Positions 1 through 37,970 of a stretch of DNA of 37,970 nt are shown one piece after another. This DNA comes from Chitinophaga pinensis. Its GTDB lineage: Bacteria > Bacteroidota > Bacteroidia > UKL13-3. Location: contig CALPIR020000001.1 of assembly GCA_943323675.2 (NCBI GenBank), positions 1 to 37,970 on the forward strand, read 5' to 3'. The position numbers and the translations under genes were made by a program. Under the pieces are notes generated by a model that was not told the DNA's origin, did not search any database, and saw only the letters and a program-made list of their open reading frames with translations. Each line of letters begins with the position of its first letter. Positions within the stretch are counted from its first letter, which is position 1.

Positions 1-627
1 GAAAAAGGTGGGGTTTATGTGGTTGCTAATTTACGAGGCGGTGGCGAGTATGGTGAAGATTGGCACAAGGCGGGTATGCTTCATAATAAGCAAAATGTAT
101 TTGATGATTTTATTGCGGCAGCAGAGTTTTTAATTAAAGAGAAATACACCTCATCTGATAAACTAGCTCTTCATGGTGGAAGTAATGGTGGGTTATTGGT
201 TGGTGCGTGTATGACGCAAAGACCCGAGTTATTTAAAGTAGCTATTCCCGCTGTAGGTGTGTTGGATATGTTAAAATACCATAAGTTTACCATTGGTTGG
301 GGTTGGGCTGTTGAATACGGGAGCAGTGACAATAAAGAGCAGTTTGATTATTTAATTAGATACTCTCCATTACATCACGTTAAGTCTGGGGTAAATTATC
401 CAGCAACTATGATTATGACAGCGGATCATGATGACCGTGTTGTGCCTGCCCATAGTTTTAAATTTGCAGCTGAGTTACAAAGCAAACAATTACCAACAGG
501 GAATCCTGTATTAATTAGAATTGATAAAAAAGCGGGACACGGGGCTGGTAAACCTACCTCAAAATTAATTGAAGATGCCACAGACATGTGGAGCTTTGTA
601 TTGTGGAATTTAGGAATGAAATTTTAA
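1..627 (+). CDS. Prolyl oligopeptidase (S9A serine peptidase), C-terminal catalytic part; 5' end lies outside the window
   Basis: Frame 1 is open from nt 1 ([18 protein letters not shown]). It carries the catalytic Ser motif GGSNGGLL, the Asp region [16 protein letters not shown] and the His motif AGHGAGKP, all typical of prolyl endopeptidases. The stop is followed by a hairpin. Confidence 0.9.
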
Positions 628-642
628 AACTAAATTTTAAAT

Positions 643-684
643 AAAATGCCCCAATAGCTTATAGGTATTGGGGCATTTTGTTTT
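643..684. terminator. Bidirectional rho-independent terminator between convergent genes
   Basis: Perfect inverted repeat aaaatgccccaata (643-656) / tattggggcatttt (666-679) with a 9-nt loop. It is flanked by A-run and T-run and sits between the stop at 627 (+) and the stop at 683 (-). Confidence 0.8.
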
Positions 685-1189
685 AGTCTTTTATAGATTT
701 TGCCATTGTATCAAAATCAGATTTTAACGATTCTTTGTTTTTCAGCGCTGTCCAACACAGCGATTTATAAAAGTGGCCATTTGTTTCAGTGGCTGTAATG
801 AGCATGTAATAGTCACCTTCCTTATCTTTCCAAGTCAGCTCTATTTGCGCATGCTTATTGCCATTAGCCTCTGAGGTGGTAACAGAACCAAGTTTTCTTC
901 CTTTGGCATCTTTCATATAATCTTCGGTAAAAGAGTTTAAAAAGTCAGTAGGGTTGTTAAATTTCATCCCCAATGACTCCAAATGATCTTTTGCATCTTC
1001 AATTACAACCAGATAGGCATCTTTTATAGCACTTTGATATTGCAATAAAGCTACGTCATTTAAGTCGTATGCTTTAACCATATAGTCTGCAACGTTCATG
1101 GTAAAACAATGGCCACCAGTTTTGCTTGTAAATTGTGCATTAGCAGTAAATCCTAGTACCACAAAAATGCTTAAAAGTATTTTTTTCAT
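683..1189 (-). CDS. Secreted hypothetical protein (signal peptide)
   Basis: ORF-track ORF trimmed to the ATG at 1189, giving MKKILLSIFVVLGFTANAQ, a typical Bacteroidota signal peptide. It lies 19 nt downstream of the preceding gene. I recognise no family. Confidence 0.6.
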   Translation of the reverse strand: MKKILLSIFVVLGFTANAQFTSKTGGHCFTMNVADYMVKAYDLNDVALLQYQSAIKDAYLVVIEDAKDHLESLGMKFNNPTDFLNSFTEDYMKDAKGRKLGSVTTSEANGNKHAQIELTWKDKEGDYYMLITATETNGHFYKSLCWTALKNKESLKSDFDTMAKSIKD

Positions 1190-1208
1190 AAAGTATAAAT
1201 ATAATATA

Positions 1209-1760
1209 TTATTCAATAATAAGTTGGTATCTGTATAATAATCCGCTTAAATCATGGCGAGAGAATTTAGCCTTTTTAACACGATTCATAGCGGGATCTA
1301 TCATAAAATTAATGTTAGTTGTAAAGTCTACTGTTTCTATATTGGTTTGTTCGAACACCGCCTCACTAAAATCACAATTTGTTATTTTGGATAATGAAAG
1401 GTCTGTTTGGGTTAAGTTTACACCTTTCATTAAACAATCATTAAAACTACTTTTATTTAGTTTTTTCCTTTCAAAAGTTGCATAGCTCAGGTTACAATTT
1501 TTAGCTGTTATGCAAAAGCCAAAATCTTTAACACGGTTAAAATTTAATCCTATAAGTTTACAATCCTTAAAGAAGCATTCATTTAAAATACATAAATCAA
1601 TGTTTGCGTTACTAAAATTACAATTTATAAACTCACAATCGTTAAAGGTAATACCCTTTACGCTGTTAAAAATGCAATTAATAAACTCACAGTTTTCGTA
1701 TTCAATATCTTCTAATTTTTGCTCGCTAAAATCTAATTGCTTAAATTCTTGTTTGTGCAT
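1209..1760 (-). CDS. Pentapeptide-repeat protein (183 aa, MfpA/Qnr-like size and architecture)
   Basis: Continuous A(D/N)LXX-type pentapeptide periodicity (NCEFINCIFNSVKGITFNDCEFINCNFSNANIDLCILNECFFKDCKL...). The ATG at 1760 is 2 nt after the hutI stop. Confidence 0.85.
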   Translation of the reverse strand: MHKQEFKQLDFSEQKLEDIEYENCEFINCIFNSVKGITFNDCEFINCNFSNANIDLCILNECFFKDCKLIGLNFNRVKDFGFCITAKNCNLSYATFERKKLNKSSFNDCLMKGVNLTQTDLSLSKITNCDFSEAVFEQTNIETVDFTTNINFMIDPAMNRVKKAKFSRHDLSGLLYRYQLIIE

Positions 1761-1762
1761 TT

Positions 1763-3004
1763 CTAGTTTATTTTGGCTCCATTAATAATCACTGTCTCTA
1801 TCAAATCAACCCCAAAACTATAAGGGATAAAAGCCAGTGATGGTATTTGTTTTGTGATGATCACATTACCCAGTTTACCTTTTGTAATACTTCCGTGTGT
1901 ATGGCTTAATTCTAGTGCATATGCTCCGTTAATTGTAGTTGCATTAATAGCTTCTTCGGGTGTCAATTTCATTTGTGTGCAAGCTAAAGAAACTACAAAA
2001 CTCATACGTCCATTTGGCGATGATCCTGGATTGTAATCGCTGGCCAAACAAAACGGTAAACCTGCATCAATTATTTGCCTACCTGGCGCATAAGGTATGC
2101 CTAAAAAGAAAGAACAATTCGGTAATCCCACCGGCATTGTATTTCCGTTTTTTAAGCTGGTAATTTCTGCTTCTCCAGTATATTCTAAATGGTCAACGCT
2201 CAATGCTTGGTGTTTAACCGCAACCTGCACACCACCTGTATATCCAAGTTCATTGCCATGTATTTTTGCTTTTAAACCATATTGTTTCGCTGCAATAAGA
2301 ATTCGTTCAGTTTCATCCACAGTAAAAAATCCTTGGTCGCAAAATACATCACAATATTCAGCTAAATTTTCAGCTGCAACTTTTGGTAACATGTCATTTA
2401 GAACCAAATTAATGTATGCTTCTCGATTTTGTTTGTACTCGGTTGGTATGGCATGTGCGCCTAAAAAGGTTGCTTTAATGGTTATGGGCGAAATTGCTTT
2501 TAAACGTTTAATAACCCGCAACATTTTTAGTTCATCTTCAACAGTAAGCCCATAACCACTTTTTATTTCAATGGCACCTGTTCCAAATTTAATCACCTCA
2601 AACAACCTGGCTTTTGCACTTTCAAACAATTCGTCTTCACTCATGGCTTGAAGCTTTCCAGCAGAGTTTAAAATACCACCACCAGCTTCAGAAATTTCTT
2701 CATAACTTTTACCCTTGATACGCATCACAAATTCTTCTTCTCTACTTTTTGCATAAACAATATGCGTGTGCGAGTCAATAAAGCACGGTAATACATATCC
2801 ATTATTGGCATCAATCACTTCGGCTGTTGTTTCTGGCAGATCATTCATAACGCCAAAGTCTTTTATAATGCCATCGGTAATTAACAAATAGGCATTATCA
2901 ATGCTATCAAGCATATTCATTTCAGTACCCGATTTTTTTTGAATGGATACATTCTGTATTATTCCGTATAACGACTTTATGTTTTTAATAAGTACTGATT
3001 TCAT
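1763..3004 (-). CDS. hutI: Imidazolonepropionase (amidohydrolase superfamily)
   Basis: Motifs DSHTHIVYA, EAGGGILNS, IKSGYGL, FLGAHAIPTEY, DVFCDQGFF, SVDHLEY and LASDYNPGSSP match HutI. I set the start at the ATG at 3004 (MKSVLIKNIK...). The longer ORF-track N-terminus (to 3262) is low-complexity and overlaps the divergent gene. Confidence 0.9.
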   Translation of the reverse strand: MKSVLIKNIKSLYGIIQNVSIQKKSGTEMNMLDSIDNAYLLITDGIIKDFGVMNDLPETTAEVIDANNGYVLPCFIDSHTHIVYAKSREEEFVMRIKGKSYEEISEAGGGILNSAGKLQAMSEDELFESAKARLFEVIKFGTGAIEIKSGYGLTVEDELKMLRVIKRLKAISPITIKATFLGAHAIPTEYKQNREAYINLVLNDMLPKVAAENLAEYCDVFCDQGFFTVDETERILIAAKQYGLKAKIHGNELGYTGGVQVAVKHQALSVDHLEYTGEAEITSLKNGNTMPVGLPNCSFFLGIPYAPGRQIIDAGLPFCLASDYNPGSSPNGRMSFVVSLACTQMKLTPEEAINATTINGAYALELSHTHGSITKGKLGNVIITKQIPSLAFIPYSFGVDLIETVIINGAKIN

Positions 3005-3089
3005 ATCACAGGCAAATAACGAACATGTTGAATAATTTAAAAAATAAATGATACTTGGTTTAGTGCTCAAGTATTTACTTTGTATAATA

Positions 3090-3608
3090 ATGAAAGATCT
3101 ACAACTAATTTTACAAACACCCGTAAAAATGGGTAATGATGTTTGGATTGCAGACACTGCGCGCGTTTTTGGATTGGTAACTTTAGGTGATGAGTGTTCG
3201 GTATGGTTTGGGGCTGTATTGCGTGGCGATGGTGATTTTATTACCGTTGGAAACCGAAGCAATATCCAAGAAAATGCCGTTGTTCACGTTGATCCAGGTT
3301 TTCCGACCCAAATTGGTAATGATTGTATTGTTGGTCATGGCGCAATAGTGCATGGAGCAAAGCTTGGAAATCATGTACTGGTAGGCATGCATGCAACGGT
3401 TTTAAACGGAGCAACGGTAGGTAATTTTTGTATAATTGGTGCTCATGCACTGGTAACTGAGGGGATGGTAATACCTGATTACAGTATTGTTATGGGTGCT
3501 CCTGGAAAGGTGGTAAAGCAATTATCTCCCGATCATATCGAAAAAGTGAAACGAAATGCGCAATCATATGTTGATCTAAGTAAGGAATATTTGAAGTATT
3601 GGAAATAA
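3090..3608 (+). CDS. Gamma-class carbonic anhydrase-like left-handed beta-helix (hexapeptide repeat) protein, YrdA/PaaY family
   Basis: Contains VWIADTARVFGLVTLGDECSVWFGAVLRGDGDFITVGNRSNIQENAVVHVD...IGHGAIVHGAKLG, with hexapeptide periodicity and the His-containing motifs of the gamma-CA family. Start set at the ATG at 3090 (MKDLQL...). Confidence 0.85.
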   Translation: MKDLQLILQTPVKMGNDVWIADTARVFGLVTLGDECSVWFGAVLRGDGDFITVGNRSNIQENAVVHVDPGFPTQIGNDCIVGHGAIVHGAKLGNHVLVGMHATVLNGATVGNFCIIGAHALVTEGMVIPDYSIVMGAPGKVVKQLSPDHIEKVKRNAQSYVDLSKEYLKYWK

Positions 3609-3730
3609 CCAGTGGATTTACATTATAGTCTAGTAAGCAATTCAAATATTTATAAAGATCTTTCTTCTCTATCATATTAATTGTTCTAAATGTATATTTA
3701 TCACGTAAAATTGCAGTCTCAATTTTATAC

Positions 3731-5476
3731 ATGAAAATACTAGTTACTTACCTTAAGCGATACAAAAAATTAGTTGGCTTATCCATGTTATTTGCCACCA
3801 TTAACCAGGTTTTCTCTTTACTCGACCCACTAATTTATGGAAAAATAATTGACCAATACGCCCAACATGCATCATCTTTTACCCAAAGTCAATTTATAAA
3901 AGGAGCAGGGTTATTAATTTTAGCGGCTATTGGCGTAGCTATGGTAAGTCGTATTGCAAAGGCATTTCAGGATTATACCGTTAACTTGGTAATACAAAAA
4001 TTAGGTGCAGATATATACACTGATGGATTAAAACATACATTACAAATTCCGTTTAGCGAGTTCGAAGATCAACGTAGTGGCGAAACTTTAAACATTTTAC
4101 AAAAGGTAAGGATCGATACTGAAAAGTTTATCATGAGTTTTGTGAATATTCTTTTTGCCTCGCTTGTGGGTATCGTGTTTGTGATGATATACGCTATAAA
4201 TGTACATGGTGGATTAATTGTTATTTATGTTGTTGCTGCAACATCGTTAAGTGTTATTACCAACTATTTATCAAAACGTGTAAAAAAAGTACAAACAAAT
4301 ATTGTTCGTGAAACACGCATGCTTGCTGGAAGTACAACTGAAAGCCTGCGTAATATTGAATTGGTGAAAAGTTTAGGTTTAACAAACCAAGAAACAAACC
4401 GATTAAATTCAGCAACAAAAAAAATATTGCAATTAGAGTTAAAAAAGGTTCGCGATATACGTAGTATTTCTTTTGTACAGGGTACTTTGGTTAACTTACT
4501 TCGTCAGTCTATATTATTTATGCTTTTGTATTTAATTTTTGAAGGACAATTGAGTGTAGGCGAAATCATTACGTTACAATTTTATTCTTTCTTTATTTTT
4601 GGCCCTTTACAAGAGGTGGGTAACGTAATCATCAGTTACCGTGAGGCAGAAGCTTCGTTGGCTAATTTTGAGCAAATTATGAATACGCCTTTAGAGCCTA
4701 AGCCGAATTCACCAAAGCAACTCGGTGCTATACAAATCATGAAATTTAGCGAGGTGGTATTTAGGCACAAGTCTGCCGGATATGATGCAGTTAGTAAAAT
4801 TAGCTTTGATGTAAATAAGGGTGAAACCATTGCTTTCGTTGGCCCAAGTGGAAGCGGAAAAAGTACTTTGGTTAAATTGTTGGTTGGATTGTATTCGCCA
4901 AATTCGGGTAGTATTTTGTATAACAACATTCTTTCAACCGATATTGATAAAGATGAACTGCAGCAGCAACTTGGCTTTGTTACACAAGATACCCAATTGT
5001 TTTCGGGTACTATAAAAGAGAATTTATTGTTTGTTAAACCTAATGCAACAGATACAGAGTTGGAAGAAGTGTTGGAAAAATCCGCTTGCAGCAATATTGT
5101 AAATCGTAGCGAAAATGGCTTAGATACTATGATAGGAGAGGGAGGAATGAAATTAAGTGGTGGCGAAAAGCAACGTTTGTCAATTGCACGTGCATTGCTA
5201 CGTAATCCGCGTATTATGGTTTTTGATGAGGCAACCTCAGCACTCGATTCTATTACAGAGGCATCTATTTCAGATACCATTAAAAACATTTCAGATAAGA
5301 AGGATAGTATAACAGTTTTAATAGCACATCGATTATCAACCATTATGCATGCCGATAGGATTTTTGTGCTAGAAAAGGGCGTTGTAATTGAAACGGGTAA
5401 ACACCAAGATTTATTAAATGAAAAAGGGTTGTACTATGCCATGTGGCGTCAGCAAATTGGTGAGCGTAGGGAATAG
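3731..5476 (+). CDS. ABC exporter, fused permease/ATPase (MsbA/multidrug type)
   Basis: N-terminal 6-TM domain. Walker A GPSGSGKST, signature LSGGEKQR, Walker B IMVFDEATSALD, H-loop IAHRLST. Confidence 0.9.
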   Translation: MKILVTYLKRYKKLVGLSMLFATINQVFSLLDPLIYGKIIDQYAQHASSFTQSQFIKGAGLLILAAIGVAMVSRIAKAFQDYTVNLVIQKLGADIYTDGLKHTLQIPFSEFEDQRSGETLNILQKVRIDTEKFIMSFVNILFASLVGIVFVMIYAINVHGGLIVIYVVAATSLSVITNYLSKRVKKVQTNIVRETRMLAGSTTESLRNIELVKSLGLTNQETNRLNSATKKILQLELKKVRDIRSISFVQGTLVNLLRQSILFMLLYLIFEGQLSVGEIITLQFYSFFIFGPLQEVGNVIISYREAEASLANFEQIMNTPLEPKPNSPKQLGAIQIMKFSEVVFRHKSAGYDAVSKISFDVNKGETIAFVGPSGSGKSTLVKLLVGLYSPNSGSILYNNILSTDIDKDELQQQLGFVTQDTQLFSGTIKENLLFVKPNATDTELEEVLEKSACSNIVNRSENGLDTMIGEGGMKLSGGEKQRLSIARALLRNPRIMVFDEATSALDSITEASISDTIKNISDKKDSITVLIAHRLSTIMHADRIFVLEKGVVIETGKHQDLLNEKGLYYAMWRQQIGERRE

Positions 5477-5487
5477 AAAATATTTTA

Positions 5488-5520
5488 AAAGGGTCGGATT
5501 TAATCGACCCTTTAGTTTTT
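5488..5520. terminator. Bidirectional rho-independent terminator (end of the ABC gene and end of the dab-sulP-porin operon)
   Basis: Inverted repeat aaagggtcg (5488-5496) / cgacccttt (5505-5513) with an A-run upstream and agttttt downstream. It lies between convergent stops at 5476 (+) and 5519 (-). Confidence 0.75.
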
Positions 5521-6814
5521 AAATCGCAATTTGGAATTGCACAACCATCATGCCCTTATTAGATGTTTGTTTTAAACTTGTTGTGTTTATAATCGGTCTA
5601 CTTTGGTAGTTTAAACTAACTTTAGAGCGTTGTCCATCAATAAGCCAGTTAACGCCTATGTCCCACATACCTGTTGTACTTTTTAACCTATCGTACTTGG
5701 CCAAAGTTAAATCGGCATAAGGTTGAATTCTGTTCTCATCTGTGTTATTTTTTTTAGGTAATAGGTATCCTATTTGAGCAAACAATGTATTTCCTGTTCC
5801 GTACATAGCAAAACTATTTCCACCCCCACTTAATGTATTTCCTGTATTAATATTGGCAGGGTTTAACACACCATTATTTCTGATGTAATTTTTTCCGTAA
5901 TCTGTTTTTGACGCTGCAGCATACAAGGTTAATACACTGCCGTTGTTTTTTATAGGCTGTTCAAAAAACACATCAACTCCTAAATTAAATAATTTCTGAT
6001 GGATGATGTTTTTACTCAAAGTATCTGCATAATGCCACATGGCATCTGTTTGATATTGAAAACCTGCTCCAAATGTCAGCACTTTTTTCTTGCCTAAATA
6101 AGTTCCCGACATGTATGGTGTAACATTGCTTTCTTCATCCCAAAACTGATACATTAAATAGCCACTTGTTTGCAACTTAGGGGCATTGTAAGAAAAGTCT
6201 GAATTTAAATTTATAGCTTTGACTGAAGATATACTTGCATCAATCATTAGGGGTTTTGATAGTGCGAATCTATAATCAAACTTATCTATTTTACCCTTTG
6301 CATATACACTTAGTTTGCGCAAAAATTGGTCGTTTACATCATTAGTTGATTGTTGGTACAATGGTATATCATAACCCAATATATTTGCAGCTGATGGCGC
6401 TGCATAACGCGAAAAACCAGACCAGCCAGTTAAGCCTGTTCCTAAATGAAACAATTTCTGAGTTGGTTGATATTCTGTTACGACATCATGAAAAAATAGA
6501 CCTGGTTTACGTGAAGAATTGTATCCATAGTTATTAATACCCAATTGGGTATACATAAAAACTTTATCAGAAATTTTCCCCATTAACTGTAAACGAACCC
6601 TTCGCAATCCAACGTCAAATGTTTCATTTTCGGATTTGCCATTAATGGTTGTTCCTGGATTGTTATGTGTATATCTGGTCCAAATTTGCGCTGTAAAGTT
6701 GGCTTTTAAATAATGTGTTCCAGTTTCATTTAGACTTAATTTAAGCTCTTTTTTTTGAGCATAAAGCAACAATGCGCTTGCGCTTAACACTGCAGTTAAA
6801 AAAATGGTTTTCAT
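5519..6814 (-). CDS. Outer-membrane beta-barrel porin (anion/phosphate-selective-porin-like), last gene of the dabAB-sulP operon
   Basis: Signal peptide MKTIFLTAVLSASALLLYAQ, alternating amphipathic beta-strand pattern, aromatic-rich C-terminal strand (MMVVQFQIAI), and the segment DVGLRRVRLQLMGKISDKVFMYTQLG reminiscent of porin O/P-type proteins. It starts 9 nt after the SulP stop. Confidence 0.65.
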   Translation of the reverse strand: MKTIFLTAVLSASALLLYAQKKELKLSLNETGTHYLKANFTAQIWTRYTHNNPGTTINGKSENETFDVGLRRVRLQLMGKISDKVFMYTQLGINNYGYNSSRKPGLFFHDVVTEYQPTQKLFHLGTGLTGWSGFSRYAAPSAANILGYDIPLYQQSTNDVNDQFLRKLSVYAKGKIDKFDYRFALSKPLMIDASISSVKAINLNSDFSYNAPKLQTSGYLMYQFWDEESNVTPYMSGTYLGKKKVLTFGAGFQYQTDAMWHYADTLSKNIIHQKLFNLGVDVFFEQPIKNNGSVLTLYAAASKTDYGKNYIRNNGVLNPANINTGNTLSGGGNSFAMYGTGNTLFAQIGYLLPKKNNTDENRIQPYADLTLAKYDRLKSTTGMWDIGVNWLIDGQRSKVSLNYQSRPIINTTSLKQTSNKGMMVVQFQIAI

Positions 6815-6823
6815 ACAGTGGTT

Positions 6824-8482
6824 TTATTTTTTATTTGAAAACTTACGTGTGGCAAATGGATGTTTTGATAAAGCGGTGTGGTTCTCAAGGCCAATGATCT
6901 CGAATTCTCCACCGTCTTCTTCGTATCTTCTTGCCATCTGGTTGATTTGCTCCATTACGGTATGATCTATTAGTTTTACTCCAGTAAAATCGACCAAAAC
7001 ATTTTTGCCAGGAGGCAATTTTTCCAGTTGTTTTTTCATTCCAATATAATTGCTAAAAACTGCAGAATGCGCCACATCAATTGTATATAGATTTTGATCG
7101 GCACTCACATTAATGGTTAAAAATGGTTTAAATATACTTTTAAAAGGTACCCCATTAATAATGTGAATAATCATTTTAACTATAATGCCCACGGCTATAC
7201 CAATAAGAAGATCTGTTGCTAAAGTAGCAACAATTGTTGATATAAAGATGAAGAGTTGCTCCTTTCCAATTTTTAGTGTTTTTATAAATTCTTTTGGTGA
7301 TGCTAGGCGATAACCAGTAACCATAAGCATAGCAGCTAGCGCGGCTAATGGTATTTGGTGAATAACTTGGCTTAAGAATAATATAAACACCAATAAAAAC
7401 CCTCCATGAAAAAAATTAGCCCAACGTGTTTTTGCTCCATTATTTACATTGGCAGAACTACGCACAACTTCTGCTATTATAGGTAAGCCACCTAACATAG
7501 ATGATAATATGTTTCCCGAACCCTTAGCAAATAATTCTCGGTTAAAATTTGATTGTCGTTTAAATGGATCTAGTTTGTCTATAGCGGCTGCAGTTAACAG
7601 TGATTCTAAACTTGCCACTAGAGCATAGGTAATCATCATTTGAAATCCAAAAGAAGTAAATAAATAATCAAATCTCGGCATTATTATTCCGTCCAAAATA
7701 TTTGATGGAAGTGTAACTAAAAACTTTGGCCCTAATAAATATTCATGGCCATTTAAAAACAGGTATTTATGTTCATGTTCTAAATCAAAATAATGACCTA
7801 GTGGTATAGCAATTAATATTACTAATAAAGGGGCTGGGATCATTTTTACATATTTATTTTTAATTAGTGGTAATCCAATTAATATAATAAAACTCAATGC
7901 AGCAATAATGGCAACATCAGGATTCATGTTAATTATACTATGAGGAATTTCTGTGATTACTTCCAGCATATCCTTTCCTTGTGGTTTAACGCCTAATGCG
8001 GTGTGGAATTGTTTGGCAAAAATCATAATACCAATAGCAGCAAGCATACCATGTACAACCGAAGAAGGGAAAAAATTACTAAGAACACCTGCTTTAATTA
8101 ATCCAAATAAAATTTGAATTACACCACATCCAACACCAACAGCTAGGGTACATTGGTATGCAAACATTTCAATTTGATCTGGAGTTAAACCTTCTGGTGC
8201 TATTTTTTTAAAGCCTTCAATACTCATTAAAACAATAACGGCTAACCCTGCAGCTGGACCGTTAATAGTTAAGTGTGATCCGCTAGATAAAGACAATAAT
8301 AAACCGCCAACTACACCTGCAATTATGCCGGCCATAGGAGGTACACCACTTGCCATAGCTATACCTAAACACAATGGCAATGCGATTAGTGAAATAATAA
8401 AACCTGACAGTAAATCAGTTTTCCAATTTTCTTTTAGTCCTGCTAATCCATCAGCAGGTATATTTTTTTTAAATAAATTCAT
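6824..8482 (-). CDS. SulP-family inorganic anion transporter with C-terminal STAS domain (BicA/DauA-like)
   Basis: N-terminal DLLSGFIISLIALPLCLGIAMASGVPPMAGIIAGVVGG...INGPAAGLAVIV is the SulP signature region. It has about 10-12 TM segments and a C-terminal STAS-like domain (VLVDFTGVKLIDHTVMEQINQMARRYEEDGGEFEIIGL). It starts 15 nt after the dabB stop. Confidence 0.92.
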   Translation of the reverse strand: MNLFKKNIPADGLAGLKENWKTDLLSGFIISLIALPLCLGIAMASGVPPMAGIIAGVVGGLLLSLSSGSHLTINGPAAGLAVIVLMSIEGFKKIAPEGLTPDQIEMFAYQCTLAVGVGCGVIQILFGLIKAGVLSNFFPSSVVHGMLAAIGIMIFAKQFHTALGVKPQGKDMLEVITEIPHSIINMNPDVAIIAALSFIILIGLPLIKNKYVKMIPAPLLVILIAIPLGHYFDLEHEHKYLFLNGHEYLLGPKFLVTLPSNILDGIIMPRFDYLFTSFGFQMMITYALVASLESLLTAAAIDKLDPFKRQSNFNRELFAKGSGNILSSMLGGLPIIAEVVRSSANVNNGAKTRWANFFHGGFLLVFILFLSQVIHQIPLAALAAMLMVTGYRLASPKEFIKTLKIGKEQLFIFISTIVATLATDLLIGIAVGIIVKMIIHIINGVPFKSIFKPFLTINVSADQNLYTIDVAHSAVFSNYIGMKKQLEKLPPGKNVLVDFTGVKLIDHTVMEQINQMARRYEEDGGEFEIIGLENHTALSKHPFATRKFSNKK

Positions 8483-8497
8483 GTTATATATTTTTAA

Positions 8498-10366
8498 TTA
8501 TGATGAACGATATGGTCTGTTTAATGGTTCTTTAATATAGGGGCCTAAGAAAATTCGGGAATACATTCTTACAAGTGTAATTCCATCTAAAATTATACTT
8601 ATCGAAACCAACGATGCCAATAAAAGTTGATTTTGATGAATATGACTAAATAATAGATCTTCACCGATAAATGTTGCTGTAATAGGGAATCCTGACAACC
8701 CTAAACAGGCCATTAAAAATATAAAGGCTGTTTTCGGATATGGTATGGCATACCCATAAAAGTTATTCAGATCTATGTTTTTTTCTTTTCTTTTTAAAGT
8801 GTGAAGACAAGCATATCCAACTGCTCCCGAAACGATAACACCACTCATGTAAATAATTGCATCTTGCGCGTTAAATTGTTCGTTATACGAAACTGATAAT
8901 ACTAAGAATGCATGATTCATTATAATCATAAACCACGCGATGTATACATTATTACGCTCTATGAATGATTTTAATACCAGTTTTAAGCCTACTGCGGCAA
9001 GTATTATCGACATGTAGTTTTTTATCGAAGCTGGTATTAATTGTTGATGATATAACACATAAATAGCCGTAACAAAAAGTATTGTATATACAATAATGAT
9101 TTGGTTTATTTTAAGGAAGTCTACTTTTTTACCTAATGTTTTAAGTGTTCCCCATACATATCTATACATATACCAATCGAGGTTAAACTCTTTTATACTT
9201 AAAACGTAGATAGTATCCTTTATTCTTTTTTGCCAATTAGGAATTGATTTGTGAACTGGTTTTTCAAAATGATAAAACTGCTCTTTAATTAAATAACTAA
9301 CCAACGAAGGAGATACCAAGAGCTGATAGGTGCGTAAAAAGGCATTGCCTGCAAAATGTATTAATGCTATAATATGCCAACCACATGCAACTTCAATAAA
9401 AATAATGCCTATTTGTGCTGCTGATGAATATGCAATTTGACTTTTAACAGATGATTGAACCCTTGCTGTTAAGGTAGTAATTATAGCAGTACTTAATCCC
9501 AATAAAGCTATTATAATTCGAACTGAATATTGGTGTTCCCAAAAGGTGTATGTTCTGAATAGCAAGAACACTCCAATATGAACAGATAACGAACCATAGA
9601 AGATTGCACTTGATGGTGTTGGTCCTTCCATAGCTCGAGGAAGCCACGATGAGAAAGGAAGTTGAGCTGATTTAGCAGCTGCTGCAATTAAAATAGTTAG
9701 TGAAATAAATACACCCACAGCACTATGGCTCTGTAGTTGCTCATGCACCAAGTTATAGTTGTTTAATTTAATAAATGTAATATTTTCATGCCATAAATGA
9801 TGGCTCATCCACATGGCTAATAAAATCCCTATATCACCTATGCGATATATGCTAAAAACTTTTATCCCATTTTTAACAGGTAAATATCTATGACGATAAA
9901 ATGCTATTAACAAGAAAGATGATATACCTAAAATTTCCCACCCTAAAAATAAGGTTTCGAAATTACCTGACAATACAGTAATGCTATACCCAGTAAAAAA
10001 AAATAATATGGTGTTGAAATATCTTTTGTATCCTGTTTCTCTGTGTAAGTAGTACCTACTGTATACCGTTACCATTAATGTTAGTATTGAGCCAACAAGC
10101 AAGTATACTAAACTGATTAAATCAAAGTAAAAATCAATAGCAAACACATAATGTTTTGATTGATAAATTACCAATTCACTAATGTTTAATGCTTGATGCT
10201 CGTTTAGTAGCCAAAATATACTGAATGCGATAAGTAACAGGGTATTTAACGCAATACCTATGAATGCCGTGTACGATATAATTACTTCCTTTTTTTCGGG
10301 AATAAATAGGCTAATTATAAATGCAGCAAAAGGAATTAAAATAAATAATTGAATAAATTGTTCCAT
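8498..10366 (-). CDS. dabB: DabB: NuoL/Nad5/MrpA-like proton-conducting membrane subunit (PF00361-type), partner of DabA
   Basis: Polytopic membrane protein with GWEILGISSFLLIAFY and AAAKSAQLPFSSWLPRAMEGPTPSSAIFYGSLSVHIGVFLL motifs, including the conserved Glu and Lys of antiporter-like subunits. No other complex I or Mrp subunit is in the window. The ATG is 3 nt after the dabA stop. Confidence 0.88.
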   Translation of the reverse strand: MEQFIQLFILIPFAAFIISLFIPEKKEVIISYTAFIGIALNTLLLIAFSIFWLLNEHQALNISELVIYQSKHYVFAIDFYFDLISLVYLLVGSILTLMVTVYSRYYLHRETGYKRYFNTILFFFTGYSITVLSGNFETLFLGWEILGISSFLLIAFYRHRYLPVKNGIKVFSIYRIGDIGILLAMWMSHHLWHENITFIKLNNYNLVHEQLQSHSAVGVFISLTILIAAAAKSAQLPFSSWLPRAMEGPTPSSAIFYGSLSVHIGVFLLFRTYTFWEHQYSVRIIIALLGLSTAIITTLTARVQSSVKSQIAYSSAAQIGIIFIEVACGWHIIALIHFAGNAFLRTYQLLVSPSLVSYLIKEQFYHFEKPVHKSIPNWQKRIKDTIYVLSIKEFNLDWYMYRYVWGTLKTLGKKVDFLKINQIIIVYTILFVTAIYVLYHQQLIPASIKNYMSIILAAVGLKLVLKSFIERNNVYIAWFMIIMNHAFLVLSVSYNEQFNAQDAIIYMSGVIVSGAVGYACLHTLKRKEKNIDLNNFYGYAIPYPKTAFIFLMACLGLSGFPITATFIGEDLLFSHIHQNQLLLASLVSISIILDGITLVRMYSRIFLGPYIKEPLNRPYRSS

Positions 10367-10369
10367 TTG

Positions 10370-12877
10370 TTATGCTCCTATTAAATGTACTGGAATATTT
10401 TCGCCTGATGACAAGATCAACTCGTACATCTTATCTGCTTTGGGTATCTTAATTTCAAATGGCTCGTAGGTATCAAATCTTCCTTTATTGTATCTAAAAA
10501 ATTCGCCATTTTCTGGATTAACTACAACCAGATTAATCCATTCATTTTCAAACCATGCTGAGGTTTCTGCTGATTGATCAAGTGTTTGTTTAACCACATC
10601 GGGTAAATGTTCAATTACCATTAATAACCTAATTGGATTGTGCACTTCTATCATTTGCGAGGGTAATCCTGGACGTATATCTCCATCTATGCCGTTTGCA
10701 ACACCAACCAAACCCATTACATTATGAGGTAGTTTACTGCCTGCACCTAACTTCTGGTTATCAACTCTAGAAAAATAATACTCTAAATTAATGCCACCGC
10801 ATACAGGTGCTGCCGCCTTTAGTATGTTTAACAGCCATTTACCTTCAGGGTCAATTTTGTAATCATAAGAGTTCATAAAAGCGCGTCTGTCTAAAAATAT
10901 GCCATGCGTAATCTCCCTTCTACCTATTATGCATAAGCTATTGGTTGCATGGTTAAGTTCTGGTCGTGGTTCAAATAGAGAAACAGATCGTGTTTTAATT
11001 TTTTCATGTACATATTTTGCAGGTTTTTTTGTATTTACAACTTCAAACCTGCGTGATCGTTCTCTCGCGTTCTCATCTAATGCGTTGTTAAATGTGTGTT
11101 TGTTTTCTCGGTGAAGATAAATGTGTTTTTCACGTAGGTTTTCTTCATCATAAAAAACCATTTCATCTCTTGTGGTATCATGTAAAGCGGCAATAAACAC
11201 CGTATTAACTGGAATGTTTATTCCTGCTATTTTAAGTATTTCTCTAACCTCTGTGTTGTTTGCCATTTGGCAAAAAACACGTGCATTAACTGAACCAGGT
11301 CTGCCACTGCAAGCACCGCAATCATATGCAGCATAATGAGGATTATTTACACTGCTAGAACCATGACCAATAACATATACAATTGGTGCAAAATCATGAA
11401 TTAAACCAATGCTTTTTAATACGGCCTCCAATCTATTTGCCATTTCTATTTGTGAAAAACCAACTTGTAAATTATGCAGATTGGGTTGATTAGGATGGTA
11501 TTCAACTGTAAGTTTAGATAGTTTTTCCATATGCCTTAATGAGGTTGCTGTGGCCGGACTCATGGAAGGTTTAAACAAGTTAACGCACAATCTTAATGCC
11601 GACCAAAACCCTAATGTTTGAGAAATAAGCCAACCTGTAACTAAATTATGTGAGTGCTTACTTAAGTGTACATCTTTATCTATCGTTCTGCTGCTATCAT
11701 ATTCCTTTATTAAAAATTTAGGAGTAATTGGTACTGGACATGATTTGGTTAAGAATTTACCATGCTCAGGTTGATAATAGAATTCAACACCAAAGTGGCC
11801 GGGAGTCCCAAAAGTTTCGCATTTATTGTTTAACTGTTCAACATGTCTTCTTATAGAGCATTCCCTATCATCTATACAAAATAATGCTTGAAAGCTTTTA
11901 TCTTTAATTGATATAGATTTTGTTGATGGAATACTATTTTGTTTTACAGCGCAAAGAATGCTATCGTAATATGTCCACTCGTAGGCTTCTTGCCACATAT
12001 TAACTAATTCTTGATATTCGCTTTTATCAATTGCAGCAAAAAGGCTAGTTGGAGCCATTTCAACTTTTTCAGATATCGGCTTCCAATTGTTTCCTAAATA
12101 AAAGGTGAGTGCGTCAATTTCTAAAAGTAATTCAAATGCTATAAAATCATGAAGTGTTATGTTGCGCTTATCAAGTAAAGTTTCTGGTTGATCTTCTATT
12201 GTAGCCACTAATCCAGACCAACCTGGATGACTAAATTGTTGATCGAAAAGATAATTTTCAAACCACATTTCATCTCCAACCACTATGTGCAGCAATGCAG
12301 GTAACTTACATTGAGAGTGTAGTAATAAATTTCTAGCGCGTTCAGTTTTAAAGAAACTAACATGGCTATTACGCTCAAGCTCACGTAGAGATGAAAGAAA
12401 TCCTTTGTGCTCAATTGGAAAATTATCAATAGCAATCCCTTGGTCAAGATAGCTGCATAATATCCTAAATAATAAAGGCTGAATCTGATTATCTAAATCA
12501 ATTCTAAAGGAGTCTTTCCAATACGCACGTAGCTTGCCAATTCTTATGTCGCATGTTGGTTTAATTGATTTGTTTAACATTTTCTCTTTCCATTCAACTA
12601 AACAATTTGCTCCTTTATATTTAATAATAACATTGTTTAGTATCTTATCATTAATTTCATTTTTCCCATATAAGTCATGGTACTCGATTAAAGTTAGAAA
12701 AGTATTAAATCCGAATATTTCAGTTGCCTGATTTAACCCATCAATAAAGTTTAAGTGTTGAAATGCATGTAAAGTATTATGATGTACAAAGTCTTTTAAT
12801 GGTGCCTGACTTGGCAAATAATGCTTGAGATTGTGCAGCACATGCTCTTCTGCAAATGCCGATTTTTTTATATCCAT
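10370..12877 (-). CDS. dabA: DabA: DUF2309-family inorganic carbon pump subunit with beta-carbonic-anhydrase-like metal site
   Basis: 835 aa. Motifs seen: LKDFVHHNTLHAF near the N-terminus, FCIDDRECSIRRH (CxDxR), VIGHGSSSVNNPHYAAYDCGACSGRPG, GGINLEYYFSRVDNQKLGAGSKLPHNV. Size, motif order and pairing with a NuoL-like gene fit DUF2309/DabA (MpsB). Confidence 0.9.
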   Translation of the reverse strand: MDIKKSAFAEEHVLHNLKHYLPSQAPLKDFVHHNTLHAFQHLNFIDGLNQATEIFGFNTFLTLIEYHDLYGKNEINDKILNNVIIKYKGANCLVEWKEKMLNKSIKPTCDIRIGKLRAYWKDSFRIDLDNQIQPLLFRILCSYLDQGIAIDNFPIEHKGFLSSLRELERNSHVSFFKTERARNLLLHSQCKLPALLHIVVGDEMWFENYLFDQQFSHPGWSGLVATIEDQPETLLDKRNITLHDFIAFELLLEIDALTFYLGNNWKPISEKVEMAPTSLFAAIDKSEYQELVNMWQEAYEWTYYDSILCAVKQNSIPSTKSISIKDKSFQALFCIDDRECSIRRHVEQLNNKCETFGTPGHFGVEFYYQPEHGKFLTKSCPVPITPKFLIKEYDSSRTIDKDVHLSKHSHNLVTGWLISQTLGFWSALRLCVNLFKPSMSPATATSLRHMEKLSKLTVEYHPNQPNLHNLQVGFSQIEMANRLEAVLKSIGLIHDFAPIVYVIGHGSSSVNNPHYAAYDCGACSGRPGSVNARVFCQMANNTEVREILKIAGINIPVNTVFIAALHDTTRDEMVFYDEENLREKHIYLHRENKHTFNNALDENARERSRRFEVVNTKKPAKYVHEKIKTRSVSLFEPRPELNHATNSLCIIGRREITHGIFLDRRAFMNSYDYKIDPEGKWLLNILKAAAPVCGGINLEYYFSRVDNQKLGAGSKLPHNVMGLVGVANGIDGDIRPGLPSQMIEVHNPIRLLMVIEHLPDVVKQTLDQSAETSAWFENEWINLVVVNPENGEFFRYNKGRFDTYEPFEIKIPKADKMYELILSSGENIPVHLIGA

Positions 12878-12971
12878 GAAAATAGAATAAAATAAAATAA
12901 TAAATAGGAATTGAGACGATGGCTGTGGTTCGCTATCGTTTTAGCGTGGTTAGCGCCAAAGCATAAAAATC

Positions 12972-13307
12972 CTAAATAGTTAGCCGACTAACTAGCAAAT
13001 ATTTCGGGAATATACTCGCTTTATTCAGTTGGAAAATGAGAGCTCTAAGACGCGTATTTACTGACGCACAACTCAATGAGTTAAACCCAAAAAGTAAAAT
13101 GAATATTAAACCTAAAGAAGATATTTCTATTTTAATATTTCCATCTTCTATCTCTATATCTTCAGATAATAAGAGAGGTATGCTATGATGTGTGTTTTTT
13201 ACAGAATGGTGGTATACTTTAGCAAAAGGAGTTCCTACCTTTGATAACAAAGGATTGACTAAAATTAGTAGTGAAAAAACTAGAATTAAACTTTTGCGAA
13301 AAATCAC
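12972..13307 (-). CDS. Hypothetical small membrane protein (GTG start), upstream of dabA
   Basis: 111-codon ORF filling most of an otherwise non-coding 555-nt gap. It has an N-terminal hydrophobic segment (LILVFSLLILVNPLL), a His-rich stretch (YHHSVKNTHHS) and a second TM (LGLIFILLFGF). It has a non-ATG start and no recognisable family, so coding status is uncertain. Confidence 0.35.
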   Translation of the reverse strand: MIFRKSLILVFSLLILVNPLLSKVGTPFAKVYHHSVKNTHHSIPLLLSEDIEIEDGNIKIEISSLGLIFILLFGFNSLSCASVNTRLRALIFQLNKASIFPKYLLVSRLTI

Positions 13308-13432
13308 AATTCAAATATAACTTATTTCGGATATACATTTCATTTTTATGCGAGTTTTAATACAGTAAATTTTAGGGTAGGTTTAGTAGCCATCAACTAA
13401 TATCTTATCTTCACGGCCTAGTATATAAACAG

Positions 13433-14806
13433 ATGTACAAAAAATATAAACCCTATTTTACTCAAATTTTAAGACTTAGTTACCCAATTATTATAGGCCA
13501 AATTGGTATAGTTTTGATGGGTGTTGCAGATGTTGTCATGATTGGTAATATTAATGCCACTAATTTGGCGGCAGCTGGTTTAGCCAACTCTGTATATTTT
13601 CTGGTTTCAATCATTGGTATAGGAACTTTATCTGCAGTATCTCCAATAGTTGCCAAAGCAAAAGGTGCTGGGCATGTCAACGAAACGGCTTTGTTACTCA
13701 GGCAAAGTATCTGGGCATCGCTAACATTAAGTATTTTTATTGTAGCTATTTTATACATACTAACAATAAATCTTGAGTGGTTCGGGCAGAGCGAAGAGGT
13801 TACCGTGCTAACAAAATCATACCTTCATATATTAAACGGAGGTACTGTTTTTATGTTATTGTTTACTGCTATAAAACAGTTTAGTGATGGATTATCTATA
13901 ACCAAGCCATCTGCTATTATTACCATATTGGGCTTGGCGCTTAACGTATTTTTAAATTGGGTTTTAATTTATGGAAAGTTTGGTTTACCTGCTTTAGAAC
14001 TTGATGGAGCAGGTTATGCTACTTCTTTTACCCGATTGCTAATGGCATCGGCTATGTTAGCTTTTGTTTTAAGGGGTAATATATATAAACCTTGGCTTAA
14101 AATAAAAGAGCATATCGGGGGTTTAAGTTTATTCAAAGATATTTTTCGCATAGGGTTGCCATCGGGTATGCAATATTTTTTTGAGGTTGGTGCATTTGCA
14201 TCTGCAGCTATTATGATAGGGTGGTTTAGTAAAGAGCAACTAGCTGCCCATCACATCGCCATTAACCTTGCATCAGTTACCTATATGGTTGCTACAGGGT
14301 TATCAGCAGGAGGTGGTATTGCCGTTGGAGATGCTTGGGGGCGCAAGAATAAAACAGACCTGATTATGTCGGGTAAGGCAGCATTGATTATGAGTGTGTT
14401 ATTTATGGGAAGCACTGCATTGTTATTTGCTGTATTTAACACCTTTTTTGTTAGTTTATATATTGATGATGTTTTGGTTGGAGGAATGGCAGCAAACCTT
14501 CTTTTAATTGCAGCGTTATTTCAACTAAGTGATGGTGTACAATGTGTTAGTTTAGGTATTTTACGTGCAATCAATGATACTAAAATGCCAACAGTTTTTA
14601 CTGTTATAGCTTATTGGGTAATTGGTATTCCAATCGGTTGGTTATTGGCAAAATATTTTGATTTAGGATTATACGGAATTTGGTTTGGTTTAAGTCTAGG
14701 GTTAACTTACTCAGCAATTATTTTAAGCCGTAGGTTTTTAAAAGAATCGCGGGAGTTCGATTTTGTGAAAGCAGAACAACAGCACTTTAACGATCTTATC
14801 AATTAA
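13433..14806 (+). CDS. MATE-family efflux transporter (NorM/DinF-like)
   Basis: 457 aa with 12 predicted TM segments and a two-fold internal repeat. The N-terminus (ILRLSYPIIIGQIGIVLMGVADVVMIG) is typical of MATE proteins. Confidence 0.9.
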   Translation: MYKKYKPYFTQILRLSYPIIIGQIGIVLMGVADVVMIGNINATNLAAAGLANSVYFLVSIIGIGTLSAVSPIVAKAKGAGHVNETALLLRQSIWASLTLSIFIVAILYILTINLEWFGQSEEVTVLTKSYLHILNGGTVFMLLFTAIKQFSDGLSITKPSAIITILGLALNVFLNWVLIYGKFGLPALELDGAGYATSFTRLLMASAMLAFVLRGNIYKPWLKIKEHIGGLSLFKDIFRIGLPSGMQYFFEVGAFASAAIMIGWFSKEQLAAHHIAINLASVTYMVATGLSAGGGIAVGDAWGRKNKTDLIMSGKAALIMSVLFMGSTALLFAVFNTFFVSLYIDDVLVGGMAANLLLIAALFQLSDGVQCVSLGILRAINDTKMPTVFTVIAYWVIGIPIGWLLAKYFDLGLYGIWFGLSLGLTYSAIILSRRFLKESREFDFVKAEQQHFNDLIN

Positions 14807-14808
14807 TC

Positions 14809-15747
14809 ATGAATTCAAACCTTAAGGTGCACTTAGCGCTGTTTACCGTATCGTTAATTTATGGTGCTACATTTACTATTGCAAAACAGGTTATGCCTAC
14901 TTATGTTCAGCCTTTTGCATTTATATTGATGCGTGTTTCAGTAGCGGCCATTTTCATTTTCATTTTCCATTCCATTTTCATCAAAAGAAAAATTACTGAT
15001 TGGCGAGATATGAAGCAACTTTTTGTGAGTGCGTTATTTGGCGTTGCTTTTAATATGCTGCTTTTTTTTAAAGGACTTTCAATCACAACACCAATTAATG
15101 GCGCAGTGCTTATGATGAATACACCAATATTTGTTGTGGTATTTGCTGCTTTATATCTAAAAGAAAAAATCACCTATCAAAAAGTTACAGGTATTTTAGT
15201 TGCTGCATTTGGGGCAATTTTATTAATGGGAGGAACCAATTTTAACTTTAGTGGGCAAACGGTATGGGGCGATGTTATGGTTACAGCAAATGCCATCATT
15301 TATGCATTTTATCTTGTATATGCTAAATCGCTTATGCAAAAGTACCATCCTCTTACGGTAACAATGTGGAGTTTTTTATTCGGTTGGTTGGTGGTTTTGC
15401 CTTTTGGTGCCGGAGAGTTTATGGAAATTAAGTTCAGCGATTTTACTCCCCAAATTTGGCTATTTGTGGCTTTCGTAACAATAGGCTCTACATTTTTAAC
15501 CTATGTGCTAAATGCATATGCCCTGCGCAAGGCTAGTTCGTCTTTAGTTGGAAGTTACATATATCTTCAACCTGTTTTGGCTACATTAATTGCTGTTGTG
15601 TCGGGTAAGGACATGCTCACTCTTGAGAAACTTATTTATGTTGTGGTTATTTTTTGCGGAGTATTTTTGGTGAGTTGGAAAACTAACTTATTAGAAAGTA
15701 TTTCTTACAAATATAAATTAGTAAAAAAAATGCCTCGTAGTAATTAA
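14809..15747 (+). CDS. EamA/DMT-superfamily transporter
   Basis: 312 aa with 10 TM segments arranged as two EamA-like halves. It starts 2 nt after the MATE stop, so it is probably co-transcribed. Confidence 0.88.
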   Translation: MNSNLKVHLALFTVSLIYGATFTIAKQVMPTYVQPFAFILMRVSVAAIFIFIFHSIFIKRKITDWRDMKQLFVSALFGVAFNMLLFFKGLSITTPINGAVLMMNTPIFVVVFAALYLKEKITYQKVTGILVAAFGAILLMGGTNFNFSGQTVWGDVMVTANAIIYAFYLVYAKSLMQKYHPLTVTMWSFLFGWLVVLPFGAGEFMEIKFSDFTPQIWLFVAFVTIGSTFLTYVLNAYALRKASSSLVGSYIYLQPVLATLIAVVSGKDMLTLEKLIYVVVIFCGVFLVSWKTNLLESISYKYKLVKKMPRSN

Positions 15748-15770
15748 CTAACGAGGCATTTTTTGGTTTT
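15727..15770. terminator. Bidirectional rho-independent terminator
   Basis: aaaatgcctcgt (15727-15738) / acgaggcatttt (15751-15762) followed by ttttggttttt. The left arm overlaps the last EamA codons. The convergent gene ends at 15780. Confidence 0.8.
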
Positions 15771-15779
15771 TAATATCTA

Positions 15780-16475
15780 CTACCAATCTTCTTCATCTAC
15801 TATAATTGGATCTTTCATGTGTTTAGTAAAATCCTCCATTAATCTTTTAATATCGGTGTCTGCATCACGCAATATTTTATCGTAGGTTTTTACCGATTTT
15901 GGTGATGTATAATAGAATTCGAAATAATTACGAATAGCATTACCATTATTAGGTTTTATGCCCTCATGAACCAAATTGCTTATTTGGTACTTATACCTTC
16001 CTTCTTTTATCCAAACTGTTACTTTAAATTGATGTTTACCAGTAGGTATTTTTGTGTATTTACTATTATAATTATAAGCAGTAATTACTCCGTTAATCAC
16101 CAATTTTTGATTTTTCTTATCTATTTCAAATAATGTTTTCTCATTTTTACTAAATCGGAGTTGAGCCCATCTTTTAGCTCTAACGTATAATGAATCTGAT
16201 CCAGTTTCTTCCTGTTCTACCACACCTAGATAGGTGATCAGGTTAGTTACTGAATCGATGTTTAATACAATACGTTCGAATGGCTTTGCAGCAACTCCGC
16301 CTTCTTGTGCAGGTTCTATTGGATTACCATTTTCGTCATATTGTTGCTCTTCCTGTTGCGTACTATCAGGTTTCTCGGTTTTCTGCCCTTCACTGGTTTC
16401 TTCCGGGTTCTGTATTTGAGCAAAGCCCACCGCACTCATCACACTAAATACAAATAATAGGATTACTTTTTTCAT
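15780..16475 (-). CDS. DUF4468-like secreted protein with acidic low-complexity linker
   Basis: Start set at the ATG at 16475 (MKKVILLFVFSVMSAVGFAQ signal peptide). A Q/E-rich linker is followed by the domain ITYLGVVEQEETGSDSLYVRAKRWAQLRF...HQFKVTVWIKEGRYKYQISNL, which resembles DUF4468 (TBP-like fold). Confidence 0.6.
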   Translation of the reverse strand: MKKVILLFVFSVMSAVGFAQIQNPEETSEGQKTEKPDSTQQEEQQYDENGNPIEPAQEGGVAAKPFERIVLNIDSVTNLITYLGVVEQEETGSDSLYVRAKRWAQLRFSKNEKTLFEIDKKNQKLVINGVITAYNYNSKYTKIPTGKHQFKVTVWIKEGRYKYQISNLVHEGIKPNNGNAIRNYFEFYYTSPKSVKTYDKILRDADTDIKRLMEDFTKHMKDPIIVDEEDW

Positions 16476-16541
16476 TCTCTGTCTATTGCTTTTTAACTCA
16501 ATTAAGTTGTTGTTAACTGTTTGCCAAAAATAGAAAATCAT

Positions 16542-16577
16542 TTTGTTTTTCAAACCCCAATCTAAACGATATTTTTG
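16542..16577 (+). promoter_or_regulatory. Candidate Bacteroidota sigma-A promoter for menD (-33 TTTG / -7 TAnnTTTG)
   Basis: TATTTTTG at 16570-16577 matches the TAnnTTTG -7 consensus, 62 nt upstream of the menD ATG. TTTG sits at 16542-16545, but the spacer is 24 nt, longer than typical. Confidence 0.3.
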
Positions 16578-16638
16578 GTGCGCTGTTTACAAAACTAAAC
16601 GTATGCCCTTTTAGTTTAATATTTACAGCCTAAAAATT

Positions 16639-18345
16639 ATGCAGCAACACGTACATTCTATAGCCATAACTTGTGGTTTACTTGGCATTAAACATGTGGT
16701 AATCAGCCCTGGATCTCGGTCTGCACCCTTAGTTTTGGCTTTTGCCCAGCATACAAATTTTATTATTCATGTAGCAATTGACGAGAGGTGTGCTGCTTAT
16801 ATGGCCTTGGGAATGGCCCAACAAAAACAAATTCCCGTTGTACTTATTTGTACTTCTGGTACAGCTGTGGCCAATTATTACCCTGCTATAACCGAAGCTT
16901 TTTACCAAAAAATACCGCTTTTAGTGCTTACAGCTGATCGCCCTGAGGATTTACTTGACCAACAGGATGGACAAATGATTAACCAGAAAAACCTATTTGG
17001 ACACCACGTAAGGGCTTTTTATCAATTAAATTGTTACCCTCATGGATCTGAAAATAACCGTGAAACAACAGTTATAGTTGCCGAAGCAATCGGGTTAACT
17101 ACATTCCCCGCAAAAGGGCCAGTACATATTAATGTACCTTTAAAAGAACCCCTTTACCCCAAATCACTTTTACCTAATCACATCCGAAAACTTGAAAAAA
17201 GTATTCTCAATTGGTTAAACCATCATGTTTACAAGCCAATAGACGGCATTTCTAACAATGATTTTATTGAACTTGAACAAGCATGGATAAGTGCATCAAA
17301 AAAAATGATTTTAATAGGGCAGGGAGCAATGCACGAAAAATGGATTACACCTTTATTGGCATTAAAGAATCAAGCAGATGTGGTAATTATTGCAGATGTT
17401 GTGAGTAATAAACATGCTATGGCCAATGTGCACCATGTAGATAAATTACTTAGTGCGGTTGATAGTAAAACGCTAAAAGAACTATCGCCAGATTTACTGA
17501 TTAGCTTTGGTGGACCTATATTGTCAAAAAGCCTTAAAAATTGGTTAAAGCAACAAAAACCTTCTTGGCATTTTCGTATTCAACAAGAGCCTGAGCAAAT
17601 TAACACATATAATAATGTTACCAAATTTCTGAGAGCTACTGTTGATGAAACATTACAACAGATAGCAGCAATTAAGTTGAATCAAAATCCTGAGGCAATG
17701 TTTATGAATAAATGGATTAAAGCTTCTTTTGACATAGAAAAAAAAATAACTGCATTTGCAAAAAAACCAATATGGAGTGAGTTGCACGCAACGTATCATT
17801 TATTAAACCATGTTCCTGATTGTTCTAATTTACAATTGGCTAATAGCAGTGTTGTGCGTTATGTTAGTTGGCTTGATATGTTAAATGAAAGTTGGATTAT
17901 AAATAGCAATAGGGGAACCAGTGGTATAGATGGGTGCACAAGCACAGCACTGGGTGCTGCAAAAGTAAATTTAAGGCAAACTGTATTACTAACTGGTGAT
18001 ATTGCATTTTTGTACGATAAAAATGCGTTTTGGTTGAATGAAATTCCACAGAATTTACGTGTAGTTGTATTTAATAATGGAGGCGGTGGAATATTTACTT
18101 TAATTGACGGACCAACTTATCATAAACAGTTTGCACATTTGTTTACTACACCGCATCAACGCAATGTAAAATCTGTTGCTGTTGATAATGGATTAGATTA
18201 TTACTTTTGCGAATCTTACAGCAATTTAAATAAAGTACTTACTCAGTTTTTTGAACCAACAAATGGTGCTGCAGTTTTAGAATTAAAGTTTGATATGAAG
18301 AAAAACGCAAAAATATTTGAAGCATTTAAAAAGATAAAACTATAA
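16639..18345 (+). CDS. menD: 2-succinyl-5-enolpyruvyl-6-hydroxy-3-cyclohexene-1-carboxylate synthase (ThDP enzyme)
   Basis: 568 aa. N-terminus GIKHVVISPGSRSAPL, LTADRP motif, and ThDP-binding GDIAFLYDKN...VVVFNNGGGGIF. Confidence 0.9.
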   Translation: MQQHVHSIAITCGLLGIKHVVISPGSRSAPLVLAFAQHTNFIIHVAIDERCAAYMALGMAQQKQIPVVLICTSGTAVANYYPAITEAFYQKIPLLVLTADRPEDLLDQQDGQMINQKNLFGHHVRAFYQLNCYPHGSENNRETTVIVAEAIGLTTFPAKGPVHINVPLKEPLYPKSLLPNHIRKLEKSILNWLNHHVYKPIDGISNNDFIELEQAWISASKKMILIGQGAMHEKWITPLLALKNQADVVIIADVVSNKHAMANVHHVDKLLSAVDSKTLKELSPDLLISFGGPILSKSLKNWLKQQKPSWHFRIQQEPEQINTYNNVTKFLRATVDETLQQIAAIKLNQNPEAMFMNKWIKASFDIEKKITAFAKKPIWSELHATYHLLNHVPDCSNLQLANSSVVRYVSWLDMLNESWIINSNRGTSGIDGCTSTALGAAKVNLRQTVLLTGDIAFLYDKNAFWLNEIPQNLRVVVFNNGGGGIFTLIDGPTYHKQFAHLFTTPHQRNVKSVAVDNGLDYYFCESYSNLNKVLTQFFEPTNGAAVLELKFDMKKNAKIFEAFKKIKL

Positions 18346-18359
18346 ATTAAAATAACAAT

Positions 18360-19184
18360 ATGGAAAGTAAATATGATTGGCAAATCATCAAAGAATACAA
18401 AGAAATAAAATTTTCTTTTTTCGAAGGTGTAGCTAAAATTAGTATCAACCGACCTGAAAAGCACAACGCCTTCACGCCATTAACCGTAAAGGAAATGAGT
18501 GAAGCTATGGAATTAGCTCGCCAAGATGAGAATGTATACTGTGTAATTTTAACAGGAGAGGGTGGGAAAGCATTTTGTAGTGGTGGCGATCAAAGTGTTC
18601 GTGGGCATGGTGGTTATATTGGTAATGATGGCATTCCGCGTTTAAATGTACTGGATTTACAAATGCAAATTCGCAGAATACCCAAACCAGTAATTGCGAT
18701 GGTAGCAGGTTATGCAATTGGCGGCGGACATGTGTTGCACGTGATTTGCGATTTAACTATTGCTGCAGAAAATGCTAAATTTGGTCAAACAGGTCCTAAA
18801 GTTGGTAGTTTTGACGGTGGTTTTGGTGCTGGTTATTTGGCACGTTTAGTAGGCCAAAAGAAGGCTCGTGAAATTTGGTTTTTGTGTGATCAATATAACG
18901 CACAAGAAGCATTAGATATGGGCTTGGTAAATAAAGTTGTTCCCCTAGAAATGCTTGAGGACGCTACTTTAGATTGGTGCCGTAAGATTATGGAGAAAAG
19001 TCCTATTGCATTGCGAATGCTTAAAAGTGCATTCAATGCCGAATTAGACGGACAAGCGGGTATACAAGAGTTGGCTGGTAACAGTACGTTGTTGTATTAT
19101 ATGAGTGACGAAGCCAAAGAAGGCAAAAACTCTTTCTTGGAAAAACGCAAGCCGGACTTTAAAAAGTTTCCTAAGTTCCCTTAG
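18360..19184 (+). CDS. menB: 1,4-dihydroxy-2-naphthoyl-CoA synthase
   Basis: Near-canonical MenB sequence: [99 protein letters not shown]. Confidence 0.95.
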
Positions 19185-19232
19185 GATTTAATAATATTGA
19201 TTTTATTTTCAATTTCTATATCTATATCAATC

Positions 19233-19266
19233 AAAAAACGTCAGGTATTAAGCCTGGCGTTTTTTG
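19233..19266. terminator. Bidirectional rho-independent terminator
   Basis: aaaaaacgtcagg (19233-19245) / cctggcgtttttt (19253-19265) with one G-U position. It lies between convergent stops at 19184 (+) and 19287 (-). Confidence 0.75.
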
Positions 19267-19286
19267 ATTTAGATTGAACCAAACTT

Positions 19287-20864
19287 TTATTGTTTGATGA
19301 ACTTTTTCGTGTGTACCAATCCATTTTTATCGTATAGTTGAATAAAGTAAATTCCCGCATCGAGCATGCTCACATCTATTATGTTTGTTGAAGCCGAATT
19401 TAAAATTGCTTTACCAGCTAGATTAACAATGGATATTGATGATAACATTTTTTTGTCTACATTAACATTTAACAAATTTCTAGTAGGGTTTGGATATACT
19501 ATTACATCACATTGGAAATTAGTTTTTTCTTTTATCCCTGTTAGGTGGTTGTTATACCAGTTTTTAACCTCATCAACAGCCGTTTGTAATTCACATACTG
19601 AACTTAAGTTGTTTCCACTTGATGCTCGCGCATAAACAAATGCCATTGTAATATTTAGTTCTGATTCTGGAGCTAAAAATTGTGGAGGTATGGTTCCTAA
19701 TATTCTTCTATCCCCAGGATTTAATTTGTCAATACCTTCAGTCCAGCCTGTTTGCTCACAAGGGTTACCATCAAAATAATGCTTTATTTTAATGCCATTT
19801 CGTGTTGTTTCAGTATTCGTTTTATTTCTACTCTTCATGTAATAATAATAATGCTCGGGTAATGAAGGATTACCAATTATAGTATTATCGTTATAGTAAT
19901 ACATACTATTGTACAAATTGTGTGATAACAAAACACAAGCTTGTGCTGGTGGAGTATTCCCGTATCCTATTGTATCTTCGTCATTGTCATCACCGTTATA
20001 CCCATATATCATGTTTCGGTTTACATCTGTTCCAACATAATCATCAGTAAAGTTCCCTAAATCATAATCAACCCATGATGAAAACAATAACGAATCATAT
20101 TCACGGTTTGATTTGTTTGTAATTTTATAATCAACAAAAATGCTGTTGTTTAAATGGTTACTGGTTTGATAAGCGTACGTACTTCTATGTATTTCAATTT
20201 TCATGGGTGCTCCTCCCGATTCAGTATGTGATGGTAAATCATCATTCATTACTGAATATAGCATCATATCACCTTTTATTTTCGGATAATCTCCTTTAGT
20301 TGGCTCGTATTTCCGATTGTTGTTCACGTCAATAAAAGGCGCGGACCCTTGAGTGGTATCTCCAATTGGTATATTTCCTTTTGCAGGCCATTCAAGTATA
20401 TCAATAAACTGTGCAGTATTTACACTAATGTTATTTTGAATGTTATAAAGAAATTCTTGTATATCTGTTTTTTTAATACCCCAAACCCTATTCCAATACT
20501 GATTGGTAGTTGATGTGTAATTATTCAAAACAGGTCCAGATTGCATATCGACACCCTGTTGGCGATAAGTTTCAGCAGCTAAGTATAGGTTGTTGTTACT
20601 TACACCTCCAATCCAAATAGCAGATGAAAAAACAGTACTTTTATTGCTTCCTTTTGGCACTTCAAAAATGTGACTTTTGCCATCATAAAATAGCGGGCCG
20701 TTAGTAGTAATTAAAGCTTTTACATTATTTATATTTAGTAGCTTTTGAGCTTGCGCAGGTATGGTAATTAAACCAATTAAACCTACAATTAATAATTGTT
20801 TCAAATGTTTGTCTATTTTTTTGTTAGTCAAGACAAACACCAAACAAGGATGCACGTGAGGCAT
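19287..20864 (-). CDS. T9SS-secreted protein of unknown function (C-terminal Por sorting domain)
   Basis: C-terminus VIVYPNPTRNLLNVNV...GIYFIQLYDKNGLVHTKKFIKQ is a type A T9SS CTD. The signal peptide KQLLIVGLIGLITIPAQAQ suggests the true start may be the TTG at 20804 rather than the ATG at 20864. Confidence 0.75.
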   Translation of the reverse strand: MPHVHPCLVFVLTNKKIDKHLKQLLIVGLIGLITIPAQAQKLLNINNVKALITTNGPLFYDGKSHIFEVPKGSNKSTVFSSAIWIGGVSNNNLYLAAETYRQQGVDMQSGPVLNNYTSTTNQYWNRVWGIKKTDIQEFLYNIQNNISVNTAQFIDILEWPAKGNIPIGDTTQGSAPFIDVNNNRKYEPTKGDYPKIKGDMMLYSVMNDDLPSHTESGGAPMKIEIHRSTYAYQTSNHLNNSIFVDYKITNKSNREYDSLLFSSWVDYDLGNFTDDYVGTDVNRNMIYGYNGDDNDEDTIGYGNTPPAQACVLLSHNLYNSMYYYNDNTIIGNPSLPEHYYYYMKSRNKTNTETTRNGIKIKHYFDGNPCEQTGWTEGIDKLNPGDRRILGTIPPQFLAPESELNITMAFVYARASSGNNLSSVCELQTAVDEVKNWYNNHLTGIKEKTNFQCDVIVYPNPTRNLLNVNVDKKMLSSISIVNLAGKAILNSASTNIIDVSMLDAGIYFIQLYDKNGLVHTKKFIKQ

Positions 20865-20952
20865 AAAATAGCTTGTAATGGTCAGAATATCAAACAGGAA
20901 AACATTAGTTTTACTTTGTAAATTGATATTTTAAATAAACTGCTTAATACTT

Positions 20953-21732
20953 TTATCCCTTAGCTTGTTCGGGTAGTGATTGTAATATTCCATCCCAAAG
21001 TTCAAGTCTTGCTTGTAAACTTTTTTTCACCCAAAATTCAGCTTCAGCAATTTTTGTTTCGTCATTTCCGCAAAGCTCTTCAGTCATGGCTAATGCAAGA
21101 TGGCTATGGTGATCTCCGTCTACTTCAATATGTCTTTCTAAATAGTATTTAAATGTGCTGAATTGGCCATTGCTTTTTTGATTGAGGTCGTTAACCAAAC
21201 CAATAAACATTGCCGGAATTAGATCTTCTCTGCCAAAGGTAAAAACTGCTGCCATTACATGTGGCTTATTCGTAGCAATTACATCAAAGGTGGTTTTTAC
21301 AAATTGCCTTACAGATGGAACTTTAACTTCGTTTAACGCATCTTCAATCAACTTCCCATTTCGCAGCATGTTTACAAAACTTTCAATCGTTTTTGTATCC
21401 GCCTTGGCTTGTGTCATGCTTTTAAGGTATAACTCAAAATGACTGGTTCTATTGCCGTGCTCATCCACATCACTTTCTTCACCTACAACAATTTCATTTA
21501 TCAAATACCTGGTTGATGCATTGCCAACAGGAAACCAAGGAATATTTACATTGGTTAAATGAATTTGCAAACTTTTTAGTAAACTCATAAAGTCCCAAAC
21601 GGCAAATACATGTTGTTCCATAAACAACCTCACATCATCGGGATGATGCATGCGTTTATATAACGGGTGATTAATAAGTTTTTCCTTTTGAGCTAAAGTG
21701 TTGTCTTGGATAATCGTTGTTCCTTTATTCAT
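20953..21732 (-). CDS. DUF3050-family protein (heme-oxygenase-like helical fold)
   Basis: Start set at the ATG at 21732. Motifs HVFAVWDFMSLLKSLQ, IPWFPVGNASTRYLINEIVVGEESDVDEHG, TFGREDLIPAMF and FKYYLERHIEVDGDHHSHLA match my recollection of DUF3050. Confidence 0.65.
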   Translation of the reverse strand: MNKGTTIIQDNTLAQKEKLINHPLYKRMHHPDDVRLFMEQHVFAVWDFMSLLKSLQIHLTNVNIPWFPVGNASTRYLINEIVVGEESDVDEHGNRTSHFELYLKSMTQAKADTKTIESFVNMLRNGKLIEDALNEVKVPSVRQFVKTTFDVIATNKPHVMAAVFTFGREDLIPAMFIGLVNDLNQKSNGQFSTFKYYLERHIEVDGDHHSHLALAMTEELCGNDETKIAEAEFWVKKSLQARLELWDGILQSLPEQAKG

Positions 21733-21757
21733 ATTTCGGTTGATCAACTTGGGTTGA

Positions 21758-22546
21758 TTATCCTTTAAAATTTGCTGTGCGTTTTTCTAAAAATGCTTGT
21801 GTTCCTTCTTTAAAATCTTCGGTGCCAAAGAAGTTACCAAACTCGTTAATCTCAACATTATTGCCATCCATTTTTTTATCGTAATGTGCATTGACACAAC
21901 GAACAACAGACGCAATGGCTAGAGGTGCTTTGGATTTCACTTTATTTAAAATTTCTTCACATTTAGCTATTAGTTGGTCTTGTGGTACCACGTGGTTAAC
22001 CAAGCCAATTCTGTGTGCCTCTGCTGCATTTATAACATCGCCAGTAACCAGTAACTCTAATGCGCGACCACGACCTACCAATTGAGCCAGGCGTTGCGTG
22101 CCTGCATAGCCAGGTACTAAACCTAAATTAACTTCAGGTTGACCGAACTTGGCGTTTTCTGCAGCAACTCTGATGTGGCATGCCATGGCTAATTCACAAC
22201 CTCCTCCTAATGAAAATCCATTAACCGCTGCAATAACTGGTTTAGGGCACTTTTCTATAGCATTTAAAACACCATGTCCATCTGCACTCATGCGTGTGCC
22301 TTCTTCTACATTGAAGTTAGCAAATTCTGCAATATCAGCACCTGCCGCAAAAGCTTTAGCTCCCGCACCTGTAAGTATCACACCTTGTACTTCTTTGTTT
22401 TCGTAAATTGCGATTATGGCTTCTTTTATATCTTTAAGCGTTTGTATATTTAACGCATTCAATTTGGTTTCTCTGTTTATGGTCAAATATAAAATACCGT
22501 TTTCTATGCGAGTTGTGATGTTGTCACTCATTGCTATCGTACTCAT
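21758..22546 (-). CDS. Enoyl-CoA hydratase/isomerase (crotonase superfamily)
   Basis: Contains [80 protein letters not shown] and EGTQAFLEKR. Confidence 0.9.
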   Translation of the reverse strand: MSTIAMSDNITTRIENGILYLTINRETKLNALNIQTLKDIKEAIIAIYENKEVQGVILTGAGAKAFAAGADIAEFANFNVEEGTRMSADGHGVLNAIEKCPKPVIAAVNGFSLGGGCELAMACHIRVAAENAKFGQPEVNLGLVPGYAGTQRLAQLVGRGRALELLVTGDVINAAEAHRIGLVNHVVPQDQLIAKCEEILNKVKSKAPLAIASVVRCVNAHYDKKMDGNNVEINEFGNFFGTEDFKEGTQAFLEKRTANFKG

Positions 22547-22567
22547 TTAATTTTAAATATTTTTGTA

Positions 22568-22975
22568 TTAAAACTGTCTGTTTTGGGCAACCCAAATTTT
22601 AATGTAATCAGATATTTCACTAGTGTGTGCTCCTGGAGCAAATAATTTACCAACTCCAAGTTTCGATAATTCAATCATGTCTTCATTCGGTATGATGCCA
22701 CCACCAGTAACCAACACATCATTTAAACCTTCTTTTTTTAACAATTCCATAATGCGCGGAAAAACGGTGTTGTGTGCTCCAGATAAAATACTTACCCCTA
22801 TCACATCAACATCTTCTTGTAATGCAGCTTGTACCACCATTTCTGGTGTTTGGCGAAGACCAGTGTAAATAACTTCCATGCCAGCATCTCGCAAAGCTGT
22901 GGCAATCACTTTGGCTCCTCTGTCGTGTCCATCAAGACCAACCTTGGCAACTAAAACGCGTATGGGTCTGTTCAT
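22568..22975 (-). CDS. Stand-alone cobalamin (B12)-binding domain protein, methylmalonyl/isobutyryl-CoA mutase small-subunit type
   Basis: 135 aa. [34 protein letters not shown] contains the DxHxxG B12-binding motif. The rest is a Rossmann-like domain identical in layout to the mutase C-terminal domain. Confidence 0.88.
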
Positions 22976-23539
22976 TTAATTAATTGTGTTTGATGTTAGT
23001 TTTTTAAGCTTAATACTATGGTTGCTTTTTAATTCTTTGTTTACGTATTGTACAAAATTTGCATCGTGCATTTCATATACAAAAACCGAATCATTGTTGT
23101 TGTTTAAACGAAGGAATTTAGGTTTAAAAAACTTTTTCAAATCAGTATTTTTGCTTTCGTCTACTGCTGGGTAAATGGTTAATGATTTTTTATCGACCAC
23201 ATGTACCATACAATTCCAATAGTCTGGGTCTTCATTATCTTTATTAGACAGTACAAAATATTTATTTTGTACCAACGATAAAACTTGATTACTGCTTAAT
23301 GGTTTTACTTCCGTTTTACTACTGTCTTTTATGATTACTGATGTTTGGGTAATACTATAAAATAGGGTATCGGTGCTCATGTTTTTTTTACCTACTATAC
23401 CTGAAGGTACAACTAGGTAATAAGTTCCAATCATTTGTTCGGGAAAAACAAGTTGCGCCTCCCCTGGATAACGATCAAACTTACCCATGGTGCAACTTGA
23501 TATTGCTAAAACAAATAATATGGAAAACGTATTTTTCAA
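22976..23539 (-). CDS. Hypothetical lipoprotein (TTG start)
   Basis: MKNTFSILFVLAISSCTMG contains a lipobox-like ISSC. Its stop TAA abuts the ATG of the B12-binding gene (TAAATG), and it starts 8 nt after the gltX stop. Confidence 0.55.
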   Translation of the reverse strand: MKNTFSILFVLAISSCTMGKFDRYPGEAQLVFPEQMIGTYYLVVPSGIVGKKNMSTDTLFYSITQTSVIIKDSSKTEVKPLSSNQVLSLVQNKYFVLSNKDNEDPDYWNCMVHVVDKKSLTIYPAVDESKNTDLKKFFKPKFLRLNNNNDSVFVYEMHDANFVQYVNKELKSNHSIKLKKLTSNTIN

Positions 23540-23547
23540 TCTTGTTT

Positions 23548-25080
23548 CTATGGTTTGTTAATGTTACTTAATGCATATTGTAGTCTTGCAATAGTCACCT
23601 CTTTACCTAGTAAAGCCGCCATTTCAAAAATTGGGGGGCCACCTGCCACACCACTTAAACAAACGCGTAACAATTGTAAAAAATCCTTGTTACTCACTTC
23701 ATTTTTTGATAATGCTTCGATGTAACTTGCTTCAAATAATGTGGCATCAAACGCTTCATTACTTCTAACTAATTGAATCAAGTCTTCAAGAACCAAAGAG
23801 CTTTTATCGTTCCAACGTTTGGCAATAACCGCTTCATCATAAGTGGTTGGTTCTACAAAGAAATAAACAGCAATTTCCCACAACTCTTTTATAAAACTAA
23901 TTTTCTCTTTTATCAAACCACATACCTTAGTAATGTATTCATCACTAAAGTTAAGGTTATGGGCCAATACATCTTTTTTAAGTGATTCGGCTAAAACGTT
24001 ATCTGGTGTGTGGCGAACATATTGTTGGTTAAACCACTTGGCTTTATTTTGATCAAATTTAGCACCTGATTTACTTACACGGTCTAATGTGAATGCTTGA
24101 ACCAACTCTTCGCGGCTAAAAATTTCTTGTGTTGTGCCAGGGTTCCAACCTAAAAAGGCCAATAGGTTCATAACAGCTTCTGGTAAATAGCCACTTTCGC
24201 GGTAGCCGCTACAAACTTCTCCTGTTGCTGGATCTTTCCATTCTAAAGGGAATACAGGGAAACCTAACCTATCGCCATCACGTTTGCTTAATTTACCATT
24301 ACCTTCTGGTTTTAATAAAAGTGGTAAGTGTGCAAATTTTGGCATCACCTCTTCCCAACCTAAATAACGATATAATAAAACATGAAGTGGGGCAGAGGGC
24401 AACCATTCTTCGCCACGAATTACATGAGAGATGTTCATTAAATAATCATCAACCACATTAGCTAAATGGTAAGTTGGCATACCATCACTTTTAAACAACA
24501 CTTTGTCGTCCATTTGAGCGGTATTGATATTTACCCAGCCTCTTATTTCATCATGAAATTTAACGTCTTCTTTTTTCGGAAGTTTAATGCGTACTACATA
24601 TGGCTCGCCTGCATCTAACCTACGTTTTACCTCATCTTCGGGTAAGGTTAGTGAGTTTTTCATGGCCATGCGTGTAATGGCATCATACTTACTGTCTACA
24701 TTACTTGCTTTTAAACGCTCACGCATGGCGTCTAATTCTTCTGCAGTATCAAAAGCATAGTAGGCAAAACCGGCATCTAATAATTGAGTAACGTATTGAA
24801 GGTATATCGGTTTACGCTCGCTTTGGCGGTATGGTGCGTGTGGGCCATCTCCAAAACCAATGCCTTCATCGGCAATTATGCCAACCCACTTTAATGCTTC
24901 AATAATATATTCTTCGGCACCTGGCACGTAACGATTTTGGTCCGTGTCTTCAATACGAATTAAAAAATCGCCACCATGTTTTTTGGCGAATAAATAATTA
25001 TACAAGGCAGTGCGCACACCACCAATATGTAAAGCACCAGTTGGGCTGGGTGCAAAACGAACTCTAACTCTTCTATCCAT
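23548..25080 (-). CDS. gltX: Glutamate--tRNA ligase
   Basis: RVRFAPSPTGALHIGGVRTAL (HIGH motif) and GKLSKRDG (KMSKS motif). Start set at the ATG at 25080 (MDRRVRV), because the ORF-track start at 25095 is a TTG. Confidence 0.95.
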   Translation of the reverse strand: MDRRVRVRFAPSPTGALHIGGVRTALYNYLFAKKHGGDFLIRIEDTDQNRYVPGAEEYIIEALKWVGIIADEGIGFGDGPHAPYRQSERKPIYLQYVTQLLDAGFAYYAFDTAEELDAMRERLKASNVDSKYDAITRMAMKNSLTLPEDEVKRRLDAGEPYVVRIKLPKKEDVKFHDEIRGWVNINTAQMDDKVLFKSDGMPTYHLANVVDDYLMNISHVIRGEEWLPSAPLHVLLYRYLGWEEVMPKFAHLPLLLKPEGNGKLSKRDGDRLGFPVFPLEWKDPATGEVCSGYRESGYLPEAVMNLLAFLGWNPGTTQEIFSREELVQAFTLDRVSKSGAKFDQNKAKWFNQQYVRHTPDNVLAESLKKDVLAHNLNFSDEYITKVCGLIKEKISFIKELWEIAVYFFVEPTTYDEAVIAKRWNDKSSLVLEDLIQLVRSNEAFDATLFEASYIEALSKNEVSNKDFLQLLRVCLSGVAGGPPIFEMAALLGKEVTIARLQYALSNINKP

Positions 25081-25245
25081 AATTGACGGAAGCAAAGATA
25101 GAAATATTATGCAATTGAGGTAATGATTATGATGCTGATAAGCAATGGTCCAAAATTAAACTAACGGTATTGAGTTATTGCGTAAAAATGTTTTCATAAT
25201 ATTCAGAAAACCAGCATATAATCTTGATTCTGCTATGTTTTAATA

Positions 25246-25950
25246 TTAAATAGATGAATTATCAGCAAAGCTGTAATAATTTTTATCGGCAATAATAATG
25301 TGATCCATTACGTTTACGTCAATTAACTTTCCTGAGTCCACAAGTCTTTTAGTTAAGCGTTTATCTTCATCGCTTGGGTTTAAACTTCCTGATGGATGAT
25401 TATGGCAAAGCAAAATATTTGAGGCCAGCAAATCAACCGCGTGTTTAAAGATAACTTTAGGATCTGCTACCGTTCCTGAAACACCGCCTTCGCTTATGCG
25501 TTTTACTTCTATTAACCGATTGCTTCTATTGAGGTAAGCTACCCAAAATTCTTCAATGGGAGTATCAGCTAAAATGGGGTGAAAGTAGGCGAACGCTTGA
25601 GCACTCGATTTAATAAAAATATGGTCTGTTTTGGCTTCGGAAAGGTTTCTTCTTCGGCCTATTTCCATAGCGGCAGTTATGGTTATTGCCTTTGCCTCAC
25701 CAATGCCTTTAACTTTTTGCAGGTCTTTAAATTTGAGTTTGCCTAACTCAACCAAGTTGTTGTTGGTTAATGCTAAAATACGTTTGGCTAAATCAACGGC
25801 ACTTTCTTCTCTTGTTCCGCTTGAAATAAGAATGGCTAGTAGCTCAGCGTCTGATAATGCACTGAAGCCTTTAGTCATAACTTTCTCACGCGGTCTGTCG
25901 TCTTCGGCCCATTGCTTAATGGTCGTAAATCGGGGTATTTCCTCGCTCAT
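25246..25950 (-). CDS. radC: RadC-family JAB/MPN domain protein
   Basis: N-terminal HhH-like region (LSDAELLAILISSGT, KGIGEAKAITI) and C-terminal JAMM motif CHNHPSGSLNPSDED. Confidence 0.9.
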   Translation of the reverse strand: MSEEIPRFTTIKQWAEDDRPREKVMTKGFSALSDAELLAILISSGTREESAVDLAKRILALTNNNLVELGKLKFKDLQKVKGIGEAKAITITAAMEIGRRRNLSEAKTDHIFIKSSAQAFAYFHPILADTPIEEFWVAYLNRSNRLIEVKRISEGGVSGTVADPKVIFKHAVDLLASNILLCHNHPSGSLNPSDEDKRLTKRLVDSGKLIDVNVMDHIIIADKNYYSFADNSSI

Positions 25951-25971
25951 GGTAAATGGTTTTTGGTGGCA

Positions 25972-26013
25972 CCAAAATAAAAAACCTCATCGACTTTAAC
26001 ATCAATGAGGTTT
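25972..26013 (-). terminator. Rho-independent terminator downstream of metG
   Basis: On the minus strand, aaacctcattga / tcgatgaggttt forms a 12-bp stem with 1 mismatch, followed by ttttttatttt. It lies between the metG stop (26035) and the radC start (25950). Confidence 0.75.
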
Positions 26014-26034
26014 AAATTTTTTAAGTGTTGATTA

Positions 26035-28137
26035 TTATTTAACCGCGCTACCGGGTTCAATATCTTTCTCCGGGCCAACGTTATATAATTTACCAAAATC
26101 GTTTCCAGCCATTAATAACATGCCTTGGCTTTCAATACCACGTATTTTACGTGGAGCTAAATTAGCTACAACCGTTACCAATTTACCTACTAATTCTTCA
26201 GGTTGATAATACTCTGCAATACCACTTAAAATGGTGCGTTGCTCAAACCCTAAATCAACGGTAAGTTTTAATAATTTATCGGCTTTAGGCACTCGTTCGG
26301 CTGTTAAAACTTTACCTACACGCAAATCAATTTTATCAAAATCATCGTACACTATATCGGCCTTAACCGGCTGTAGTTGGTTGGTTTCGCTATTTTCTGA
26401 TGTTAATGCCGCTTGTCTTAGCGAATTTTCATTTTCTGTTTTAATGCGTTGCAAACGATCTAATTGAATTTGAATTTCTTCATCTTCAACTTGTTTGTAT
26501 AAAATTTCGGGTTTGCCCAATTGATGGGCACTTGTAAGTATATTTTCGTTAAACAAGCTGCTCCAGTTTAATTGTGGTGCGTTTAGCATCGCCTTAAGAG
26601 TAAGAGAGGTATGTGGTAAAAAAGGCTCTGCCGCAATTGCTAACTTTGCACAAATTTGAAGTGCATCAAACATAATGGCCTTTACGCTCTCTTCATCTGT
26701 TTTAACTAATTTCCATGGCTCGGTATCGGCTAAGTATTTATTACCTGCACGGGCTGCATTGATAAATTCGGTTTGGGCATCGCGCAATTTTACTGCATCT
26801 AAATTTTCGCGCATATTATGTAAACTCTTTGCAATGCCATCAAAACAAAGAGTACGAGCTGCAATTAGTTTTTCATCTGTTGTATTTTGGTAAACAGTAG
26901 GTATTACACCTTGATAATATTTATCGCTCAATACCATTACGCGGTTTACAAAATTTCCGAAAATACTTACCAACTCACTGTTTACACGTGTTTGATAGTC
27001 TTTCCAGGTAAACTCACTGTCTTTGGTTTCAGGAGCAATGCTGGTTAATACATAACGTAATTCGTCTTGTCTATTTGGGAAATCAATTAAGTACTCATGT
27101 AACCAAACGGCCCAATTACGCGATGTAGAAATTTTATCACCTTCTAAATTTAAAAATTCGTTTGCGGGAATATTGGTAGGTAAAATGTAGTTGCCGTGTG
27201 TCATTAACATCATCGGGAAAATGATGGCATGAAACACAATATTGTCTTTTCCTATAAAATGGACCAAAGCAGTTTCATCATCTTGCCAGTATTTTTGCCA
27301 TTCATTTGATCCATTAAAAAATTCTTTTGTAGCACTAATGTATCCAATTGGGGCATCAAACCAAACATACAATACCTTACCAATGGCACCTTCAATAGGA
27401 ACAGGCACACCCCAATTCAAATCTCGGGTCATGGCACGTGATTGCAAGCCTTCTGTTAACCAACTTTGGCATTGACCTTTGATATTGCTTTTCCAGCCAT
27501 CAAAACGTTTAATATAGTTTTGGAATTGCTCACTTTGTTGAATATCGCCCATGGGTAGAAACCAATTTTTAGTTTCTTTGAGCACGGGCACTGCTCCACT
27601 TAAGGCTGATTTTGGGTTGATTAAATCTGTTGGGTTAAGGGAAGTTCCGCATTTCTCACATTGGTCGCCATAAGCACCCGCATTGCCACAACGTGGACAG
27701 GTTCCTGTAATATATCTATCTGCTAAAAATTGCTTAGCTTCATCATCATAATATTGTTGGGTAGTTTCTTCTTTAAAAACACTTTTATCATACAACGTTT
27801 TAAAAAAGGCTTGAGCCGTTTCGTGATGAGTTTTTGATGACGTTCTTCCGTAATAACTAAATTCTATACCAAAATCTTTGAAGGCATTTTTCATAATGCC
27901 ATTATATTTATCAACCACTTGTTGAGGGGTAATACCTTCTTTTTTGGCCTTAATGGTAATAGGTACACCGTGCTCGTCACTGCCGCAAATAAATACCACA
28001 TCTTTACCTTGCGCTTTAAGATAACGTACATAGATGTCTGCAGGCAAATAACAGCCCGCTAAGTGGCCAATATGAACAGGACCGTTCGCATATGGCAGAG
28101 CGGCTGTAACTAAATAACGTTTTGGTTCTTTATTCAT
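26035..28137 (-). CDS. metG: Methionine--tRNA ligase with C-terminal tRNA-binding (Trbp111/EMAPII-like) domain
   Basis: [14 protein letters not shown] (HIGH motif), Zn knuckle [25 protein letters not shown] (KMSKS variant), and C-terminal [27 protein letters not shown]...ESQGMLL. Confidence 0.95.
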
Positions 28138-28303
28138 AAAATCGGATGCAAATTACATCAATTTGCCCGAAGTATGAAATGTAGTATTAGACAGCAAATA
28201 ACCTTTGCCTATTGTTTTAATTGCAAACACTTTTCTTCTAGTAGTGTATATTGGTGTGAGTTGTTTTTAATCTGATTTGCACTAAACTTGAACTTTAGGA
28301 TTA

Positions 28304-29521
28304 TTATTTACCGGCACTTGTGCCTGCAATAAATCCGGTGGTCCAAGCTGCTTGAAAATTAAAACCTCCTGTAATCCCATCTATATCTAATACTTCGCCT
28401 GCAAAATGTAGGCCTTTTACTTTTTTACTTTCCATGTTTTTGAGCAGTACATCATCTAAAGATATACCACCGCAAGTAACAAACTCATCTTTAAAGGTTG
28501 TCTTTCCTTTAACTTCATACTTGTCATATAAAAGAACGTCAACCAAATTATTTACATCTGCTTTCGATATATCTGCCCAGTTTTTATCTGCATTAATTCC
28601 AGTTTTGGCAAACATGTAGTCTTGCAAACGTTTGGTAAGTTGGTGATAGGGAAATAAGTTTCGCAAATGTTTGGTTGGGTTTGCTGCTTTCAGATTCATC
28701 AACTCATTTCTAACAGCATCTTCCTTTTTATCATTTAACCAACTTATGCTAAGCGTGAAGTCGTAATTAAGTTCGGCTAAATCGCGTGCAGCATATGACG
28801 AAAGCTTTAATATTGCAGGGCCACTGAATCCCCAATGTGTAATTAAAATGGGTCCACTAAACTCATGTTTAGTTTCAATAATTTTTATTTTAGCCTGCTC
28901 TATACTAGTGCCCATCAATTCTGTAATTGAATTGTTGGGTACATTAAAAGTGAAAAGAGAAGGTACAGGATTTTCAATATTATGCCCTAATGTTTTTAAC
29001 CAATTAAACCCTTCCATTTTGGCTTGCCCACCTGTTGTAACTATAATTTTATCGGAATTTATAATTGCGTTGTTAGTATTCAATAAAAAACCACCATCCA
29101 TTTTGGTTTGAATAGATCTGATTTCTGTATTTAATACAATGTTAATTTTTAACTTTTGTACTTCATTAAGTAGGCAGTTGGCAATTGTTTCGCTGTTATC
29201 CGTTGTCGGAAACATACGTCCGTCAGATTCTGTTTTTAGTTTAATACCACGTTGGCTAAACCATTCTACGGTATCTTTGGTACTAAATCTAGTAAAGGCA
29301 CTTTTAAGTGGTCTTTCGCCTCTAGGATAATTGGTCGTGAGTCGGTTATTTTCGAAACAGGCATGCGTTACGTTACATCTTCCCCCGCCCGAAACAAGTA
29401 CTTTTGTGAGCAATTTTCCGGTTTTCTCGTAAATGGTAACCTCGTTTGTTTTATTTGCTGTAGCCGCATGTATGGCTGCAAAAAAGCCTGCTGCTCCTCC
29501 TCCTATTACTGCTATTTTCAC
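28304..29521 (-). CDS. HI0933/YhiN(BaiN)-family NAD(P)/FAD-dependent flavoprotein
   Basis: MKIAVIGGGAAGFFAAI is a dinucleotide-binding motif (GTG start). Also seen: SGGGRCNVTH, ITHWGFSGPAILKLS and GEVLDIDGITGGFNFQAAWTTG. Confidence 0.85.
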   Translation of the reverse strand: MKIAVIGGGAAGFFAAIHAATANKTNEVTIYEKTGKLLTKVLVSGGGRCNVTHACFENNRLTTNYPRGERPLKSAFTRFSTKDTVEWFSQRGIKLKTESDGRMFPTTDNSETIANCLLNEVQKLKINIVLNTEIRSIQTKMDGGFLLNTNNAIINSDKIIVTTGGQAKMEGFNWLKTLGHNIENPVPSLFTFNVPNNSITELMGTSIEQAKIKIIETKHEFSGPILITHWGFSGPAILKLSSYAARDLAELNYDFTLSISWLNDKKEDAVRNELMNLKAANPTKHLRNLFPYHQLTKRLQDYMFAKTGINADKNWADISKADVNNLVDVLLYDKYEVKGKTTFKDEFVTCGGISLDDVLLKNMESKKVKGLHFAGEVLDIDGITGGFNFQAAWTTGFIAGTSAGK

Positions 29522-29726
29522 AATGGCAAAGGTATACCTTTATTTAAAACCTTAAAAGCTAAAGTTTTAATCTCACTATTTCTTGTATCTGGTTTTTATT
29601 TTAAAAGGGGTAATTGACTTAGTAATTAAATAGGCAAGAAAGTTTCTCTGAGGTGCAGCTATTGCAGGACTTGACTCATGTTTATTCAATAAATTTACAA
29701 GGTTTTATAATTCGAAAAGGCAAAAG

Positions 29727-29760
29727 AAAAGCCGCATTTGATTTGTCAAATGCGGCTTTT
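29727..29760 (-). terminator. Rho-independent terminator downstream of rsfS
   Basis: Perfect 15-bp inverted repeat aaaagccgcatttga / tcaaatgcggctttt with a 4-nt loop. On the minus strand it is followed by ttttcttttg. Confidence 0.85.
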
Positions 29761-29779
29761 AAATGCTATAATTTTGATA

Positions 29780-30367
29780 TTATTTTCCTTTAAACTTTAC
29801 TTCTTTGGCATCACCCCAAAGCTCTTCAATGGCATAAAAATCTCTTTTATCGCGTTGAAAAACATGGGCTACCACATCAATATAATCTAATAATACCCAT
29901 TCTAAATTTTCAAATCCTTCGCGGTGCCATGGTCTTTCGTTTAATACCTTAACCGTTTCTTCTTCTGCACTATTAGCAATTGCTTCCACTTGTTTGTCAC
30001 TTTCAGCATGACTAATAACAAAAAAATCAGAACTGGCCCCACGCACTTCACGCATATCTAAAATACCAATGTGCTCTGCTTTTTTCTCATACATACCTTG
30101 CGCCACACACATTGCTAAAACTAAAGCTTGGTCGGCTGTTGTAGCTTTACTGCTTCGTTCTGGACGGATTCCTTTTGGCTTAGCAGTAATACCTTTTTTT
30201 ACCTCAGGCTTTTTTTCCTTGCTTAGTTTTTTAATTTCTTTATCAAGCTCTTGCGCTTCTTTTGCTGCTTTACTTAATTTTTTGGGTGCTGCTTTTTTAG
30301 CCCCTTTTGCAGCGGTTTTACCAGCGGTTTTTTTCGCTGCAGTTTTTTTTGCTGGTGTATTTGCCAT
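29780..30367 (-). CDS. rsfS: Ribosome silencing factor RsfS with ~80-aa N-terminal Lys/Ala-rich (histone H1-like) extension
   Basis: The C-terminal ~110 aa (KKAEHIGILDMREVRGASSDFFVISHAESDKQVEAIANS...EWVLLDYIDVVAHVFQRDKRDFYAIEELWGDA) is canonical RsfS/Iojap. The N-terminus is MANTPAKKTAAKKTAGKTAAKGAKKAAPKK... An alternative internal ATG (Met86) would give a 110-aa protein. Confidence 0.8.
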   Translation of the reverse strand: MANTPAKKTAAKKTAGKTAAKGAKKAAPKKLSKAAKEAQELDKEIKKLSKEKKPEVKKGITAKPKGIRPERSSKATTADQALVLAMCVAQGMYEKKAEHIGILDMREVRGASSDFFVISHAESDKQVEAIANSAEEETVKVLNERPWHREGFENLEWVLLDYIDVVAHVFQRDKRDFYAIEELWGDAKEVKFKGK

Positions 30368-30403
30368 TACTCTTAATAACTTTGATGCAAAAGTAATCTT
30401 TTA

Positions 30404-31153
30404 ATGGATATAAACTCATTAACCCAACCACTACAATTTAAAATCTTGTATTTAGATGTTGTAACATCTACCAATACGCTTGCTCGCGAAAGACTACAAT
30501 TAGCCAAAGCAATTGAGGGTTCGGTTATTTTTGCAAATGAGCAAACCCAAGGCCGTGGGCAATTAAATAGTGTTTGGGAGAGTAATTCTGGTAAAAATGT
30601 GTTGTGTTCAATTGTTTTATCCCCTGTTTTTATAACAATTGATCAACAAACATATTTAAATATGGCTATTTGTTTGGCTATGTTAGATACAATTAAAATG
30701 TATACACCTGATGCAAGTATTAAATGGCCCAATGATATTTACATAAATAAAAAAAAGGTTGCTGGATTGCTATTAGAGAATGCTATACAAGGCGATCATA
30801 TAAAATACAGTATTGTGGGAATTGGCATAAATGTGAACCAATTAGATTTTGTAGTCAAATCGGCTACCTCTTTGTGCATGGAGACGCAACATAATATAGT
30901 GGTTGATGACGTATTACAGCTACTTCTCAAACACATCAACCATAGATATGGTATGCTTAAGCTTAAACAATGGGATATGATTAATAAAGAATATCATCAA
31001 CACTTGTTGGGGTTGAATGAGGAATGTACCTTTAAAACCGAAACAGAAGAATTTGTTGGCGTGATAAAGGGGGTCGATGTTCACGGCCTACTAATGGTTA
31101 AAAAAGGTGATTCAATAATAAACTATCGTGTTAAAGAAATAAGCATGTTATGA
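30404..31153 (+). CDS. birA: Biotin--[acetyl-CoA-carboxylase] ligase, group I (no HTH domain)
   Basis: Contains QTQGRGQLNSVWES, IKWPNDIYINKKKVAGLLLE and GIGINVNQ. 249 aa without an N-terminal wHTH. Confidence 0.88.
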   Translation: MDINSLTQPLQFKILYLDVVTSTNTLARERLQLAKAIEGSVIFANEQTQGRGQLNSVWESNSGKNVLCSIVLSPVFITIDQQTYLNMAICLAMLDTIKMYTPDASIKWPNDIYINKKKVAGLLLENAIQGDHIKYSIVGIGINVNQLDFVVKSATSLCMETQHNIVVDDVLQLLLKHINHRYGMLKLKQWDMINKEYHQHLLGLNEECTFKTETEEFVGVIKGVDVHGLLMVKKGDSIINYRVKEISML

Positions 31154-31878
31154 TAACATTAGCCATAGATATTGGTAATACAAGAACCAAAGCTGCAGTT
31201 TTTATTCAAAACGAATTGATGGTGGAAGAGTATATTCATCATCCTAATGACTTACACCTTCTCATACAAACTCAACAACCTAAGCACGCAGTAATGTGCG
31301 CTGTAGGAGATGGAGCAGACGAGTTGGCTGAGGTGATATTAAAACATCAAATACCATTACTCAGGGTTAATTACAAAACGGAATTTCCGTTTGTAAGTCA
31401 ATACAAAACACCTCAAACTTTAGGCATGGATCGTGTTTCAGGTATTGCAGCTGCGCAATATTTATTTCCCCAAACAAACTGTTTGGTAATTGATGCAGGC
31501 ACCTGTATTACCTATGATTTTCTGTCAAAAAATCATCAATACACGGGTGGAGCCATTTCGCCAGGTTTACAAATGCGTTTAAGGGCTATGCATGAATTTA
31601 CACACAAGTTGCCATATCCCGAATTAATTTGGCCAGAGGATTTTGAAGGGCAAATAACAAATGATGCACTATTAAGCGGGGTTTGTTTTGGAGTAGCCGA
31701 TGAAATAAATGGGAAAATAGAACGTTATACCCAACGATATGGCACTTTGCAGGTATTATTATGCGGTGGTAATACATCAATGTTGGCTAAACACATAAAA
31801 AACAACATATTTGCAGTGCCCTCATTAGTTTTATTGGGGTTAAATCAAATCTTATTATTCCATGTTAATAAAGGCTAA
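31150..31878 (+). CDS. coaX: Type III pantothenate kinase
   Basis: LAIDIGNTRTK, LGMDRV, VIDAGTCITYD and GGAISPG motifs. It has a 4-nt ATGA overlap with birA. Confidence 0.9.
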   Translation: MITLAIDIGNTRTKAAVFIQNELMVEEYIHHPNDLHLLIQTQQPKHAVMCAVGDGADELAEVILKHQIPLLRVNYKTEFPFVSQYKTPQTLGMDRVSGIAAAQYLFPQTNCLVIDAGTCITYDFLSKNHQYTGGAISPGLQMRLRAMHEFTHKLPYPELIWPEDFEGQITNDALLSGVCFGVADEINGKIERYTQRYGTLQVLLCGGNTSMLAKHIKNNIFAVPSLVLLGLNQILLFHVNKG

Positions 31879-33148
31879 AAGCCTATTCAGTATAACGATG
31901 ATACTGTTAGGGTATCATCTTTCGGCACAAAATTTATCCAAATCGCCTTACTCGGCACTTGGTGTTGGTGATATGCAATTTGGCGGCAGCGCTTGGATGC
32001 ACGGTATGGGCCAAATTAATCAAGGCATTAGTTTGCCTAATGCAATTAACAATCAAAACCCAGCCTCGTATAGCACTTTTCAACTTAGTACATGGGATGC
32101 AGCTGCTATTGGCTCAATGGCAAATATCAGCACTAAAACAGCTACTGGAAGTTTTAACACTGCTTCAATGGCTTACATGGCACTTGGCATGCCACTTTCT
32201 CAAAAATTAAATTGGGGGTTAAGTTTTGGATTGATGCCTTATTCTGGTGTTGGCTATAATGTAACGCGTCAAATACAAACTTCAACTTTTAATGGGACAG
32301 AAAGTATTGAAGGGCGCGGAGGTTTGTCCAAGTTTTATATTGGATCAGGCATTCGTGTATACAAAGGACTTGCTTTTGGATTTAATGCCTCATATGTATA
32401 CGGACAAATCCGTAATACTACGCTATTAAGTATTCCTCGTGATTCATTGATGTACAATTTGGTTGAAAACAGAGATCGATATATTGGTGATTTTATGTTT
32501 GAAATAGGTCTGCAGTATCATGATACATTTGTTTATAAAGAGCGTAAATATAGTTTTGGCTTAGGTGCAACATTTGGTCCACAGACGAGCCTAAGTGCCA
32601 CTGATAACTATAATGTACGAACATTGGGTGTAGGTGTAACAGCTCCAACTAACATAGGTAAAGATACAGTAGCAAACTCAGAGTCTGTAATTGGTGAAGT
32701 CATTTTACCAATGTATTTAAAGGGTGGTGTATTTTTTCAGCAAGTAAACAAATGGGGTGTTGGTATTGATTTAGGTTATAATAATTGGGCGAGTTATTTA
32801 GGTATGGGTGTGCGCGATTCACTTAAAAACATGACAAGCATAAATTTAGGCGGATATTACACTCCTGATGCTTTTGCCATAAAGAACTACTTGAAAAGAA
32901 TTGAGTACCGTGCGGGCATGCGTTATGATAATGGGATGCTAAGTGCAAATGGTACTAATGTTTCAACTATCGCATTTTCTGTAGGAGCAGGTTTACCTTT
33001 GGGCAAAACACGTTCTAAAATTAATCTTGCTGCCGAGTATATGATGCGCGGAACTACTGAACAAAAACTAGTAAAAGAGGAGTACATAAGGTTTGTTATT
33101 GGGGTTTCTATCTCTGATAAATGGTTTCACCGCTACAGATATGATTAG
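31862..33148 (+). CDS. Predicted outer-membrane beta-barrel protein (putative porin-like), between coaX and lptC
   Basis: Signal peptide (SLFSITMILLGYHLSAQ), Gly/aromatic-rich alternating strands, and a C-terminal aromatic-rich segment. It overlaps the coaX end by 17 nt and stops 3 nt before lptC. Confidence 0.55.
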   Translation: MLIKAKSLFSITMILLGYHLSAQNLSKSPYSALGVGDMQFGGSAWMHGMGQINQGISLPNAINNQNPASYSTFQLSTWDAAAIGSMANISTKTATGSFNTASMAYMALGMPLSQKLNWGLSFGLMPYSGVGYNVTRQIQTSTFNGTESIEGRGGLSKFYIGSGIRVYKGLAFGFNASYVYGQIRNTTLLSIPRDSLMYNLVENRDRYIGDFMFEIGLQYHDTFVYKERKYSFGLGATFGPQTSLSATDNYNVRTLGVGVTAPTNIGKDTVANSESVIGEVILPMYLKGGVFFQQVNKWGVGIDLGYNNWASYLGMGVRDSLKNMTSINLGGYYTPDAFAIKNYLKRIEYRAGMRYDNGMLSANGTNVSTIAFSVGAGLPLGKTRSKINLAAEYMMRGTTEQKLVKEEYIRFVIGVSISDKWFHRYRYD

Positions 33149-33151
33149 TTT

Positions 33152-33691
33152 ATGCGTCTAATCTCTTGCTGCATATTACTTTTAAATATTATTTTAGTTG
33201 GTTGTGGTGGTAGCAATCCAGATAAGGCTAAGCGCGTTTCACCAGAGCGCGTTTTACCAATTGAAACGGGAAAAGATGTGTTCATTAATTATACCGACAG
33301 TGGATTAACGAAAGCCAGAGTTAAAGCACCTTTATTGGAGCGATATGCCACAGAGGATAAAAATTATACAGAGATGCGAAATGGCATTAGCGTTGATTTC
33401 TTAAATAAAAACGGAACAGTTGAAAGTTTTTTAAAAGCTAAATACGCCATACGTTATGATCGTGAAAAACGCATGGTAGCTAGAAATGATGTTGTGGTTT
33501 TGAACATTGCAGGCGATACGTTGCGCACCGAAGAGTTAATTTGGGAAGAAGCTACCCAGCGCGTTCATTCTGATAAATTTGTTCGTATCACCACCAAAAC
33601 TGAAATTATTATGGGCGATGGTTTTGAATCGGATATTACATTTAAAAATCCGAAAATATATAAAATTCGAGGAATCGTAAATTTGAAGTAA
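33152..33691 (+). CDS. lptC: LPS export periplasmic protein LptC-like
   Basis: 179 aa with an N-terminal membrane anchor/lipobox (LVGCGG) and an OstA/LptC-like beta-jellyroll pattern (TKARVKAPLLERY...LRTEELIWEEATQRVHSDKFVRITT). Confidence 0.7.
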   Translation: MRLISCCILLLNIILVGCGGSNPDKAKRVSPERVLPIETGKDVFINYTDSGLTKARVKAPLLERYATEDKNYTEMRNGISVDFLNKNGTVESFLKAKYAIRYDREKRMVARNDVVVLNIAGDTLRTEELIWEEATQRVHSDKFVRITTKTEIIMGDGFESDITFKNPKIYKIRGIVNLK

Positions 33692-33782
33692 ACATGCCAT
33701 ACACCATTCTGGCAAACTAATAATAGTAGGTTGATTCACTCATTCTAAGTCTAATTCCTTACATTTTTTATACATTGCAAAC

Positions 33783-34130
33783 ATGTTTAAACATCAGCGT
33801 TTGTTAGAAAATATGCACATCCCCATGTGGCTCATTAAGGATACTTGTTGGATGTTACAATTTAAACTGGTTGGTACAATTGTGGCTTTACCAACTATTA
33901 GTATGGCAATATACTTAGTTATTATTACACGTAACTTTCCAAAGCGGTTTTGGCCTAATTTAGCAGTCTTATTTTGGATTGGAGCAAATACTACGTGGAT
34001 GCTAGGAGAGTTTTACAAGTTTGGTTTTACAGTTCCTGCTGTGACATTATTTTTTGCGGGTATTGTAGCCATTTTCGTTTATATATACATTATTTTTACA
34101 AGCCCAAAACCGCAACAATCCAAGGATTGA
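33783..34130 (+). CDS. Small hypothetical membrane protein (3 TM)
   Basis: 115-aa ORF with three hydrophobic segments and Trp-rich interfaces. I recognise no family. Confidence 0.45.
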   Translation: MFKHQRLLENMHIPMWLIKDTCWMLQFKLVGTIVALPTISMAIYLVIITRNFPKRFWPNLAVLFWIGANTTWMLGEFYKFGFTVPAVTLFFAGIVAIFVYIYIIFTSPKPQQSKD

Positions 34131-34256
34131 AAAATTATAACAATAAATTATGGTTAGAATTTCCTTAAATCAAAAAACAAATACTAATTTTACCCGGTTT
34201 TGTAACACGCAGGCAATAAATAGTCACTTCGTTTTGTAGGTTTTTAATAGAACATA

Positions 34257-35579
34257 ATGGATAAAATTAAAGAAAGGTTTGAAGAAATAGGCTTACCTAA
34301 AGCAGCAGAAATTAAAGAATTTTTAAAGGCAAATGCAGATGTTCCAATGGGAACATATACATTAGATTCAGTATCATCTGGTATGAAAGGAATGATAGGC
34401 CTTATCACTGAAACCTCATTGTTAGATGCTGAAGAAGGAATTCGTTTCAGAGGATATAGTATCCCTGAATTAAGAGAAAAACTTCCTCGTTTAGAAGGTA
34501 CTACCGAACCGCTACCTGAAGGCTTGTTTTATTTAATGTTAATCGGTAAAATTCCTACCTATGATGAGATGTACGAAGTAGGAAGCAATTGGACAAAACG
34601 TGCCATTGTTCCCAAACACGTTTTTGAAGTAATTGATGCTTTGCCAATTTCAACCCATCCAATGACTCAGTTTTCTATAGCAATTATGGCTATGCAAACA
34701 GAGAGTGAATTCGCTGCTGCCTATCGTAACGGTGTAAACAAAAAAGATTATTGGGTTCACACTTTTGAGGATTCGATGAATTTAATTGCTCGTTTACCTC
34801 GTGTAGCAGCATATATTTATCGCAGAACATATAAAAACAATGTTCACATCGAACCTAATCCAAAATTGGATTGGGCAGCAAACTTTGCCCACATGTTAGG
34901 CTATGGCGATAACGATGGTTTTAAAGAACTAATGCGTTTATACATGGTTATCCATGCGGATCACGAAGGAGGAAATGTATCTGCCCACACCACGCATCTT
35001 GTTGGTTCTGCATTAAGTGATCCTTATTTGGCATTTTCGGCAGCTATGAATGGTTTAGCGGGTCCTTTACACGGATTAGCTAACCAAGAAGTAATACGTT
35101 GGGTATTGGAGTTGCAAGAGGCTTTGGGTGGTGGCAAACCAAGCAAACAACAAATTGAAGATTATATCAACAAAACAATAAACGAAGGCAAAGTTGTACC
35201 GGGATATGGTCATGCAGTTCTACGTAAAACAGATCCTCGCTTTACGGCTCAAATGGAATTTGCTAAAACGCACATGCCAAATGATGAGTTGGTTAATATA
35301 GTTTGGGATGTTTACGAAGTAGCTCCTAATATCTTGGGAAATTTCAAAAAAATCAAAAATCCATGGCCAAATGTTGATGCTCACAGTGGCGCATTATTGT
35401 TGCACTACGGGTTAAAAGAATATGATTTTTTTACCGTATTGTTTGGAGTATCGCGTGCATTAGGGGTATTATCATCACTAATTTGGGATAGAGCCCTAGG
35501 AATGGCATTGGAACGTCCAAAGTCAGTTACATCTGATTGGATTAAAAATAAAATTGCTGCCCAATCTCAAGCAAAATAA
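34257..35579 (+). CDS. gltA: Citrate synthase
   Basis: Contains HADHEGGNVSAHT, GPLHGLANQEV, GYGHAVLRKTDPR and NVDAHSG. Confidence 0.95.
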   Translation: MDKIKERFEEIGLPKAAEIKEFLKANADVPMGTYTLDSVSSGMKGMIGLITETSLLDAEEGIRFRGYSIPELREKLPRLEGTTEPLPEGLFYLMLIGKIPTYDEMYEVGSNWTKRAIVPKHVFEVIDALPISTHPMTQFSIAIMAMQTESEFAAAYRNGVNKKDYWVHTFEDSMNLIARLPRVAAYIYRRTYKNNVHIEPNPKLDWAANFAHMLGYGDNDGFKELMRLYMVIHADHEGGNVSAHTTHLVGSALSDPYLAFSAAMNGLAGPLHGLANQEVIRWVLELQEALGGGKPSKQQIEDYINKTINEGKVVPGYGHAVLRKTDPRFTAQMEFAKTHMPNDELVNIVWDVYEVAPNILGNFKKIKNPWPNVDAHSGALLLHYGLKEYDFFTVLFGVSRALGVLSSLIWDRALGMALERPKSVTSDWIKNKIAAQSQAK

Positions 35580-36089
35580 ATGTTAACCAAAAGCCTTATT
35601 TATTTATACATCACAGCCGGTTTGTTTATACTTACCGGCTGTGGTTTTTATTCTCATACAGGAGCATCTGTTCCTCCCAATGCCAAAACCTTTTCAGTGG
35701 AATACATCAACAATGTGGCAAGCATTGTTATGCCATCTCTAAGTCAGGTTTTAACAGAAAAACTAAAGTCAAGGTTCATTAACGAAACCACATTAAAGCT
35801 TACACAGCAGGATGGAGACGTGCGATTTAGTGGTAAAATATTAAATTACTCGACATCTCCAGTAGCGGTTCAAGGTAACCAACAAAATGCAGTCAATAGA
35901 TTAACAGTAACCATAGAAATTACTTACCAAAACACCAAAGATGAAACTAAAAATTTCACTCAGCAGTTTAGTAATTTTGTTGATTATCCAGCATCAGAAA
36001 ACTTTTCGGCCGTAGAAATAGATTTGGTAAATAAAGTGACTGACATATTAGTGCAAGACGTTTTTAATAAGGCCTTTATAAATTGGTAA
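35580..36089 (+). CDS. lptE: LptE-like lipoprotein
   Basis: Lipobox LFILTGCG, and size and composition similar to Bacteroidota LptE-family proteins. Its ATG directly abuts the gltA stop (TAAATG). Confidence 0.55.
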   Translation: MLTKSLIYLYITAGLFILTGCGFYSHTGASVPPNAKTFSVEYINNVASIVMPSLSQVLTEKLKSRFINETTLKLTQQDGDVRFSGKILNYSTSPVAVQGNQQNAVNRLTVTIEITYQNTKDETKNFTQQFSNFVDYPASENFSAVEIDLVNKVTDILVQDVFNKAFINW

Positions 36090-36167
36090 ATTGTTGATAG
36101 ATGCCCCTTTATTACTTTCTGCTTTTCATCAATTCAAAAAAAAACCGTTTATTCGCACATTCACCGC

Positions 36168-37247
36168 ATGAACAAAACGGAATTCATACAACTTATTCAA
36201 AATCATGATTTGCCTGCTGCAAAACATGTTGCAGCGCTTAAGCAAGTTGTGGCTGATTTCCCTTATTTCACCCAAGCTAGGGTTTTGTTGGCCAAAGCCT
36301 TACACAACGAAAAGCACTATGAGTATGAAAAGTTTTTAAAACAAACTGCTTTAGTTGTTCCTGATAGGGATGTATTGTACCACTACCTGCATAATCTCAC
36401 CCCGTATTGGCAATTGTCTCAGTTGTCTATTTCAAATGAACAATCGATTACTTTTGAACAAAACGAAATGGTTCCCGATTCGGGTCTTGTAGTTGAACAG
36501 TTGAAAGAAGAAGTTAATTTATCAATACAGGGTGTTACTGAAACTATAATTTCTGATGAAGACATTGAAGTAGTTCAAAGCAAAGAAGAGTTGGAGGTAG
36601 ACTTAGCAATTACAATATTATTGGAAGGAAGTAACATAGCTCCTCCGCAAGAAGAGGTTGCGTTAACCACACCCGTATCAATTGAAAAAGTTATTGAAGC
36701 AGAAGTTGAAACCTTGCCTACATCAATAGGAGAAATTAAAGAACAAGTCCCGGAGAAAGTTACTGAAGGTAGTGAAGAAGATGAGTTAAGCTTTGTAGAA
36801 TGGCTAAATCGTAAAAGTAATCCGAAAAAGAAATCAGAATCAACTCAACCATTAAAAGCGGATGAATTATATTCTGATGAAAAGACGGACGATAAACACA
36901 AGGAATTAAGAACAACTGCCTTGCCTGAGGTTACAAAAGCTGAAATAGAAGAGGCTGTTGCTAAGAGTAATGTGAACGATTTTCAGGGTATTTTAGACAA
37001 ATTTGTTAAAGAAAATCCAAGTATCAGTCGCCCCAAAGCGGAGTTTTTTAATCCAGTAAACATGGCACGGCAAAGTGTAGAGGAGGATGAGGAGCTTGTT
37101 ACAGAGACACTTGCTAATTTATTTTATAAACAGGGTAATCACAAAAAGGCAATCAAGGCATATGAAAAATTATGTTTGTTATATCCAAGCAAAATGACTT
37201 ATTTTGCGAGCCTTATACAAAAAATTAAAACAGAACTAAAAGACTAA
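36168..37247 (+). CDS. Hypothetical acidic protein with TPR-like N- and C-terminal helices
   Basis: 359 aa. It has a Glu-rich central low-complexity region and a C-terminal TPR-like segment, ETLANLFYKQGNHKKAIKAYEKLCLLYPS. Confidence 0.5.
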   Translation: MNKTEFIQLIQNHDLPAAKHVAALKQVVADFPYFTQARVLLAKALHNEKHYEYEKFLKQTALVVPDRDVLYHYLHNLTPYWQLSQLSISNEQSITFEQNEMVPDSGLVVEQLKEEVNLSIQGVTETIISDEDIEVVQSKEELEVDLAITILLEGSNIAPPQEEVALTTPVSIEKVIEAEVETLPTSIGEIKEQVPEKVTEGSEEDELSFVEWLNRKSNPKKKSESTQPLKADELYSDEKTDDKHKELRTTALPEVTKAEIEEAVAKSNVNDFQGILDKFVKENPSISRPKAEFFNPVNMARQSVEEDEELVTETLANLFYKQGNHKKAIKAYEKLCLLYPSKMTYFASLIQKIKTELKD

Positions 37248-37252
37248 TCACC

Positions 37253-37618
37253 ATGTATACAGTATTTTCAATCATCATCATTTTAGTGTGCATCTTGCTA
37301 ACACTTGTAGTATTAATTCAAAATCCAAAGGGTGGAGGAATTGCAGCGAACTTTGCATCTCCAAACCAAATTATGGGAGCTAAACGCAGCAGTGATGTTA
37401 TCGAAAAAGCCACATGGATATTAGCAGTAGTGCTTATCGTGTTTTCATTAGCAAGTAACTTTGTGCGTCCTTCAGTTAGCAGCGAAACGGATGCTCCAGA
37501 AAGCCGCATAAAAGATCAAATTGAAAACACCGCTGCCCCAGCACCACTTGCTGCTCCAGCTCAAACTGCTCCAGCAAACGGTGATGCTGCTCCAACCACT
37601 GCGCCTGCCAATCAATAA
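37253..37618 (+). CDS. secG: Preprotein translocase subunit SecG with Ala/Pro-rich C-terminal tail
   Basis: IIIILVCILLTLVVLIQNPKGGG is the SecG signature. It has a second TM and an APAPLAAPAQTAPANG tail. Confidence 0.9.
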   Translation: MYTVFSIIIILVCILLTLVVLIQNPKGGGIAANFASPNQIMGAKRSSDVIEKATWILAVVLIVFSLASNFVRPSVSSETDAPESRIKDQIENTAAPAPLAAPAQTAPANGDAAPTTAPANQ

Positions 37619-37646
37619 TTAAACTTTAAATAAAGTATATAAAAAA

Positions 37647-37672
37647 AGGTCTCGCATGCGAGACCTTTTTTA
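37647..37672 (+). terminator. Rho-independent terminator after secG
   Basis: The GC-rich palindrome aggtctcgcatgcgagacct is followed by ttttttat. Confidence 0.88.
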
Positions 37673-37862
37673 TGCCATTTATTTTAGGACAATTCAACGG
37701 GTTCAATAGTATATTATACTCTTTATTTTATTGAATTCAGTAGCAAGCCAGCTTCGATAATTTGGTCTTTTGATTTATTAAATCAGTGTTTCAATCGTTA
37801 TTACAAAAGCAAATCTTATTGAGTTTTGTCTAGACCCAGTTTGATTGCTTTAAGCTAACGTT

Positions 37863-37970
37863 TTAGAAATGCTTACGCAATCCAATACTTATACCCAACA
37901 TATACGGATGTTGCTTCACTGAATATTTATTATCGGTCATGCTGTTTAAACTATAACGTAAATAAGGCGC
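37863..37970 (-). CDS. 3' end of a gene continuing beyond the window; C-terminus resembles an outer-membrane beta-barrel protein
   Basis: My own translation of the minus strand is open from the window edge to a TAA at 37863-37865: ...YLRYSLNSMTDNKYSVKQHPYMLGISIGLRKHF*. The terminal aromatic Phe and alternating pattern are typical of OMP last strands. It is too short to be sure. Confidence 0.3.
   Translation of the reverse strand, partial: APYLRYSLNSMTDNKYSVKQHPYMLGISIGLRKHF

Follow-up and report, generated by a model that had tools for sequence, protein, structure and literature searches.

Five genes lie head to tail on the minus strand of the 37,970-nt window (i.e., the whole stretch of DNA that was analyzed), in the order small ORF, dabA, dabB, sulP, and porin (Table 1). 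The first-pass annotation had described the last four as co-directional minus-strand ORFs, and our analysis reproduced both their coordinates and the short intergenic gaps of 3 nt (dabA/dabB), 15 nt (dabB/sulP), and 9 nt (sulP/porin). Domain searches also agree with the identities that it had given to these genes, with the STAS and Porin_O_P matches being weak.

Table 1. Features of the five-gene operon and its surroundings (positions in the window)
Feature	Position	Strand	Evidence
Convergent ABC-transporter gene	3731-5476	+	Terminator hairpin 5488-5513 common to both units
Intrinsic terminator hairpin	5488..5513	.	Pairing, RNA fold energy
Outer-membrane beta-barrel porin, 431 aa	5519..6814	-	AF2 model, Foldseek, homologues
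sulP (SulP/SLC26 anion transporter), 552 aa	6824..8482	-	PF00916, STAS_2, NCBIfam, PDB
dabB, 622 aa	8498..10366	-	PF00361, PF00662, PDB matches
dabA, 835 aa	10370..12877	-	PF10070, 9rd0_A
A/T-rich spacer between small ORF and dabA, 94 nt	12878..12971	-	Fold z-score, Rfam
Small ORF, 111 aa, GTG start, first gene	12972..13307	-	Conserved ORF, own HMM
Putative -7 promoter box TATATTTG (TAnnTTTG, Bacteroidota type)	13312..13319	-	Aligned relatives, motif statistics

The strong terminator proposed earlier was borne out: the hairpin has 10 pairs, 5 of which are G-C, with an RNA dG of -13.6 kcal/mol (z = -3.26), and it is followed on the operon strand by the U-rich tail UUUUAAAAUAUUUU. At the other end, the putative promoter box TATATTTG is located 4 nt 5' of the GTG start of the small ORF; it aligns in three related loci (L002, L003, and L004), and in L030 it aligns upstream of the porin. 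An exact TAnnTTTG was found within -150 to +60 of the ORF start in 30 of 40 small-ORF loci, compared to 11% of background windows. On the sense strand from position 13311 down to 6285, no exact TAnnTTTG occurs, where ~6 would be expected by chance at the window-wide density. We infer from the motif that TATATTTG serves as the promoter of the operon. Given this motif and the fifth gene, the start of the transcription unit would be ~430 nt upstream of dabA. A single unit is likely, with one strong terminator, a single conserved promoter motif, and no further exact box down to 6285; the earlier proposal of one transcript is supported, but with five genes rather than four, since the small ORF had been overlooked. 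The segment between the small ORF and dabA, which had been read as a structured leader, is instead a spacer after this fifth gene: it folds like shuffled sequence (z = -0.97, with 32 of 200 shuffles folding equally well or better), and it matches no Rfam family.

The small protein has a hydrophobic anchor or signal at its N-terminus, an acidic central stretch (SEDIEIEDG), and the C-terminal motif FPKYLLVSRLTI, which is visible in the alignment of its relatives. Almost every related locus has an equivalent small ORF upstream of dabA, and gene calls on 11 public contigs already include the exact sequence of the window ORF. With an HMM made from 24 seeds, 43 matches at E<1e-3 (~19 of them non-seed) were obtained among 2821 small ORFs; every match lies on the sense strand, and almost all head their cluster. 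Profile searches assigned the protein to no Pfam or NCBIfam family. Membership in HYC_CC_PP (NF047658) was considered and rejected, as the window ORF and 8 relatives gave no NCBIfam match at E<=1, in contrast to a true HYC_CC_PP neighbor that scored 5e-37 in the same search. In addition, hhalign returned a homology probability of 1.5%, covering the C-terminal 16 residues only.

DabA matches PF10070 (DUF2309/DabA) over its full length (E = 1.8e-214, 714.8 bits, profile positions 2-747 of 747), and residues 324-791 align with DabA2 in PDB entry 9rd0_A (E = 1.2e-55). In this alignment, C334, D336, H505, and C520 correspond to C351, D353, H524, and C539 of the Halothiobacillus neapolitanus protein, which we take to be a beta-carbonic-anhydrase-like zinc site; the roles of these residues in DabA2 were reportedly assigned by Desmarais and colleagues in 2019. 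With all four zinc-site residues kept, DabA is predicted to be the beta-carbonic-anhydrase-like catalytic subunit of a DAB/DAC complex. DabB matches PF00361 and PF00662 and, among PDB sequences, ND5/NuoL (135 bits) and DabB2 (9rd0_B, 92 bits), and its sequence identifies it as a putative NuoL/MrpA-type cation-translocating membrane subunit. The pairing of dabA with dabB is kept in all related loci.

SulP matches PF00916 (Sulfate_transp) at residues 21-416 (E = 2.2e-62), and its C-terminus gives a weak STAS_2 match (E = 4.7e-4, 20.7 bits compared to a gathering score of 29.2), with the alignment to SLC26Dg extending to residue 535. It scores below the cut-off of the NCBIfam sulP model (179 bits), and the equivalog cut-offs argue against both a BicA orthologue (NF050096, 113.9 bits vs. 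880) and a DauA C4-dicarboxylate transporter (NF008660, 169.1 bits vs. 614). Its PDB matches are SLC26Dg (88 bits) and BicA (79 bits). In many loci, the porin and/or dabAB adjoin a relative of this SulP at 41-80% identity. Sequence by itself fixes neither the substrate nor the direction of flux, and HCO3- is treated here as a candidate substrate.

The porin starts with a signal peptide of approximately residues 1-19, and its AF2 model is a beta-barrel (pLDDT 84, pTM 0.81). A Foldseek search with this model gave 4rjx (OprO), 2o4v (OprP), and 4rjw as the best PDB matches (E ~8e-11, TM 0.56-0.59), with the OprO/OprP structures ranking above general porins. At the sequence level, the match to PF07396 (Porin_O_P) is weak (21.9 bits vs. 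a cut-off of 20.9) and limited to residues 62-127, with no stretch passing alone; a profile of the family found no match among PDB sequences at E<=1. Assignment as ExtI (NF040900) was rejected at 69 bits vs. a cut-off of 150. All of the 1318 homologues that we collected are annotated as "hypothetical," and none has a Pfam domain. The porin thus belongs to an unannotated Bacteroidota family, which comprises 689 clusters at 50% identity and has a predicted OprO/OprP-like fold. The invariant or nearly invariant columns include 21 basic (Arg, Lys) vs. 9 acidic residues, and the porin is probably anion-selective, as judged from these conserved basic residues and from the OprP-like fold of the model (TM ~0.57, 12-13% identity).

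Across Bacteroidota, the linkage of DabAB, SulP, and porin is conserved despite changes in gene order, in line with the composite module that had been proposed: all four genes occur together in 13 of 19 evaluable DabA-seeded loci, and this holds at DabA identities down to ~50%. When loci were instead seeded with the porin, SulP was adjacent in 20 of the 52 (~38%) with >2 kb on both sides, and DabA was present in 14 of the 38 with >7 kb on both sides. The commonest order is x-A-B-S-P, and we also found P-S-A-B (L018), A-B-P-S (L022), x-S-P-A-B (L081 and L089), P-x-A-B (L109), and x-S-P (L057, L068, and L096). Such variation points to selection on co-location rather than inherited synteny. Carbonic anhydrases tie the porin family to inorganic carbon independently: in L025/L026 (Peijinzhouia sedimentorum) and L036, a beta-type enzyme lies between SulP and porin, an LCIB-type enzyme is directly upstream of the porin in L027/L028, and in L061 the porin is followed after 59 nt by an alpha-type enzyme that has a signal peptide. 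In DAB-SulP loci without this porin, other beta-barrels were observed, namely, a DUF2490 protein beside SulP in L006 and L020 and a DUF5777 protein two genes downstream of SulP in L016.

The porin had also been called dedicated, and this did not hold. It has no adjacent SulP or Dab gene in 32 of the 52 well-flanked loci, the neighbors of these unlinked homologues are heterogeneous, the NJ tree mixes linked with unlinked porins, and a 77%-identical porin occupies the same EamA-MATE locus in L030/L031 without DabAB-SulP. With more than half of its homologues located away from any inorganic-carbon gene, the porin appears to be recurrently recruited rather than exclusive to the operon. The same observations could mean that Bacteroidota use it as a housekeeping or general anion porin, which happens to reside where DabAB-SulP cassettes insert, so that the linkage reflects synteny and promoter sharing rather than a dedicated bicarbonate channel; the retention of EamA-MATE-(promoter)-porin without DabAB-SulP in L030/L031 and also L027 fits this explanation, as does a family that looks like a single orthologous group. 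We nevertheless regard it as unlikely, because the adjacency survives at least 5 different gene orders, three unrelated carbonic-anhydrase classes adjoin the porin in different lineages, and other beta-barrel families take its place near SulP where it is absent. Moreover, chance adjacency to the few SulP genes among several thousand would, we infer, be <1%, compared to the 38% observed.

We lean toward the interpretation that the five-gene operon encodes an envelope-spanning bicarbonate/CO2 acquisition module feeding carboxylases, in a freshwater Bacteroidota host that is probably heterotrophic. Bicarbonate would cross the outer membrane via the OprP-like, probably anion-selective porin, CO2 would diffuse freely, and SulP would move HCO3- across the inner membrane. 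DabAB would hydrate cytoplasmic CO2 to HCO3- using a cation gradient, trapping external CO2, back-leaking CO2, and respiratory CO2. The resulting cytoplasmic HCO3- pool could supply enzymes that depend on bicarbonate for carboxylation, for example, pyruvate/PEP carboxylase, acetyl-CoA carboxylase, and carbamoyl-phosphate synthetase, and the small membrane-anchored acidic protein may act as an accessory or regulatory factor. Flavobacteria, in which SulP-type transporters are annotated, have been reported to depend on anaplerotic fixation of HCO3- (PMC3595038). In addition, pH determines which route is favored, with DACs preferred when it is lower and SulP bicarbonate transporters when it is higher (PMC10880623), as would suit a system with both routes.

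The same components might also run outward for pH homeostasis, with DabAB hydrating respiratory CO2, HCO3- leaving via SulP and porin, and the retained protons acid-loading the cell in alkaline lake water. Sequence leaves the direction of transport unconstrained, an inside-negative potential favors anion efflux, DabB belongs to the Mrp/NuoL family used for alkaline pH homeostasis, and the near-identical MAG in L002 ("RE-16jun15-135") apparently comes from a freshwater reservoir, as we read its isolate label. However, such an export scheme is without precedent, every characterized DAB/Mps system increases HCO3- inside the cell and rescues growth that depends on CO2 (PMC6689103; PMC13144422), and the cytoplasmic beta- or LCIB-type carbonic anhydrases in the same clusters would be futile under export, all of which renders outward flow quite improbable.

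We attach similarly little likelihood to an explanation in which SulP and porin are an uptake pair for sulfate (or another oxyanion or a dicarboxylate) that is merely co-transcribed with DabAB and has no link to inorganic carbon. The top scores of SulP are indeed to the generic sulfate-permease and DauA models, its best PDB match is the fumarate transporter SLC26Dg, and the closest named relatives of the porin, OprP and ExtI, serve phosphate and a selenite/tellurite operon, respectively. Yet neither the window nor the related clusters contain sulfur-assimilation genes, and it is DabAB and carbonic anhydrases that recur as partners. Pairing of SulP with carbonic anhydrase is the classical signature of bicarbonate-type SulPs, a mark reportedly put forward by Felce and Saier in 2004 (cited in PMC10219603).

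It is scarcely credible that the small protein and porin form a zinc or other metal economy system clustered with zinc enzymes for metal supply rather than for carbon. In its favor, the linked enzymes (DabA and carbonic anhydrases) are all zinc enzymes, the small protein has its acidic stretch, and in one clade of the porin tree an HMA-domain protein, HYC_CC_PP proteins, and a TonB-dependent receptor neighbor the porin and small ORF. However, this metal-gene neighborhood does not extend to other clades, as would be expected if a single synteny event had produced it; SulP, moreover, is no metalloprotein, and the hhalign probability of homology to HYC_CC_PP is just the 1.5% given above.

The acquisition module that we favor shares parts with several known systems. 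Like DabA2-DabB2 of H. neapolitanus (PDB 9rd0; PMC13144422), it combines a PF10070 DabA carrying a Cys-Asp-His-Cys zinc site with a NuoL-type DabB directly after it, and by analogy the two would share a presumed energy-coupled vectorial CO2 hydration; the two DabA proteins are only distantly related (E ~1e-55). Described DAB operons are two-gene units in autotrophic Proteobacteria, with DAB1 within carboxysome loci, whereas the dabAB pair here is one part of a Bacteroidota operon of five genes that also encodes SulP, porin, and the small leader protein. MpsAB, the DAB homologue of Staphylococcus aureus, provides this non-autotroph with HCO3- for growth at atmospheric CO2 (PMC6689103), and the same physiological logic is proposed here; it differs in that no SulP partner has been described and that its Gram-positive host has no outer-membrane component. 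The operon SulP and cyanobacterial BicA (PDB 6ki1) have in common an SLC26/SulP fold, with a STAS region that is putative in the operon protein, and relatives of the former adjoin a beta-carbonic anhydrase in L025 and L036, as in known SulP-carbonic anhydrase pairs and fusions. Unlike BicA, to which it is not orthologous (114 vs. 880 bits), the operon SulP is paired with DabAB and porin. OprP/OprO of Pseudomonas aeruginosa (phosphate/pyrophosphate-specific; PDB 2o4v and 4rjw) are the best structural match to the porin and similar in size (411-426 aa), but identity is 12-13% and the partners here are inorganic-carbon genes rather than pst/pho genes. The cyanobacterial set (BicA, SbtA, CmpABCD, and the NDH-1 CO2-uptake complexes) likewise covers both carbon species by joining HCO3- transport to energized CO2 hydration; its components, however, are encoded at separate loci, the described toolkit has no outer-membrane channel, and, unlike in cyanobacteria, no evidence of RuBisCO or carboxysomes was found in our 38-kb window. 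A DAB-associated porin was not described in the literature that we searched, which agrees with the first-pass annotation, to which no described DAB operon with a dedicated porin was known, and the words "porin" and "outer membrane" are absent from a 2024 review of the DIC toolkit.

To the known part, the CO2-trapping DabAB, this operon adds SulP, an unannotated porin, and an unannotated small protein. We tentatively suggest, at somewhat below an even chance, that the porin family is a bicarbonate-conducting outer-membrane channel, for which the small leader protein may be a working partner. If so, Bacteroidota would combine it with SulP, DabAB, and/or carbonic anhydrases into modular inorganic-carbon acquisition systems that span the whole envelope, and the porin would be the first outer-membrane component dedicated to inorganic-carbon uptake in bacteria, found in heterotrophs rather than in autotrophs.

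The minus-strand genes dabA, dabB, sulP and porin, which the first-pass annotation had described as a four-gene operon, were reproduced by an ORF scan at the same coordinates and with the same gaps of 3, 15, and 9 nt; all four belong to the proposed unit, at whose head lies a fifth gene, a small ORF. The hairpin proposed as its terminator proved real (10 pairs, dG -13.6 kcal/mol, z = -3.26), and the convergent ABC-exporter gene uses it as well. Candidates for internal terminators were weak, lay within coding sequence and had poor tails, and none is credible. The structured leader claimed for positions 12878-12971 had to be abandoned, as no Rfam family was found and the fold of 12868-12990 was no better than shuffles (z = -0.97), on which ground a leader structure or riboswitch was rejected; a permissive Rfam scan of 12700-13600 returned two snoRNA matches only, both by chance. 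The most economical reading of the sequence is a single five-gene transcript, which would run from ~13305 to the terminator at ~5488.

Features of the proposed inorganic-carbon operon in the window
Feature	Position	Strand	Remarks
-7 box TATATTTG	13312-13319	minus	exact TAnnTTTG; 4 nt upstream of the small-ORF GTG
Small ORF	12972-13307	minus	111 aa, GTG start
dabA	10370-12877	minus	835 aa; ORF scan
dabB	8498-10366	minus	622 aa; ORF scan
sulP	6824-8482	minus	552 aa; ORF scan
porin	5519-6814	minus	431 aa; ORF scan
Terminator hairpin	5488-5513		U-rich tail on the operon strand; folding

Our first view was that the small ORF is spurious, since tblastn returned near-identical contigs only, and this view was overturned by its conservation, an HMM, and public gene calls. 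An ORF of 110-145 aa lies directly upstream of dabA in almost every related locus and follows a common design, with a hydrophobic stretch at the N-terminus, a middle part rich in E/D, and, at the C-terminus, a motif (P-[LVK]-[YFW]-[LID]-x-x-[RKH]-x-[LFIW]-x-[IL] or ...LY.LF.(S/C/N)WK.HL(S/L)). An HMM of 24 members, run against all 2821 small ORFs of 109 loci and the window, gave 43 matches at E<1e-3 (~19 of them non-seed), every one in the sense orientation and almost all at the head of the cluster. In addition, 11 public contigs have a gene call with exactly the sequence of the window ORF. Because of this shared design, the HMM matches, and the public gene calls, we regard the small ORF as a real gene. 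Pfam and NCBIfam models gave no match to it, and a profile search of 5.8 billion proteins, for which the family is too divergent and short, found 16 significant matches only, all unnamed. Assignment to the HYC_CC_PP family was rejected, as the likeness is confined to the C-terminal motif and hhalign gives no support. Additional copies of the small ORF were observed in two of the related loci from other genomes or metagenomes: one between two tandem dabA genes (55% and 54% identity to the window DabA) in L011 (392-6010), and a second copy between dabB and sulP in L009 (14374-14763), where an OprB-family porin also follows the main porin.

A sigma-70 promoter scan was uninformative (44 sites vs 40.8 expected) and addresses the wrong promoter type for Bacteroidota, so we used the TAnnTTTG motif instead, which, going by the consensus of Bacteroides promoters, we take to be the Bacteroidota -7 box. 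The promoter box is alignable in loci L002, L003, and L004, and also in L030, where it lies upstream of the porin. An exact motif was present within -150 to +60 of the ORF start in 30 of 40 small-ORF loci, compared with 11% of background windows. No other exact TAnnTTTG occurs on the sense strand between 13311 and 6285 of the window, although the density over the whole window would predict about six in these ~7 kb, which hold the spacer, dabA, dabB, sulP, and the beginning of the porin gene. Promoters inside the unit may be kept out by purifying selection, or the absence may be a composition effect.

Pfam and NCBIfam agree with the identities initially given to DabA, DabB, and SulP. DabA matches PF10070 over its full length (E=1.8e-214) and the solved DabA2 structure (9rd0_A) at E=1.2e-55; its residues C334, D336, H505, and C520 align with the zinc-site positions C351, D353, H524, and C539 of 9rd0_A, and the catalytic zinc site is therefore intact. 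DabB is a NuoL/Mrp-type subunit (PF00361 and PF00662) that reaches 135 bits with ND5/NuoL chains, compared with 92 bits for DabB2, and is named DabB because its pairing with dabA is obligate. At the sequence level, the pair belongs with the DAB complexes. SulP carries PF00916 (E=2.2e-62) and a weak STAS_2 match.

For the porin, Pfam and NCBIfam yielded only a marginal Porin_O_P match and a sub-threshold ExtI-porin match, and its sequence had no match among solved structures at E<=1; fold comparison alone gave a link. The structure predicted from a 42-sequence alignment shows a beta-barrel and, at the N-terminus, a signal helix (pLDDT 84, pTM 0.81), in line with the outer-membrane beta-barrel originally proposed. 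Its best PDB matches are OprO/OprP (E ~8e-11, TM 0.56-0.59), with general porins behind; the predicted porin resembles these anion-specific porins in fold, whereas membership of their family is not established by sequence. The conserved columns hold ~21 basic vs 9 acidic residues, an excess compatible with an anion preference. The porin family comprises 1318 matches at 90% clustering, all "hypothetical" and without a Pfam domain, and 689 clusters at 50% identity, and is, together with the small leader protein, one of two protein families without a curated profile.

When one genome per GTDB species was scanned with DabA as the seed, 24 loci were obtained, nearly all from Bacteroidota MAGs (Flavobacteriia, Cytophagales (Algoriphagus), Chitinophaga-like, and Bacteroidia). 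Among the 19 with enough flank, 13 contain all four genes, and the proposed linkage of SulP and porin to dabA is thus conserved in Bacteroidota, down to a DabA identity of ~50% and a porin identity of 37%. The other six lack this porin. In two of these, L006 (6033-6776) and L020 (16161-16928), a predicted DUF2490 beta-barrel adjoins SulP, and in a third, L016 (9555-10514), a predicted DUF5777 beta-barrel follows SulP at a distance of two genes, behind a Rieske-domain ORF, which suggests that Bacteroidota SulP is generally paired with an outer-membrane partner. A porin-seeded metagenome scan contributed 80 more loci and individual protein look-ups five. The linked SulP subfamily adjoins the porin in 20 of the 52 loci with >2 kb on both sides, and dabA is present in 14 of the 38 porin loci with >7 kb on both sides; on four further short contigs, the SulP C-terminus reaches the contig end directly upstream of the porin.

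The order of these genes varies. With x for the small ORF, A for dabA, B for dabB, S for sulP, P for the porin, and b, a, and l for beta-, alpha-, and LCIB-type carbonic anhydrase, the window order x-A-B-S-P is the most common, and we also found x-A-B-S-b-P, x-A-B-x-S-P, P-S-A-B, A-B-P-S, x-S-P-A-B, P-x-A-B, x-S-P, P-S, x-P, x-P-a, and l-P. An adjacency kept through such repeated reshuffling argues for selection on co-expression. One locus, L001 (CAZJFO010000079.1), which was deposited as an "uncultured Neisseria sp." MAG, shows 100% identity with the window throughout MATE, the small ORF, dabA, and dabB; this label is probably a binning or labelling error, given that its gene content, ~35% G+C, and relatives are all Bacteroidota.

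SulP and porin are separated by a beta-carbonic anhydrase in L036 and in L025, the Peijinzhouia sedimentorum locus; in L061, a signal-peptide alpha-carbonic anhydrase lies 59 nt downstream of the porin, and in L027 and L028 the gene directly upstream of the porin encodes an LCIB-type carbonic anhydrase (PF18599, E=4e-75). With these loci included, four unrelated kinds of CO2/HCO3- enzyme, as well as SulP, recur beside the porin. L027 and L028 keep EamA and MATE, genes of the locus in which the window operon sits, ~7 kb upstream, and it looks as if the LCIB-type enzyme replaces DabAB-SulP there. At this EamA-MATE locus, an RND efflux cluster intervenes after MATE in L027 (9189-11317), and in L030 (6381-9293) the porin stands alone, directly after MATE. 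L030 and L031 carry a 77%-identical porin right after the same MATE gene and the promoter box, without DabAB-SulP. DabAB-SulP would thus seem to be a cassette that can be exchanged, with a conserved promoter on one side and the porin on the other.

Most porin homologues have heterogeneous neighbours and no adjoining inorganic-carbon gene, and linked and unlinked porins are interspersed in an NJ tree (no bootstrap values). Together with L030 and L031, this indicates that the porin is widespread in Bacteroidota and has repeatedly been taken up into inorganic-carbon clusters; it does not belong to DAB alone, and the epithet "dedicated" used in the first-pass annotation does not hold. An unlinked majority would also suit a general porin whose synteny is coincidental, which we consider unlikely beside an adjacency that persists through reshuffling.

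Three further observations concern neighbouring genes. In L103 (7041-7898), which has no SulP or Dab genes, an AccD-like gene (acetyl-CoA carboxylase carboxyltransferase beta, by eye) lies directly upstream of the porin, a single case; acetyl-CoA carboxylase is part of a bicarbonate-consuming pathway. The window encodes a gamma-carbonic-anhydrase-like hexapeptide protein (3048-3608, plus strand; 138 bits vs an NCBIfam cut-off of 250) ~1.9 kb past the operon terminator, on the strand opposite to the operon. L002 and L003 likewise have it near the operon; its presence may be coincidental, or it may be one more inorganic-carbon gene. At 16639-19184 (plus strand), a TPP enzyme with a TPP_enzyme_M_2 domain precedes an enoyl-CoA hydratase-family protein; the pair looks like menD-menB of menaquinone synthesis, unrelated to the operon.

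The best supported model, which we hold to be somewhat probable, is envelope-spanning HCO3-/CO2 acquisition, in which the porin would let HCO3- pass the outer membrane, SulP would import it, DabAB would hydrate cytoplasmic CO2 at the expense of a cation gradient, and the HCO3- pool would feed carboxylases. This model is consistent with the anaplerotic carbon fixation described in flavobacteria (PMC3595038) and with the reported division of the pH range among DACs and SulP transporters (PMC10880623). The same proteins might instead form an outward-running device for acid loading, which seems to us improbable.

We give equally little credence to the uptake of sulfate or another anion. Among PDB chains, SulP is about as close to the fumarate transporter SLC26Dg (88 bits) as to the cyanobacterial bicarbonate transporter BicA (79 bits), and it scores far under the NCBIfam equivalog cut-offs for BicA and the C4-dicarboxylate transporter DauA. 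A substrate assignment from these models was rejected, the scores being equidistant and sub-threshold; SulP is a member of its family whose specificity is not readable from sequence. A metal link, to which HMA, TonB-dependent receptor, and HYC_CC_PP genes neighbouring the porin point, was down-weighted to very improbable because those neighbours are limited to one porin clade. In that clade (L045, L048, L051, L064, L070, L071, L073, L083, L084, and L088), genes for a signal-peptide HMA-domain protein (CxxC), a TonB-dependent receptor, and a HYC_CC_PP family protein immediately precede the small ORF/porin or the entire DAB cluster; we read this as lineage-specific synteny, with a metal link possible.

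To our knowledge, work on DAB/DAC and SulP bicarbonate transporters ends at the inner membrane and centres on autotrophs, and the described "DIC toolkit" does not cover the passage of HCO3- over the outer membrane. Neither a 2024 review of the inorganic-carbon toolkit nor a 2026 DAB2 structure paper mentions a porin or outer-membrane component, and literature searches on DabA/DabB/DUF2309/MpsAB with porin, outer membrane, or Bacteroidetes yielded nothing relevant, which agrees with the first-pass annotation, to which no described DAB operon with a dedicated porin was known. What is new is an extension of the DAB system that is conserved in Bacteroidota: the known part is DabAB, whereas the porin and small protein families, both lacking a curated profile, are added. 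By linking a specific porin family with the two inner-membrane routes, the operon offers a testable candidate for the missing outer-membrane step of HCO3- entry. This should be moderately surprising to a specialist, and it makes outer-membrane bicarbonate passage directly testable, with culturable carriers such as P. sedimentorum at hand for genetics; the porin would also be of use for building bicarbonate uptake into Gram-negative chassis. The operon points to a strong inorganic-carbon demand, via anaplerotic and biosynthetic carboxylation, in abundant freshwater and marine Bacteroidota.

Follow-up and report, generated by a model that had tools for sequence, protein, structure and literature searches.

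A dabA-dabB-sulP-porin cluster of a freshwater Bacteroidota heterotroph as a candidate inorganic-carbon acquisition module of a His-type DAB lineage

The closest described relatives of the locus analysed here are the DAB systems. DAB2 of Halothiobacillus neapolitanus (DabA2-DabB2; PDB codes 9rd0, 9rd8 and 9rd9) is a PF10070 and PF00361 pair with no DabC. DAB1 (Thermocrinis albus, H. neapolitanus and Nitrobacter) is composed of DabA, DabB and DabC with its membrane part on two polypeptides, and MpsAB of Staphylococcus aureus is a DAB-family system of a non-autotroph that has been proposed to supply HCO3- to central metabolism. Leu658 of DabA2 (Leu825 of DabA1) is termed "strictly conserved" in the DAB structural work and sits at the position of His397 of CsosCA, the alpha-carboxysomal carbonic anhydrase. 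CsosCA is reported to stand nearest to DabA in structure, but unlike DabA it is soluble, carboxysome-bound and devoid of a membrane partner. In DabA2, E444A/Q impairs the system, single mutations at A376, H684, P704 and W656 uncouple it, and L658Q created no in-vitro activity. In DabB, alanine mutants at the His260/His343/Lys347-type positions cripple both DAB1 and DAB2 (H260A, H343A and K347A in DAB2), and I151E halves DAB2 activity. Fusions or pairs of SulP with small soluble beta-carbonic anhydrases have also been described (Felce & Saier 2004). Homologues of DAB/MpsAB in heterotrophs, and specifically in Bacteroidetes, have already been noted (Fan et al. 2019; Desmarais et al. preprint), so the presence of DAB in Bacteroidota alone is not new; in agreement with an earlier sequence-only reading of this DNA, we found no experimental study of DAB in this phylum in the literature.

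The window (the whole stretch analysed, 37,970 nucleotides) is a heterotroph-like Bacteroidota chromosome, with RuBisCO and carboxysome genes absent from the 38 kb, as that reading had stated. Its GC content is uniform and the neighbours are housekeeping genes, which shows the locus to be native. Both open reading frames proposed as dabA and dabB are borne out on the minus strand, 3 nt apart, and the motifs listed for them are all present: LKDFVHHNTLHAF (27-39), FCIDDRECSIRRH (333-345), GHGSS (504-508), YDCGACSGRPG (518-528), GGINLEYYFS (694-703) and KLPHNV (715-720) in DabA, and GWEILGISSFLLIAFY (142-157) and AAAKSAQLPFSSWLPRAMEGPTP (229-251) in DabB. Profile searches place the 835-aa protein in PF10070 (E=1.8e-214, 714.8 bits, profile positions 2-747 of 747) and the 622-aa protein in PF00361 (134.6 bits) and PF00662 (31.6 bits); by family assignment the gene pair is a real DabA–DabB inorganic-carbon system. 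The match of DabA to DabA2 (9rd0_A; phmmer, 192.5 bits, E=1.2e-55) is confined to residues 324-791, and 23 genome loci hold orthologues at 48-98% identity. That dabB is an orphan outside complex I and Mrp also held up: tblastn of E. coli NuoJ/K/L/M/N against the 38-kb window matched dabB only, and Pfam scans of the other open reading frames found no second PF00361 or nuo-like gene. Two further minus-strand genes, missed by the sequence-only reading, follow dabB at gaps of 15 nt (SulP/STAS) and 9 nt (porin). The description as a two-gene system like DAB2 or MpsAB is right for the DabA and orphan NuoL-like pair; the locus itself is a dabA-dabB-sulP(-porin) cluster, not two genes. Its order is A-then-B, as in DAB2, whereas all nine Leu-type loci examined, MpsAB-type included, are B-then-A.

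Table 1 Features of the dabA-dabB-sulP-porin locus (positions in the window).
Feature	Position	Strand	Description
dabA, 835 aa	10370..12877	−	cytoplasmic beta-carbonic-anhydrase-like subunit, His-type lineage; Pfam PF10070
dabB, 622 aa	8498..10366	−	NuoL-like, putatively ion-translocating membrane subunit; PF00361 and PF00662
sulP, 552 aa	6824..8482	−	SLC26/SulP anion transporter, C-terminal STAS; PF00916 211.5 bits; putative HCO3- transporter
outer-membrane porin, 431 aa, basic	5519..6814	−	predicted anion-favouring channel
hairpin, 10-bp stem	5488..5513	.	between convergent porin and ABC-transporter genes
555-bp region upstream of dabA	12878..13432	−	divergent from MATE gene
DabA C334-I-D336-D-R338	11864..11878	−	first Zn ligand and Asp-Arg dyad; aligns to DabA2 C351/D353/R355
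DabA H505 ... C520 (GHGSSSVNNPHYAAYDC)	11318..11365	−	second and third Zn ligands, NNP..DCGAC loop; aligns to DabA2 H524/C539, N530/N531
DabA R638-P-E-L-N-H643	10949..10966	−	lineage signature; His at DabA2 Leu658 (DabA1 Leu825), Leu at Trp656
DabA Q420, membrane finger/elbow hairpin (GWLISQTLGFWSA)	11618..11620	−	at essential Glu444 of DabA2
DabA lid motif GTPGHFG	11789..11809	−	canonical form GxAGFFG
DabB E144	9935..9937	−	NuoL TM5 Glu kept; Ile151 in DabB2; non-acidic in 9/9 canonical DabBs
DabB Y257	9596..9598	−	NuoL His254 / DabB2 His260 position
DabB N341-A-F-L-R345	9332..9346	−	NuoL His338/Lys342 = DabB2 His343/Lys347 positions
DabB GFPITATFIGEDLLF (559-573)	8648..8692	−	canonical broken-helix TM12 motif, E569/D570; aligns to NuoL/NuoM/NuoN

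DabA has much in common with DAB2: the Cys-His-Cys zinc site (shared with DAB1, as are the two core families), the Asp-Arg dyad, the NNP..DCGAC loop, the RPE core and the hydrophobic membrane hairpin are all present, and the zinc ligands and the dyad are invariant across all sequences compared. The likeness fails at Leu658, at Glu444 and in the DW..RPEWGL motif, which the 2026 structural papers on DAB1 and DAB2 hold to be conserved or essential. The DW…RPEWGL motif (in DAB2, DWSQVRPEWGL) reads SLFEPRPELNH; of the DAB1 motifs, NNPYESALDCGACGG has only a partial match and DW(xxx)RPEWGL agrees at RPE alone. Because the AF2 model of DabA is of low quality in just the active site and the finger, His643 was placed at Leu658 by sequence alignment to 9rd0. 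At this position His is found in 22/22 clade orthologues, in at least 113 of the 120 nearest clusters, in 120/120 long-form relatives and in all site-covering sequences of the 150 best family representatives (identity down to ~35%), and Leu in HnDabA2 and 9/9 canonical outgroups. All ten canonical DabAs have Glu at the Glu444 position (alignment block FVE-xx-G vs ISQ-TL-G); the clade mostly has Gln there, and just one of the 150 His-type representatives has Glu.

DabB departs from the known systems in a parallel manner. It shares with DabB2 the NuoL-like TM1-11 core and the equivalents of Lys235, Lys310 and His339. It differs in retaining the TM5 glutamate that DAB1 and DAB2 have lost, in having its own acidic residue in TM12, and in carrying Tyr, Asn and Arg for His260, His343 and Lys347 (His229, His312 and Lys316 of DAB1). 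Neither the clade nor the divergent His-type partners have any residue but Tyr at position 257, where NuoL and 9/9 canonical DabBs have His. The TM12 motif aligns with ..AGFFSKDEIL of NuoL (K399/D400), GNFVGEF of NuoM and GFIGKF of NuoN; 25 sequences show no variation at G559, F560, P561, F566, G568, E569, D570 or L571, the helix breaks at 557/564 in the AF2 model, and the motif was found in none of the nine canonical DabBs. Mean column identity of DabB within the clade is 75%, with the intramembrane E144, K232, K308, H337 and E569/D570 invariant; these invariant charges argue for a working ion path. The natural Tyr, Asn and Arg mean that this path could have changed, could run on Na+ or might not conduct at all.

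Compared with canonical sequences (10 DabAs and 9 DabBs, from Bacillota, Halobacteria, Alpha- and Gammaproteobacteria, Actinomycetota and DAB1-type operons), the changes in the two subunits are coordinated, and the DabB signature recurs in DabBs that partner divergent His-type DabAs. The lineage departs from every characterised DAB at residues to which the coupling of CO2 hydration with ion flow has been ascribed. The window DabAB belongs to a deep, large and uncharacterised His-type DAB lineage, apparently wired differently from DAB1, DAB2 and MpsAB. A staphylococcal plasmid homologue (L026) illustrates the other type: it is Leu-type, has the canonical DabB His/His/Lys, places mpsA (B) before mpsB (A), lacks SulP, and its DabB scores only 31.5 bits with that of the window. 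The His-type lineage is found also in Myxococcota, Actinomycetota, Planctomycetota and one Verrucomicrobiales MAG. Outside Bacteroidota sulP is typically upstream of dabA, with overlapping stop and start codons in the sulP-dabA-dabB loci of Sphaerisporangium, Haliangium and two metagenome contigs, and a natural SulP-DabA fusion protein of 1390 aa (P0243) is encoded at a locus that also holds a small beta-CA-like gene. The window SulP shares 40-59% identity with the DAB-linked SulPs of Myxococcota and Actinomycetota and with the fusion. SulP occurs in none of the nine Leu-type loci examined, and the linkage is specific to the His-type lineage. DabC is absent from the window; long-form His-type loci resemble DAB1 in splitting the membrane part over two polypeptides. 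Given His643, as in CsosCA and canonical beta-CAs, and the NuoL-like path of DabB, both subunits look closer than the studied DABs to their presumed ancestors (beta-CA/CsosCA for DabA, NuoL for DabB).

Our preferred reading, which we hold to be somewhat probable, is that the native chromosomal operon dabA-dabB-sulP-porin of this freshwater Bacteroidota heterotroph is an inorganic-carbon acquisition module with ion-gradient-coupled CO2/HCO3− chemistry; CO2 hydration, the hydration direction, the coupling ion and the SulP substrate are all predicted from sequence. HCO3- would enter through the porin in the outer membrane and then through SulP in the inner membrane, and DabA would hydrate CO2 diffusing in or arising from cytoplasmic HCO3-, with His643 in its active site in place of the Leu of known DABs. 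Ion flow through DabB would give the hydration its direction. The DabB path would be antiporter-like and complete (Glu144, both NuoL ion pairs, Lys232, Lys308, His337 and its own TM12 Glu569), and the DabA hairpin would therefore no longer supply a carboxylate. With little CO2 outside, the cell would in this way maintain cytoplasmic HCO3- to serve biotin carboxylases, carbamoyl-phosphate synthesis and anaplerosis.

The same residues may be read differently, in a manner that we consider unlikely: DabA would be a membrane-anchored, uncoupled and reversible carbonic anhydrase forming a "bicarbonate transport metabolon" with SulP, in which DabA, with its His643, equilibrates CO2 with HCO3- at the SulP mouth and DabB is mainly an anchor or regulator. 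CA II acts in this way on SLC26/AE transporters, and SulP-CA fusion proteins offer a like case. Clade DabAs differ naturally at the equivalents of A376, H684, P704 and W656, where single substitutions uncouple DabA2, and this would also fit an uncoupled carbonic anhydrase; the canonical active-site His missing from DAB1 and DAB2, the replaced His260, His343 and Lys347 equivalents, the SulP-DabA fusion and the translational coupling of sulP and dabA all point the same way. The conservation of DabB and its invariant intramembrane charges are, however, unexpected for a mere anchor, and none of the His-type loci examined has lost DabB. The null outcome of L658Q indicates that a polar residue at 658 does not alone uncouple the enzyme, and with DabA as an ordinary carbonic anhydrase the fusion locus would have no need of its extra beta-CA-like gene.

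The cluster dabA-dabB-sulP-porin is tight and recurrent across Bacteroidota. The adjacency of dabA and dabB is strict in every related locus examined; of the 20 that reach past dabB, 19 have a SulP gene beside dabAB and 13 have the porin. Counting against the SulP linkage, SulP is non-adjacent in Runella sp. (L035), L010 and L040. We infer HCO3- transport by the logic applied to BicA and the SulP-carbonic anhydrase fusions, namely the genetic coupling of SulP to a beta-CA-fold enzyme, the partner here being the large DabA with its energy-coupling NuoL-like subunit. Against the HCO3- reading, the window SulP scores 113.9 bits on the BicA equivalog (cutoff 880 bits), and the anions that SulP proteins transport are diverse. 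SulP and the porin might instead import another anion, such as sulfate, against HCO3-, with the DabAB pool driving the exchange and anion uptake being primary. The Pfam family of the transporter, PF00916, is that of the sulfate permeases, and anion/HCO3- exchange is common among SLC26 proteins. The nearest solved relatives of the SulP besides BicA are of non-bicarbonate or exchanger types. The porin (signal peptide, C-terminal beta-signal QFQIAI, K+R 45 vs D+E 29) weakly resembles the phosphate/anion porin OprO/P (Porin_O_P, 21.9 bits) and the selenite/tellurite-operon porin ExtI (69 bits). We nevertheless regard primary anion uptake as quite improbable: sulfate-assimilation genes (cysDNHIJ and similar) are absent from the window and non-recurrent in related loci, and SulP pairs with the CO2-hydrating enzyme in several phyla whatever the neighbours. 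To our knowledge, moreover, the bacterial SulPs characterised so far (BicA, SLC26Dg and DauA) are symporters, not exchangers.

A position of the membrane subunit inside NuoL/MrpA would tell against the DAB assignment, and this is half the case. E. coli NuoL and mitochondrial ND5 are the best sequence and structural match of DabB (NuoL 121 bits vs 31-85 bits for other DabBs; AF2 model, pLDDT 76.3, on NuoL at an rmsd of 3.0 A over 359 columns), and DabB keeps their TM5 Glu, both ion pairs, the TM7 Lys, the broken TM7 and TM12 and the acidic TM12 residue. Yet it falls under all NCBIfam NuoL/MrpA/NdhF cutoffs (e.g. 203.6 vs 556 bits), lacks NuoL residues ~440-613 (the long lateral helix and the last TM), and has an insertion of ~130-165 residues between TM11 and TM12 (622 aa vs 551 aa in DabB2) and Tyr, Asn and Arg for the TM8 His and the TM11 His and Lys; a DabB tree gave no resolved placement. 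The NuoL likeness might suggest a respiratory or Mrp subunit that has strayed beside dabA by accident, but synteny effectively refutes this, dabB adjoining dabA in all loci examined from several phyla. Its signature residues also co-vary with those of DabA, and the window holds no other nuo or mrp gene.

Upstream of dabA, the 555-bp region is conserved only among 98%-identical relatives and had no match in an Rfam search; no conserved promoter or regulator for the operon was found. The single Bacteroidota-type -7 box in the 555-bp region, TATATTTG at 13312-13319, is a weak candidate for the dabA promoter. Operon status was judged only from gene spacing and the terminal hairpin, which is likely a bidirectional terminator at the operon end.

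Comparison of the window genes with the studied DAB kinds (DAB1, DAB2 and MpsAB) places the pair within the DAB/DAC/MpsAB family in the broad sense and argues, at the level of sequence, that it is not a look-alike of any of the three. The sequence-only reading had claimed a two-gene DabA–DabB pump for CO2 hydration, akin to DAB2 and MpsAB, in a Bacteroidota heterotroph. Both of its open reading frames are confirmed, and all motifs quoted for the two proteins are found at the expected residues. The dabA product matches the DUF2309/DabA profile PF10070 over profile positions 2-747 of 747 (714.8 bits, E=1.8e-214) and matches DabA2 of the Halothiobacillus neapolitanus complex (PDB codes 9rd0/9rd8/9rd9) with E=1.2e-55, while the dabB product matches PF00361 and PF00662. 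The orphan status proposed for this NuoL-like subunit also holds, as the window shows no further gene for complex I or Mrp, either in Pfam scans of its other ORFs or in tblastn with E. coli NuoJ–N. The likeness to DAB2 and MpsAB survives in part: the PF10070/PF00361 pairing is shared, as are the zinc ligands, the NNP…DCGAC loop and the Asp-Arg dyad, but DabA departs at DabA2 positions 658 and 444 and in the coupling motif, and DabB at NuoL positions 254, 338, 342 and 144. Since DABs of heterotrophs and Bacteroidetes homologues had already been reported (Desmarais et al. preprint; Fan et al. 2019), the headline of that reading is not new. We found no earlier account of a deep lineage with His at the Leu658 site (His-type), with coordinated changes in both subunits and a lineage-specific SulP partnership; searches of the openly accessible literature turned up no description of a His-type or SulP-linked DAB.

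Mechanistic knowledge of DAB, DAC and MpsAB comes entirely from Leu-type (canonical) systems, through genetics in 2017-2021 and two cryo-EM studies in 2026, and both 2026 structural papers name "strictly conserved" residues from samples limited to relatives of DabA2 or DabA1. The experimentally defined residues of these two papers served as our references. Three groups were aligned: the window proteins, 21–22 orthologues of their clade, and the H. neapolitanus DabA2 fragment with nine named canonical systems, all taken from a plasmid collection and one outgroup MAG (an MpsAB-type Staphylococcus locus, Haloarcula, Pantoea, Pseudoalteromonas, Methylocystis, Phaeobacter, Nocardia, Nitrobacter DAB1 and locus L024). 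Carriers of the window lineage include common heterotrophs of freshwater and soil, and the lineage breaks the published conservation rules in both subunits together.

The predicted catalytic metal site of DabA is intact. Residues C334, H505 and C520 and the dyad D336/R338 align to C351, H524, C539, D353 and R355 of DabA2, and this predicted beta-CA-type Cys-His-Cys zinc site with its Asp-Arg dyad is invariant in all sequences aligned. The NNP....DCGACxG loop, which ties TM11 of DabB to the active site in DAB1 and DAB2, is kept as well (NNPHYAAYDCGACSG, residues 511-525, with N511, N512, D519 and C520 conserved). H643 occupies the site of Leu658 in DabA2 (Leu825 in DabA1), and the residue is His throughout the lineage compared with Leu in 10 of 10 canonical sequences. 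Its predicted placement in the active site follows from the alignment to 9rd0, the AF2 model being weak there; in CsosCA and some β-CAs, a His at this site is a hydrogen-bond donor or proton shuttle. The finger/elbow membrane hairpin is present and conserved (GWLISQTLGFWSA), with Q420 in place of the essential finger Glu444 found in canonical DABs, and in this lineage the hairpin is predicted to be purely hydrophobic or polar. The coupling motif reads SLFEPRPELNH in the window and SLFEPRPE(L/Y)(N/D)H in the clade, and shares R-P-E alone with the canonical DWxxxRPEWGL; Trp656 of DabA2 is strictly conserved in the published samples, and W656R/C uncouples. The lid motif, GTPGHFG in the window protein, is mostly GTPGFFG in its clade, compared with GxAGFFG or GI(A/G)GFFG in canonical DABs; the window protein retains the Gly residues and the second Phe and replaces Ala376 by Pro. 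A fold search of the AF2 model of DabA, which is low-confidence at the catalytic core, gave no significant match (best E=1.7) against a Foldseek copy of the PDB to 2026-04-08, apparently without 9rd0.

DabB adjoins dabA in all related loci examined. The window DabB, unlike NuoL, lies outside a nuo operon and has no nuo neighbours, and it scores far under every curated cutoff for NuoL, NdhF, MrpA and hydrogenase-4 (NCBIfam NuoL, 203.6 against 556 bits and 191.3 against 407.5 bits). It nevertheless gives 121 bits against E. coli NuoL compared with 31–85 bits against other DabBs, and its AF2 model superposes on NuoL with an rmsd of 3.0 Å over 359 columns. In PDB searches the DabB2 chain 9rd0_B ranks 33rd when the window DabB is the query and 6th when the query is the DabB of L024. 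DabB2 positions were mapped through E. coli NuoL and published NuoL-to-DabB2 correspondences rather than by direct alignment; on this mapping Y257, N341 and R345, invariant in the clade, stand at His260, His343 and Lys347 of DabB2 (NuoL 254/338/342), and the equivalents of Ser256, Lys310, His339, Lys235, Asp185 and Arg182 are retained. The clade also keeps E144, the TM5 Glu of NuoL (Ile151 in DabB2), where canonical DabBs are non-acidic, together with both NuoL ion pairs. In TM12 it carries the canonical broken-helix motif GFPITATFIGEDLLF (E569/D570), invariant in 25 sequences, aligned with K399/D400 of NuoL, the Glu of NuoM and the Lys of NuoN, and modeled by AF2 as a discontinuous helix; this motif was not found in any of the nine canonical DabBs. 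In the sequence alignment and the AF2 model alike, the C-terminus of the window DabB aligns to NuoL 346-439 only, and the long lateral helix and terminal TM of NuoL (~480-613) find no counterpart. DabB is predicted to be a partner of antiporter type whose intramembrane network of charged residues is conserved, and its ion path, in contrast to the studied DABs, appears complete within the subunit. Its neighbour-joining placement is unsettled (bootstrap 54 and 30) and makes no choice between "ancestral-like" and "independently recruited NuoL".

Glu444 is present where the TM12 carboxylate of DabB is absent, and the reverse. With the carboxylate on the DabA finger in Leu-type systems and on DabB TM12 in His-type systems, the two lineages are complementary, and this reciprocity is a natural experiment that bears directly on how CO2 hydration is tied to proton flow. 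The finger belongs to the proton path according to Lo et al., a view disputed by Phillips et al.

The signature extends well beyond the clade. It holds among the 120 nearest DabA clusters (His in at least 113) and the 120 nearest DabB clusters, whose cultured genera include Runella, Arcicella, Spirosoma, Larkinella, Flectobacillus, Rhodocytophaga and Chryseotalea. When 1.84 billion representatives were searched exhaustively, 1,613 DabA-family clusters were recovered at E≤1e-30; among the best 150 of these 1,613 (51% down to about 35% identity), all that cover the Leu658 site have His there, and a single one of these 150 has Glu at the finger position. Longer members of ~1,000 aa occur in Myxococcota, Planctomycetota and Actinomycetota, and RPE-x-(G/N)-H is read in 120/120 relatives of one of them. 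Glu144, both ion pairs, Tyr254 and Arg342 recur in the DabBs paired with these long members. A short DabB is followed by a second PF00361 polypeptide, in which the TM12 acidic motif is present in loci L039 and L044 and was not detected in L043; the incomplete second ORF of L042 showed neither a PF00361 match nor the motif. One contig (L001, CAZJFO010000079.1, 5859 bp) is 100% identical to the MATE-dabA-dabB stretch of the window and sits in a MAG labelled "uncultured Neisseria sp."; as all other relatives are Bacteroidota, it is probably mis-binned. Tandem arrangements were seen in several loci (see the table), and on Nitrobacter hamburgensis plasmid 1 (L033) two tandem DAB1 operons stand with a P-II gene.

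The operon also differs from DAB1 in its composition: dabC, for the small third membrane subunit, is absent, and sulP is the gene after dabAB. In the 20 related loci with a contig reaching past dabB, which are not phylogenetically independent, a SulP gene adjoins dabAB in 19 and the porin is present in 13, in an order that varies in some. No other recurrent neighbour was found among the related genome loci beyond close relatives. A sulP–dabA–dabB1(–dabB2) order with overlapping stop and start codons occurs in Sphaerisporangium krabiense, a Haliangium sp. and two metagenome contigs, and P0243 is a 1,390-aa SulP–DabA fusion, with the gene for a 622-aa DabB next and then a small β-CA-like gene whose product is a possible additional operon component. 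The DAB-linked SulPs are 40–59% identical to that of the window across phyla, and no SulP was found within the fetched flanks of nine Leu-type loci. These results argue that SulP belongs to the His-type system, through a linkage that is frequent and not universal (no SulP is adjacent in Runella sp., L010 and L040). The window SulP matches PF00916 with 211.5 bits and fails the NCBIfam BicA equivalog (113.9 against a cutoff of 880 bits); its linkage to dabAB suggests bicarbonate transport. The porin is basic, carries outer-membrane protein signals, weakly resembles anion porins and gives a marginal score with PF07396 (Porin_O_P) over a short stretch only (21.9 bits, cutoff 20.9), with no sequence match in the PDB.

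Coordinates of features in the window and in related loci
Feature	Location	Coordinates	Strand	Length	Remarks
dabA	window	10370..12877	-	835 aa	
dabB	window	8498..10366	-	622 aa	3 nt from dabA
sulP	window	6824..8482	-	552 aa	15-nt gap after dabB; SulP/SLC26 transporter with STAS tail
porin gene	window	5519..6814	-	431 aa	9-nt gap after sulP; signal peptide, C-terminal β-barrel signal, net positive charge
hairpin	window			10-bp stem	just past porin stop codon
ORF	window	12972-13307	-	111 aa	two hydrophobic segments; between candidate -7 box and dabA; probably not a gene
imidazolonepropionase (HutI) ORF	window	1763-3262	-		TTG start; ~120 extra N-terminal residues before TIGR01224 match
ORF overlapping HutI ORF	window	3048-3608	+	186 aa	strand opposite to HutI
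ThDP enzyme, then enoyl-CoA hydratase-family protein	window	16639-19184	+		TPP_enzyme_N + TPP_enzyme_M_2; ~3.8 kb from operon
DUF3050, enoyl-CoA hydratase, stand-alone B12-binding-domain protein, unannotated ORF	window	20953-23539	-	B12-binding 135 aa; ORF 187 aa	cluster
β-CA-like gene after dabB	L037 (fusion locus)	14057-14602		181 aa	weak Pro_CA (PF00484) match
β-CA-like gene after dabB	L038	13758-14303		181 aa	weak Pro_CA (PF00484) match
tandem dabA-dabA-dabB	L011 (groundwater Flavobacteriia MAG)	392-7863			
dabA-dabB sets	L044 (Haliangium contig)	7001-16997			second set directly after first
partial ORF	L036 (high-GC metagenome contig)	3-212			upstream of long His-type dabA; ends in Fis-type HTH typical of sigma-54 activators
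histidine kinase/response regulator pair	L034 (Rhodocytophaga rosea CP048222.1)	12680-14860	opposite to dabB		immediately downstream of dabB; not seen elsewhere among the loci

The window comes from the native chromosome of a freshwater Bacteroidota MAG, and L002 ("Bacteroidetes bacterium RE-16jun15-135") is 98% identical to it. A horizontal-transfer island is ruled out by the uniform GC (33–39%) and by the housekeeping genes that surround the operon (metG, gltX, citrate synthase, secG, lptC/E and birA). The 111-aa ORF was considered as a DabC and rejected, as it has no Pfam hit and is conserved only in relatives at least 98% identical. An Rfam search of the window gave no RNA family and hence no riboswitch upstream of dabA, a sigma-70 promoter scan stayed at background (44 found, 41 expected), and the single candidate for a Bacteroidota -7 box is unconserved; if it is real, it would leave an untranslated leader of ~430 nt before dabA. 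Elsewhere, the Fis-type HTH ORF of L036 could be a regulator of that operon, and a divergent LysR gene is frequent in Leu-type loci (L028, L029, L030 and L032).

How such a system might work can be outlined from these features. The porin and SulP would deliver HCO3−, DabA would hydrate CO2, and a flow of ions, H+ or Na+, through DabB would set the direction of hydration; the outcome would be a cytoplasmic HCO3− pool for the carboxylases of a heterotroph that meets low CO2, as it may in alkaline surface water. For the His-type SulP-DabA-DabB(-porin) system we tentatively propose an ancestral-like vectorial carbonic anhydrase of distinct mechanism, with SulP as a physical third subunit, a full NuoL-type path within DabB itself, and His643 making the active site competent without a finger carboxylate; this may well prove wrong. 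The main rival of the ion-coupled mechanism, an uncoupled and reversible carbonic anhydrase docked on SulP, seems to us unlikely: the clade naturally differs at 4 of the 5 positions where single mutations uncouple DabA2, as such an enzyme might, but DabB is strictly retained and strongly conserved. If the ancestral-like reading is true, NuoL plus a beta-CA and the studied DABs would be joined by this lineage as a natural "missing link", and a widespread HCO3-/CO2 uptake supercomplex would exist in heterotrophic Bacteroidota, Myxococcota, Actinomycetota and Planctomycetota. The present dispute over the DabA finger/elbow and its place in the proton path would then be settled too, as the finger Glu occurs in just those systems whose DabB lacks the TM12 carboxylate. 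The lineage-specific SulP linkage, with its one fusion, leads us to predict that non-autotrophs have a machine for the combined uptake of CO2 and HCO3-, which is of relevance to the engineering of carbon-concentrating modules and to anaplerotic carbon fixation by aquatic Bacteroidota. Since cultured carriers exist (Runella, Spirosoma, Arcicella, Flectobacillus, Rhodocytophaga and Sphaerisporangium), these predictions are directly testable.

Other genes of the window deserve brief mention. The true start of HutI probably lies further downstream than the annotated TTG. The pair of a ThDP enzyme and an enoyl-CoA hydratase-family protein looks like menD-menB of menaquinone synthesis, and bicarbonate is a cofactor of some MenB enzymes.
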